Source: Mobula hypostoma
Lineage: Eukaryota
Assembly: GCF_963921235.1 (NCBI RefSeq)
Contig: NC_086118.1
Coordinates: 41,292,001 to 41,356,000, forward strand
Length of the DNA stretch: 64,000 nt
Direction: 5' to 3'
Position numbers and translations under genes: made by a program. Below the pieces are notes generated by a model. The model worked only from the letters and a program-made list of their open reading frames with translations. It was not told where the DNA came from and made no database searches. This document shows positions 1 through 64,000 of this stretch, piece after piece (positions within the stretch are counted from its first letter, which is position 1; each line of letters opens with the position of its first letter).

Positions 1-139
1 CCACTGCCCTACCTTCATCTCCTCATCTATTCTTTGGTATTTCTCTGATATTCGTTACCATTCAGCAGTTACCTTGCTAAATGAACATTCCACATACCAC
101 ATGAAGTGGCACTAATTGCAGGGAGGCACAGGAAAAGGT

Positions 140-380
140 ATGTCGCATCCGGAGTTTCTCCGGTTAGCGGACAATCTCCCTCCTCTCTGACGTAGTGGGG
201 AACCACGTACGAGGCAAGTTACAGCAGTGATTTGCCTTTGCCTTCTGCCAGGTGAGTTTCCAAAGAGATCACCAGCTCATAACCCAGCACGGATGGAAAG
301 AGTGCATGGGAGCCGGCTGGATTCGAACTCAGGACCTTTTGTCCCGAAATCTGGCACTGATGCCACTACGCCACCAGCCG
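140..380 (-). mobile_element. tRNA-derived SINE
   Basis: Minus strand has a pol III A box (TGGCGTAGTGG) and B box (GAGTTCGAATCC) followed by a non-tRNA body. Confidence 0.7.
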
Positions 381-598
381 GGTCTTAGGCAGGCACAGTG
401 CAGGATTTTTATGCTTTTGTAAGGAAGTCACAAGCTACTTTTTTGCCTAGTTTACATTCAAGGTATTTTCAGATGCAGAGTATTTCAGTTTTAAAATTAT
501 TTTTAAAATGCTTCATACAGAGAAGGTTTAACAAAAAGAAATTTTGTTGTTCTTGCTTAATTTCCAAAGTAACTTCCACTTTGTGTGTTTCTGTCCAG

Positions 599-633
599 AT
601 TGTAAATGTGGTGAAGCAATTCCAGTGGGTGAG
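599..633 (+). CDS. RNF213: RNF213 exon a (RZ finger N-half): [12 protein letters not shown]
   Basis: tccag|AT...GAG|gtaagg, 35 nt. Aligns without gaps to human TCPNGHPCSVGE. Confidence 0.85.
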
Positions 634-3600
634 GTAAGGATCTGCACAATTGCTAATCTATTGCATTAGATTAGCATGTTGTACAAAATTTAGTAATGTT
701 TAACTTGCACAAATAATATCTTGCATTTCCTGTAGCCACTTCATTGCATCAGTATTAAAATATTAACTGATTATTTGCAACTTGTAGCTTTAATTTAATA
801 GTGACACCATGTGTGCTGTACTTCGGCACAGGTTAGGTATTAGCTTGACATTGACTGGTTATGGAACATGGTTTCTCTTTGTACTCTTCCTTGAAGGCAC
901 ACTTGAGCAGGATGGAATTTTTCAGAGTTTGGGAGATTAATGGTAAAATTTCATCAAGGGCAAGAATTCAAGCATTTCTCCTTTACATTTCATGTATATT
1001 GGTCTTTTTACTTTGCTCACAAGGTGCTGACTAGGCCGACATTTATCGTCTATCCTCAAATGACCTTGAACTAGATGATTTGCATTTATGTACCTGGAGT
1101 TATGTGTAGGTCAGATTAGCTAACAACGGTAGACTTCCCCTCTCTTGATGGGAAATCTTTAACCACAACCTATTATCTTGTGGTTACGATTCCTGATCCC
1201 ACCTTTTCACTCCTAACTTAAGTATTTAATGATTTGAATTTCTCAGTTGCTGTTTTGCAATTTGACCACACTCTCCAAATTAGTTGTCCAGGTTGTCAGT
1301 TTTAGGCATCTGGTGTCATGATTGTAAATCGACTTGGCCTGATTTACATAGAGCTCACTCTAAGCGCTAAGGAATTTAGCCTGGAACAAGTCCCCCAAGA
1401 TTATGCTAGTTTTGTGTTAATAGTTTCTCTCTATGGCCACAAGCTGCAAGTTACAAGCAGCATAAGTCTGAGAAGCATAAGAGAGCAAGGATCACTGTTG
1501 CCCAGTAGACCGTGCCAGTTTTGAGGTCTTGATCTTCAATCCCCTGAGAACATGCTTGAGCAGCAAGGAATGATCCTTTTCCTCTGGAGGCCTAACATTG
1601 AGCTGGTGCAATGGAGTCAATGGTAAATTTTAGTATCAGTTTCTGTCTTTGTTGAAAGATGATTCTGAGGTATGAGAAATAGTTCATTTTTATCAGGACC
1701 TTGCTGTGAAACCTTACTATTAGAAAGTGCCTTTCAATGGAGGCAGTTTGGTAAGAATTTGTGAATTGCAAATGTTGCGACTGTTGTTTATTTAATATTT
1801 CAGTAATATTATTTTGAGTAATATTGTAAATATATTGTTTGATGAAGCGTTCTGTTGTTTACATAATTCATTTTGAGTTGTATATAAAAGTATGTGAATG
1901 GCATTTGTTATTACGCCACCACATCATAAGTGCATGCTGCAGTAAAGTAAAACGAGGAGTAGACGCGTCATCCCTGGCTCCATGTTTTTTTTTGATTAAT
2001 TTTATGTTTCGGAGTTCGTTTTATGTAAATCCAAAACATAACAGTGACGACTGACATGAGCCACATCGAAGCTCTTGCTGGGAAAATCTATGTCTCTTCT
2101 CTTCACACGTCGTTTTATATTTTTTTCAAAGCAGGCAATAAACGATCAACTACAGGCTTAATAGCTATAATTACACGCTTATCTTTACAATTTAAATATA
2201 GACTGGTAATTTTTATTACTCTATCCTGGCCATCTCACTCTCGGCCGTGACATGGGGTTTCGACCAGAAACATCAACAATTTATTTTCTCCCACCAGTGC
2301 TGCATGGCTCATTGAGTTCCTCCGACTGTGCGGAACATGCATCGAATTACATATTTATAATGGGAGCACATCATAAATGTCACTCTTCTGACTATTGACA
2401 AGGAATGAATAGTCTATAATGATGGGAGCGGGTTGGCACTGGCCTTCTTGGAAGAAAAGAGCAGACTGAAGAACACCCTTCACGTACAAGAGACACTAAT
2501 GGCTACGAGAGGGAACCCTAACTCAAATGATTAGGGTAACCCTAACCCAGCCCAACTAGCAGAACCCATTTAAATATTCAAATACCAATTTGTTACAGTG
2601 TATATAGCACAGAACATTACAGCACAGTACATGGGGAAAAAGCAGGTAGGTGGAGATGAGTCCATGGTCAGATCAGCCGTGATCTTAATGAATGACGGAG
2701 CAGCCTCGATGGGCTAGGTGGCCTACTCCTGCTCCTATTTTTTATGTACAGGCCCTTCAGCCCGCACTGTTGTGCCAACCTTTTAACCTACTCCTAGAAC
2801 AATCTAATGCTTCTCTCCCACAGGCCCCTCCATTTTTTTCAGCCATGTGTGGTGTAGAGAGATGGCTTCCTGAATATCCATCTTGCCAATTACAGTCAGA
2901 ATATCTCATGCCTAATGATAGGTTTGGGCCTTGCCGTACTGAGAGGCCCACACATGTCACGGCTGTCAGTGAGTTGCTGGACCTCCTGTACTCTTTATGT
3001 GCACCATCCGTTTCTTCAGTCACAAGTTTTCAGTTGGACCTCTGTTTCAGGTGCCTATAAATGCTTTTTTTATGTCTTGAAGCATGATTTCAATACTGGA
3101 TTCCTGACGTTTGCAGTTAATTAGTTGCTGGATCCCCCGTCATTCCCATCAAATCCACCCTAGTTTTTCTTCTAATCTAGTAACTAAATCACCATCCCAC
3201 CATATCCAGAGTGCTGGCTCTAGTTCAGCACCCATAGATCTAGCCTATGAATTAAATTTTTCCTTCCCCCCCCCAATGCCTCCTCATGGTCCAGCACCTA
3301 CACTGGCATCCCCACCCACTATACTACATCACTTTTCAATAAGTTTAGTAGTGGCATGGTAGCGTAGTGGTTAGCGCAGCGCTTCACAGTACCGGCGACC
3401 CAGGTTCAATTCCCGCCACTGCCTGTAAAGAGTTTGTACGTTCTCCTCATGACTACGTGGGTTTCCTCCAGGTGCTCTGGTTTCCTCCCACAGTCCAAAG
3501 ACAGACTGTTTGGCAGATTAATTGGTCATTGTAAATTTCCTGTGATAAGGCTAGGATTAAATCCAGAAATTGCTGGGTGGCGTGGCTCGAAGGGCCTGAA

Positions 3601-6600
3601 GGGCCTATTCCACTCTGTATCTCAATAAACAATAGAACGGTTGTAGTACTAGTTGTAAAAGTTGTAAACTAGTTAACAACTTTACTAGTAAAGTTGCTGC
3701 CGTAAGGCACCATTGGCCTGGGTTCAGTGTTAGTGAACTGTCTACATGTTCTCCCTGTGAGCACATAGATTTCCTCCTGGAGAAAAGACATGAAGGTTTT
3801 TAGGTTAATTGGCCACTGTATTATGTGAGGTTATCCAATTTGAACNNNNNNNNNNNNNNNNNNNNNNNNNNNNNNNNNNNNNNNNNNNNNNNNNNNNNNN
3901 NNNNNNNNNNNNNNNNNNNNNNNNNNNNNNNNNNNNNNNNNNNNNNNNNNNNNNNNNNNNNNNNNNNNNNNNNNNNNNNNNNNNNNNNNNNNNNNNNNTT
4001 GATATGCTTGTGTGTGTGAGAGAATTTTCCCCCTTTTGTCACAATTGGTATTAAATGTCCAACTCTTTGACCATATACCCACCCAGACCTGCTACATAGC
4101 CAAGAATCCTTCCTGGCAACTTGTCTTCAACTATCACCTTCCAGCTAACCTCCTTCCCCCTACTTTTTTATTCTGGCATTCTCCTTTACAGTCCTGAAGA
4201 AGAGTCTCGGCCCAAAACGTTGACAGTTTATTCATTTTCATAGATGCTGTTTGACCTGTTGAGTTCCTCCAGCATTTTGTGTGTGTTGCTTTGGATTTCC
4301 AACATCCGCAGAATTTCTTGTGTTTGTCATAATGAATTGTTGTCAAACAGCCTTAACCAAGATTTTCACCCTATTGCTGACAGTGTCCAACCTCTCTCTT
4401 TCTTTGAATGTGCCACAGTAATGTTTTCTCCTGGCTGCTTATGAGTGATCGTCACGTTAATAAATGTAGCCTCATTGTTCTGGTGAACAGAGTCAAGCTG
4501 ATCAATAATAATGCAATTGTTTGATTGACAGTGTGGGAGACCCATGGTGCTTGCTCGATGTCCCAACTGCCAAGCACCGGTTGGTGGAATGTATCACACA
4601 CCTACTGCTGGATTTACAAGATCAATGAGGTATGTAACATTTACAATCAGGTTAACTTTGCAGCTGGTTTGCAAACTGCCCAGTGCAAATGGTGGTTCTG
4701 CTGACTCAGGACTGCTTTTTAAAGGCATAGAATGACATGTAAGTACTTAACATGATATGAACCCTAACTGTAACTGGTGGGGGAAGATCACAGACAAGTA
4801 TGTGACCTGGGCAGCACATTAGCGTAACGCTTGACTGAGCCGCCGACCCGGGTTCATTTCCTGCCGCTCCCTGTGAGGATTTTGTACGTTATCCCCATAA
4901 TTACGTGGGTTTTCTCCGGATGCCCTGATTTCCTCCCACATTCCAAAGACATACAGGCTAGTATGTTAATTCAGACATCCCACCCTGCAAAAACTCATTT
5001 CAGGGAGGTCGCACCATCAATTTGCGGGAGACTCCCGGAACTTCCGGGAGAGGTGGAATGTCTGCAATAGAGTAGCTCCTTAGCAGCTAGCCAGCTAGTT
5101 TAAATAACGTTAGCTATGCTAATGAACGAATGACACCTGTTAAACTCACCTCAACATGTCTTTTACAGTCTTAACCCACCATGGGCAATAGAAAAGTCAC
5201 TGTTGCAAACAGTGCAGCGAGCAACACTGTCATTATTTTTGACCCCTATTAGACAGGGGTACACTTTAGTGTAGTCTGGGGTGACGTACGATTCATATTT
5301 TCTTTTTTTGGAACACTCTCGCTTTTGTTCTTGCTCTTGCTCTCTCTCGCGCGCGCGCTCTCTCGCTCGTGGTCGCTCTCACTCGCATTCGCCCTCTTGC
5401 GCTTGCTTTCTTGCTCGCGCGCGCTTGCTTTCTCGCTCTCGCACTCTCGTCACTTACTCGCGCTCGCTCTCTCACGCTTGCTTTCTTGCTCTCGCTCTCT
5501 TGTGGTCGCTCTCACTCGCTCTCTCTCGCTGTCATTCACGCTCGCTGTCTCGCGCTTGCTTTCTTGCTCTTGTGCTCGCTCTCTCACTCTTTCTCGCGCG
5601 TTCTCACGCTCACTCTCAAAAATTAAAAAGCAAACATCAATTGGGCTCCCAGCCACCACATGCCTAACTAGTTTCAGTTGGCTCTCCATTGGGACAATGT
5701 AGTCAGAAATGGTGGAGAAAATCCTGCTGAAAAGAAAGTGTTCCCGTGTTCAATAGAAGGCAAAGGAGGTGGCACCAAAACCTTCATCAGCTAGGCCTGT
5801 AAGGAGCTGAACTCTAATCTTTACCAGGTCGCTCTCTCTGCAGTCTGTTGTTGTAAAAGATGGTCCTCATTGGCATCTGTGACCTCTAAAAACTTCAAGG
5901 AAGTTCACACAAGTGATTGTATTGGTTTTGAGGTTATTGTAGTCCTCACTGTCAGAGACCTTGCCTCAGGGTCCTTTCTGGGCCTGCTGATGCTTTTTTT
6001 CCCCAAATATATTCTTATATGTACGGTACAACCAAGATTTGTCATTTTCTTTGTTCATTGTACCAAGCAATTTAACTCATTCACTGACAACACGTCAACA
6101 TCACTGACAGTTCACCCTTCAGCACTGCACCAGGGAAGCATTTGAAAAGCTGGTCTCTAGATTGTTGTCTATCCCCATGAGCCTTTGCAGTAGTTGTACA
6201 GAGCCTTAGTGGTCTGTCAGTACATTCTCCTGTGCCAGTTGACAGTACCGGATACGATAGGGTCTTTCAAGAGTCCTGGATAGGTACATGGAGCTTAGAA
6301 AAATAGGGGGCACAGTGAGTGGTGCAAGTGAAATGCCATCATCATTATATGACATGGGCAATCACGGTCTTATCCATAACTATCATTGTTCTTGGCAAAT
6401 TTTTCTACAAAGTTGGTTGGCCCATTGCCTTCTTCTGGGCAGTGTCTTTACCAGGAGGGTGACCCCAGCCATTATCAATACTCGTCAGAGGTTGTCTGCC
6501 TGGCATCAGTGGTCGCATAACCAGGACTTGTGATGTGCACCATCTGCTCAGGTGACCATCCACCTACACCCATGGCTTTTCATGATCCTGATCAGGGGGC

Positions 6601-9600
6601 TAAGCAGATAGTGCAGCTTGCCTGCAGGCTAGCAGAGGGAAAGTGTTCCTTACACCTCCTTTGGTAGAGACATATCTCCTCCCTGCCACCCAGCAGGTGA
6701 AATGTATCTGACACAAAAGCCCGAAACAGTTAATACTGCATCAACGTATCCTCATCTGTGACAACTCTTCTGTTTTATGACAAATCTCTAGGCTAGGAAT
6801 TGTTTGGCCTCTGTCTTTGCACCACTTTGAAAGGCAAATTTAACCAGAGATAGGCCTTCTCTCAGAAAACATGAACCAAACACACTCTGCCTGCTGTATG
6901 TGGAGCAGGTGTATTTGAGTTGAAAATTTGGATGTCATTTCCTTTGTAGCTAAAAAAAACGGAGAGAACTGTTTACAGTAGGGTCCAACAGGATTCCTAC
7001 TGCAGATATAATAGGGTCTTGCATGGATACAATAGGGTCTTGCAAGAGACTCTTACATAGATACATGGAGCTTAGAAAAATAGAGGGCTATGTGGTAGGG
7101 AAATTCTAGGTACTTTCTAGGGTAGGTTATGTGGTCGAGCAACATTGTGGGCTGAAGGGCCTGTAATGTGCTATAGATTTTTATGTTCTCTAACCGAGCG
7201 TGAAGCTGGATGCAGTCAAGTTCAAGTGATGGATCATTTGAATGTTATGGACAAGTACAAAAAATAATAAATAGTTAAATGGAGCATTGGCCGTTAACTT
7301 GAGAGGACAAGATTAACAGTTGTGTTACTATGCAGAGCTGGGTTGGAACATAGTGAACCATTCCAGAGGCCACACCTTAGGAAGGATCCATTGGCCTAGG
7401 TGGAGGAAGGGTGATGTAGGATAGACGATTTAACTTATGAAGAGATAGCACAAAAACTAGTGTTGTATTTGTTGTAGCGTGGATAAAATCACGGAGAGAC
7501 AGAGTCACTGCTAGATACAAAGCAGCTTCTTTATTCGACACAACAAGGTACAGTAGGCATCATACGGACGGAGACGCTTTCCGCAGAAAGGTCTGCTAGC
7601 TAAAATGTGGGCTCGATATTTATATGCTAAACACAAAGGCAATCGCTACTTAAAAAGTTACAGACAATGCTTCCTTTTGAAGTTACATACAAACATCACA
7701 CCTTCGGATTTCATCCTTTCCTTCTGACGCCAACATGTCTGTGTTGGTATCCACAGCCTTTAGTTCAATCCACAATACATTTATTTGGCATTTTACGTGC
7801 TAACATAGAAGACAATTAATATTTATAATGTATAGATAAGACTGTTTTACAGCGTTAGTCACCAGAAGCATCTGGTATTTACACCTTTTAGGAAGCCCAT
7901 TGTGGTGGACTCAATCCACAGTCCTTTGTCAAACAAAGTTAAAATAGAAGTCTGGTGGCCAAAGTAAACAAATCATCTACCCAAAAAGAAATCCACTCTA
8001 ACAGTATTCGCTGGAACATAAAAGATTCAAGATTCAAAGATTGGTAATCTGAATGAAGTTATTAAAATATTCAGGGAGGATTAATAGATAGGGACAAGTT
8101 ACTTCTTGCTAGATGGGAAAGTTAGGATGAGGGAGCACGGATTTTAATTTTAAAGCTAAACCTTTCAGGAATGGGGCTGGAAAACATTGTCACGTGCAGG
8201 GGGTAGTAGAAATGTGTAACTTTGTTCTGTAAATGGCAATCAGTGCTTAGTCTGGGATCCATTTTAAATTTGAGGTTGGTGTATTTCAGATCTCACAGAG
8301 TGGTAGAACACACTTGAGGGCCTGAATGGCCTTTCCTGTTCTGATATTACATAAGACCATAAGACAAAGGAGCAGAAGTGGGCCATTCGGCCCATCAAGT
8401 CTGCTCTGCCATTTTATCATGAGCTGATCCATTCTCCCATTTAGTCCCACTCCCCTGCCTTCTCACCATAACCTTTGATGCCCTGGCTACTCAGATACCT
8501 ATCAATCTCTGCCTTAAATACACCCAATGACTTGACCTCCACTGCTGCCCGTGGCAACAAATTCCACAGATTCACCACCCTCTGGCTAAAAAACTTCTTC
8601 GCATCTCTGTTCTGAATGGGTGCCCTTCAATCCCTAAATCATGCCCTCTCGTACTAGACTCCCCCATCATGAGAAACAACTTTGCCACATCCACTCTGTC
8701 CATGCCTTTCAACATTCGAAATGTTTCTATGACATTCTTTGACATTACAATGGCCAACAGCATTTGCTTTCCATAGGCAGCAAGGTCAGGGTTGCTACTA
8801 CAGAAATGGTACAAGGTGGACTAGTAAAATTTTCATTTTAAACTTTAAAAATTTAAATCGGAGCAGCCTAAACAGAATCAACTTTACTATCACTGACCTA
8901 CATATATCATGATTTTTATTTTGTTTTGTGGCAGCAGTACATTGCAAGACATAAAAATTACAAATAAATAAAGAAATACATACATACATACATACATAGT
9001 GCAAAAAGAGGAATAATGAGGTTGTGTTCGTGGGTTCATGGACCATTCAGAAATCTGATGGAAGAGAAGAAGCTACTCCTAAATCATTAAGTGTAGATCT
9101 TCAGGTTCCTATACCTCTTCGCTGATGGTAGCAATAACAAGAGGGCCTGTCCCAGATACTGAGGGTTGGATTCTGCTTAGTGATAATGTGTCTCCTTCTT
9201 GAAGCACTGACCATTTGAACATGTCCTTGATGGTGGGGAGGGTTGCCCCTGTGATGGAGCTGGTTGAGTCCACAACACTCTGAAGCCTCTTTTGGTCCTG
9301 ACTGTTGAAGCTTCTGTACCAGATAGTGATGCAACAAGTCAGAGTCTCTCCACTATACATCTGTGGAAATTTGCTAGCCTTTGGTGACAAGCCAAATCTT
9401 CCCAAACTCTTAATGAAGTCTAGTAACCAAACCTACAGAAGATATGTTCATGTGACAACCCTTGCCCATTGAAGCAGTAAGCTATGCAAACGTTGCCCCT
9501 GTTATCCGATGAGGTCTGACCCAGGGACTGTGGGATCAGATAAAGGAAGGTAAGTGCGTAAAAAGCCCACATCCTATAATGGAGCTGAAATTGATGGATC

Positions 9601-12600
9601 TCTTGACTCAACCAGCTTATGTTTCCTTTCTAGTCCCCAAGGTCAAATTGAGACTGGTCATATCTTGGGACGTGCCTCATGGAGAGGTCAAGTTGTTGCC
9701 CCTGATCGACAGATGTCTCCTATTGCTTTCCTGTTAATGCGAATTCTGACACATGTATCAATGATGCTTGGAACAGTTCAACATCGTCAGGTAACTTGGC
9801 CCTTCTCTTCAATGCTAACCCCTTGGCGCCTGAAACTGAGACAGATTTAGGAGCATTCTTGATCCTTGGCAGGTTTGGCAGCTGGCAAAGCGAACTACCG
9901 GATTTTGTCTTGCTGTTTTGTGGGCGGGGCTTATCCTGACCCCCATGACCTATTATCTCATTCAAGGTCCTTCGGCTGCACAGACCCCAGCCTTGAGGAT
10001 CAGGTCAGTACCTACCGGAAAACAGACAAACGATCTTCAAACGAGTATTCTGTCCAGCAATTTTGGGTATAAACAGAACTGGTTTATTAGAATGTCACTC
10101 TTTTGGATTCTGTTCATGGTCCTTTATAAAGAAAATAGTTCCTGCCCCCACTAAAAGTATACTATCATGAATTTCTCATAAAATCATCAAGTCCTACCCT
10201 ACAGAAACAAGCCCTTCGATCCACTTTGGCCACCAAGCACCCATTTTATTCTCCCAGATAACCACCCACTTGGGCCAAGTTATCTGCTAACCAGCACATT
10301 TTTGACGTTGTGGGAGGTGACCATGTCGCCAGGAGGAAATGTCACGAGGAGGAAAAGGAAGGTCTGTTTAGTCAGCATCAGGTGTCAGAATCAAACCCGG
10401 GCTGTTATCTGTGCCACTCTGTATGAATGGGCTGTGCTCAGATATTGATGTTCTTATTCCCAGGACTTTAAGGTTAAACTATCTTGTACAATATCTTTAA
10501 ATTCAATTATGTGAGGTCACAGTGGAACTGCATGAGAGCAACTTGGATGATGTGTAGCTCGGGTGGTTGATGCTTGGGTTGAGTTATTCTCCAATTTTGG
10601 CAATTTACTTGCAAACATTCAGTAACCATGCAAGGAGACTTCATCAGTGTGCTGTTGATTGGGTGTGTCCTCCAAATGCTTGGACTTTATATCTAAATAC
10701 TTTTATATACTTATACATGTCCAATCAGCTGATTGATAAGTATATAAAGGCCAAGCATTTGGAGGACGCACCACAGTCGACAGCGCACTGATGAGGTCCC
10801 CTTGCATGGTTACTGAACGTTTGCAAGTAAACTGCCAAGATCAGAGAACAGCTGAACTTAACCATGTGTGAGAGTGGTAGGGGTCTTCAACAGTCCACCT
10901 TAATATTGTGGATTGTGTTGATTTAAAGCTGATATGCAGAATCAGCATCAGACGCGCTCTGCTAACTGTATATGGCAATCAATGCTTAGTCTGGGATCCA
11001 TTTTAAATTTGAGGTTGATGTATTTCTAATCTCACAGAATGGTAGAACCCAACCAGAACTGTTGTCATTTGGCATTAAATGGAAGTGAATTTAGGGTCGG
11101 GCAAGTTCATTTTCAAAAGCACAGATCCCAGATTTCACGCTCAAATGGGAATCTCTCAGTTTGGTCTGCTGCTAAGGTTCAGCAAGTTTCACCTTGCTGA
11201 GGATCTCCGACAGTTCTCAAGAGCCTCAGCTGGAGGTTCGGCCTAGAACAGAACCTACATCCTCTCTGGATTTCATTGGCAATTGTTGGGGTGTAAATAT
11301 AAAATGGGATAGAGGAGGCCTCTTGTTCAGCTTGCTTTAATAAAGTGTTGTATTGTAGTATTTTTGTTTATTTCTTAAATGAATAAAATTTTTACTTATT
11401 TCTTTCTATTTTAATTTTAGAATATCTGAATATCAAAGATGTGTAAATTAACTGTTAACACTTACAACGTTTTTAGCCAGTAAAAGTAGGAAGAGAGCTT
11501 TTTTGGATGCCAAATCACTTGGTACGGCTTTTGGAGCAGAACTTAATTGCCAAAATCCTGCTGTTGCTTAGCCCAATCAGTCAGGGTTTAGGACACTTCA
11601 AGCCACTAAGTAGTCTCCCTGCAAGGGAATTCTGTAAGCAGCAATCCAGGCAAGGGCACCAGACCAATTCCATTTTGTATAAAATAGAAGTGGCCTTCTT
11701 CTAACTACCTTTGCAGATGATCGCACAAATGGTTACACCATTGGTGTCAAATGTGTCGGAGTTCTTGTGGGACCACCTGGAAAAAGACATGGACCAACTC
11801 GGAAAGTCACTGGGAAAGAACATTGACGATGTAGCCACCTGCATTCATCTGGTCATCGATCAACTGCTGAATGAGCCTCAAGGTAACAGTGAGAGGACTT
11901 GTGCTGAAGTCCCCATAGGATTGTACTGAGTTTCATGTCAAGACAATGGAACAAGTGTCCACTTCTTACTTTAGGATTTCTGGAAAGGGACTTGTTCTAC
12001 GTTGAGCTCTTTACTCGAGTGTCATTGTGTTTATTTTGTTGTTTAATTTACACAAATGAAGGTTATATGCAATATATCTTAATTTCAGTTTATGTTAACT
12101 TATGTTTGTCTTCAGTTTGTACCCTCCTGCAGCTGGAGAAAGTTAATTTAAGCCTTGTGTATGTGTTCCTGTGACAACAATAGCTAAACTTGAACTTTAA
12201 GTTATCAGTTGAATATATTGGGTACCAGAGGCATGTCAATAGCCTTGAAACCAACTAAGTAAACCTTTTGAAATATCTCCATTTGTGTCATTTAGTTGCT
12301 TTTTGGGCTTTTGATGGTATTTTATGCAATATTGGTAATATCCAGTTTAATCATTTTCTCACAAGTTAAAAAAATATTGAAAAAGTAAAAGATTTGAGTA
12401 AAAGTAAGACATTAGCATCCCTTGGAAGGATAAGATGAGATGCGGCAACACCCAGTCCCAACAATATTTGCGAAGGCATTGGGCGAATCCAAGATGCGTG
12501 GACCTTTGATGCTGGGATGGGAGGAAGGGAAGGTGAATCAGATTCAGGTTCATTATCACTGACTTATGTCATGCAGTTTGTTGTTTTGTTGCAGCAGTAC

Positions 12601-15600
12601 AGGCCAAAATATAAAAACACTATAAATTACAATAAGCAATATACCTATGAAATAAATAAATTGTGCAAAAAGAGGGTAAAAATAGTGAGGTGCTGTTCAT
12701 GGATTCATGGACCATTCAGAAATCTGAAGGAGGAAGGGAAGAAGCTGTTCCTAAAATATTAAGTGTGTGTCTTCAGGCTTCTGTACCTCCATCCTGATGA
12801 TAGCCATGAGAAGTGGGTGATGGGGGTCCTTAATGATAGATGCCACCTTTTGACGGTGTCCTGGGGAGACTAATGCCCATATGGAGCTGGCTGAATTTAC
12901 AACTTTCTGTAACTTTTGCCAATCCAATGCATGCACCAGATGGGGATGCAAGTAGTCAGAATGCTCTCCATCATAGATCTATAGAAATTTGCTAGTCTTT
13001 GAGGAGTCTTTAATCTCCTCAGACCCCTCATGAAGTATAGCTGCTGATGTGCCTTCTTTGTAATTAATTCAATATGTCTGGCCAAGGATAGATTTTCAGA
13101 GTTGTTGACACCCAAGAACTTGAAAGTGCACACCGTTTCATAAAGCGCTGACCCCTTGAGGAGAACTGATGTGCGTTCCATCAACTTGACCTTCCTGAAA
13201 TACACAATTAATTCCTCGGTCTTGCACTAAGTGCAATTTATTGTTGCAGCACCAGTCACCAATCTATCTCACACTTGTGAGGTGCAGGTCGGTCTGAGAT
13301 ATAGCTTACAGAGGAAGATTCCCTGATGGGACTTATTATCAAAAAGGTTAAATCCCATTGCAGTTCTCCTCCCTCAACAGCTCACCTGCAGGAAAAGGTT
13401 TATGAATCTCAGCCATTGCCGCATTTCCCTGACACAGGTCCTCAAGTAAGAGGTGGGCAGGTGTTCCAACTTGAAGCTGGCCACGATTGTTTGGCAAGTT
13501 CAGACCTGAGTTGCTTGTGGAGCTGTCACTGTAGTCGTGAAGTAGTTTAACCTGGCAAAACACGTCTTGTTTGTGTCAGCTGAGAAAATGTATTTTGATT
13601 CATTCAGGCATGACTCGATGGGCTGAATGGACTAATTACTGTCCCATTCTGGTTCTTTGATTCATACAATGCATTTACTGCAATATTCTTCTGAATCTTA
13701 AATCAGCCTTTCAAAAGTACATAATTTATATCCTGTGTTTCAGCAAGGCTGCAGTTTAATGTGCCCATTGTAGTTATATATATTTGTTCTCAAAAAAACT
13801 TCAGATGTAACTATCCCTTTTTAAATAGGAAAAAATGGGTTTAATGTGATTCATTTTCAGTCAATAGAGATGCAGGTATCAGTCTATAGTAACTGCTGGC
13901 GAAAGTGGCGGATGTGGGTTCGATTACAACATTGAAGAGAAGTTTGGATAAGTGGATGGGAGGGTTATGGAGGGCTATGGTCCAGGTGCAAGTCAATGGA
14001 ACTAGGCAGTGTAACAGTTTGGTATGAACTAGAATAGTGGTCGCCAACCTTTTTAAGCCCAAGATCCCCTACCTCGGCATTAGTGAAAGGCAAGGTCGAC
14101 CTACTAAATCGTTTAGTCACACGCATGCGCACCAGGCAGAAAAGACCAGCAGGAAAACCCCGCAGCCCGGAAGCAACCTCTCTTTACAAACAGGTTTCCG
14201 TAGCGGGAGTATTGCTATATTACCATTATCTTAATTAGTATTACTTATTTTTATAATGCTTACATTACAACACCTCTAATTCTATGTTTCATTATTTAAT
14301 TTTATTTCAACTCAAAAAATAAATGAATAAAAATTGACTGTTGCACTCAGTGTAATGACTGGGGCTGAATACTTTCTGCTAGTTCCCTGAAATTTGGCTC
14401 ATAACTACAGCCAGCCAGTCTGAGAGAGTGTGTGAGGTGTCTGTCAGTAAGACAGCTCCTGTACTTAGATTTCATAATTTTCATCGGTTGCAGCACAGCG
14501 CCCTCGCAAACCACCTGACAGACTGAATATTTGAATGGACAGTTTCCTTTGTTAGACTGAATGTTGAATCTGCCACGATTTTCAGGTATTTTGTATTGGT
14601 AAACTGTTACTGAGACACTAGTATAAGTTTCAGTGGTACGCAAGATAATGACACCACTGTTTTTTGTTTCCCAGTTATTTACATTTGGGGAATGCTGGAA
14701 TTTAAAGGGGGAGAAGTGTTGTCATGTGAGCATTATAAAGATAAGTTAATACAAATTAGGATAATGGTAATATAGCACTACTCCCGCTATGGAAAGCTGT
14801 TTGTAAAGAGAAATTACTTCCGGGTTGCAGGGTTTTACTTCCGGTCTTTTCTACCGCGGTGCATAGTGGGGGAGCTATACACACACGCTCTCTGGGCAGA
14901 AAAAAACAGAACTAAAACCCTGCAACCCGGAAACAATCTCTCTTTACAAACAGCTTTCAGTGGCGAGAGTGTTGTTATATTACCATTATCCTAATTAATA
15001 TTACTTACTTTTATAATGCTCACATTACAACGGTATTTGTGTATTTATTTTTCATTCTTTTTCGGGAACTACTGGTAAAGTCTCAAAGATCAACCGGTCG
15101 ATCATGATCGACCAGTTGGTGACCACTGGACTAGAATATCCAATGGCCAGTTTCTGTGTTGGAATGCCCTATGACGCTATAGCATACAGAACAAACTTGA
15201 AACTAAATTATAAACTCGGTGACTTTTTTCCCAGGACAAACAGCAAAGTGGACTGAATCCCTATCATCAAAGGAAGCTAGAAATGCCTGGGAGAGCCAGT
15301 TCATCAAGACTATTATTTCTCCACTGTTAGAGGTTAGTTAAGTTAAACAATGAAAAAATTCTTTCTAATGCCTAGATCGTGTACATGTGTCCATTAATAC
15401 AACTCAGTTTTCATCATTCAGAATTACACTCATTGCCCACTTTATTAGGCACCTCCAATATGTAATAAAGTGGCCAGTGAATATATTCTGTACGTTTGTG
15501 GTCTTTTGCTGCTGTAGCCCATCCACTTCAAGGTTCGTTGTGCTGTGCATTCAGAGATGCTCTTCTGCACACCACTGTTGTAACGCATGGTTATTTGAGT

Positions 15601-18600
15601 TACTGTCTCCTTCCTGTCAGCTTGAACCAGTCTGGCCATTCTCCTCTGACCTCTCTCAATAACAAGGCATTTTCACTCACAGAAGGGCCACTCACTGGAT
15701 GATTTCTTTTTTGCACTATTCTCTGTAAATTCTAGAGACTGTTGTGTGTGGATGAAGTACAGGTAGCAACATCAACCAATTTATTGGATTCATCATACAC
15801 AGGAAACTGTTAAAGAGTATTTCAAAGCAAACGTGAGAAGGAGTGGGGAAAAATGGTGAGAACAGACCACGATCATAGAAAGATGCTCTTTGAGTGCAGA
15901 GTTAACTATTTCAAACCACTCATCAGTTACCTATATACTTAAACTAACTATTCTATCATTGCTTAATTAACTTTAGCATATTATTAACTGGCACAGTAGC
16001 ATAGTGGAGAGCACAACAGCGAATAGGTTTCAATACCTGCTGCCGTCTGTAAAGAGTTTGCATGTTCTGTCTGCATGGATTTCCACCGGGTGCTCCTGTT
16101 TCATCCCACAGTCTAAAGACATACTTGTTGGTAGGTTACTTGGTCTTTGTAAATTGCCCCGTGGTGAAAACGGGGGCTGATGGATGGAGCAGCTTGAAGG
16201 ACTGGGAGGGCTTATTCGGCCCTGTGTCTCACTGAATAGACCTTGTCCGTAACCCAGGCTGTCGATTCGATCTCAGCTTCGTCATCTGATCTAGGCTGCT
16301 GTGTTAGTGCAGTACCGTGTGAGGTGGTGCTGTTTTGGTCAGTGTGAATCTGAATCAGGTTTATTATCACTGTCTTACATGCAGTGACATTTGTTGTGCG
16401 GCAGCAGTACAGTGCTCTACATAAAATTACCATTCATTACAAAATGAATAAATACTACAATAAAAAGGAATAATGAGGTAGTTTTCAGAGGTTCATGGAC
16501 TATTCAGAAATCGGATAACAGGGGAAGAGCATTAATTAACAGTGTTAAGCTGAGCACAAACAAGAGAAAATCTGCAGATACTGGAAATCCAAGCAACACG
16601 CACAAAATGCTGGAGCAATTCAGCAGGCCAGGCAGCATCTATGGAAAAGAGTACAGTAGACGTTTCGGGCCAAGACCCTTCAACACCTTGCCCTGAAGCG
16701 TCGACTGTACTCTTTTCCATAAATGCTGCCTGTCCTGCTGAGATCCTTCAGCATTTTGTGAGTGGTAAACTGAGGCTCTGTCCAGTCTGTAAAAAGGACA
16801 TAAAAAATACAGTTGCAAAATTAGAAAAGCTTCCAAACCATAATCCATCAACCAGCATCTCTTAAACAAAATATTTAGACATTTCTCTCATCAAAGTTTG
16901 CAAGACCTTGCTGTTTAAAAATTAGCAGTCTCGTTGATCTTTGATTTAACGTTGGCTAAGTTTTGTTTTTAATTTGTTGTGAAGAACTCAGATGTTCTGA
17001 AAACAATAATGGCACTAAATTAACTCAAGCTCTTTATTTTTGCCTCTCCGAGACTTACTGGCCAGAACATGCTACTTATGAGATCCTCCACAAATTGGTT
17101 TTGAGTTATCCAGCGTTCATGATTAAAATTATTTAGATCATCATTTTTTTGGGCAATTTTCTCTTTAAAATATCAGTCTAGATTTTCTGGTTGGTATGTT
17201 GCCCATGCTCACCCATGGAAAAGGTCCCGTGTTTAAATTTGTGAATGCCCCGAGGTCAATCTGCTGTCCCAGACTAGGCTGAGTCCCTGAGCACATGTTG
17301 TGATGTAGGTGACCGATGTGGGAGCCAGTAACAGCTTCCCATAAAACATTTATAAAAGCTTAGCCAGGTAACTAGAACCTCGCTTGTTTCGCAGTATGCT
17401 TGGTCAAATAGTGTGCAGCTTAGCATGCTGTGTGGAAGATTATGATGTGGAAGACAGCCTAATAATTTCTATTGCCTTTACACAATAATTAAATGTAACT
17501 TTTCATTCTGAATGAGTCAGACAAAGCACGTCTGAGCTAAGATTACTAGTGAGTTTTGAAAATTCAATGTGACTTCTAAAAATTCTACTCCATTAGCAGT
17601 AATGGATAACAGTGTATCCTACCTTCTCTCCCTAAGAATATTTGCTGATGAACATTTAAGTTACTGAATATATAAAGTGGGAAGTGTTCCTCTGTTCTTC
17701 TCATCTCCAGAATCTTGACAAAAAGTTGCCAGAAGTAGCCAAGCAGATGAGTTCTGATGACAGAATCGGTGGGAGTCCAATTGTTAAAATGCTGTACGGG
17801 GACCCATCGGATTTGCTGACCTTTCCTCGTAACATTCTGGATTGTTCCTCTGCCTGGAAGTGTCAGCGCCGAACATGTATCGAGACCTTCACTCACGTTG
17901 TCGAGCAAAAAGGTGGGAAGAAACTGACACCAATTCTGTGGCAATTTCTTCAAAAGGTAACTGAAGTGCTTTTTCGCTCATTTAATCACTAAGGGAGAAC
18001 AAAACAATAACAAAGCGTTTAATAAATTGACTTTTAAGTGCCAAAGTGGTAGAATATGTCAGAAACTTTTCTCGCCCTTGAAGGACTGCAACACATCAGC
18101 CTCACTGCACAGTCTTCAAGTCAGATACTACTGTCACTATAAACGTACCGCTACTCAATCATCTTCGGTTAGTTCCCCAACCACCAGCATTGTGTGGGAT
18201 TACTGACACTTTCACCACTAAGAGTGGGTGATAATATTGCCCTTGCTAGCTCAGCATATATCCTGTAAAGTAGATTAAGTAAATATTATTTGTCCAAATC
18301 CAGTGTTTAAAAGTCCTACTGGTTCTACACTTTGTAATCATTGTCTGTTTGTTGGTGCTCCCTAGCACTCCAGCTGAGATAATTGACACATTAGCATAAT
18401 TGAATCTCTCATCATCTTAAAAACCTCAAAGGTTCAAAGGTACAATCTAATGTCAGAGAAATGTATACAATATACATCCTGTAATGTCTTTTCTTCATGA
18501 AAACGGGAGTGCCCATCATTTTGGAAATACTTAAAATGGAAAAGATGACCTACTCTCGTGAGAATTCAAAAGGAAAAATTTTATCAAATTTGGAATAAAT

Positions 18601-21600
18601 GAATTGAATTTATAACCCCAGAGTGAGCAGATTTTAGATGACTCTCCTAATGGTTTATACTGTTTGTCTCACCAACATAGTAATAGTGTTAATGTCAGCA
18701 CCCTTGGCTCGAATGCTTACTGTTCTTTTTTTTTGGAAAATGTGGAATTACCGCAAGTAAAGAAAAGATCTAGGGAAATTTTGGACCAGAAAGAAATGGA
18801 CCGGAAGAGATACATGGACATTAGTATTCAACCACTATCATTAGAATTTTTTATAACTATTATCATTATTTAGTTTAATAGAGTGGAATTACAATTGCAC
18901 ATAAACATCTATTTGAGTGCCTAATTATTTTCTATATTATCTCAATGTGCACTTGGGAATGTACAAATTTACTCACATAAAAAATGGAAAAGGTTATATA
19001 TGTAAAAAGAAGTTTGTGTATTACTTGTGAATACTTTATCCAAATAACAATAAAATTTTAAAAAAAGAAAACAGGAGTGCCCCAAAGAATGAATGACAGT
19101 TAAATGTTAGAACCCCGAAGTCCCCCCCCGCGCGTAAGTAGCAGCGATCAACAATCCTCCCTCCCCCCCACCAGCATAAAAAAGCATCAGCACGGCCACC
19201 GAGCACTCAAGCGTGAGCAAAGCAATAGTAAAGACACAGACTTGCAGTTACCCCAAAGAATGGGACCCGCTCTTGAGGTTCCGTAACTGGCCGTTGTTCG
19301 TCATGCTAAAGGTTCGGCCTAAGAGTTCAGCTTAAATTCGGAAGCCTAGGATCCCGGGGCTCTGGAGACGGGCGGATCAAGGGTCGGTGTCACAACATTA
19401 TATACATGTATATAGCTCAATGACAATAGAAGTGACTTGACTTTTAATGTCTTGAGCATACTTAGGAGTAATGTGGTATCTCTGATGTCATGGGTACTAG
19501 CACTTCCGGTCTATTTAATCACACTGTCATGTTGGCTGTTCTGTGGTTGGTTCAGGGACTCTCGTATTAAAATACACAATCCCGCACAGAGATTTGAGGA
19601 GCAAATTTTATTCTCTGGTGGGAATGTTGCTGAGCATAATGTCTGGGATTGGTTTCAGGACGACTCTCAGCTGCCTTTTAGCCTTTTTTAGCATGCTTTG
19701 TGACCGAACCGAAACTTCTGGAAACAGTTGTCAGCCATTACTATTAGGCTGCTTGGAGGCTCGGGGCCAGGGAATGATTCTGTGGAATCATTGTGTCATT
19801 CAGTATAGAAATGGACCCTTCACAGGCCACGTTTACTTTGGCCATCAAGTACCCATTGACACTAATTATAATTTTACTCTGCCCTTCCCCATCAACTGCC
19901 CCAGTTTCTTCCACTCATCTGCACTTGAAGGACCAATTAAACTACAAACCCACTCGTCTCTGGGGTGTTGCTTGCAAGCCAGAATACCTGGGTAAAATCT
20001 GGTGTGGCCACAGGGAAGATGTGCTAACTCCACATGGACAGGACCTTCGATCAGGATGGCACCGGGCCACTGGAGCTGTGACACTCTGCCAACTATCAAA
20101 AGGAAACGGTGGCAGAGAGCTGGATAAGGAGGGTCAAGATCCGGGTTTGCTGTAGCAAGGGCTCCTCTTGGGTCCTCTCCTGTCCCACCTCCCACTCTTC
20201 CAAGGGCACAGAGTGGTTGGAACAAAAGGAAGGCATTTACTCTTGCTGGCATTGCAGTGTGTTCAGAGGAGGGTCATGAGTATGATTCCAGGAATGAAAA
20301 TGTTAATATATGAGGAGCATCTGATGGCTCCGTACCTGAACTCACTGGTGTCTAGAAGAATGGTGAGGGGTGGATCTTATTGAAACCTATCGAATCTTGA
20401 AAGGGCTAGATAGAGTGTTTGTGGAGAAGATGTTTCTTATAGTGGAGGAGTCCAGGACCAGAGAACACAACCTGAATAGAAAGGACGTCCCTTTAGAGCA
20501 GAGATGAGGAGGAATTTCTTTAGCCAGAGGGTGGTGAATCTGTGGAATTCATTGCTACAGATGGCTGTGAAGTCCAAGTCATTCGGTATATTTTAAGTGA
20601 AGTTTGTAGATTCGTGAGGGTTGACCTTTTAGAACAGAAGTAAGGAGGAGTTTTTTTTAGCCGGAGAGTAGTGAATCTGTGGAATGCTGTGCCACAGACT
20701 GGTGGAGGCCAAGTCCACGGGTATATTTAAGGCAGAAGTTGATGGTTTCCAGATCGGTCAGGGCATCAAAGGATATGGTGAGAAGACAGGTGTATGGGGT
20801 TGAGTGGGATCGGGGATCAGCCATGATGGAATGGCGGAGCAGACTTGATGGGCTGAATGGCCTAATTTTGCTCCTTTGTTTTATGGTTATGGGTGATTAG
20901 TAAGTGCGTCAAAAGTTACGAGGAGAAGGCAGGAGAATGGGGCTGAGAGGGATAATAAATCAGCCATGATTTATTTATGATGGAACAGCAGAATAGGCTC
21001 AATGGGCCAGCTAGCCGTATTCTGCTCATATGTCCTATGGCCTTATCGTTTTCTGTTGCATGATTGCACCTCCCTCCAAATCCAGGTAAAAAAATAATTT
21101 TAATGGAGTCTTCTACGCTGATTTAGGGAAGATTCCCTTTGGGTGGGTCCAGAGCTGATTGTACTGCATTGAAGGTAGCCTGTGCCAGCATCTGCCTGGC
21201 TCAGGTCAGGTGCTCTGTCTTATAGCCTAGTAACTTGTTCCGAGCTTCATGCCCTCTTCTGGTTTGCTTTTCCTGCGTAGTATGTTTTCAGCCGGTTGCA
21301 GTTGATTGTGAAAAGCCAGCCACCATCCAGGACATGTTCTCTTCTTGCTGCTACCATTGGGAAGGAGGTATAGGAGCTAAGTCCTACGTCAGCAGATTCA
21401 GGAAGCGTTATTGCTCCTGAACCAGTGTGGATAATTTCACTCACCCCAACACTGAACTGATTCCACAGTCTATGGAGTCACGTTCAAGGACTCTACAACT
21501 CATATCCTGAGTATTATTACTTATTTATTTTATCATTTCATTTATCTTTTTATATTTTCACAATTTGTCATCTTTTGCACATTGATTGTTTGTCCATCTT

Positions 21601-24600
21601 TGTAGTCTTTGATTGATTCTATTGTGTTTCTTTATATCTATTGTGAATACCTGCAAGAAAATGAATCACAGAATAGTAAACACGAGGAAATCTGCAGATG
21701 CTGGAATTTCAAGCAACACACAAAAGAGTTGCTGGTGAACGCTGCAGGTCAGGCAGCATCTCTAGGAAGAGGTACAATCGACGTCTCTGCCCGAAACGTC
21801 GACTCTACCTCTTCCTAGAGATGCTGCCTGGCCTGCTGTGTTCACCAGCAACTTTTTTGTGTCTTCACAGAATAGTACATGTGTCATACTTAGATAGTAA
21901 ATTTACTTCAAACTTCAAACATTTTACTTGAGAGAATTCTCAGATTGGACTTTCAGTTGTTGCAAAGTTTAAACAAATGAGTGAATTTTGTGAGATTAAT
22001 AACGTGCTGTTGTTAAGTACCAGGTCTGACAAAATTGATGCACAGATTATACCATGCTTTGGTCTATTTTGTGACGCTCATTAAATCTTCCCAAAGTCAA
22101 ATTCACAGTGTTCCACAAAGTCAGCTGAAATGAACGAATTCAATATCCATCAGGTAGTTAGATGATCTGCTTGACCATTTGTTCTGTATTTATTCTGAGT
22201 AGCATGGTACTTCCACCAATTGGTAGAGAGCAGCAAGATGGGGAAAATACACTCATAGCTTAAGGTAACTTGTTAGCACAGCTAATATTTCGTAAGAATC
22301 CTCAAACCCCGCCCCCCTTTGAAACCTGTCATCACATGAATTTTCACAGAAGCCCGGGAGTTTTAGGGCCAGCATCTCCATCACGGGCCGGCACAGTAGC
22401 ATTAGCAGTTAGCGTACTGCTTTTGCAGTGGGGTTCACTCCCCGCTGCTGTCTGTAAGGAGATTGTCCATTCTCCCCGTGACCTGCACGGCTTTCCCCAG
22501 GTGCTCCAGTTTGCTCCCACATTCCAAAGGCATACACTTAGGGTTAGCGAGTTGTGGGCATGCTATCTTGGCATTGGCAGCACGGCAATATTTGCGGACT
22601 GCCTGGCACGTGGTCATTGATTTGATTTGACACAAATGGTGCATTTTACTCTATGTCTTGACATTTTGATGTACATGTGACAAATAAAGTTAATCTTAAT
22701 CTAATCACTGAGCCATTTTTATTACAAAACATATTTAATTACCTGAAATAATATTACAAAAGACATTTGAGAATGTATCGGGTTCTTTGGTCAGTGCCAC
22801 AGAATGTCTAAACTGATAACAATAACAGTACGACTCTGAATTTGATATATGTCTTGGCTGTTGTTTTATAGGAGCGTTATATCAAGATGCTTAAGTATTT
22901 GCCTGACCTTGTTGAGCTTCAGTATGAGTTAATCAGGAAACTCCAATGCAGCTCAAATGTGAAATCGAAGACAATTTCCCAATTTCTTCAACAATTTCCT
23001 TCAGGTAAGAGATTCTTGATTTTATTTTTAATGCTCGCAATATTGATCTGCAATCTAGTATTACTGACATGTCACACAGGGTACGCTGTGCAATAGATTG
23101 TTGGAGTAACCTTTTGCTTGACTAATCTGCAAGATGGCAGTCTGTGAAATACAGTCACTGGAAAGCATGGAGTAGATGTCTGGGGTGATTCATTGTGAAC
23201 GCAGTAGTGCTATTAAAAACCTGTCTAAAGACACAAAGATTATTTTTATGTTTCTAGGTCAACAAGGTCATAAGCACAACTTTGAGAAACGGATCGAGAT
23301 TTTCTTACAGCTGTGGAATGAGCTGCGACTGTTGCTGGAAAAAAATAGTGAGTGTGTTGTAGCTATTGGCTCCACTTTATTCTGGGTTTCTTTCTTTTGG
23401 ATTCATGCTGGGTGGTGACACTCTTCCTGACTTGCTGAGGCATCTGACCAAATTCAACAGTGGCCTTCAGTTAGCCAGGGCACCAGGGATTCCAGAATTC
23501 TCTGTGCACCTACGTTAATCCAACAAGTGTTGGCTCATGCTCTAAGCATTTGACTAGATACTATAACTAGATACATTTCTGACATTAAGTCCTCTTCTAT
23601 CACACAACTTGGCTCAAGCTTTGCTTAGTCCTGTTGAAGACAAACTAATCTACACTCAACCAACGCACATAAAAGTTGCGCGTTCACCAGCAACTTTTAT
23701 GTGTGTTGCTTGAAATTCCAGCATCTGCAGATTTCCTCGTGTTTGCGTTTTTAATCTACACTCACTTTATTAGGTCCACCTGTACACCCGCTCAATGAAA
23801 ATATTTAAACAGCCAATCATGTGGTGGCAACTCAGGGCATAAGAGCTTGCAGACAGGTCAGGAGGTTCAGTCGTTGTCCAGACCAAACATCAGAATGCTG
23901 AAGAGGATCCATGAATGCACAATATGTCGAATCTGAAGTGGATCTGCTACAACAGCAAAAGACCAAATGGGTCCACTCCTGGACCTAATAAAGTGGTTCT
24001 GAGTGTACTGTATGCCCACACTGTCACACCGTGTGTATTTATCACTGATCAAGTTGTACTTTTAAATGTTTTTCAGACCCAGCGATTCCAAAACAAGTGT
24101 GTCAGGATTTGACTTTTGAGAGTCCCATCGAAGTTCTGTTGCCCCAACAACAGGGTCTGGGGCTTTGTGCCACTGAGCTAACCAAGTTCCTCATTGAGGT
24201 TCAAAATAATATCATTGAGGCTATTAGTGAGCGTAAAAAGTAAGTACTTTCCTGCTTTGGTTTCATGTGAATGCTTTAAGGACAATGCGAAGTCAAGCCC
24301 CACACCTTCCGCCCATCACCCCCATGAGTGAATCTATATGATATTAGTCTGCTTCAATGCCTACTGAGTGTTTCCCAGAGAGTGCATCAGTCAACATACT
24401 TTACTAGACCAAATTCTAATGACTGCTGTCCAGTGAATTAAATGGGATCCCTGAGCTGAACGTTAGCTCTGTTCATCACATGTACATTACATTAAAAAAA
24501 GTCAAGTTTATTTTCATTTCACTATATACATGTATACCATCAAACGAGACAGCATTTCTCCGGACAAGGGTGTAAAGCTCAATCGTACACATAACACAAA

Positions 24601-27600
24601 ATAACTTGGGAAAGTAAGGATAAAATCTACAGATGAATTACACACAAAAAAAAACAAAGTAAAGTGCATAAAAACCAGAGACACCACACACCCCGGCCAC
24701 TCCCTGTTTGACCCGCTGCTGTCCAGCAAAAGGTTCAGGACACTAAACGTCAGAACAAATAGACTGAGGAACAGCTTCTATCCCAGAGCTGTGGCCTCCA
24801 TCACACCACTCCCACAGAACAATGACTGAAACTGTGAGCACACACATCCACACACAAGGATTCAAATACTTGCACTAACGGCACTTTGTGCATTACTGTG
24901 AAATTCTGCTCTTGCTGCAACTTATTTTCTGTTACTTATCTATTTAATACTGTTTTTCTATTACTGTCTTGTTTTTATCCACCGCTTTATTTAATTGGCT
25001 GAGAGGAAGCCAAACAGAGTTTCATTGTACCTATGTATAATGACAGTAAAGATCATTCAATTCAATTAAATGTTGTAAGGTACAGAACAGATTAACCGGT
25101 GACACTTCGAATGCGATACAGCAGGGAGTTCAGAAGTCTAATGGCCTGAGGGAAGAAACTGTTTCCCATCCTGACCGGTCTTGTTTTTATGCCTCGGAGT
25201 CTGCTTCCTGATGGTGGAAAGTCAAAGAGGATGCTGGATGGATGGGTGGGATCCTTAATAGTACTAAAGACCCTGCGAACATAGTGGTAGTGATAAATGT
25301 CTCCGATGGTATGGAGACCCCTATGATCCTCTCAGCTGTTCTCGCGGTCCGTTGTGGGGACTTCCAGTCCAATGCTCGGCTGCTCCCATACCAGTTGGAG
25401 ATTCAGCTTGGTGAGGACACTCCAATGGTGCTCCTGTAAAACGCAGTTACGACGGTTGCAGGGGAGCCTCGCTTGCCTCAGTCTCCTTAGGAAATGGAGG
25501 TGCTGCTGTGCTGCCCTGTTCAGGGAGGTGATATTGAGGGACCAGGTGAGGTCATCCGTGATGTGAACGATGCACTTAACTCTCTCTACGGAGGAGCCAT
25601 ACATTTGCAGAGGGGGGTGGTTACAGTGAAATGCTTCTATATGCACCAAATCAAATCAGTGAGGATTGTACCGGAAATGTTGCCATATTTCCAGCGTCAA
25701 CATAGCGTACCCAGAACTCACTGACTGTAATCCATATGTCATTGGAATGTGCGAGGAAGCCAGAACGCCTGTAGGAAAGCCACATGATCAGGAGGGAAAA
25801 ATGAATAAAGTCCCTGCAAACAGTGGTGGGAATGAAACCACACTTGGTGCTGTGAAACATAGCACTTGGTGCTAACCGCAAGAGGCATCCGGTGTCCAGT
25901 TCTTCCAGGACTCCTACACATGTGTGTTAGGCATGGAAGTCAGAGTTGAGCAGGAGGCCGGGTGCCAGGGCAACCGACTGACTGCGGCCTGATGGTGGAG
26001 CACGATGTGCTGAAGAGAGAGACAGGATATACCAATATACAGGCGGGAGCCACAGAGAGCAAGTCCAGCCACTGGGATCTGCCCAGGATAATATGACCTG
26101 TTGCTTTTCATCAACATTATCATTTGTATTTAGGAGTGAAAAATAAATGGATAATTTACAGTTTCTTATATTTCCTGGTAGACTGACCATCAACCCAGAG
26201 GCACTATTAGATGCACATTTAATTCTCTGCGACCCTGACAAAGACTTCATCCCACTCGTCCTGTCAAACTGCCAGTACACCCTGGAGAAAGGGCAGGAGA
26301 CATTACCAGAGTACGATATCAGAAACATTGAGAAGCAGCTGATACGACAGTACCTGAAAGGGAAACCTACAATCGTTCATTCGGTAAGCTTGTTTTTGAA
26401 TGAGGTTTCTGTTCAACTTGGAGGCTCTGATCTAATTTATGTTCACATTTTCCCATTACAGAAGATTCCCAAATTTGTGGCCAGGCGAGAAAGAAATTAT
26501 TCAACCATCTTTCAGGAGCTGAAGACAAAAATACCTCAGGTATTTATTTTGCTCTAGCAAAACCAGTTTTGCAATCTGGATGCAAGATGGTAGAATTGCA
26601 AGAATTAAATGACTTAATCCATTAAGGCCTTGGTGAGACCACACCTGGAGTATTGTGTGCAGTTTTGATCCTCTAATCTGAGGAAAGACATCCTTGCCAT
26701 AGAGGGAGTACAAAGAAGGTTCACCAGATTGATTCCTGGGATGGCAGGACTTTCATATGAAGAAAGGCTGGATCGACTAGGCTTATACTCGCTGGAATTT
26801 AGAAGATTGAGGGGGGATCTTATTGAAACATATAAAATTCTAAAGTGATTGGACAGGCTAGATGCTGGAAGATTGTTCCCAATGTTGGGGAAGTCCAGAA
26901 TGAGGGGTCACAGTTTAAGGATAAAGGGGAAGCCTTTTAGGATCGAGATGAGGAAAAACTTCTTCACACAGAGAGTGATGAATCTGTAGAATTCTCTGCC
27001 ACAGGAAACAGTTGAGGCCAGTTCATTGGCTATATTTAAGAGGGAGTTAGATATGGCCCTTGTCACTAAAGGGATCAGGGGGTATGGAGAGAAAGCAGGT
27101 ACAGGGTTCTGAGTTGGATGATCAGCTATGATCATACTGAATGGCGGTGCAGGCTCAAAGGGCCGAATGGCCTACTCCTGCACCTATTTTCTATGTTTCT
27201 ATTATTTGCAAGTCAAGGTAGATAGTCTGTAGATTTCTTTATGGTGCAACTGCTTTACTGCACTGTCTAATGGTTTGTTCTCACTGCCACTGATTGGCAA
27301 GAGCTCAGCATGTGAGTATATTACCAGCCAATTAGGTGTGCAGTATGTTTGGTTACATGCAGGGTGATGCAATTGGCACAGCTGCTATCTCTTGAGCAAA
27401 TACTCTACCCCATAGAACTTTGCAGGTGGACAGATACTTCATCTACAAAGACCTCCTGGAACAGAGGGAGGGAAATGGGTTACGTTCTTGGAGTCAAATT
27501 GGGTCACCTATGATCTCATTGGATGGTGCAGCAGTATAGAGGGGCCAACTGACCTACACAGGCAAAACCTTCCCCATCACATTCACAAGGAGCGTTGCCA

Positions 27601-30600
27601 CAAGAACACGGCATCCGTATTCAAGGACTCCCTTCATCCAGGTCATGCTCTCTTCTTGCTACAGCCATCGGGCAGGAGGTCCAGGAGCCTTAAATCCCAC
27701 ACCACCAGGTTCAGGAACAGTTATTAACCTACAACCATCAGGCTCCTGAACCAGTGTAGCTCGCCTCACTCACCTCAACTCTGAAATGATTCCACAACCT
27801 ACAGACTCACTTTCAAGGACTCGACATCTCAATATTATTTATTTACTTTTTTTAATTTGCACAGTTTGCCTTCTTTTGCACGTTGGTTGCTTGTCAGTCT
27901 GTGTTACTCATAGGTTTTCATATATTCTGTTGTATTTCTTTATTTTTCTGTGAATGACTGCAAGAAAACATGGTTGGTATATGGAGCCATATACATACTT
28001 TGATAGTAAATTTGCTTTGAACTTTGAACTTTACTCCTGCTCTTGTATTGTAATGTCTTTCAGTTTATTCACGTTTGTGTCATGACAGAACATTCTCAAT
28101 TCTTCTTCTTGTACCATGGAGTAAAATGCAGCTCTCTTTTAGGGAACTTGTGAGCCCTCATGTCAGTCATGGTTAATGAATTCATCCTCACCCTGCTCCG
28201 ACTTACAGAGGGACAGTGCAGATGACAGCCCCACTTCCCGTCTAGCCCTAGTTCTGGCAACTGGATCCTTCCCATATTTCCTGCATGTGCAAACAGATCC
28301 CAGCCCTTGCTCTCCCTCTGATTATTGGTGGTGGTGTTTAGCCAGTGAGTTTATCCATGACAATAAGTTGCTTGCTGTGCAGCATGAAAGTGGGCTTTCA
28401 GCACCATATCAACACCTTAACTATTCTATCTTTGTAGTTCAATGATTCCAATATGGATACATTTTATAACCATAGAGTGATTTACTTATTGAGATACAGT
28501 GCGGAATCGGCCCTTCCGGCCATTCGAGCCATGCTGCCCAGCAAACCCCTGATTTAATTGGAGCCGATAATTTACAATCACCAATTAACCTAACAACCGG
28601 CACATGTTTGGACTGTGGGAGGAAACCAGATCACCCGGAGGAAATCCATGCAATCGTGGGCAGAGCGTTCAAACTCCTTACAGGCAGTGGCAGGAATTGA
28701 ACCCGGGTCGCCAGTACTGTAAAGCGTTGAGCGAAGGACTACGCCACCGTGCCGCCCTTACAGAGCAGTACAGCAGAGAAACAAGTCCTTTTGTCCGTCT
28801 AGTCCATGCCAAACTGTTACTCTGCCTAGTCCCGTCAACCTGCACCTGGACTACAGCACCCCTCCCCATACCCCTCCCATCCATGTACTTGCTCAAACAC
28901 CTCTTAAATTTTGCAGTCGAACCCACATCCACCACTTCCGCTGGCAGCTCATTCCACACTCCCACCACCCTCCGAGTGAAGAAACTTCGCCTCAAATATT
29001 TCACCTTTCACCCTTAACTTCTGACCTCTAGTTCTAGTCTTACCTAACCTCAGTGGGAAAAGCTTGCTTGTATTTTCCCAGTCTATAATTTTGAATATCT
29101 CTGTCGACTCTCCCCTTGTTCTCCCGCGGTCCAGGGAATAAAGTCCTAACCTATTCTATTACTCAGGTCTTCAAGTCCTGGCAAAATCCTTGTAAATTTT
29201 CTCAGTACTCTTTCAGTCTTAGTGTTAATTCCATTGTTTAAATCTTTACCTATCTAAGGTAAACTGACATACATTAACGGTGCACATATTCTGAAATACA
29301 AGCGATTCTGCAGTTGCTGGAAATCCAGAGTAACACACACAAAATGCTGGAGGAACTCAGCAGATAGGATGCCATCTATGGAAAGAAATAAGCGGTCTAC
29401 ATTTTGGACCAAGACCGTTCATCAGGACTGGAAAGGAAGGGGGAGGAAGCCAGAATAAGATGGTGGGAAAGGGGAAGGAGTACAAGCTGGCAGGTGATAG
29501 GTGAAGCCAGGGGAGATGGGTGGGGATAAAGTGAGAAGCTGGGAGGTGATAGGTAGAGAAGGTAAAGGGCTAAGGAAGAAGGAATCTGATAGGAGAGTGG
29601 AAATGTTGTGGAGTCACAAAACCAATCAGAATGATCGCACTATACTGATCAAGCTAACATGGCACACATCTGTTTCTTTTGCTTTTCTTGTTATTCTGCT
29701 TTTAATTGCTCTGCTCTTCTTGGGTATAGTATTCCCAATTGCTGTATTGTCAGCATTCTTACCATATGGACTGGATGTAAGTACTGCATTGCATATCCTG
29801 CAGACCTCTTCCATTCTTATCCTCCAGATCAAGAACAAACATCTACTCACTGTACACTTAAGAGTTCCTTTAATTTCATTAAAAATAAATTAAATAGAGA
29901 ATATTAATCCTTATTTTCCTTTGTGTTCAGGAAATACTGTCACCTTCCCTCAGCACTGCAGTGACGGCATCATTTAAGTCCTATAGTGACATCTGTGATG
30001 CTCTGGATATCATTGAGATTGTCGTTGGATTCCTCGCGACCGCAGGAGGAGCCCATGATTACCAGCTTCTTACCTATCTCAAAGAAACCCTACGGATGGA
30101 TCGTCGAGTCTTAGCCTGTGTCAGCAAGGTCAGTGCTCAAGGTTACTGTTGCAGTTGCTATGCGGAAAACACTGAAGCTCCAAGACAGACACAATGTTTG
30201 CCTTTTTGTCTTTAAATTGTCAGAATCAGAATCAGGTTTAATATCACTGGCATTTGTTGTGAAATGTGTGAGCTTAGCGGCAGCGGTACAGTGCAATACA
30301 TAATATGGAAAAAATAATCAATTATATTTATTATATATATGTATATTAAATAATTACATTAAAATAGTGTAAAAACAGATATAATAAAAGTGAATTTAAA
30401 CGGACGCAGTATATCACCCCAGTCGACTGGGAGACCGCTTTGCTGAACACCTACGCTCTGTCCGCCAGAGAAAGCAGGATCTCCCAGTGGCCACACATTT
30501 TAATTCCACATCCCATTCCCATTCTGACATGTCTATCCACGGCCTCCTCTACTGTAAAGATGAAGCCACACTCAGGTTGGAGGAACAACACCTTATATTC

Positions 30601-33600
30601 TGTCTGGGTAGCCTCCAACCTGATGGCATGAACATTGACTTTTCTAACTTCCGCTAGGCCCCACCTCCCTCTCGTACCCCAGCTGTTACTCATTTTTATG
30701 CACACATTCTTTCTCTCACTCTCCTTTTTCTCCCTCTGTCCCTCTGAATATACCTCTTGCCCATCCTCTGGATCACCCCCCCCCCTGTCTTTCTCCCTAG
30801 GCCTCCTGTCCCATGATCCTCTCGTATCCCCTTTTGCCTATCACCTGTCCAGCTCTCGGCTCTATCCCTCCCCCTCCTGTCTTCTCCTATCATTTTGCAT
30901 CTCCCCCTCCCCCTCCAACTTTCAAATCCCTTACTCACTCTTCCTTCAGTTAGTCCTGACGAAGGGTCTCGGCCTGAAACGTCGACTGCGCCTCTTCCTA
31001 TAGATGCTGCTTGGCCTGCTGCGTTCACCAGCAACTTTGATGTATGTTGCTATAATAAAAGTGAGGTACTGTTCATGGGTTCTATGTCCATTTAGGAATC
31101 GGATGGCAGAGGAGAAGAAACTGTTCCTGAATCGTGTGCAGGAACAATTTCTTCCCCTTTGCCAGCTGATTACGACAGCATTGCCCTTCATGTGCAGAGG
31201 ACAAAAGCTGGCAGGGTTTGGCAGGCTGTGCACAGGCAAGATGTCCCCTCTGGTGGTGAGGCCTAGAAATTCGGTCTCAGCCTCAGGGCGCTGGGTAAGA
31301 AGCTGGTGAATCTGTGGAAGTATCTACCATCGAAGCCTGAGGAGGCCAAGCTGCTAGTTATGTTCAAGATGTCTGGACATTAAAAGCTTCAGTGGGGTAG
31401 GGTTTTGATGTTGAGTTTGAGGATCAACAGTGATCTTTTTGAATAGCAGAGCAAGCCTGCCCTTCCCCTATTTTCCTATTCTATGTTCCCAACGTTCCAT
31501 TGCTGTTTCATTGACTGAATTTCTTAACAGCTGATGCCTCTAACAAAGAGCAGATTGGATAACAACCAGAATTGTCCAGGGGAAGTACTTCGAGACCTCT
31601 TCCTCATTTCTCTGAGGGTTTTTCTTGGCACATAAGACCACATTAGTGTCCAGAACCATATCTATCAGACAATAATCCAGTATTGACTAATAAATATGAC
31701 TTTGGACGATAATGTGGTTTTAGCAACAGGAGTATTCGTGGGCAATGTTCCGTACATATTACAGATAAACAAATTTCTCATCTATATATTACATAATAAA
31801 CATTTATGCCTTTTAATTAATGAAATAAGCAGCCCCATAATAAACATTCATACTGTTTTCATGTACAGTACCTGCAAAAAGTATTCACCTCCCTTGGAAG
31901 TTTTCATGTTTTATTGTTTTACAACATTGAATCACAGTGGATTTAACTTGGCTTTTTTTGACACCGATTAACAGAAAAAGATTCTTTCGTGTCAAAGTGA
32001 AAACAGATCTCTACAAGGTCATCTAGATTAATTACAGATATAAAACACAAAATAATTGATTGCATAAGTATTCACCCCTTCCCATCTCCACTTTATAATA
32101 TGACACACTAGTGCAGCCAAGTCACATAACTAGCTAAATGGAGATCTGTTTTTGGAGATGTATGTTGTGTTAAGGTGTTTCAATTGACTGTAGTAAAAAT
32201 ACACCTGTATCTGGAAGGTCCAACTGCTGTTAAGTCAGTATCCTGGCAAAAACTGCACCATGAAGACAAAAGAACATTCCAAGCCACTCCATGAAACGGT
32301 TATTGAAAAGCACAGGTCAGAAGATGGAAACAAGAAAATTTCCAAGACACTGAATATCCCTTGGAGTACAGTTAAGTCAATGAAGAAATAGAAAGAATAT
32401 TGCACAGCTGGAAATCTGCCTAGAGCAGGCCATCCTCAAAAACTGAGTGACCGTGCAAGAAGGGAACTAGTGAGAGAGGCCACCAAGAGACCTATGACAA
32501 CTGAAGGAATTACAAGCTTTAGTGGCTGAGGTGGGTAGACGGTGCATACAATAACTGTTGCCCGGGTGCTTCACCAGTTGCTGCTTTACACGAGAGTGGT
32601 GAAGAGAAAGCCACTGCTGGAAAAAAACTCACATGAAATCTCGGCTAGAGTTTACCAGAAGGTATGTGGGAGACTCTGAAGTCAGCTGGAAGAAGGTTCT
32701 ATGGTCTGATCAAACCAAAATTGAGCTTTTTGTCCATCAGACTAAACACTATGTTCAGCATAAGCAGAGCACTACATATCATCATAAACACACCATCCCT
32801 ACTGTGAAGCGTGGTAGTGGCTGCATCATGCTGTGGGGATGCTTCACTACAGCAGGGCCTGGAAGGCTTGTGAAGGTAGCGGGTAAAATGAATGCAGCAA
32901 AATACAGGGAAAACCTGGAGAAAACCCTCATTCAGTCTGCAAGAGAACTGTGATTTGGAAGAAGATTAGTTTTCCAACAAGACAGTGACTCCAAGCAGAA
33001 AGCGAAAGCTACACAGGAATGGCTTAAAAACAACAAAGTTAATGTCCTGGAGTGGCTAAGTCAGAGTCCAGACCTCAATCCAATTGAGAATTTGTGGCTG
33101 GACTTGAAAAGGGCTGTTCACTCATGATCCCCATGCAATCTGACAGAGTTTGAGCAGTTTTGTAAAGACGAATGGGGAAAAATTAGTGTCCAGATGTGCA
33201 AAACTGATGGAGACAGACTCAAGTCTGTAATTGCTGCCAAAGGTGCATCTACTAAATACTGACTTGAATGGGGTGAATACTTAAGCAATCAATTATATTG
33301 TGTTTTATATTTGTGATTAATTTAAGTCACTTTGTAGAGATCTATTTTCACTTCGACACTAAAGAGTCTTTCTGTTGATCAGTGTTAAACAAAAGCCAAA
33401 TTAAATCCACAGTGATTCAATGTTGTAAAGCAATAAAACATGAAAACTTCCAAGGGGGGGTGTATCCATTTTATACGCGCTGTAACCAATTTATCAGCGA
33501 GCACACACAAAATGTTTAACAGCAGGGTTGCAATCTCAGGATTGCTACCCATGCCATGTGCTAGTAAGGATAGAAATTGGAAGATAATGCAGCTAAATAC

Positions 33601-36600
33601 TTGGCTAAGGAGATGGTGCAGGAGGGAGGTCTTCATGTTTCTGGACAATTGGACCTTGTTCCAGGGAAGGTGGGACCTGTTCCGACGGGACGGGTTGTAC
33701 CTGAACCGGAGGGGGACTAACATCCTTGTGGGAAGGTTTGCTAGTGCTGCTCCGGGGGGTTCAAACTAGATTTGCAGGGGGAGGGGAACCAGAGTGTTAG
33801 AGCAGATAGTGAGGTGGAGGAGGATAAAGGTCATGCGAGAACTGCAAGTACAGTGCATGGAGTAAAGCCAGATCTGACATATAAAGAGGCTTTGAGGAAA
33901 GAGAAGCAGAATAAAGGGTGTAAAGGTAGTAAGGTAGAAGGGCTAAAGTGCATGTACTTCAATGCATCAGGAACAAAGGTGATGAACTAAGAGCTTGGAT
34001 ACATACATGGAATTATGATGTGGTGGCCATTGCAGAGACTTGGCTGGCACCAGGGCAGGAATGGATTCTCAATATTCCTGGATTTCAGTGCTTTAAAAGG
34101 GATAGAGAGGGCAGAAAAGGGGGAGGAGGGGTGGCATTACTGGTCAGGGATACTATCACAGCTACGGTGAGTAATGTTGTAGGATCCTCTTTTGAGTCAA
34201 TATGGGTGGAAGTCAGGAACAGGAAGGGAGCAGTTACTCTATTGGGAGTATTCTGTAGGCCCCCTGGTAGCAGCAGAGATACCAAGGAGCAGATAGGGAG
34301 GCAGATTTTGGAAAGGTGTAAAAATAACAGGGTTGTTGTCATGGGTGACTTTAACTTCCCTAATATTGATTGGAACCTGATTAGTTCCAATGGTTTAGAT
34401 GGGGCAGAGTTTGTTAAGTGTGTCCAGGACGGATTCCTGTCACAGTATGTTGATAGGCCGACTAGGGGGAATGACATACTAGATCTAGTACTAGGTAATG
34501 AACCAGGTCAGGTCACAGATGTCTCAGTGGGTGAGCATCTGGGGGACAGTGACCACTGCTCCCTGGCATTTAGCATTATCATGGAAAAGGATAGAATCAG
34601 AGAGGACAGGAAAATTTTTAGTAGGGGAAGGGCAAATTATGAGGCTATAAGGCTAGAACTTGCGGGTGTGAATTGGGATGATGTTTTTGCAGGGAAATGT
34701 ACTATGGACATGTGGTCGATGTTTAGAGATCTCTTGCGGGATGTAAGGGATAAATTTATCCCGGTGAGGAAGATAAAGAATGGTAGGGTGAAGGAACCAT
34801 GGGTGACAAGTGAGGTGGAAAATCTAGTCAGGTGGAAGAAGACAGCATACATGAGGTTTAGGAAGCAAGGATCAGATGGGTCTATTGAGGAATATAGGGT
34901 AGCAAGAAAGGAGCTTAAGAAGGGGGCATGAGAAGGCCTTGGCGAGTAGGGTAAAGGAAAACCCCAAGGCATTCTTCAATTATGTGAAGAACAAAAGGAT
35001 GACAGGAGTGAAGGTAGGACTGATTAGAGATAAAGGTGGGAAGATGTGCCTGGAGACTGTGGAAGTGAGCGAGGTCCTCAATGAATACTTCTCTTCAGTA
35101 TTCACCAATGAGAGGGAACTTGATGATGGTGAGGACAAAATGAGTGAGGTTGATGTTCTGGAGCATGTTGATATTAAGGGAGAGGAGGTGTTGGAGTTGT
35201 TAAAATACATTAAGAAGGATAAGTCCCCGGGGCCTGACGGAATATTCCCCAGGCTGCTCCACAAGGCGAGGGAAGAGATTGCTGAACCTCTGGCTAGGAT
35301 CTTTATGTCCTCATTGTCCACGGGAATGGTACCGGAGGATTGGAGGGAGGCGAATGTTGTCCCCTTGTTCAAAAAAGGTAGTAGGGATAGTCTGGGTAAT
35401 TATAGACCAGTGAGCTTTACGTCTGTGGTGGGAAAGCTGCTGGAAAAGATTCTTAGAGATAGGATCTATAGGCATTTAGAGAATCATGGTCTGATCAGGG
35501 ACAGTCAGCATGGCTTTGTGAAGGGCAGATCGTGTCTAACAAGCCTGATAGAGTTCTTTGAGGAGGTGACCGGGCATATAGATGAGGGCAGTGCAGTGGA
35601 TGTGATCTAAATGGATTTTAGTAAGGCATTTGCAAGGTTCCACACGGTAGGCTTATTCGGAAAGTTAGAAGGCATGGGATCCAGGGAAGTTTGGCCAGGT
35701 GGATTCAGAATTGGCTTGCCTGCAGAAGGCAGAGGGTGGTGGTGGAGGGAGTACATTCAGATTGGAGGATTGTGACTAGTGGTGTCCCACAAGGATCTGT
35801 TCTGGGACCTCTACTTGTCGTGATTTTTATTAATGACCTGGATGTGGGGGTAGAAGGGTGGGTTGGCAAGTTTGCAGACAACACAAAGGTTGGTGGTGTT
35901 GTGGATAGTGTAGAGGATTGTTGAAGATTGCAGAGAGACATTGCTAAGATGCAGAAGTGGGCTGAGAAGTGGCAAATGGAGTTCAACCCAGAGAAGTGTG
36001 AGGTGGTACACTTTGGAAGGACAAACTCCAAGGCGGAGTACAAAGTAAGTGGCAGGATACTTGGTAGTGTGGAGGAGCAGAGGGATCTGGGCAACATGTC
36101 CACAGATCCCTGAAAGTTGCCTCAGAGGTAGATACGGTAGTTAAGAAAGCTAATGGGGTGTTAGCTTTCATAAGTCGAGGGATAGAGTTTAAGAGTCGCG
36201 AAGTAATGATGCAGCTCCATAAAACTCTGGTTAGGCCACACTTGGAGTACTCTGTCCAGTTCTGGTCGCCTCACTATAGGAAGGATGTGGAAGCATTGGA
36301 AAGGGTACAGAGGAGATTTACCAGGATGCTGCCTGGTTTAGAGAGTATGGATTATGATCAGAGATTAAGGGAGCTAGGGCTTTACTCTTTGGAGAGAAGG
36401 AGGATGAGAGGAGACATGATAGAGGTATACAAGGTATTAAGAGGAATAGATAGAGTGGATAGCCAACGCCTCTTCCCCAGGGCACCACTGCTCAATACAA
36501 GAGGACATGGCTTTAAGGTAAGGGGTGGGAAGTTCAAGGGGGATATTAGAGGAGGTTTTTTACTCAGAGAGTGGTTGGTGCATGGAATGCACTGCCTGAG

Positions 36601-39600
36601 TCAGTGGTGGAGGCAGATACACTAGTGAATTTTAAGAGACTACTCAACAGGTACTGTATATGGAGGAATTTAAGGTGGGGGGTTATATGGGAGGCAGGGT
36701 TTAAGGGTCGGCACAACATTGTGGGCTGAAGGGCCTGTACTGTGCTGTACTATTCTATGTTCTATATTCCAGCACGTGGATAGACTACAAGCAAGAGTAC
36801 AAAGTATGTATGAGCAACATACATCAAAGTTGCTGGTGAACGCAGCAGGCCAAGCAGCATCTATAGGAAGAGGCGCAGTCGACGTTTCAGGCCAAGACCC
36901 TTCGTCAGGACTAACTGAACTCTTCCTTCAGTTAGTCCTGACGAAGGGTCTCGGCCTGAAACGTCGACTGTGCCTCTTCCTATAGATGCTGCTTGGCCTG
37001 CTGCGTTCACCAGCAACTTTGATGTATGTTGCTTGAATTTCCAGCATCTGCAGAATTCTTGTTGTTTAAAGTATATATGATTCTGCAGCACGCTATGTGC
37101 AGTTAATCTATTATACTGCTAAACACAAACTTGGCTTCCATCAGAACAGTAGCTTTATTTACCATTTCATGTAAATTCCTGGAGCTTTTGTATAATTTGA
37201 GATGTTTTGTACCTTTCTGCCAGGCATTTGAAGCATGCAAACTGAAACATGCTGTTTCCCTTTGGCAACTTCTCTCATCTTGGAAGTCTGAGGTCATGCT
37301 GGGCACCAAAAAGGTAAGAATACCAACTCTGACAAATTTCTATAGATGTGTGGTAGAGAGTATACGTTACAACCTGGTATGGAAACACCAATGCCCTTGA
37401 ACAGAAAATCCTATAAAATGTAGTGGTTACGGCCCAGTCCATCACGGGTAAAGCTCTCCCCAGCACTGGGCACATCTGTGTGGAGCAGGAAAGCAGCATT
37501 TATCATCAGGGACCCCCCACCTCGCATGCCATGCTGTCTTCTCGCTGCTGCCATCAGGAAGAAGTTATAGTAGCCTCAGGACCCACACCACCAGGTTCAG
37601 AAACAGTTATTACCCCTCAACCTTAGGGCTCTGGAACCAGTGGGGATAACTTCACTCAATTTCATTTGCCCTATCACTGAACTGTTCCCACAACCTATGG
37701 ACTCACTTTCAAGGACACTTCATCTCATGTTCTCAATATTTATTGTTTATTAATTAATTACTATTATTTCCTTTTTCTTTAGTATTTGCAGAGTTTGTTG
37801 TCTTTTGCACATTGGTCGTCTGCTCTGTTGAATGCGGTCTTTCATTGATTACATTATGGTTCTTGGATTTATTGAGTATGCCCGCAAGTAAACATAACTC
37901 AGGGTTGAATATGGTATCATGTTTGTACTTTGATAATAAATTTACCCTGAATTTTGAACCTGAATTCATGTTATCAGCACTTTTATTAAATTCAAGCCAA
38001 GTAAATTACACAGATTAGAAAAAAGCAATGGCATGTGTATGGGGAAGGAACCTGCATATGATGGATTGTTGTAAGTTACATTAGAGGTGTTCTAAATTTA
38101 CTTGATCCATCTTTGAACATCTCTCTCCCCTTTGTCAATTACTCTGTCTCAATCTCTGGACATAGACTATTTGCTGACATCTTTTGCAAACCTCTTCCCA
38201 CCCTGTCACTTGTATAAGTGCTATTCCCTTCTCTCAATCCCTCTGACTCCACCATATCTGTTCTCAGGATGAGGCTTTCCAGTCTAGAACATCTGAGGTG
38301 TCCTCCTTTTTCAAGAGAATATTTTCCTTCCACAGCCATCAATGCTACCCTCCATCACACACGCATTTGCCCTCCCACCATCATAACAGGGATAGGGTTC
38401 TCCTTGTCCTTTCCTACCACCCCACAGATCCCTGTATCCAGAACTTCATTCTCCGTAACTTCCACCACCTAAGCGAGATCCTACCACAAAGCACACAGAA
38501 GTTGGTCAGGGTCTTCCCGAAACAGAAACCCTGGATCCATGCAAGCAGCACTTACAGCGCAACACCGAGCCTACGTCACTGGAGATCAACTAGAGCTCAA
38601 GAAGAGCAGCTATGATCTGCACAAAACTACGAAACAACAATATAGGGAGAATATTGAGTCAAGATCCACAACAAATAGCACACATGACTTGTGGTGAGGG
38701 CTGCATACCATCGCAGATTTCAAACCCAAAACATTATCGTGCCGCCAACATCATGTCCTCTCTCCCAGAGGAACTCAATTGCTTTTATGCTCAGTTCGAT
38801 GTCACTAACTCTGAGCCTCCGAGGAAATCCACCGCTACAACCTGCAACCTGGTCATCTCTGAGGCTGAGGTATGCAGATGTTTCCAACGAGTGGACAGTC
38901 GCAAGGCTGCGGGACCGGGTGGCATCCCAGGGCGAGTACTCAGGATGTGCACAGCACAACTGACAGGTGTGTTTACAGACATTTTAAATCTCTCCCTCTC
39001 CCAGTGTAGAGTGCCCTCCTGCTTCAAATTATCCACCATTGTCCCTGTACCAAAAAAGACCAGGGTAACATGTCTGAACGGCTGGCGTCCTGTTGCACTC
39101 ACCTCAATAATAAGCAAATACTTCGAGAGGCTGGTCAAGGATTACATCTGCTGCTTGCTACCGTCCAAACTGGACCCCGTACAATTCACCTAGTGACACA
39201 ACTGATCAACAGATGATGCAATGGCCACTGCTGTACATACCGTCCTTGCACATCTGAAGAAGAAGGATGGGCCCCCAAATCCTAAGAGCTTTCTACAGGA
39301 GCACAATTGAGAGCATCCTGACTGGCTGCGTCACTGCCTGGTATGGGAACTGTACCTCCCTTAATCGCAGGACTCTGCAGAGAGTGGTGTGGACAGCCCA
39401 GCACATCTGGAGTTGTGAACTTCCCATGATTCAGGACATTTACTAAGACAGGTGTGTAAAAAGGGCCTGTGGGATCATTGGGGACCCAAGCCATCCCAAC
39501 CACAATCTATTCCAGCTGCTACCATCCAGGAAACGGTACCGCAGCATAAAAGCCAGGACTAACAGGCTCCGGGACAGCTTCCTCCACCAGGCCATCAGAC

Positions 39601-42600
39601 TGATGAACTCACATTGACTTGAGTGTACTCTGTGTTACATTGACTGTTCTATTTATTATAAATTACTATGATTGCACATGGCACATTCAGATGGGGATGT
39701 AACGTAAATATTTTTACTCATGTATGTGAAGGATATAAGAAATAAGAAATAAAGTCAATTCAATACAATTCAATTCTCTCTCCCCTCCACCCTGCCTTCC
39801 ATAGGGATCACCTCTATGTAACTCCCTTGTCCACTCTTCCCTCACCACTGATCTTCCTCCTGGTTCTTATCCCTGCAAGCATGACAAGTGCAACTCCTTC
39901 TACACTTCCTCCCTCGCCACCATTCAGTGCCCAAATAGTCCTTCCCACCGATGCGACACTTCACATGTGTGTCTTTCGGGGCCATCTATAGTATCTACTG
40001 CTCCTGGTGTGCCTTCCTCGATAGGTGAGGCCCTATACAAATCAGGACCACTTCATCGAGTACCTTCACCGTGTCCACTGCAAAAGGCAGGATCTCCTGG
40101 TGGCTACCCATTTCAATTGACTTTCCATTCCCATAGAAACCATAGAAACTACAGCACAGAAACAGGCCTTTTGGCCCTTCTTGGCTGTGCCGAACCATTT
40201 TTTGCCTAGTCCCACTGACCTGCACACGGACCATATCCCTCCATACACCTCCCATCCATGTATCTGTCCAATTTATTCTTAAATGTTAAAAAAGAACCCA
40301 CATTTACCACCTCGTCTGGCAGCTCATTCCATACTCCCACCACTCTCTGTGTGAAGAAGCCCCCCCAATGTTCGCTTTAAACTTTTCCCCCCTCACCCTA
40401 AACCCATGTCCTCTGGTTTTTTTCTCCCCTTGCCTCAGTGGAAAAAGCCTGCTTGCATCCACTCTATCTATACCCATCATAATTTTATATGCCTCTATCA
40501 AATCTCCCCTCATTCTTCTACGCTCCAGGGAATAAAGTCCCAACCTATTCAACCTTTCTCTGTAACTGAGTTTCTCAAGTCCCGGCAACATCCTTGTAAA
40601 CCTTCCCTGCACTCTTTCAACCTTATTTATATCCTTCCTGTAATTTGGTGACCAAAATTACAGGTATTGGTGTGGGTGGAGAATTGGTTAGCAGACAGGA
40701 AGCAAAGAGTGGGAATAAACGGGACCTTTTCAGAATGGCAGGCGGTGACTAATGGGGTACCGCAAGGCTCAGTGCTGGGACCCCAGTTGTTTACAATATA
40801 TATTAATGACTTGGATGAGGGAATTAAATGCAGCATCTCCAAGTTTGCGGATGACACGAAGCTGGGTGGCAGTGTTAGCAGTGAGGAGGACGCTAAGAGG
40901 ATGCAGGGTGACTTGGATAGGTTGGGTGAGTGGGCAAACTCATGGCAAATGCAATTTAATGTGGATAAATGTGAAGTTATCCACTTTGGTGGCAAAAATA
41001 GGAAAACAGATTATTATCTGAATGGTGGCCGATTAGGAAAAGGGGAGGTGCAACGTGACCTGGGTGTCATTATACACCAGTCATTGAAAGTGGGCATGCA
41101 GGTACAGCAGGCGGTGAAAAAGGCGAATGGTATGCTGGCATTTATAGCGAGAGGATTCGAGTACAGGAGCAGGGAGGTACTACTGCAGTTGTACAAGGCC
41201 TTGGTGAGACCACACCTGGAGTATTGTGTGCAGTTTTGGTCCCCTAATCTGAGGAAAGACATCTTTGCCATAGAGGGAGTACAAAGAAGGTTCACCAGAT
41301 TGATTCCTGGGATGGCAGGACTTTCGTATGAAGAAAGACTGGATGAACTGGGCTTGTACTCGTTGGAATTTAGAAGATTGAGGGGGGATCTGATTGAAAC
41401 GTATAAGATCCTAAAGGGATTGGACAGGCTAGATGCAGGAAGATTGTTCCCGATGTTGGGGAAGTCCAGAACGAGGGGTCACAGTTTGAGGACAGAGGGG
41501 AAGCCTTTTAGGACTGAGATTAGGAAAAACTTCTTCACACAGAGAGTGGTGAATCTGTGGAATTCTCTGCCACAGGAAACTGTTGAGGCCGGTTCATTGG
41601 CTATGTTTAAGAGGGAGTTAGATATGGCCCTTGTGGCTACAGGGGTGAGGGGGTATGGAGGGAAGGCTGGGGCGGGGTTCTGAGTTGGATGATCAGCCAT
41701 GATCATAATAAATGGCGGTGCAGGCTCGAAGGGCCGAATGGCCTACTCCTGCACCTATTTTCTATGTTTCTATGTTTCAAAAACTGAACACAATACTCCA
41801 GATTCGGCCTCACCAATGCCTTATACAACCTCATCATAACATTCCAGCTCTTATACTCAATACTTTGATTAATAAAGGCCAATGTACCAACACCTCTGTT
41901 TACGACCTTATCTACCTGTGACGCCACTTTTAGGGAATTTTGTATCTGTATTCCCAGATCCCTCTGTTCCACTGCACTCCTCAGTGCCTTACCATTAACC
42001 CTGTATGTTCTACGTTGGTTTGTCCTTCCAACGTGCAATACCTCACACTTGTCAGTATTAAACTCCATCTGCCATTTTTTAGCCCATTTTTCCAGCTGGT
42101 TCAAGTCCCTCTGCAGGCTCTGAAAACCTTCCTCACTGTCTACTACACCTCCAATCTTTGTATCATCAGCAAACTTGCTGATCCAATTTACCACATTATC
42201 ATCCAGATCATTGATATAGATGACAAATAACAATGGACCCAGCACTGATCCCTGTGGCACACCACTAGTCACAGGCCTCCACTCAGAGAAGCAATTCTCT
42301 ACCACCACTCTCTGGCTTCTTCCATCGAGCCAATGTCTAATCCAATTTACCACCTCTCCATGTATACCTAGCGACTGAATTTTCCTAACTAACCTCCCAT
42401 GCGGGACCTTGTCAAAGGCCTTACTGAAGTCCATGTAGACAATATCCACTGCCTTCCCTTCATCCACTTTCCTGGTAACCTCCTCGAAAAACTCCAATAG
42501 ATTGGTCAAACATGACCTACGACGCACAAAGCCATGTTGACTCTCCCTAATAAGTCCCAGTCTATCCAAATGCTTGTAGGTTCTGTCTCTTAGTACTCCC

Positions 42601-45600
42601 TCCAATAACTTACCTACTACCGATGTTAAACTTACTGGCCTATAATTTCCCGGATTACTTTTCGATCCTTTTTTAAACAACGGAACAACATGAGCCACTC
42701 TCCAATCCTGCGGCACCTCACCTGTAGACAGCGATATTTTAAATATTTCTTCCAGGGCCCCTGAAATTTCAACACCAGTCTCCTTCAAGGTCCGAGGGAA
42801 CACCCTGTCAGGTCCCGGGGATTTATCCACTTTAATTTTCCTCAAGACAGCAAGGACCTCCTCCTTTTCGATCTGTACAGTTTCCATGATCTCACTACTT
42901 GTTTCCCTTAATTCCATAGACTTCATGCCAGTTTCCTTAGTAAACACAGACGCAAAAAAAATTGACTTTTGACTTTTTGACTTTCCATTCCCATTTCGTT
43001 CATGGTCTCCTTTAGGATGAGACCAAACTCCAGTTGGAAGAGCAACACCTCACATTCTGCCTGGGTAACCTCCACTCTGATGATATGAACATCAATTTCT
43101 CTTAACTTCTGGTAATTCCTCCCCCACTCCCCTCACTCTCTTCCCTATTCTGATTACCCTCTCACCTATTCTCCTCACCAGCCCAACACCTCCCTCAGAT
43201 TACCCTCCTCCTCCTCTTTCTCCCGTGGTCCACTATCCTCTCTATTAGATTCCTCCTTCTTCAACCCTTTACCTCTTCCATCTATCACCTCCCAGCATCT
43301 CACATCATCAAGTCCCTCCTAAACCCACACACCTTCCCCCTCTCCTGGTCTCACCTATCACCTGTCAGCTAGTACTCCTCCTCCCTCCATCTTCCATCTT
43401 CTTCTTCTGGCTTCTGCCCTCTTCCTCTCCAGTCCTGATGAAGGGTCTCAGCCTGAAATGTCAGCTGTTTATTTCCTCCATTGATGCTGCCTGACTTGCT
43501 GAGCTGTTCTAGTAATTTGTGTGTGTTGATCAAGATTTCCAGCATCTGCAGATTCTCTTGTATGTATACTGTAAATCTCACTTGTATCGCATCATCACGA
43601 CTCTACAAGGTATAATTATTGTTATGATTAATTCTAAAATTGTTTTTGAGAGTGAGATTTGCTGTTTGTTAAGATTTTGTTTGTCCATTGAACCAACTAC
43701 AGTTGGGAACAAGAATGCCTGGGAATCCCTCCATTCTCCGTCTCTCTCTCCTTCCCTCTCTTTCTAACCTCTTTCCCTTTCCCNNNNNNNNNNNNNNNNN
43801 NNNNNNNNNNNNNNNNNNNNNNNNNNNNNNNNNNNNNNNNNNNNNNNNNNNNNNNNNNNNNNNNNNNNNNNNNNNNNNNNNNNNNNNNNNNNNNNNNNNN
43901 NNNNNNNNNNNNNNNNNNNNNNNNNNNNNNNNNNNNNNNNNNNNNNNNNNNNNNNNNNNNNNNNNNNNNNNNNNNNNNNNNNNNNNNNCTCCCTCTCTCT
44001 CCCCTTTTCTCCCTCTCTCTCCCCTTTTCTCCCTCTCTCTTCCCCTTTTCCCTTTCCCTCTCCCCCTTTCTCCCTTTCCCCTCCTCTCTCCCTCTCCCCT
44101 CCTTTCTCCCTCTCTCTCCCTCTCCCAACAGCCCCAATTTAACCCTAACCTAATCACAGGACAATTTACAATGACTAATTAGCCTACCTGGTACGTCTTT
44201 GCATGCTGTGGGAGGGAACTGGAGGACCTGGAGAAAACCCATGTGTTGCACAGGGAGGACGTGCAGAGACTACTTAAGAGAGGAGTTGAACTCTGAACTC
44301 TGCATCCCGAGCTGTAATAGCATTGCGCTAACCGCTACACTACCGTGGCTGTCTGGTGTTCTAATGTGTATATATGTTATATATTACATTCGAACACTAT
44401 TCCATAATGAACAGGCTAACATGCTCCAATGGAGTATTAACACCAGAGAAAGGAAGCATTTGATTAAATGATTCCATGTGGTGTTTTCACTCCACGCTCG
44501 AATCCTCTTGACCTTTCTTCTAACTGCATAGGTTAATATTCTTTCCTTTCATCCTAATGTGCTTACTTAATTTTTCCTTGAAGTTACCTGTACCGTATGC
44601 TCAGAATATTCCCCTTGGCAGCATGTTCTTTTGGACGTATCAGTGACTATTTTATATTTATAGTCTAAAATAGTGGTCACTTCAGCATGGAATCCAAATT
44701 AGTCAACTAAGATTCTAGTCGCATCCAGTGTTCCTGAAAATTCAGAGAGTTGGAGTTAACATTGTTTCTTTTCACCCTGACAGGACCCATTTGAGAGAAT
44801 CCCTGAGACTTACAAGGAGCGCTTGCTGCCTACTGAAGAGGCAGAGCTGAAGACATTTTTTGCAACTACTGACGTGAATGCATTTCTGTGGGAGCTCCAT
44901 GAGATCCTGATGCTGAAGACTACGCAGAGCAATGACGAGGATAACTTCCAACCTATTTGGGGGTAATGTATACCTGTAGTTACAGTGTTCCTAAAGGAAA
45001 CGATGCAACTGGTCGGCTCCTCGGCATCTGAAAGAGACATTAAGTTAGGCAGATATATTCACTTCCCAATGCTGCCTGATTTACTTTCTATTTTCCCTAA
45101 TGAATTATAAAATTGAATCAAATGTAAAAATGGCAACCCTTCAGTGTCTTTCAGTTTCCTGCTGGTTGGCTTGAGGTAATTGTGTGTAATGTCTGAATGT
45201 TTTCAAGAATGATCCTTGGAAAATATTTCATACACCAAAGATTTTTTGAGAATTGCCTGTCATCCCCTGATAAGTTACAGGAGATTCAGAATGTCTGCAT
45301 GATTGCCAAATTAGTAGAGCTGTATGTTTGTGTGTTGTTGACTCTCCATGCACTGGAAATTCTGGGCTATTGTGTAAAGACATCAGGCTCAAAGTATCTA
45401 TTAATTTGTGAGAACATTGTCCTTCTGATCTATCAACTGATATATCCAATCAACTGCATGTTATACTCAGTTTGAGTAGCCTCCAACCTGACAGCATGAA
45501 CACTGATTTCTATAATTTGCAATAACTTCTCCCCCTCCCCTTTTTGTCTTTTCCATTCTGTATTCTGATTCCCCTCATACCACATCCCTTCTCACCAGCC

Positions 45601-47781
45601 CCTCACCTCCTTCTGGTGCCCCTCTGCCTTTCTCCCATGGTCCATTCTCCTCTCCTATCAGATTCCTTCTTCTTCAGCCCTTGGACTTTTCCACCTATCA
45701 CCTCCCAGTTTCTTACTTCATCGCACCCCACCACTGCAACCCACCCACCTCCCAACTTGTATTTCTTCCCTTTGCCCCACCTTCTTATTCTGGCTTCTTC
45801 CCTCTCCTTTTCCAGGACTGATAAAGGGTCTCACCTCAAAACATTGACTGTTTATTCCCTTCCATAGACACTACCTGGCCTGCTGAGTTTTTGTAGCATT
45901 TTGTGTGTTGCTCAATATATTAACTCACCTGATCATGGTATCCTATGAGTTTGTTCATACTATCTCGCTTGATCAATTTTTCTAAATGCCAGCTAAACTT
46001 TGAACCAATGGCTAGGCCTGGGAAAAAAAGCTAAACTCTTGAGCCCTCAAACCTGAATTTCTTTATTTTAGTTGGAATTTAAAATTATTTAACATTTTGC
46101 AAAAACTCAATGTCTTGTATTTAACATCTTGCAGAAACTCAAGTAAGCCCATTAATATTTTTGGTGTAGCCCCTCCCTGCTGCAATCTTTCTTTCTCTTT
46201 TCCTTCCTTATGAACTCATCCTCTTTGAATCTTGATTAGATTTATTGTCTGGCTTGCTTTGCATCAGGGTGCCAGACACAGAAAAAACCTTTAGAAACTG
46301 GAGGCTGATTTTCCTGGTGGGTTATGCAGTGAATAGATGACATTTTTTGAGGTGTTTTTCAGTGTTTGATGTGGTCCAAAATTTCCAACAGGACGTGATT
46401 TGGCTATTCACAGAACACGCTTTATATTAGGACAAAGACAATGAAATTACATAATGCAAGCTATTCCCTTTTATTTAATCCAAAATGTTATGCTACCGGC
46501 AAAAGGGCTGGCTGACATTTACATACCAACTGTGGCTTGGACGTGGATCGTTTTGATTGAAGTAGAAATCTTAAAATATTTTCTACATCAAATGAGAATG
46601 TGCAGCATCAGTCCCCTCAGCAAACCTTGCCCTTCAAAGGATAGCTGCCCTGCAGTGGTGCTGATCCAAGCCTTGCAGACCCACACGGAGTCATAGATTC
46701 ACACTTTCGGCCTACCATGTCCAAGCCACATGTTGTACAAATCTACACCAAGCCCATTCTAGGTCCGTAGCTTTCAGTTCAAGTATCTGTCCAGATGCTT
46801 CTTAAATGTCCTGGTAAGACCTGCCTCCACTGCTTCTTCAGGGAACATTTTCCAGACTCCAATCACTTTGTGTGAAAAAAATCCAAAGAACAGGGAGGAT
46901 TTCCTTAATGTCCTGGGTGATACTTAATTTCTCATCAACATCTCTAAAACAGATTTTCTGGTCGTCATCACATTGCCGTTTATGAGAATTTGTTGCCATA
47001 AATTGGCTGACAAATTTCTCAGATTACTTCAGAATTATTGGGTAGAATAAGTCTGGGTGGTTCTTGATTGAATTGACAGACTGGGACTTGAGGACCTGAG
47101 TTATAAGGAAATGTTGAATAGGTTTGGACCTTATTCCCTGGAGCATAGGAGTATGAGTGGAAATTTGACAGAGGAAAACAAAATTACAAGGGGTATAGAT
47201 AGGGTAAATGCAAGCATGCCTTTTCCACTGAGGTTCAGTGAGACTATAGCCAGAGGTCATGGGTTAAGGGTGAAAGATGAAAGGGAACATGGGGGGGAGC
47301 TTCTTCACTCAGAGGGTGGTGGGAGTGGTGAATGTTCGTTTGACTTTAACATTTAAGCGAAGTTTGGCTAAGTACATGAATGGGAGCGATATGGATGGCT
47401 ATTGTCCAGGTGTGGGTCAATGGAAGTAGGCAGAGCAATAGGTCAGCATGGACTAGATGGGCTGAAGGGCCTGTAACTGTGCTGCAGTGTGCTACAATAT
47501 GATGAACTGAGTGGCTGCCTTTGTATAACTGGTTGTAAAGTAGATTGTGATTTGTTGAGACCGAGAGAGAGATTACATAAATACAACCTTTCTTTAATGT
47601 TTAATGTTCGTAACACTGATTTTGTTTTTCTTTCAGTCTCAATCAAACTCTTTCAAATTACCTGGACACCAAAGGTGTTGACACCCTCCCAGGATTGGAA
47701 GAAAATCTTTCTGATGGAATAACTCTAGCCAAAGCAATCCACACATGGATACTTGCAGTAGATTTCAAGAAAGCCATTTGA
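599..47781 (+). CDS. RNF213: RNF213 (mysterin) family E3 ubiquitin ligase, 3' part: 15 coding exons from the RZ finger to the stop codon; the 5' part lies upstream of the window
   Basis: join(599..633,4532..4629,9634..9790,11717..11882,15235..15332,17711..17956,22872..23004,23258..23347,24077..24239,26182..26383,26462..26539,29931..30128,37224..37313,44784..44962,47637..47781) = 2078 nt. All introns are GT-AG with compatible phases and no internal stop. Motifs [56 protein letters not shown] and ELHEIL match the human RNF213 C-terminal ~700 aa as recalled. Confidence 0.95.
1773..2043 (+). mobile_element. Possible LTR remnant (Gypsy-like)
   Basis: TGTTG...TAACA ends, with TATAAAA and AGTAAA inside, followed by PBS-like GTGACGA. 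No TSD seen. Confidence 0.35.
3351..3630 (+). mobile_element. V-SINE (HE1-like tRNA SINE)
   Basis: A box TAGCGTAGTGG, B box GGTTCAATTCC, V-domain GGGTTTCCTCCAGGTGCTCTGGTTTCCTCCCACAGTCCAAAGAC and a CR1-like tail. Confidence 0.85.
3846..3998. other. Assembly gap (153 N)
   Basis: Run of N. Confidence 1.
4130..4330 (+). mobile_element. Penelope-like element 3'/pLTR fragment with a degenerate hammerhead motif
   Basis: GTCCTGAAGAAGAGTCTCGGCCCAAAACGTTGAC. Homologous to the 3' end of the GIY-YIG-bearing copy at 30424-31050. Confidence 0.75.
4532..4629 (+). CDS. RNF213: RNF213 exon b (RZ finger C-half): [32 protein letters not shown]
   Basis: gacag|TGT...AG|gtatgt. Matches human CGRPMEQSICIDCHAPIGGIDHKPRDGF. 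Confidence 0.95.
4810..4970 (+). mobile_element. V-SINE, 3' truncated or interrupted
   Basis: B box GGTTCATTTCC and a V-domain. Confidence 0.75.
4972..5310. mobile_element. Probable non-autonomous DNA transposon fragment
   Basis: Inverted CAGACATCCCACC/GGTGGAATGTCTG, GGGAGACTCCCGGAA subterminal motif, AGCTAGC/AACGTTAGC motifs. CpG-retaining relative to the flanks. Confidence 0.45.
5315..5617. repeat. Low-complexity (CT/CTCG/CTTG)n repeat
   Basis: Degenerate CTCGCTCT tandem tract. It explains the spurious ORFs at 5281-5702. Confidence 0.95.
6335..6695 (-). mobile_element. SINE or RTE-tail retroposon fragment
   Basis: (ATG)n-type tail on the minus strand and an RTE-like GAAGGCAATGG..AACCA motif. 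Confidence 0.5.
7470..8003 (-). mobile_element. Solo LTR (534 bp) with 5-bp TSD, inserted in an old CR1 fragment (~7260-8345)
   Basis: TG...CA termini, with GTATT at both 7465-7469 and 8004-8008. TATAAAT and AATAAA occur in the expected order on the minus strand. Confidence 0.85.
8351..8730 (-). mobile_element. CR1 LINE 3' end (same subfamily as 60070-61200 and 51460-51720)
   Basis: CATAAGAC tandem tail and the ORF2 C-terminus [19 protein letters not shown]...TRGH. Confidence 0.9.
8870..9420 (-). mobile_element. Rex1/Babar-type LINE 3' fragment
   Basis: Decayed ORF2 end (LTCCITIWY...KRLQSVV). Homologous to many copies in the window. Confidence 0.75.
9634..9790 (+). CDS. RNF213: RNF213 exon c: [52 protein letters not shown]
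   Basis: ttctag| ... CAG|gtaact. TGHxLG and RxLTH motifs. Confidence 0.95.
10576..10864. repeat. ~290-bp palindrome, probably Penelope-like (second family), with decayed hammerhead cores
   Basis: Arms ~10576-10712 and ~10737-10864 around CCAATCAGCTGATTG. Each arm carries CTGATGA...GAA(C/T)GTTTGC. Confidence 0.75.
11717..11882 (+). CDS. RNF213: RNF213 exon d: [55 protein letters not shown]
   Basis: ttgcag| ... G|gtaaca. FLxxHxxKDxxQL..LG and HLV motifs. Confidence 0.95.
12535..13275 (-). mobile_element. Rex1/Babar-type LINE 3' fragment
   Basis: FKFLGV...[15 protein letters not shown]...[11 protein letters not shown] (ORF 12897-13205). Confidence 0.85.
14035..15128 (-). mobile_element. Internally deleted hAT (Charlie-like) DNA transposon, inserted in a CR1 3' fragment
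   Basis: TIRs TAGTGGTCGCCAAC/GTTGGTGACCACTG and an 8-bp TSD AACTAGAA/GACTAGAA (7 of 8 match). Minus-strand transposase C-terminus [21 protein letters not shown]...[16 protein letters not shown] (14347-14480). Confidence 0.9.
15235..15332 (+). CDS. RNF213: RNF213 exon e: [33 protein letters not shown]
   Basis: tcccag| ... GAG|gttagt. LSxKExRNxWE..ISPxLE motif. Not in the ORF track because it is short. Confidence 0.93.
15427..15750 (-). mobile_element. Non-autonomous Tc1/mariner fragment
   Basis: CACTCATTGCCCACTTTATTAGG terminal motif and the [26 protein letters not shown] remnant. Confidence 0.8.
15988..16235 (+). mobile_element. V-SINE (diverged)
   Basis: A/B boxes and V-domain GGGTGCTCCTGTTTCATCCCACAGTCTAAAGAC. 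Confidence 0.75.
16555..16762. mobile_element. Palindromic Penelope-like pLTR remnant
   Basis: Arms ~16600-16670 and ~16691-16760. The mirror ORFs 16532-16720(-) and 16641-16865(+) reflect the symmetry. Confidence 0.8.
17711..17956 (+). CDS. RNF213: RNF213 exon f: [32 protein letters not shown]...[18 protein letters not shown]
   Basis: ctccag| ... AAG|gtaact. YGDP and PILWxFLQK motifs. Confidence 0.96.
18520..19070 (+). mobile_element. L1/Tx1-like LINE 3' end with poly(A), within a Rex-like fragment
   Basis: Frameshifted remnant [11 protein letters not shown]...KFYQIW, an AT-rich 3' UTR, AATAAA and an A tail at ~19050-19070. Confidence 0.6.
20255..21050 (+). mobile_element. CR1 3' fragments (one nested in another)
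   Basis: VQRR...IPGM and TTTAGCCAGAGGGTGGTGAATCTGTGGAA motifs, with two 3' tails. Confidence 0.85.
21678..21862. mobile_element. Palindromic Penelope-like pLTR remnant inside a Rex1 3' UTR (~21300-21920)
   Basis: Arms ~21717-21785 and ~21795-21862. Confidence 0.8.
22388..22705 (+). mobile_element. V-domain tRNA SINE with a (TAATC)n tail
   Basis: V-domain GGTGCTCCAGTTTGCTCCCACATTCCAAAG, then AATAAAGTTAATCTTAATC. Confidence 0.75.
22872..23004 (+). CDS. RNF213: RNF213 exon g: [44 protein letters not shown] (exon homologous to the human R4810 exon)
   Basis: ttatag| ... G|gtaaga. KxLPxxxxLQ motif. Confidence 0.94.
23258..23347 (+). CDS. RNF213: RNF213 exon h: [30 protein letters not shown]
   Basis: ttctag| ... 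A|gtgagt. RIxxFLxxWNxLR motif. Confidence 0.94.
23759..24005 (+). mobile_element. Non-autonomous Tc1/mariner element
   Basis: TA|CACTCACTTTATTAGG ... CCTAATAAAGTGGTTCTGAGTG|TA. Confidence 0.8.
24077..24239 (+). CDS. RNF213: RNF213 exon i: [54 protein letters not shown]
   Basis: tttcag| ... AA|gtaagt. LLPxxxGLGLCAT motif. Confidence 0.95.
24500..25600. mobile_element. Rex1/Babar-type LINE 3' fragments (a + copy at ~24680-25070 nested in a - copy)
   Basis: [25 protein letters not shown] on the minus strand. HPGHSLF..L...KRFR on the plus strand with an (ATTCA)n tail. Confidence 0.8.
26182..26383 (+). CDS. RNF213: RNF213 exon j: [67 protein letters not shown]
   Basis: tggtag| ... TCG|gtaagc. 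PLxLSNCQY and LxGKP motifs. Confidence 0.96.
26462..26539 (+). CDS. RNF213: RNF213 exon k: [26 protein letters not shown]
   Basis: ttacag| ... CAG|gtattt. IP..V.R...NY...F motif. Confidence 0.92.
26622..27202 (+). mobile_element. CR1 3' end, young subfamily (near-identical to 41196-41776)
   Basis: [13 protein letters not shown]...[12 protein letters not shown], ending in a TTTCTATG tandem tail. Confidence 0.92.
27550..28032 (+). mobile_element. Rex1/Babar-type 3' fragment
   Basis: [34 protein letters not shown] and a (TTTGAAC)n tail. Confidence 0.85.
28485..29220 (-). mobile_element. V-SINE (~28485-28757) adjacent to a CR1 3' fragment (~28760-29220)
   Basis: Minus strand shows A/B boxes with a V-domain, and [18 protein letters not shown]. 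Confidence 0.85.
29295..29600 (-). mobile_element. Penelope-like 3' fragment
   Basis: Reverse complement of the recurrent pLTR sequence, with a degenerate hammerhead core. Confidence 0.75.
29931..30128 (+). CDS. RNF213: RNF213 exon l: [66 protein letters not shown]
   Basis: gttcag| ... AAG|gtcagt. SYSDxC and GFLxTAGG motifs. Confidence 0.96.
30424..31050 (+). mobile_element. Young Penelope-like element 3' end: GIY-YIG endonuclease C-terminus plus pLTR with hammerhead
   Basis: 30424-30657 reads [28 protein letters not shown]...[28 protein letters not shown] (R..EH, HF, E and P.G.N motifs). It is inserted in a Rex1 3' fragment. Confidence 0.88.
30952..30987 (+). ncRNA. Minimal type I hammerhead ribozyme motif (Penelope-associated)
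   Basis: AGTC-CTGACGA-AGGGTCTCGGCCT-GAAACGTC-GACT: stem I AGTC/GACT, core CUGANGA and GAAA, short stem II, palindromic ACGU stem III, GUC cleavage triplet. Confidence 0.7.
31866..33482 (+). mobile_element. Full-length decayed Tc1-like (DD34E, Passport-like) DNA transposon
   Basis: TA flanks at 31864-65 and 33483-84, and ~200-bp IR/DR TIRs. Transposase pseudogene 32260-33262: MKTKEHSK..., [22 protein letters not shown]-(34)[11 protein letters not shown], AAKGASTKY*, with stops and frameshifts. Confidence 0.93.
33510..36765 (+). mobile_element. Near full-length (5'-truncated) CR1 LINE: ORF1 esterase C-terminus plus ORF2 APE-RT, pseudogenised
   Basis: ORF1 VAISGLLP...LNTWLRRWC...DGLYLN; APE IAETWL, MGDFNFP, SDH; [21 protein letters not shown]. 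Several frameshifts and stops. Confidence 0.95.
36877..36912 (-). ncRNA. Minimal hammerhead ribozyme motif, minus strand
   Basis: Reverse complement reads AGTC CTGACGA AGGGTCTTGGCCT GAAACGTC GACT. Confidence 0.65.
36934..36969 (+). ncRNA. Minimal hammerhead ribozyme motif, plus strand
   Basis: Identical to 30952-30987. Confidence 0.68.
37224..37313 (+). CDS. RNF213: RNF213 exon m: [30 protein letters not shown]
   Basis: tgccag| ... AAG|gtaaga. CxLKHxxxLWQxLSxxKSE motif. Confidence 0.95.
37322..37965 (+). mobile_element. Rex1/Babar-type 3' fragment
   Basis: [12 protein letters not shown]... remnant and a TTTGAACCTGAA tail. Confidence 0.85.
38495..39775 (+). mobile_element. Rex1/Babar LINE, internally deleted
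   Basis: RT N-terminus [14 protein letters not shown]...[12 protein letters not shown]...WRPVALTS (38612-39193) and a (CAATT)n tail. Confidence 0.9.
40135..42960 (-). mobile_element. CR1 LINE (5'-truncated), interrupted at 40660-41776, flanked by an 18-bp duplication
   Basis: RT ORF 41777-42947 (FADDTK) continues into 40135-40657 (WSPNYRKD...[10 protein letters not shown]). TTGACTTTCCATTCCCAT occurs at 40117-40134 and 42977-42994. Confidence 0.93.
40660..41776 (+). mobile_element. Young CR1 3' portion with an uninterrupted 338-aa frame
   Basis: [10 protein letters not shown] and FADDTK motifs, TTTCTATG tail. Confidence 0.95.
43735..44125. repeat. Polypyrimidine (CT/CCCT)n tract spanning an assembly gap (N 43784-43988)
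   Basis: Directly visible. Confidence 0.95.
44128..44350 (-). mobile_element. V-SINE
   Basis: Minus-strand A box GGTAGTGTAGCGGTTAG and a V-domain. Confidence 0.75.
44784..44962 (+). CDS. RNF213: RNF213 exon n: [59 protein letters not shown]
   Basis: tgacag| ... GG|gtaatg. PF..I...YK and AFLxELHE motifs. Confidence 0.95.
45465..45915 (+). mobile_element. Old Penelope-like 3' fragment
   Basis: AGCCTCCAACCTGACAGCATGAAC (LQPDSMN), a pyrimidine-rich UTR and a degenerate hammerhead. Confidence 0.8.
47080..47500 (+). mobile_element. CR1 3' fragment
   Basis: YSLEHR...RGIDRVNA...ARGHGLRV. Confidence 0.85.
47637..47781 (+). CDS. RNF213: RNF213 terminal coding exon: [48 protein letters not shown]
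   Basis: tttcag| acceptor with a phase-2 join and TGA at 47779-47781. LxxTLxxYxxTK...W motif of the RNF213 C-terminus. Confidence 0.93.
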
Positions 47782-48184
47782 CAGGGTCACTCTTGCAAAT
47801 ATGCAGCATCGTTTCTGCACTGCTGTTTTAGTGATGATAAAATTGGGTAAATTTCTTTTACTGTGAGATTGTTATAATAGTGCTCTTATTCAATATTGCA
47901 CTAATTTCACAGGTGACTACTCGTAAGTGAATTATTTAACAATAAGTATGCTGTAGAAGGAGAAAATTCAATTTCTTGAATGGGTTATACAATGGGAAAT
48001 ATTCGATTACAAAATGGTACATTTAAAATTGTACAAAGTGGTAGGCCAGTTAAATAGAATAACAGACTTGACAGCTTCACAAATTACTGCAGTGAACACA
48101 TGCCACCATTTGGTTCTCAGGTAACATAGTTCTATGCTGAAGTCTCAGAAGATGTGACTGCATTCATTTCTGGGTCAATTTGAG

Positions 48185-48190
48185 AATAAA
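48185..48190 (+). promoter_or_regulatory. Candidate polyadenylation signal for RNF213
   Basis: First AATAAA I found after the stop codon (~400 nt 3' UTR). Others follow near 48454 and 48565, so the one used is unknown. Confidence 0.4.
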
Positions 48191-50084
48191 TTACTTCCCT
48201 GAAAGTAAACTACAGCTGCTGGAAATCTGAAATAGAAGAGCTGGCCCCGTTGGTGGAAGTCCTGCCTCACCTTAATCCCGCCCAGACCTGTTGATGCTGT
48301 CTATTGCAGTTTGCACCTGTTCCTGAAGCTGATCTACTTTCCCCCCTCCCACATAAGAAAACTGCACAGCTCGGTTAGTTGGCCACAGTAATTTGCCCCT
48401 AGTGTTGAGGTGAGTCGTTGGATCTGGAGGGAGGAGATGGGAATGTGGGGCAGAATAAAATGGAATTTCTGTAAATGGGAGTTTGATGGTCTGTGTGAAT
48501 TCTGTGGGCCAAGGGGCTTTACTTTCTGCACTGTTTGTGAAAATGCTGGAAAGATGCTGATGAAAATAAACAACTCTTCAGAAAGCTGCTTACATTTTTT
48601 ATTTAAGTGTACTTGTCTGGTAAGGTGCTGTTGAGGAATGGATTTGAATTGATTTTAATCTGTCGGTTCATGTAGTAGATGCCATGGATATTCTATTGCC
48701 AATGAAAAGTCTGAAAGAGATCAATGATTGACTCTCATGTACAATTACCAATAGATAGCTATCTAGTTTTAATTTAATAAGAGCTTGGAATCGGGTGCTA
48801 CAGAGCAGGGATTGTGGCCCCAGAGAAAAAGGCACCCAGGGCGTGATTAATGGAACGTGTTCAGGCTCTGGGGAGAAGGGAGGAGAACATTGTCAACAAG
48901 ATATTAGGGATTTGATTATACAAATTCTGTTGACCTGTAAGCTCCAACATTATAGTTGTTCACTGGGCTTCTTTCTTCCACCTCTTAGAAGCTTGGTGAT
49001 TGTGATCACAATAAAATTCCAACACTTAACAAAACTGGGACTATGGTCCTAATGAGTAGTCTTTTCTAACAGGACGACAGCCATCTAAATTGAGGTCCAC
49101 TGGGGTTCAGTGTGGACGTTCCATTTTTGGTGTCACTGCCACTTGCATTGGAAGACAAAGCGAACCAAAGTCTTGATATCTTTGTTTCATTAGAAAGAAA
49201 GTGCAAATCGATTTTATTTGGTTTCTTTGCATTTAGGCTTGTTAAGTCTCAAGACTTTTTCCAACAGGATCATGCACAGATGAAATATTTGTTGATTTTT
49301 CACTGATTTCCCCCATGTGCTGTGGTTTCCTTCTTTATCTGTGTTTTGGTAAACAAATTGGCTCCAGTGTGTAGATAAGTGGCAGAATCTGATAGGAGTA
49401 TAGGGAGAACAGTGTACAGGGAAGATAAATCAGGGGTTGGGATTACTCTGTGAACTGACATGGACTCAATGAGCCAAACATTTTTTACTTCGTCATAAGA
49501 AAATATGGAGAACCCAGTGTGGTGTTGGACCAAGACTTTGCCCATTTACCATTCAACATGTTCATGGCTAATCCGTATTCTAATTAAAAACAGAACACTC
49601 AAAGCTCCTGCAAATCAAGCGGTATCTGCTGAAAGAGGAGCAGAAGGCCATTGTCTTATCAACGTTTTACACACTTGACATCAAAAATGTTACTCAAGGT
49701 ATTCTGATAAATGTAATGACTGACATTAATGGTTTTCATGTGGGGGAGTTGCCCAGGCTTCCATTAGAGTTTCTTTGAAGGAATCCATCCTGACATCGTT
49801 CCTAAATGATCTGGTTCCAAAATTTCAAGATGAGGCCTTATTTTGTTCTGGGCCACTTCAGCAAAAGAAACAGTCCCCTCCATTTTATGGGGAGAAGGCA
49901 GGAGATTGGGGATAAGAGGGGAAGGGATCAGCCATGATGAAATGGCGGAGCAGACTCGATGGGCCAACTGGCCTAATTCTGCTCCTATATCTTATGGTCT
50001 ATTTTATCATTTAATGAACCCTTACTATTTCGTTATAATGATTTAGAAATCATTCTGTTGGCCTGCAAGCTCCAAATATGACTG

Positions 50085-51420
50085 ACTAGTCTTTGATTTT
50101 ATAAACCTCAAGGTCACCTGTCAGCTTCCTATTGTCCCAAATGAATAAACCGAGCTGCTCTGAGCTCTCCTTGTAACTACAGACACCCATTCCAGGGAAC
50201 ATCCTGGTGAATCTCTTCCGCATTCTTTGCAGCGCTACCACATTGTTCCTGTAGTGCAATACCTGAACTGTACCCAGTACTGTAGTAGTAATTGTCCTGT
50301 AGGTGCAGCTAACCAAGGTCTTGTAAAGCTGAAACATGATACCCCATCTCTAATACTCATTGCCTTGGCCTCTGAAGACAAGCATGACAAATAACTTCTT
50401 CAATACCCTTTTCACCTCTGTCACCATCTTTAGGGAAAGATGAACTTGCACACCAAGCTCCCTCTGTACAAGAACATTCTTGACGCCCCTGTCATATACT
50501 ATATATGGCCTTTTAGTACTTGGTCTCCCAGAGTGCATTGCCTCACACTTGTCTGAATTAAATTCCATCTACCACCACTCCACCCAGCTTTTCAACATCT
50601 CTCTGCTTCCTTTCACTGCTCTCTCTACGAGCTTAAACGCCATCAATTTTCGTGACATCGTCAAGCTTACTAATCGGTGCACCTGCTTTCTTGTCCAAGC
50701 TAATACACACTCAGTGGCCACTTTATTAGGTACATCTGTACACCTGCTCATTGATGCAAATATCTAATCAGCCAATCATGTGCCAGCAACTCAATGTATA
50801 AAAGCATGCAGGCATGGTCAAGAGGGTCAGATGTTGTTCAGACCAAAGATCATAATGGGGAAGAAGGGTGATCTAAGTGACATTGACCGTTGGTGCCAGA
50901 TGGAGTGGTTTGAGTATCTCAGAAAATGCTGATCGCTTGGGATTTTCATGCAGAACAGACTCTAGAGTTCACAGAGAATGGTGTGAAAAACAAAAAAAAT
51001 CCAGAGAGTGCTGAAAACAAATATCTTGTTAATGATAGAACTCAGGAGGGATTGGCCAGACTGGTTCAGGCTGACAGGAAGGCAACTGTAACTGAAATAA
51101 CCACACATTACAACAGTGGTGTACAGAAAAGCATCTCTGAACACACATCATGTCGAACCTTGAAGTGAATGGGCTACAGCACCAGAAGACCACACTAGGT
51201 TCTACTCTTGCACCTAATGAAGTGGCCATTAAGTGTAGTTTTAACAAACAACAAAGGTCCCAGCTCCGATCTCTGTGGTACCACACAGGTTGCAGAATTC
51301 CAGTCAGAAAAGCACTCATCCACAACCTTCTGTTTCCCATTGCCAAGACAATTCTGTATACAGTTTGCAATAACACCTTGGATCCCATGTGCCCTAACCT
51401 TCTGGACCCTCCGACTGTGT
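50085..51420 (-). mobile_element. Old CR1 fragment interrupted by a non-autonomous Tc1 (50708-51235)
   Basis: MEFNSDKCEAMH and VPQRSELGPLLF remnants. Tc1 TIRs CACTCAGTGGCCACTTTATTAGG/CCTAATGAAGTGGCCATTAAGTG|TA. Confidence 0.8.
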
Positions 51421-52081
51421 GGTAAATGCATCAGAAGTCCAAGTAAACCATATTTATCCATAAGACCATAAGACAAAGGAGCAGAAGTCGGCCATTTGGC
51501 CCATCGAGTCTGGTCCGCCATTTTATCATGAGCTGATCCATTCTCCCACTTAGTCCCACTTTCCCCTGCCTTCTCACCATAACCTTTGACGCCCTGGCTG
51601 CTCAGATACCTATCAATCTCTGCCTTAAATACACCCCCCACTGCCGCCCATAGTAACAAATTCCACAGATTCACCACCCTCAGGCTAAAAAAATTTCTTT
51701 GCATCTTTGTTCTGAACGGGCATGAGACAGGATTTCTGCTGCACCAAACCATGCTGACTCCAAATCAGCCTGTACCCTTCTAAATAAATGTAACTCAGAA
51801 ACCTTTTCCAATAATTTTATTTCTGTTGATGTTAAGGTTCAGTATCCTGTGGTTTTCAGGATTGAGCACTACTGACCTTTTTGTAAAAGGGAACAACATT
51901 TCATTATCCCTCTACTGGTAACTTACCTGGGACTTGCAAAAATGCAGAAATCGCTGTTAAGGCTCCACAGACCTCTTTGGTGAAAAGATCAGAGACTTGC
52001 CCATACAATTTTGGTTTTCCCTAATACTTGAAATCATACACGTTCAATATTTTTCCCACGATATAATGCTCAATTAATTTC

Positions 52082-52475
52082 AGGGGTTGATGTTCCCGAT
52101 CCGTATTTGTTCGTGTTTTTGTGTGGGAGGAGGGATTTGATGTACCTGATCTGTTTTGTTTGTTTTTTTTTGGGTGGGTGGAGGGATTTGGGAGTTGATG
52201 TGCCTGCTCTATTTTGTTCGTTTTTTATTAGCAGGAGGGAAGATTTGGATGTCGACGTGCCCGTTCCGTTTTGTTCAGTCTTTGTGCAGGAGGAGAGATT
52301 TGAGGGTTGATGTACCTGTTTCATTTTTGTTCTTATTTTTGTGGAGGGGGGCAGGATTAGAGTATTGATAACTGTGCTGCCTTTCTTTTTCTTTCTTGCC
52401 GTCATGCCTACCCAGAGAATTGAAGAATTTCAGAGTTGTATGCCTTGATAATAAATGAACCTTTGAACCTTTGAA
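52082..52475 (+). repeat. Diverged ~55-bp tandem repeat (5-6 units) in a retroposon 3' end
   Basis: Recurrent GTTGATGT(A/G)CCTG..TTTTGTTC..GGAGG.GATTTG unit, ending AATAAATGAACCTTTGAACCTTTGAA. Confidence 0.8.
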
Positions 52476-53364
52476 TTAATTAGAAAGCTCACAGATCTCT
52501 GTTTGTCCAATTTCAGTAGTAAAAGAGTTAAACATGCCACACAATGGTATTAAATCATCACATATGAAATATGACAGACAAATAAACACGTTAGGATGCA
52601 TGACTCCAACAAGATCTTCCTTCAATTCCATGATGCAGAAGACTACTGCAGTAAGTTATCCCTAACACTTTAAACTAGGCAAAGTTGATTTATGTGCACA
52701 ACTTATGTAGAAATTATGTGATTTATGTGAAAATGGATCTAACATCTGACAACTTAATCCAAAGGGAATTTGTCAATGTAACACACTTCCTTTCTATTAG
52801 TTTCATACATTTTCACTGTGAGTGTTTCATTAAGAAATGAAATTCATTTCATATTTAATTTCCTTTTATTTTGTCAGAGTATTTTAAAATAATCTGTCTA
52901 CTTAGACTTGGAATTTATTGACCTGAATGGCTTTAATGACTGTTTTAAGTTTGCAAAGGATAATTTTAAGAAATATTACAACTGATAAAAGTGTTATTTA
53001 TTTGATTTGAGTGGCTGTTTCAATTATTAATAGTAATTCTCTGAACAAATACAGATTGTGGACCCCCTCCGCAGGAATGAATTTCTGTTGTATCATAAAC
53101 AGCCTTGGTGATGTACCATGGTAAAAATGGATAAAAAGGTTACTCAAAGCTTTTGAGTAGATTACACATATTGGATTGTAGCATCTTGTCAATTTTTGGT
53201 CTTGGGTGTCATGAAGTCCTGATGACCCCATAATCACCAAACCTACTTCAGCAATGACATATTGAGTTCAGTTGTGAGACAAGAATGCATTCACTGAGGG
53301 AAAGCTGTGGCTCACAAATTCAGTAATTTCTTTGTGTTTCTGATTTGTCCCAATTGAGGATCAG

Positions 53365-53650
53365 TCGGCAGCATTCTTACCCCTCAGTCAGATTATCTTC
53401 TTGGTTCAAGTCATGCTCTAAGAGGTTTCGCCTAAGCTGTAGGCTGCTGCTCCAGAAGAGCACAATAGGAAATGCATCCAGTTATTTCAAACCCCTCACG
53501 TGGATCTAAAAGATACAATGACACAATTTTGAAGTAGAGTCGGGGTAGTATCTTTGGTGGTATTTATCCCTTATCTTTGTTTTTAACAAAAGTTATCAGA
53601 CTTTTCTGGGAAACACCAGCAGTTCAGAGGTTAAACTGCCAGTATTTTCA
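53365..53650 (+). mobile_element. Ancient Deu-domain SINE relic (another at ~46880-47030)
   Basis: GTGGATCTAAAAGATACAATGACACAATTTTGAAGTAGAG...TATTTATCCCT resembles the Deu core as recalled. Confidence 0.55.
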
Positions 53651-54111
53651 TGTCAGGGTTCCTGCATCAATTTGCAAGTCCAGATCTTGCCAGTAGCACT
53701 CCAACATTAATTCTTAAGTGCATAATACTAGAGGACATAGATTTAAAAGAAAGGGAAAAGTGATTTAGGGAAGATATGTGTGAGACTTTCTTCACCCAGA
53801 TGGTAGTGAGTATACACCATTGAGCACATTTACATGGAGTGCTGCCACAAGAAGGCAGCATCCATTATCAAGGACCCCATCATCCAGGCCTTGCTCTATT
53901 CTTATGACAATCATTGGCCATGAGGTACAGAAGAAGCCTTAGGTGATATATCACCAGGTTCAGGAATAGTTCTTACCCTACGAACATCAGGCTCCTGAAC
54001 CACCATGGATAACTTCACTCAGCACAACTCTGAACTAATCCTACAACCTACAGACTTGCTTTCAAGGAATCTACAACTCATGTTCTCAGTATTATTTATT
54101 TTTATTTGTAC

Positions 54112-54423
54112 AGTAAAGGCATCCGTTAGTCTTGCGAGACCATGGATCTGTGCTGGAAAGTCTTCACTCTCCAGGGTGCAGGCCTGGGCAACGTTGTATG
54201 GAAGACCAGCAGTTGACCATGCTGCAAGTCTCTCCTCTCCACAACACCAATGTTGTCCAAGGGAAGGGCATTAGGACCCATACAGCTTGGCACCAGTGTC
54301 GTTGCAGAGCAATGTGTGATTAAATGCCTTGCTCAAGGACACAACACGTTGCCTCGGCTGGGACTTGAACTCACGACCTTCAGGTCGCTAGTCCAATGCC
54401 TTCACCACTTGGCCACGTGCCCA
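54112..54423 (-). mobile_element. tRNA-derived CORE-like SINE inserted in a Rex1 3' fragment (~53840-54608)
   Basis: Minus strand shows A box TGGCCAAGTGG, B box GAGTTCAAGTCC and CORE GTGTTGTGTCCTTGAGCAAGGCA. Confidence 0.8.
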
Positions 54424-55719
54424 CATATTTGTACAATTTGTCTTCTTTTGCACGTTGGTTGTTTGTCATTCTTTGTTTATGTATAGTTCTTGGTAGGTTC
54501 TATTGTATTTCTTTATTTTCCTGCCAAATGCCTGCAAGAAAAATGAACGTCAATGTATGTTAGATGGTTACATATACATACTTCGATAATAGATTTTACT
54601 TTGACTTCAATATACAGAAAACATTACCTGAGATTGAAGCTGGGTCTCTGACGGCATTCGAAAAGTTTCCAGATATGCAGCTGAATCACTTAGGTATAAA
54701 GGGCTATGAACCAGGTGGGATTAATATGGCTAATGCAGACAGTTCAGGTTGAATGGCCTCTTTCTATGACACAGTGACTATTCATGACATTCAGCTGCTG
54801 ACGGTGGGAGTTATATAGGGAAATCTGCTGCTGAACCTACACAAGGTAAGAATCCTCTCTGGTGAAGAAAATCTGTGAGGGACTCGCTTTAGTTTGAGGT
54901 CATTTACATCTTTACTGATTTTCCTTCAGTTTCACCATTGTCTAAAACTGCTTTTGTTTTTTAATTATACAATTTTTAAAAGTAATTTCATAACATTGTA
55001 GACGCATTTTTATTTTTAAACAGTTTTTGAAAGTCTCTGAATGTCCTTCTATTGATGGGGCTTGTTTTAGTGTCTCCAAACCACCCACCCCACACTATAT
55101 TACCATCCTAGGTCTTGCTGCTGTCAAACAGGTTGGCTTCAAGCAGTAGGCTCTTGTTGGTTTTGCTCATTTTCTGTGAACAATGCATTACTGGTACAGA
55201 CTGCATTCATTCCCGGGCCTTAATTCTCTTGTAGGTGAAGGTGAGTTGTCCTCTTGACCAGTTGCATTCCTTCTGGTGAATTTGTTCCCTCAGTGGTTAA
55301 GTGGACAGAATTCCAAAACTTGGGGTCAGAAACAATAAAGGACTGAGAATGCACTACCAAGAGGATATGAAATGTGGAGGAGAACCTGTGGGAATGTGCC
55401 TCTGTCCCCATTTCCCCTGTCCTTCATTGCGGGAGTGGTCATAAGTTAGGACGAGGCTGTCAGCTGATCCCGGTTAAGTGACTAAGGTGTGCTTTTTTAA
55501 TGTAGCACCCGCTACAGCCATTGGTAGAGGGAATGAGTGTTTGGTATGAAGGAAGGAGTACCAATTCAACCGTTATCCTGATGGCAAAGAGCTTTGAGGG
55601 AGCAGCATTCGCCAGGCAATTGAAGAGTATTCCAAAATGCTCCTGATTTGTACCGTGTGGTTGGTAGAATACCAGGGTAGATTATGGCCAGTCACCCTGT
55701 CCTTTTCTCAGCACAAGGA

Positions 55720-56290
55720 CATCAAAATCAGAATCAGATTTATTGCCACTGACATGCATCATGAAATTTATTGTTTTGCAGCAGCAGCACAGTGAAATAC
55801 ATAAGAATGACTTTAAACTACAAAAAGGATATATAAAAAATTAGGTAGTACAAAAAGAGGGGAAAATGGTGAGTTGGTGTTCATGGGTTCATGAATCTGA
55901 TGGCACAGGGGAAGAAGCTGTTCCTAACACATTGAGTATGTGTCTTCAGACTCCTGTACCTTTTCCTCCCCCAAGGTATTAATGAGAAGAGGGCATGTCC
56001 TAGTTGGTGTGGGCCCTTAATGATGGATGCCACCTTCTTGAGTCATCGCCTTTTGAAGATGGCCCTGATGGTGGGGAGGCTGCCGCTCATGATGTGCGTT
56101 GGCTAAGTGCACAACCCTCTGCAGCTCTCTCTGATCTTGTGCATTGGTGCCTCCATACCAGATGGTGATGCGACCAGTCAGAGAGTTCTCTGTGGTACAT
56201 ATGTAGAAAGCTGCTGGAGTTTTAGGTGGGATGCTAAACCTCCTAATCAGCTGCTCAGAATACAAAATCTCCAAAAACTCCTAATGTAAC
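55720..56290 (-). mobile_element. Rex1/Babar-type 3' fragment
   Basis: AAFYICTTENSLTGRITIWYG...RELQRVV. Confidence 0.85.
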
Positions 56291-57295
56291 AAAGCCACTC
56301 AGAATACAACAACGTTTAGAAGACAACGGGAAAAATAAAAGTCCTGTCAAGTGTATCATTTTGAAAAAGTGTCGCGCAAAGCTTCAGTCTTGTGCCTGTA
56401 CCCATGTTATGCAATGAGCAGGCGGAATATTCTATAGACAGCAATGATAGAGACATCCTAATCTGATTATCTCCAGTATTAATGTTTTTTCTCACCAGGT
56501 GGCACTGTGTATCATGTTACTAAAATGTTATTCTGACTTCATGAGGACAGCATGCAGATACACTGGCACAGCACAGCTGGAAAATAGTTTTCACTTCATT
56601 GTTGCAAAGATTATTCGACAGAATCATGAATGTCCCAGATGGAAGCAATTGGGTTAAAATACCTTGCAGACCAATAAAGAGCAATACAGATTGCTCCCAC
56701 ATCCTAGATCTCAATCCATAGTGTTTAGTCAGAGCTTAAAGAACTCACCCAGGTCCTCTATTTTAAATGAATTGAAGTTGTTCATCTTCATCACCCTTGA
56801 GGGTCCACTGGATGAAAAAATTGGTACTGTATTCTAATCCTTCTCCCTGTTACATTCAATGATTGCCTCCTGGTTATTGACTGCTCAGCTAGGTTGATTG
56901 CTTGGTAAGGTTTGGCGCGAATGCACCAACCGCTATGCTACCGTGCCCAACCTGACCGAGGTACGGTTAGGGTTCTAGAGCTGTGGGTCTGCTATTTTGA
57001 CGCTGGAAGCGCAGCAACACTTGCAGGCTGCCTCCAACACAATCCTCAGACTGTGTTAGTTGTTGATGAAATACAACACGTTTCACTGTATGTCTCCGTG
57101 TTTTAATGTAGATGTGACCAACAAATCTAATCTTTCATCTTTATGCACGACTTGCATCCAAATCGGGACGATGTAGGAGTTGAAGGGAAACTTGCGGGTG
57201 GTGGTATTTCCTAGCCTTTGCATCTCTTTTCCTTCTAGGTTTTAGAAACTGCAAATATGGGAATTCTGTCAAACATCGTTGCGAGTTCAGTCACG

Positions 57296-57809
57296 CTAGA
57301 TCACATTTCCAACCAGGAGGCGGCAGCTTTGAGTCCCAAGTCTCACCATTCTTGTCAAAACCTAAGTCAAAGCTCCTTGGGAGTTGCGGCCACCTTCGAT
57401 GCACCAACGTGCTCGCCGCATTTTCGAGTTCTGTCATCCATAGTTTTTGAAATAAAATGTGGTGCAAAAGGTGTAACAGCACGATGATTCCCAGTAATCC
57501 AGAGATCTAGAATAATGCGGTAAGTGTGAGGAAGGTGCTCATCTGGAAACACCGGATCCAATGTAATTTCATTCTCTAAGAGGACTCACTCCTGGTTGGT
57601 ATTCAGATGGGAGACTTCCAAAGAATCCTAGCCGAGTCAGCTTAACTGCAGAGGAGATGGACTCTGTGCCCCCACAGTCAATTCTGATACAAAGTATTTC
57701 AGTGCATCTAAGGTGGCCCGAATTCACGAGGAGCTTTGACTTAGATTTTGACAAAATGGTCAGCCTTGAGGCTTTAATCTGCCTCCTCCTGGTTGGAAAT
57801 GTTATCTAG
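57296..57809. repeat. ~109-bp inverted arms enclosing a 5S rRNA-like sequence
   Basis: 57296-57404 against the reverse complement of 57702-57809 gives about 92/109 identical by hand alignment. Confidence 0.85.
57535..57645 (+). pseudogene. Decayed 5S rRNA-derived sequence (5S pseudogene, or SINE3/AmnSINE1-type head)
   Basis: CCTGGTTGGTATTCAGATGGGAGAC vs vertebrate 5S CCTGGTTAGTACTTGGATGGGAGAC (21/25). Upstream CTGGAAACACCGGATC...CTAAG-AGG is colinear with the 5S 5' half. Confidence 0.7.
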
Positions 57810-58271
57810 GAAGATAGTTCTTAGCAGAACTGACATGTATTTCCAGTTTTAATTATTCCACAATGTCACTTCTTGCAGCATTTTTGTGAAGTATATCAAG
57901 AGTACACAGGTCCATGTGGACTGTGAATAACCTCCATTCCCTAACTTATAAAGGAATATAAAGAATCTTATCCCAGAGGGCCTGTCAGATTCCACAGCCA
58001 ATATTCTTCATCTTGACATTCACTGGGGTCACTTGCATTCAGAATTACTGCCAAGGAGGCCCAATCCACAAATATCAAAGGTGAATATGTTCTATGCGAG
58101 CTAACCAGAAGCCTCCATCCTCCATTGAAACCAGAAGTGACAGGAAAGAACCTAGAACATTCTTATTGCCCACCAGGTCAGCTGGCGGCTGGTATTATAA
58201 TTCAAGTATTAGTCAACTTGAAGGTACGTTGCAGTTGCAGTTCAGTTTGTGGTTGGAAGCTGACTGAATGA

Positions 58272-58510
58272 TGACACAAAGGACTGCAGCTGCTGGAATC
58301 GGGAGCAACACTCAAATGCTGGAGCAGCTCAGTGGGTCAGGAGCATCTATGAGTGCGACTGGGCAAGTGACATTTTGGGTTGAGACCCTTTGTCGAGACT
58401 GGACTTCCAGATCAGTCCAGATGAAGGGTCTCAACCTGAAATGTGGACAGTCCGTTTCCCTCCATGGATGCTGCCTGACCTGTTGAGTCCCTCAAGTGTC
58501 TTCTGTGCTG
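58272..58510. mobile_element. Old palindromic Penelope-like pLTR remnant (a smaller one at ~61575-61705)
   Basis: Inverted degenerate copies of the pLTR and hammerhead sequence. Confidence 0.7.
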
Positions 58511-58514
58511 GTGA

Positions 58515-59005
58515 TTGAATGAATTGAATTGAATTGACTTTATTACTTACATCCTTCATATACGCCTTTACGTTACATCTCCATTCAAAGGTGCAATGTG
58601 CAATTATAGTAATTTATAATAAATATTATGTACAACAGGATAGTCAATACAACATAGAAATACAGTTGTATCAGCATGAATTAAGCAGTCTGATGGCCTG
58701 GTGGAAGAAACTGTCCCGGAGCCTGTTGGTCCTGGCTTTTATGCTGTGGTACCATTTCCTGGATGGTAGCAGCTGGAACAGTTTGAGGTTGGGGTGACTC
58801 GGGTCCCCAATGATCCTTTGAGCACTTTTTACACACCTGCCTTTGTAAATGTCCTAAGTAGTGGGAAGTTCACATCTACAGATGTGCTGGGCTGTCCGCA
58901 CCACTCTCTGCAGAGTCTGTGATTGAGAGAGGTACAGTTCCCATACCAGGCAGTGATGCAGCTAGTCAGGATCTCTCAGTCATGCCCCTATAGAAAGTTC
59001 TTAGG
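58515..59005 (-). mobile_element. Rex1/Babar 3' fragment (same family as 39280-39775)
   Basis: (TGAAT)n tail and CTGATGGCCTGGTGGAAGAAACTGTCCCGGAGCC. Confidence 0.85.
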
Positions 59006-59049
59006 TGTAGGTGTAATTTGCTTTGCATTTGCAAAGTGAATAAAGATTT

Positions 59050-61450
59050 CTGGCTTGATTCAGACTGGAGGCCTGTGACTAGAGTTGTTCCCCAGGAGTT
59101 GGTGCTAGGACCATTGCTATTTGTTATCTATTTCAGTAATTTGGATGGGAATGTACAAGGTATGGTCAGTGATTGTGAGTGACACTGAAATGGGTGGTGT
59201 CATTGACAATGAAGATGGTTATCAGGATTTTCTGAAGGATATTAAGCAGCTGGGTAACTGGGCTGCAGAATGGCAAATGGAGTTTGATTCAAATAGGCCT
59301 GAGATGTGGCATTTTGGGAAGACAAGTGAAGCTGGGACTTTCACAGGGAACTGTAGGGCTCTGGGGAGAACTGGAACTAGGAGTGCAAGTGCATGGCTCC
59401 CTGAAAATGGTGTCATGCATAGACAGGGCTTTCGGTACATTGGCCTTCATCAGTCAGAGTATTGAGTACAGATGTTGGGATGTTTTGTTGCAATAGTACA
59501 AGACGTTCGTGAGGCTGCAGTTGGAATGTGATTTTGGTCATCCTGCTATAGGGAAGGTGCCATTCAACTGGAAAGAGTGCAGAGGAGATTTACAAAGGTG
59601 TTGCAGGGGCTTGAGGGACTGAGTCAAGAAGGTTGAGCAGGCTAGGATCTTTTTCATTGGAATGTAGAAGAATGAGGAATGATCTTATAGAAGTCTTTAA
59701 AATCATTGTATTTATTTATTGATTATACAGAGTGGACTGTTCCTTCCGGCTCTTCAAGCCATACTACCCAGCAACCCCTGACCCGATTTAACCCTAGCCT
59801 AATCACGGGACAATTTACAATGACCAATTAACCTACTAAGTGATAAGTCTTTGGTCTGTGGGAGGAAACCAGGACATTCAGAAGAAACCCACACATTCCA
59901 CAGGGAGGACGTACAAACCCTTTACAGAGGACACCAGGACTGAACTTCGAACTCCAACCCCCAAGCTGTAATAGTGTTGTGCTAATCATTACATTACCAG
60001 GCCACGCACTTAGTCTTTTTTCCAAGGTTGGGAAATCAAGAACAAGAGGGCATAGGTTTAAGGTGAGAGCCCATGGAATTACGGGAAAGTTACATACGTG
60101 GATAGAGCGTTGGCTGATTGGCAGGAAATAGAGAGTGGGAATAAAGGGATCCTATTCTGGTTGGCTGCCGGTTACCAGTGGTGTTCCACAGGGGTCTGTG
60201 TTGGGGCCGCTTCTTTTTACATTGTACATCAACGATTTGGATTATGGAATAGATGGCTTTGTGGCTAAGTTTGCTGATGATACAAAGATAGGTGGAGGGG
60301 CCGGTAGTGCTGAGGAAACAGAGAGTCTGCAGAGAGACTTAGATAGATTGGGAGAATGGACAAAGAAGTGGCAAATGAAATACAATGTTGGAAAGTGTAT
60401 GGTTATGCACTTTGGTAGAAGAAATAAACGGGCAGACTATTATTTAAATTGGAAGAGAATTCAAAGTTCTGAGATGCAATGGGACTTGGGAGTCCTCGTA
60501 CAGGATACCCTTAAGGTTAACCTCCAGGTTGAGTCGGTGGTGAAGAAGGCGAATGCAATGTTGGCATTCATTTCTAGAGAAATAGAGTATAGGAGCAGGG
60601 ATGTGATGTTGAGGCTCTATAAGGCACTGGTAAGACCTCACTTGGAGTACTGTGGGCAGTTTTGGGCTCCTTATTTAAGAAAGGATGTGCTGACATTGGA
60701 GAGGGTTCAAAGAAGATACACTAGAATGATTCTGGGAATGAGAGGGTTAACATATGAGGAACATTTGTCCGTTCTTGGACTGTACCCCCTGGAGTTTAGA
60801 AGAATGAGGGGGGACCTCATAGAAACATTTCGAATGTGGAAAGGCGTGGACAGAGTGGATGTGGCAAAGTTGTTTCCCATGGTGGGGGAGTCTAGTACAA
60901 GAGGGCATGACTTAAGGATTGAAGGGCGCCCATTCGGAACAGAGATGCGAAGAAATTTTTTTAGCCAGAGGGTGGTGAATCTATGGAATTTGTTGCCACA
61001 GGCAGCAGTGGAGGCCAAGTCATTGGTGTATTTAAGGCAGAAATCGATAGGTATCTGAGTAGCCAGGGCATCAAAGGTTATGGTGAGAAGGCAGGGGAGT
61101 GGGACTAAATGGGTGAATGGATCAGCTCATGATAAAATGGCGGAGCAGACTTGATGGGCCGAATGGCCGACTTCTGTTCCTTTGTCTTACGGTCTTATGG
61201 AAAGATTTCATAGGAACCTGAAGGGCAACTTTTTGACCGACAAAGTGGTCAAAATATGGAAGGTATTGCTGGCAGAAGTGTTTGACGGAGGTAATTAATA
61301 ATATTTAAAAGGCACTTGGACAGGTACATGGATAGATATGAGCCAAATGTGGACAAATGGGTCCAGCTTAGATGCAAATCTTTTTTGGCATGGACCATTG
61401 GGAAGAAAGACTTGTTTTTGTGAAGAATGGCTCTCTGCATAACCCCATGA
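59050..61450 (+). mobile_element. Old CR1 interrupted by a minus-strand V-SINE (~59715-60005) and a younger CR1 (~60070-61200)
   Basis: Old copy WAAEWQMEFDS remnants resume after each insert. The young copy has a 307-aa frame with FADDTK and a TCTTA(C/T)GG tail. Confidence 0.9.
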
Positions 61451-62979
61451 CTTCATCCAAGAGCAGCTCGGAGAATGGGTGAGGTAGGAGTGAGATTTAA
61501 GGATTCCTTAAAAGAACATCAGTGAGGATTGGATTTGAGTTGAAAAGAGAAAGATCTATTGGAAGCCAAAGGAACAAACTCAGCAGGTCTAGCAGCATCG
61601 ATGGAGACAAATGAATGGTCCATCAATGTTGCCTGACCTGCTGAGTTCCTCCGGGATTTTGTATTTGTTCCTACGGATTTCCAGCAACCACAGAATCTCT
61701 TGTGCTGTAAGTCAACTGTGTTATGATCAGTGAGAAACTTCAAAGTAGAACAGATTGGCTATTTCTAAAATGCAACACTGAAAGGATACTGCACCATTCT
61801 ATCAAGATATATGAGTTTTGAGGGAGTTGTGTTTTTTACGAAAAGGAAGTGGTTCAAAGGTAAGAATTATTACAACGTTTGTGGGAAATAAACTGAAGAC
61901 AATTCTCTTCCAGAAAGTTTCAGGCTTCATAACATTAACACTAACCAGACCAAAATCTTCACAAATCCCAAACTTATCATAGAAGGATGTGGCACTGGAA
62001 AATCCTTTGCACAGTTCCAAAGAAAATAATAGCGTAATACAGTAGAATTAAAACTTGACTTAACTCAGACTAGAGCACTTACAAAGTTCAAGGTAAATTT
62101 GTTATCAAAGTGAATATATGTCACCATGTACTACCTTGAGATTTAATCTAACCAAGATTTTCAAAATTCGTGGGGGCAGTTTTTAAATTATTTTCATAAT
62201 CTTTGACTTCTTGTTAAAGTACAGAAATTGGTTAATAGTATATTTTATTATCTGATAAGGTTTTTTTTTCTTTTTTTTCCCAGACAGCTTTGACTTTGGT
62301 AGTGGGTGTAGATCTTTTTCTAATAAAATTGCTTATACTCTAATACATGAAATAATCTAATCTATATGAATATAGAGTAAGGAGTTCACTAATGTGATGC
62401 AACATACTGTATCTGGTATTATTATATTTTTTCTTTTGTTTTATAATATGTATTCTCTTGGACTTTGTATTCTTCTATATAGAAATCAATAAAAATATCG
62501 GAAAAAAGAAAATAAAGATTCTTTTTCTTGCAGGTATTTAGAGGAAAATAAAGAAATTAAACAGAGGGCAAAATGGCGATGTTTGCAAACAGCTCATAAA
62601 ACTACTAGATACTTTAGTAGATATACTTCTTTGGAACTGAGATCACTGCAATCTACAGCCTGTCATTTTCCTTTTAAGTATTTTCTTTTGAACTGACTAA
62701 ACGATCCAGTGCTTTTCTGATATCCTGGAGGTTTTGGCAAACTAGATTCTCGAGAGTGCAGGTAAAACCAGGGCAGCCATTGCTTGGGGATGGATGCTGA
62801 GTTGAGGCCTAATGGCGAACGACAAGCACATGTTCAGCTCCAGTACTTCATGCTGATTAAAACATCGAGCAAGATTAAAATGATTGTGGACAAGAGCTGA
62901 AGATGAACAAGAGTTCGATGCCGTCTGCCTACATTTGACCAGTCTCCCTCCTCCCGCTGCTCCCAGCAGGCAGGAGGTA

Positions 62980-63700
62980 CAGGAGTCGTGGGTCCCACAC
63001 CACCAGGTTCGGGAACAGTTGTTGCCCTGGAGCCATCGGGCTCCCGAACTGGCTTCACTTACTCAGCGCTGAACAGGCTCTGCAGCTGTGGCCTCACTTT
63101 CGGGGCCTTAGCAGTTCATGTTCCGTGTATTTTTGTTTACTCTTTTTTTAAAAAAACTATTTGAGTGATTTGATCAAGGATTCAAGGCCGAGGGTGAAGG
63201 ACAAACTGGCTCACTATGTGAGATTTACTCGCTGCAGCGTTGACCTAACTGCAGTTGAGGCCTGCAACCATTGTCATTCTCCTCAGCCCTGAACTGGCTC
63301 CATGGGCTAGGGACAGCAGCCATTGGGCTCCTGGACTAGTTTCACCCACCTCAGAACTAAATACGCTCCTTGACTGTGGACTCACTTTTGGGGACTCTGT
63401 GGTTAATAATCTGCGCATTATTTATTATTGTCTGCACAATACAATTTGTTCTCTTTTTGCACATTGGGTGTTTGAGTGTCTTTGTTGTGTGGGGTCTTTT
63501 AATGGGTTCAGTTGTGTTTTTTTTTGTGGCCGCCTGCACAAAGATGAATCTCAAGGTTATATGCAGTATAAACACGTTGATAATAAATGTACTTTGAACC
63601 CTGAAATTTGAATTGTGAAAAACTATACATAGACAAAGACTGACAAACAACTAATATGCAAAAGAAGACAAATTGTGCAAATAATGAAAAAAAATATTAG
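62980..63700. mobile_element. Rex1/Babar-type 3' fragments, tail-to-tail
   Basis: GGCAGGAGGTACAGGAG...CACCACCAGGTTC and ATAAATGTACTTTGAAC tail motifs. Confidence 0.7.
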
Positions 63701-64000
63701 TGCGAGCATAAGTGGTAGAGTCCACAGGTTGTGATGGTTTCAGGTATTGCAAACACTGAGTTCCAACAATCAGATCCAGGTTATTGCTGTGGCTTGTCGG
63801 GGCAGACATAGGGCATGGCTTGCGTGGGCAGAGCTGCAAGTCCAACTGCGTAATAGAAAATACTGGGGACAGCACAAGTTGAGCCGACCGCACGGGCGTG
63901 GCAGCTCCGGGTGTATTTTGAGATGATGTTAATCATGTGCACAGGGGAAAGGAAAACATTGCACAGGAGACCTTACTCTCACTCCCTTCTTGTCCAATTC

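What the first reader, a model, noticed from the sequence alone, without database searches (positions are those of the whole stretch)
599..4629. RNF213 with a non-canonical RZ finger: CKCGE replaces CPNGH, while the catalytic Cys/His are kept
Seen: the spliced sequence reads [12 protein letters not shown]|[22 protein letters not shown] and aligns without gaps to human C4505-PNG-H4509-PCSVGE-C4516-...-C4525-xx-C4528-...-H4537. Known: C4505, H4509, C4525 and C4528 bind zinc; C4516 is the transthiolation cysteine, assisted by H4537; H4509 is required for RING-independent ubiquitylation of bacterial LPS. Here the H4509 position is Glu, a new Cys sits two residues after the first, and the C4516/H4537 equivalents are intact. 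The downstream 690 aa are stop-free. Inference: this is a functional C4-type (CxC...CxxC) RZ variant, possibly a paralog with altered substrate or E2 use, rather than a dead domain.
Basis: partly seen in the sequence, partly recalled or inferred. Interest (0 to 1): 0.75.

Follow-up and report, generated by a model that had tools for sequence, protein, structure and literature searches.

The report
Ray RNF213-beta with rewired zinc finger
This is the 3' end of a ray's second RNF213 immune ubiquitin-ligase gene, whose catalytic RZ zinc finger has swapped its zinc-binding histidine for a nearby cysteine, a change that is transcribed and shared by every shark and ray protein examined but whose biochemistry is untested.

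Summary
Exons 599-633 and 4532-4629 are flanked by AG/GT. Spliced transcript contigs from three runs join them exactly (633->4532, GT..AG). Together they score 47.1 bits against Pfam's RZ finger model (cut-off 27). The N gap at 3846-3998 lies inside the skipped intron, so it does not touch the reading frame.

Thirteen more exons, all AG/GT, continue the frame to a TGA at 47779-47781. That gives 691 residues with no stop, 96% identical to a Mobula birostris protein.

The C-x-C-G-E motif is not private to this assembly. All 12 shark and ray orthologues examined carry C-x-C-G-[E/Q]. The chimaera orthologue, ray-finned-fish rnf213-beta, and the second (alpha-type) RNF213 of the same sharks and rays keep C-x-N-G-H.

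Four positions switch together:
- N4507 -> C
- H4509 -> E/Q
- C4511 -> I/V/F
- D/E4527 -> non-acidic

C4505, C4516, C4525, C4528 and H4537 never change.

The best reading is a functional Cys4 zinc site, inferred from conservation alone. Zinc binding and ligase activity were not tested, and structure prediction was uninformative. The proteins are already in databases under automatic names; I found no paper describing the variant.

The parts
599..633 (+). 35-nt micro-exon. It holds the last two bases of a split codon and then [11 protein letters not shown], the first zinc knuckle of the RZ finger with C-x-C-G-E in place of C-x-N-G-H.
   Evidence: AG/GT borders. Spliced to 4532 in contigs of 3 runs. 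tblastn with Mobula P0078 gives 11/12 identical.
634..4531 (+). Intron of 3898 nt. It contains the assembly gap 3846-3998 and highly repeated SINE-like elements.
   Evidence: Skipped with GT..AG ends in transcripts. Gap located. Depth spikes at 3440-3596 and 4225-4381.
4532..4629 (+). Exon with the catalytic Cys (human C4516 equivalent), CPNC (C4525/C4528 equivalents) and the general-base His (H4537 equivalent).
9634..9790 (+). C-terminal domain exon 3
   Evidence: tblastn to P0078/P0002; AG/GT borders.
11717..11882 (+). C-terminal domain exon 4
15235..15332 (+). C-terminal domain exon 5
17711..17956 (+). C-terminal domain exon 6
   Evidence: PDB phmmer gives 82 bits to mouse and human RNF213. 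Also.
22872..23004 (+). C-terminal domain exon 7
23258..23347 (+). C-terminal domain exon 8
24077..24239 (+). C-terminal domain exon 9
26182..26383 (+). C-terminal domain exon 10
26462..26539 (+). C-terminal domain exon 11
29931..30128 (+). C-terminal domain exon 12
37224..37313 (+). C-terminal domain exon 13
44784..44962 (+). C-terminal domain exon 14. The second assembly gap, 43784-43988, lies in the intron before it.
47637..47781 (+). Last coding exon, ending in TGA at 47779-47781.

Best explanation
The window holds the last 15 coding exons of a ray's rnf213-beta-type gene. This is the second RNF213 paralogue of jawed fishes, and NCBI labels its shark and ray orthologues 'rnf213-alpha-like'.

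Its RZ finger is a genuine, transcribed variant conserved across elasmobranchs. On the elasmobranch stem, after the split from chimaeras, the zinc site was rewired at four positions: N4507 became Cys, the zinc-binding H4509 became Glu or Gln, C4511 became a hydrophobic residue, and the acidic residue inside C4525-x-[D/E]-C4528 was lost.

The most likely mechanism is that zinc is now held by four cysteines, C4505, the new C4507, C4525 and C4528. This would keep the beta-sandwich fold that presents the unchanged C4516/H4537 dyad for E2-to-E3 transthiolation and transfer to substrate.

Shown: the exons, the splicing, the paralogy, the conservation pattern and the co-variation. Inferred: Cys4 coordination, retained ligase activity, and the idea that the lost acidic residue was a second-shell partner of the lost histidine.
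For: - Splice joint 633->4532 in three runs.
- Pfam RZ model at 47.1 bits.
- 15 intact AG/GT exons, 691 aa with no stop, 96% identical to Mobula P0078.
- All 12 elasmobranch orthologues read WYxCxCG[E/Q]. Chimaera P0082 reads CSNGH...CPDC, and rnf213-beta of sturgeon, pike and surfperch is canonical.
- In a tree built without the motif columns, beta plus chondrichthyan clade separates from alpha plus tetrapod with SH-aLRT 100, and the variant needs one change on the tree.
- Column counts in the variant clade: 4507 is C in 13/13; 4509 is E in 11 and Q in 2; 4511 is I/F/V in 13/13; 4527 is never acidic. In 115 distinct canonical cores, 4527 is D/E in 115 and 4511 is C in 113.
- C4505, C4516, G4517, P4519, C4525, C4528, GG4533-4 and H4537 are invariant over a clade tree length of 1.66 substitutions per site. 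At the mean rate, six sites would all stay unchanged by chance with probability about 5e-5.
- Literature: mutating any one of the four mouse zinc ligands abolishes metal binding and autoubiquitination, while C4457 (human C4511) is dispensable (PMC12075652). H4509A and C4516S are dead in cells (PMC11549300). A lineage that lost the histidine yet conserves everything else therefore needs a replacement ligand.
- From general knowledge: ligand pairs one residue apart on the same zinc are standard in RING domains (C3-x-H4).
Against: - There is no direct evidence of zinc binding or activity.
- AlphaFold2 models were low-confidence for both the variant (pLDDT 55.9) and the human control (50.2), so geometry could not be assessed.
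- Glu is present in 11 of 13 sequences and could itself bind zinc.
- In this clade the non-ligand RZ positions evolve faster than the rest of the C-terminus, which could also reflect partial relaxation.
- dN/dS could not be computed because no coding DNA of the orthologues was available.
- The RNA status of the runs is a guess by the tool, although GT..AG-spliced contigs of up to 9.3 kb are hard to explain as DNA.
Confidence: 0.7

Rival explanations
1. Glu/Gln at the old histidine position is the fourth zinc ligand, giving a Cys3-Glu site. The new cysteine would then serve another purpose, such as redox sensing or a second, relay-type nucleophile.
For: Glu occupies the position in 11 of 13 sequences. 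From general knowledge, carboxylates do bind zinc in some proteins.
Against: Two lineages, Heptranchias and Pristiophorus, carry Gln, a poor zinc ligand, while the new Cys is invariant. [quoted passage not shown]
Confidence: 0.12
2. The RZ finger of this paralogue is catalytically dead or no longer binds metal. The protein would work through its RING/AAA parts or as a scaffold, and the conserved residues would be kept for structural reasons only.
For: The histidine whose mutation kills human and mouse RNF213 is absent. RZ non-ligand positions evolve faster than the rest of the C-terminus in this clade (10/43 against 14/648, p = 3e-7).
Against: The catalytic Cys-Gly-x-Pro, the His, the three remaining zinc cysteines and the new Cys are invariant in 13 of 13 sequences across sharks and rays. 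The gene is intact and transcribed. A coordinated four-site switch is not what decay looks like.
Confidence: 0.12
3. The micro-exon is a mis-call or an assembly artefact, and the real transcript uses a CxxGH exon hidden elsewhere, for example in the N gap.
For: A 153-N gap lies in the intron. Some database gene models skip this exon (P0001, P0091, P0145, P0149).
Against: Three independent contigs join 633 to 4532 directly. No C..GH peptide exists in the readable 1-4531. Twelve other species' annotated proteins carry the same motif.
Confidence: 0.02

Closest known systems
Human and mouse RNF213 RZ finger (Pfam PF20173; zinc ligands C4505/H4509/C4525/C4528 and catalytic dyad C4516/H4537 in human numbering)
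   Same: The alignment has no gaps. The catalytic C-G-x-P, the CxxC, the GG and the general-base His are the same, as is the position between the E3 shell and the C-terminal domain. The Pfam score is above the cut-off.
   Different: The first knuckle reads C-x-C-G-E instead of C-P-N-G-H. C4511 is replaced by Ile, and the acidic residue inside CxxC is replaced by Asn.
rnf213-beta of ray-finned fishes (Acipenser ruthenus P0083, Esox lucius P0050, Embiotoca jacksoni P0041)
   Same: They are sister to the chondrichthyan clade that contains the window gene (SH-aLRT 100), so this is the same paralogue.
   Different: Their RZ is canonical: CANGH, CMNGH or CAKGH, with CxDC.
Mobula birostris 'rnf213-alpha-like' P0078 and the other elasmobranch orthologues (P0002, P0071-P0081)
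   Same: P0078 is 96% identical over 679 columns and has the identical [11 protein letters not shown] micro-exon peptide. All of them share CxCG[E/Q].
   Different: Ten of the 24 differences from Mobula fall in the 43 RZ residues. The window comes from a different, closely related ray.
ZNFX1 RZ domain (C1849/H1853/C1869/C1872; dyad C1860/H1881)
   Same: Same fold family and same catalytic dyad logic (bioRxiv 10.1101/2025.10.14.682297).
   Different: ZNFX1 keeps the Cys3His site and sits in a helicase rather than in an AAA+/RING giant.

Membership tests
RZ-type zinc finger (Pfam PF20173) | Profile match above the gathering score | tested here: met
   47.1 bits against a cut-off of 27, profile positions 14-54 of 54. 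The first 13 profile positions lie in an exon outside the window.
RZ-type zinc finger (as defined by Otten 2021 and Ahel 2025) | Catalytic Cys/His dyad (human C4516/H4537) | tested here: met
   Both are present in exon 4532-4629 and invariant in all aligned sequences.
RZ-type zinc finger (as defined by Otten 2021 and Ahel 2025) | Cys3His zinc site: C4505, H4509, C4525, C4528 | tested here: not met
   The three cysteines are present. H4509 is Glu here and E/Q across elasmobranchs, and a new invariant Cys sits at 4507. This makes it a variant of the family, not a canonical member.
RZ-type zinc finger | Binds one Zn2+ and supports E2-to-E3 transthiolation | not testable with these tools
   This needs biochemistry. 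The AF2 models were too poor to judge geometry.
RNF213 | C-terminal domain following the RZ finger is homologous to the RNF213 C-terminal domain | tested here: met
   Exon 6 gives 82 bits to mouse and human RNF213 in the PDB. All 15 exons are collinear with RNF213 proteins.
RNF213 | Dynein-like AAA+ core and RING domain upstream | tested here: inconclusive
   These lie outside the window. The orthologues (P0078, P0002 and others; 5100-5600 aa) carry precomputed Pfam AAA (PF00004) and RING (PF00097) hits.
rnf213-beta orthology group | Groups with ray-finned-fish rnf213-beta rather than with rnf213-alpha or tetrapod RNF213 | tested here: met
   IQ-TREE on 692 columns with the motif columns removed gives the bipartition at SH-aLRT 100. 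There is no non-vertebrate outgroup, so the root is not fixed.

The most novel reading that the evidence does not exclude
The elasmobranch rnf213-beta RZ finger is a rebuilt Cys4 active-site module. The change in its zinc site alters metal affinity, redox sensitivity or loop geometry, and its fast-changing loops are under diversifying selection. Together these would give sharks and rays a second RNF213 with a different E2 or substrate range, for example other microbial surface molecules, beside the canonical copy.
Probability: 0.25. Interest if true: 0.65.

Novelty: new variant of a known kind. Interest (0 to 1): 0.5.

Why it matters
The RZ finger is a recently recognised E3 active site. It ubiquitylates bacterial lipid A, and in ZNFX1 it ubiquitylates RNA. 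Its zinc-binding histidine is treated as invariant and essential, since H4509A and the mouse H4455 mutants are dead.

Sharks and rays offer a natural experiment. The histidine was replaced through a coordinated four-residue switch that has been kept since before sharks and rays diverged (by published timetrees, from my own knowledge, a few hundred million years). A canonical copy persists on what appears to be the same chromosome.

This gives concrete, testable mutations for asking what the zinc site contributes to RZ reactivity. It also shows that a 35-nt micro-exon, which several gene models miss, carries the critical ligands.

Tried and rejected
- **Structure prediction.** AlphaFold2 of the Mobula RZ region (96 aa, 24-row alignment) gave pLDDT 55.9. 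The human control with the same rows gave 50.2. Both are too poor to judge the zinc site, so I ran no fold search. The tool returns no coordinates in any case.
- **Protein-complex prediction.** Not run. It cannot score a metal site.
- **tRNA scan.** The tRNA-like repeats in 1-6000 gave no tRNA gene.
- **Upstream exon.** I looked for the exon that should encode ...LPTMPED...WY. It is not in the window.
- **Alternative exon.** I looked for a CxxGH exon in the readable intron and found none.
- **Neighbouring RNF213 copy.** I looked downstream of 47.8 kb and found none.
- **Outgroup.** The coral RNF213-like protein P0156 had no recognisable RZ core under my pattern, so the tree has no outgroup.
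- **Literature.** Searches for rnf213a/b, RNF213 with shark, and RZ finger found no description of this variant. The library lacks most subscription journals, so this is not proof of absence.
Full report
**What is in the sequence**

At 599-633 the + strand reads 'cag|AT TGT AAA TGT GGT GAA GCA ATT CCA GTG GGT GAG|gtaagg'. At 4532-4629 it reads 'cag|TGT GGG AGA CCC ... TCA ATG AG|gtatgt'. These translate to [11 protein letters not shown] and [32 protein letters not shown].

Exon 2 alone finds the RZ finger of mouse and human RNF213 among solved structures (E 2e-4). The joined 43 residues match Pfam ZnF_RZ-type (PF20173) at 47.1 bits against a cut-off of 27, over profile positions 14-54. The first 13 profile positions, and the first base of the split codon, belong to an exon upstream of the window.

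**The gap and the splice**

The assembly gap at 3846-3998 lies between the two exons. I laid contigs of four runs on 300-5000. Three runs, all from one study and from the species whose intron pieces match the window without any difference, each hold a contig with a joint 631->4530. That joint fits equally at 633->4532, with GT..AG ends. The contigs are 9303, 3837 and 971 nt long. The shorter side of the joint is 33+2 = 35 letters, which is exactly the micro-exon.

The tool only guesses that these runs are RNA. A multi-kilobase contig that skips 3898 nt at GT..AG is nonetheless a spliced transcript. The gap is therefore intronic and has no bearing on the frame. No contig crosses it, so genomic continuity there remains unshown.

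No other peptide of the type C..[GN]H or C.C[GN][EQH] exists in any + frame of 1-4531. C.CG[EQ] occurs once on the + strand of the whole window.

**The rest of the gene**

A 110-residue stop-free stretch at 17660-17989 matched RNF213 in the PDB at 82 bits. I used it to fetch full-length relatives.

With the Mobula birostris protein P0078 as guide, tblastn and inspection of the borders gave 15 exons, all AG/GT and all in a consistent phase, ending in TGA at 47779-47781. That is 691 residues from CKCGE with no stop. The second gap, 43784-43988, is also intronic.

The spliced protein is 96% identical to P0078 over 679 columns. The window therefore comes from a ray closely related to Mobula.

**Is the motif private or conserved?**

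Searching with the bamboo-shark relative P0002 and reading the RZ region of every hit gives these first knuckles:
- Chiloscyllium plagiosum, C. punctatum and Hemiscyllium: CSCGE
- Rhincodon: CTCGE
- Heterodontus: CSCGE
- Heptranchias: CICGQ
- Carcharodon: CQCGE
- Scyliorhinus: CSCGE
- Mustelus: CRCGE
- Pristiophorus: CRCGQ
- Mobula: CKCGE
- Pristis: CQCGE
- Amblyraja and Rhinoraja: CRCGE

The chimaera protein of the same clade (Callorhinchus P0082) has CSNGH.

A second search found the other paralogue in the same species: Mustelus, Heterodontus, Heptranchias, Pristiophorus, Chiloscyllium, Stegostoma, Leucoraja, Rhinoraja, Narcine and Mobula. It always carries C[P/Q/K]NGH and CxEC.

Among all proteins fetched, 161 RZ cores are C...H, 16 are C.C.[EQ], and 4 are gene models that skip the micro-exon.

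**Which paralogue**

I built a maximum-likelihood tree of the 692 C-terminal columns with the first 12 columns, which hold the motif, removed. It splits the sequences at SH-aLRT 100 into two groups:
- rnf213-alpha of ray-finned fishes, tetrapod RNF213 and the canonical chondrichthyan copy;
- rnf213-beta of sturgeon, pike and surfperch together with Callorhinchus P0082 and the variant clade.

The variant needs a single change on the tree (support 88). So the gene is the elasmobranch rnf213-beta orthologue, whatever its automatic name says. The switch happened after the split from chimaeras and before sharks and rays diverged. The tree has no non-vertebrate outgroup, so I claim only the bipartition.

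**The pattern of change** (human numbering)

| Position | Variant clade (13 sequences, window included) | 115 distinct canonical cores |
|---|---|---|
| 4507 | C in 13/13 | N in 105 |
| 4509 | E in 11, Q in 2 | H in 115 |
| 4511 | I/F/V in 13/13 | C in 113 |
| 4527 (inside CxxC) | N/H/G/S/T, never acidic | D/E in 115 |

C4505, C4516, G4517, P4519, C4525, C4528, G4533, G4534 and H4537 are invariant everywhere.

The variant clade spans 1.66 substitutions per site. At the mean rate, six given sites would all stay unchanged with probability about 5e-5.

**Mechanism**

Published work shows three things:
- Mutating any one of the four mouse zinc ligands (C4451, H4455, C4471, C4474) abolishes metal binding and autoubiquitination.
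- C4457 (human C4511) is dispensable (PMC12075652).
- H4509A and C4516S are dead in cells (PMC11549300).

A lineage that lost the histidine but has kept every other key residue under strong constraint must have a replacement ligand. The only new, invariant candidate is the cysteine two residues after C4505. Glu is a less likely ligand because two lineages carry Gln.

I therefore read the site as Cys4 (C-x-C ... C-x-x-C), holding the same fold and presenting the unchanged C4516/H4537 dyad. A C-x-ligand pair on one zinc is standard in RING domains (general knowledge).

The simultaneous loss of the otherwise universal acidic residue next to C4528 fits the idea that it was a second-shell partner of the histidine. 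That is my inference and is not shown here.

**What I could not show**

AlphaFold2 gave low-confidence models for the variant (pLDDT 55.9) and for a human control with the same alignment (50.2). Modelling therefore says nothing either way. I made no test of zinc binding, ligase activity or dN/dS.

**A second signal**

In the variant clade the 43 RZ residues change much faster than the remaining roughly 650.
- Window against Mobula: 10/43 against 14/648, Fisher p = 3e-7.
- Five other elasmobranch pairs: p between 0.002 and 0.013.
- Four canonical pairs show no excess: p between 0.6 and 1.

The ten most variable 43-column windows of the whole C-terminus all start within its first 17 columns, over the RZ finger and the linker after it.

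This fits either diversifying selection on the loops or partial relaxation. The pairs are not fully independent, and the excess partly reflects how slowly the rest of the protein evolves in these fishes.

**Novelty**

The proteins are in NCBI and UniProt under automatic names. I found no paper on the variant.

I rate it a new variant of a known kind. It is of moderate interest to people working on RNF213, ZNFX1 and unusual E3 active sites.

Noticed in passing
window 599-4629 compared with P0078 and other elasmobranch orthologues: The 43 RZ residues are the fastest-changing part of the C-terminal 690 aa in the variant clade. Window against Mobula gives 10/43 against 14/648, p = 3e-7. Canonical RNF213 clades show no such excess.
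   Followed up: partly
proteins P0002/P0186, P0072/P0183, P0073/P0184, P0074/P0182, P0076/P0181, P0078/P0193, P0081/P0189, P0082/P0094, P0083/P0202: In nine species, the variant or beta copy and the canonical alpha copy list the same longest-contig length. They probably lie on the same chromosome, which hints at an old linked (tandem?) duplication. I did not check distance or orientation.
   Followed up: no
database names of P0002, P0071-P0081 and P0181: The automatic names conflict with the tree. The beta-type elasmobranch genes are called 'rnf213-alpha-like', and the alpha-type Mustelus gene is called 'rnf213-beta'.
   Followed up: partly
proteins P0001, P0091, P0145, P0149: These gene models jump over the 35-nt micro-exon or mis-call the sequence before CG[RM]P, so they lack the first zinc knuckle. 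The micro-exon is easy for gene predictors to miss.
   Followed up: partly
window 33948-35607 (+), 40667-41680 (+), 41706-42947 (-), 60135-61055 (+): Long ORFs with LINE-type endonuclease (Exo_endo_phos) and reverse transcriptase (RVT_1) domains. They are retrotransposon remnants in RNF213 introns and downstream of the gene.
   Followed up: partly
window 290-390, 3360-3600, 4225-4381, 4830-5000: tRNA-like, SINE-like repeats. Contig depth there reaches 1e4-1e5 in all four runs, so they belong to very abundant, transcribed repeat families. ARAGORN calls no tRNA gene.
   Followed up: partly
window 818-2660 and 4266-4559 in run X1: Contigs of 'organism A' cover unspliced intron and the intron-exon border with about 1.3-4% differences. 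This is a closely related species or divergent population, and the contigs are pre-mRNA or DNA rather than spliced mRNA.
   Followed up: no
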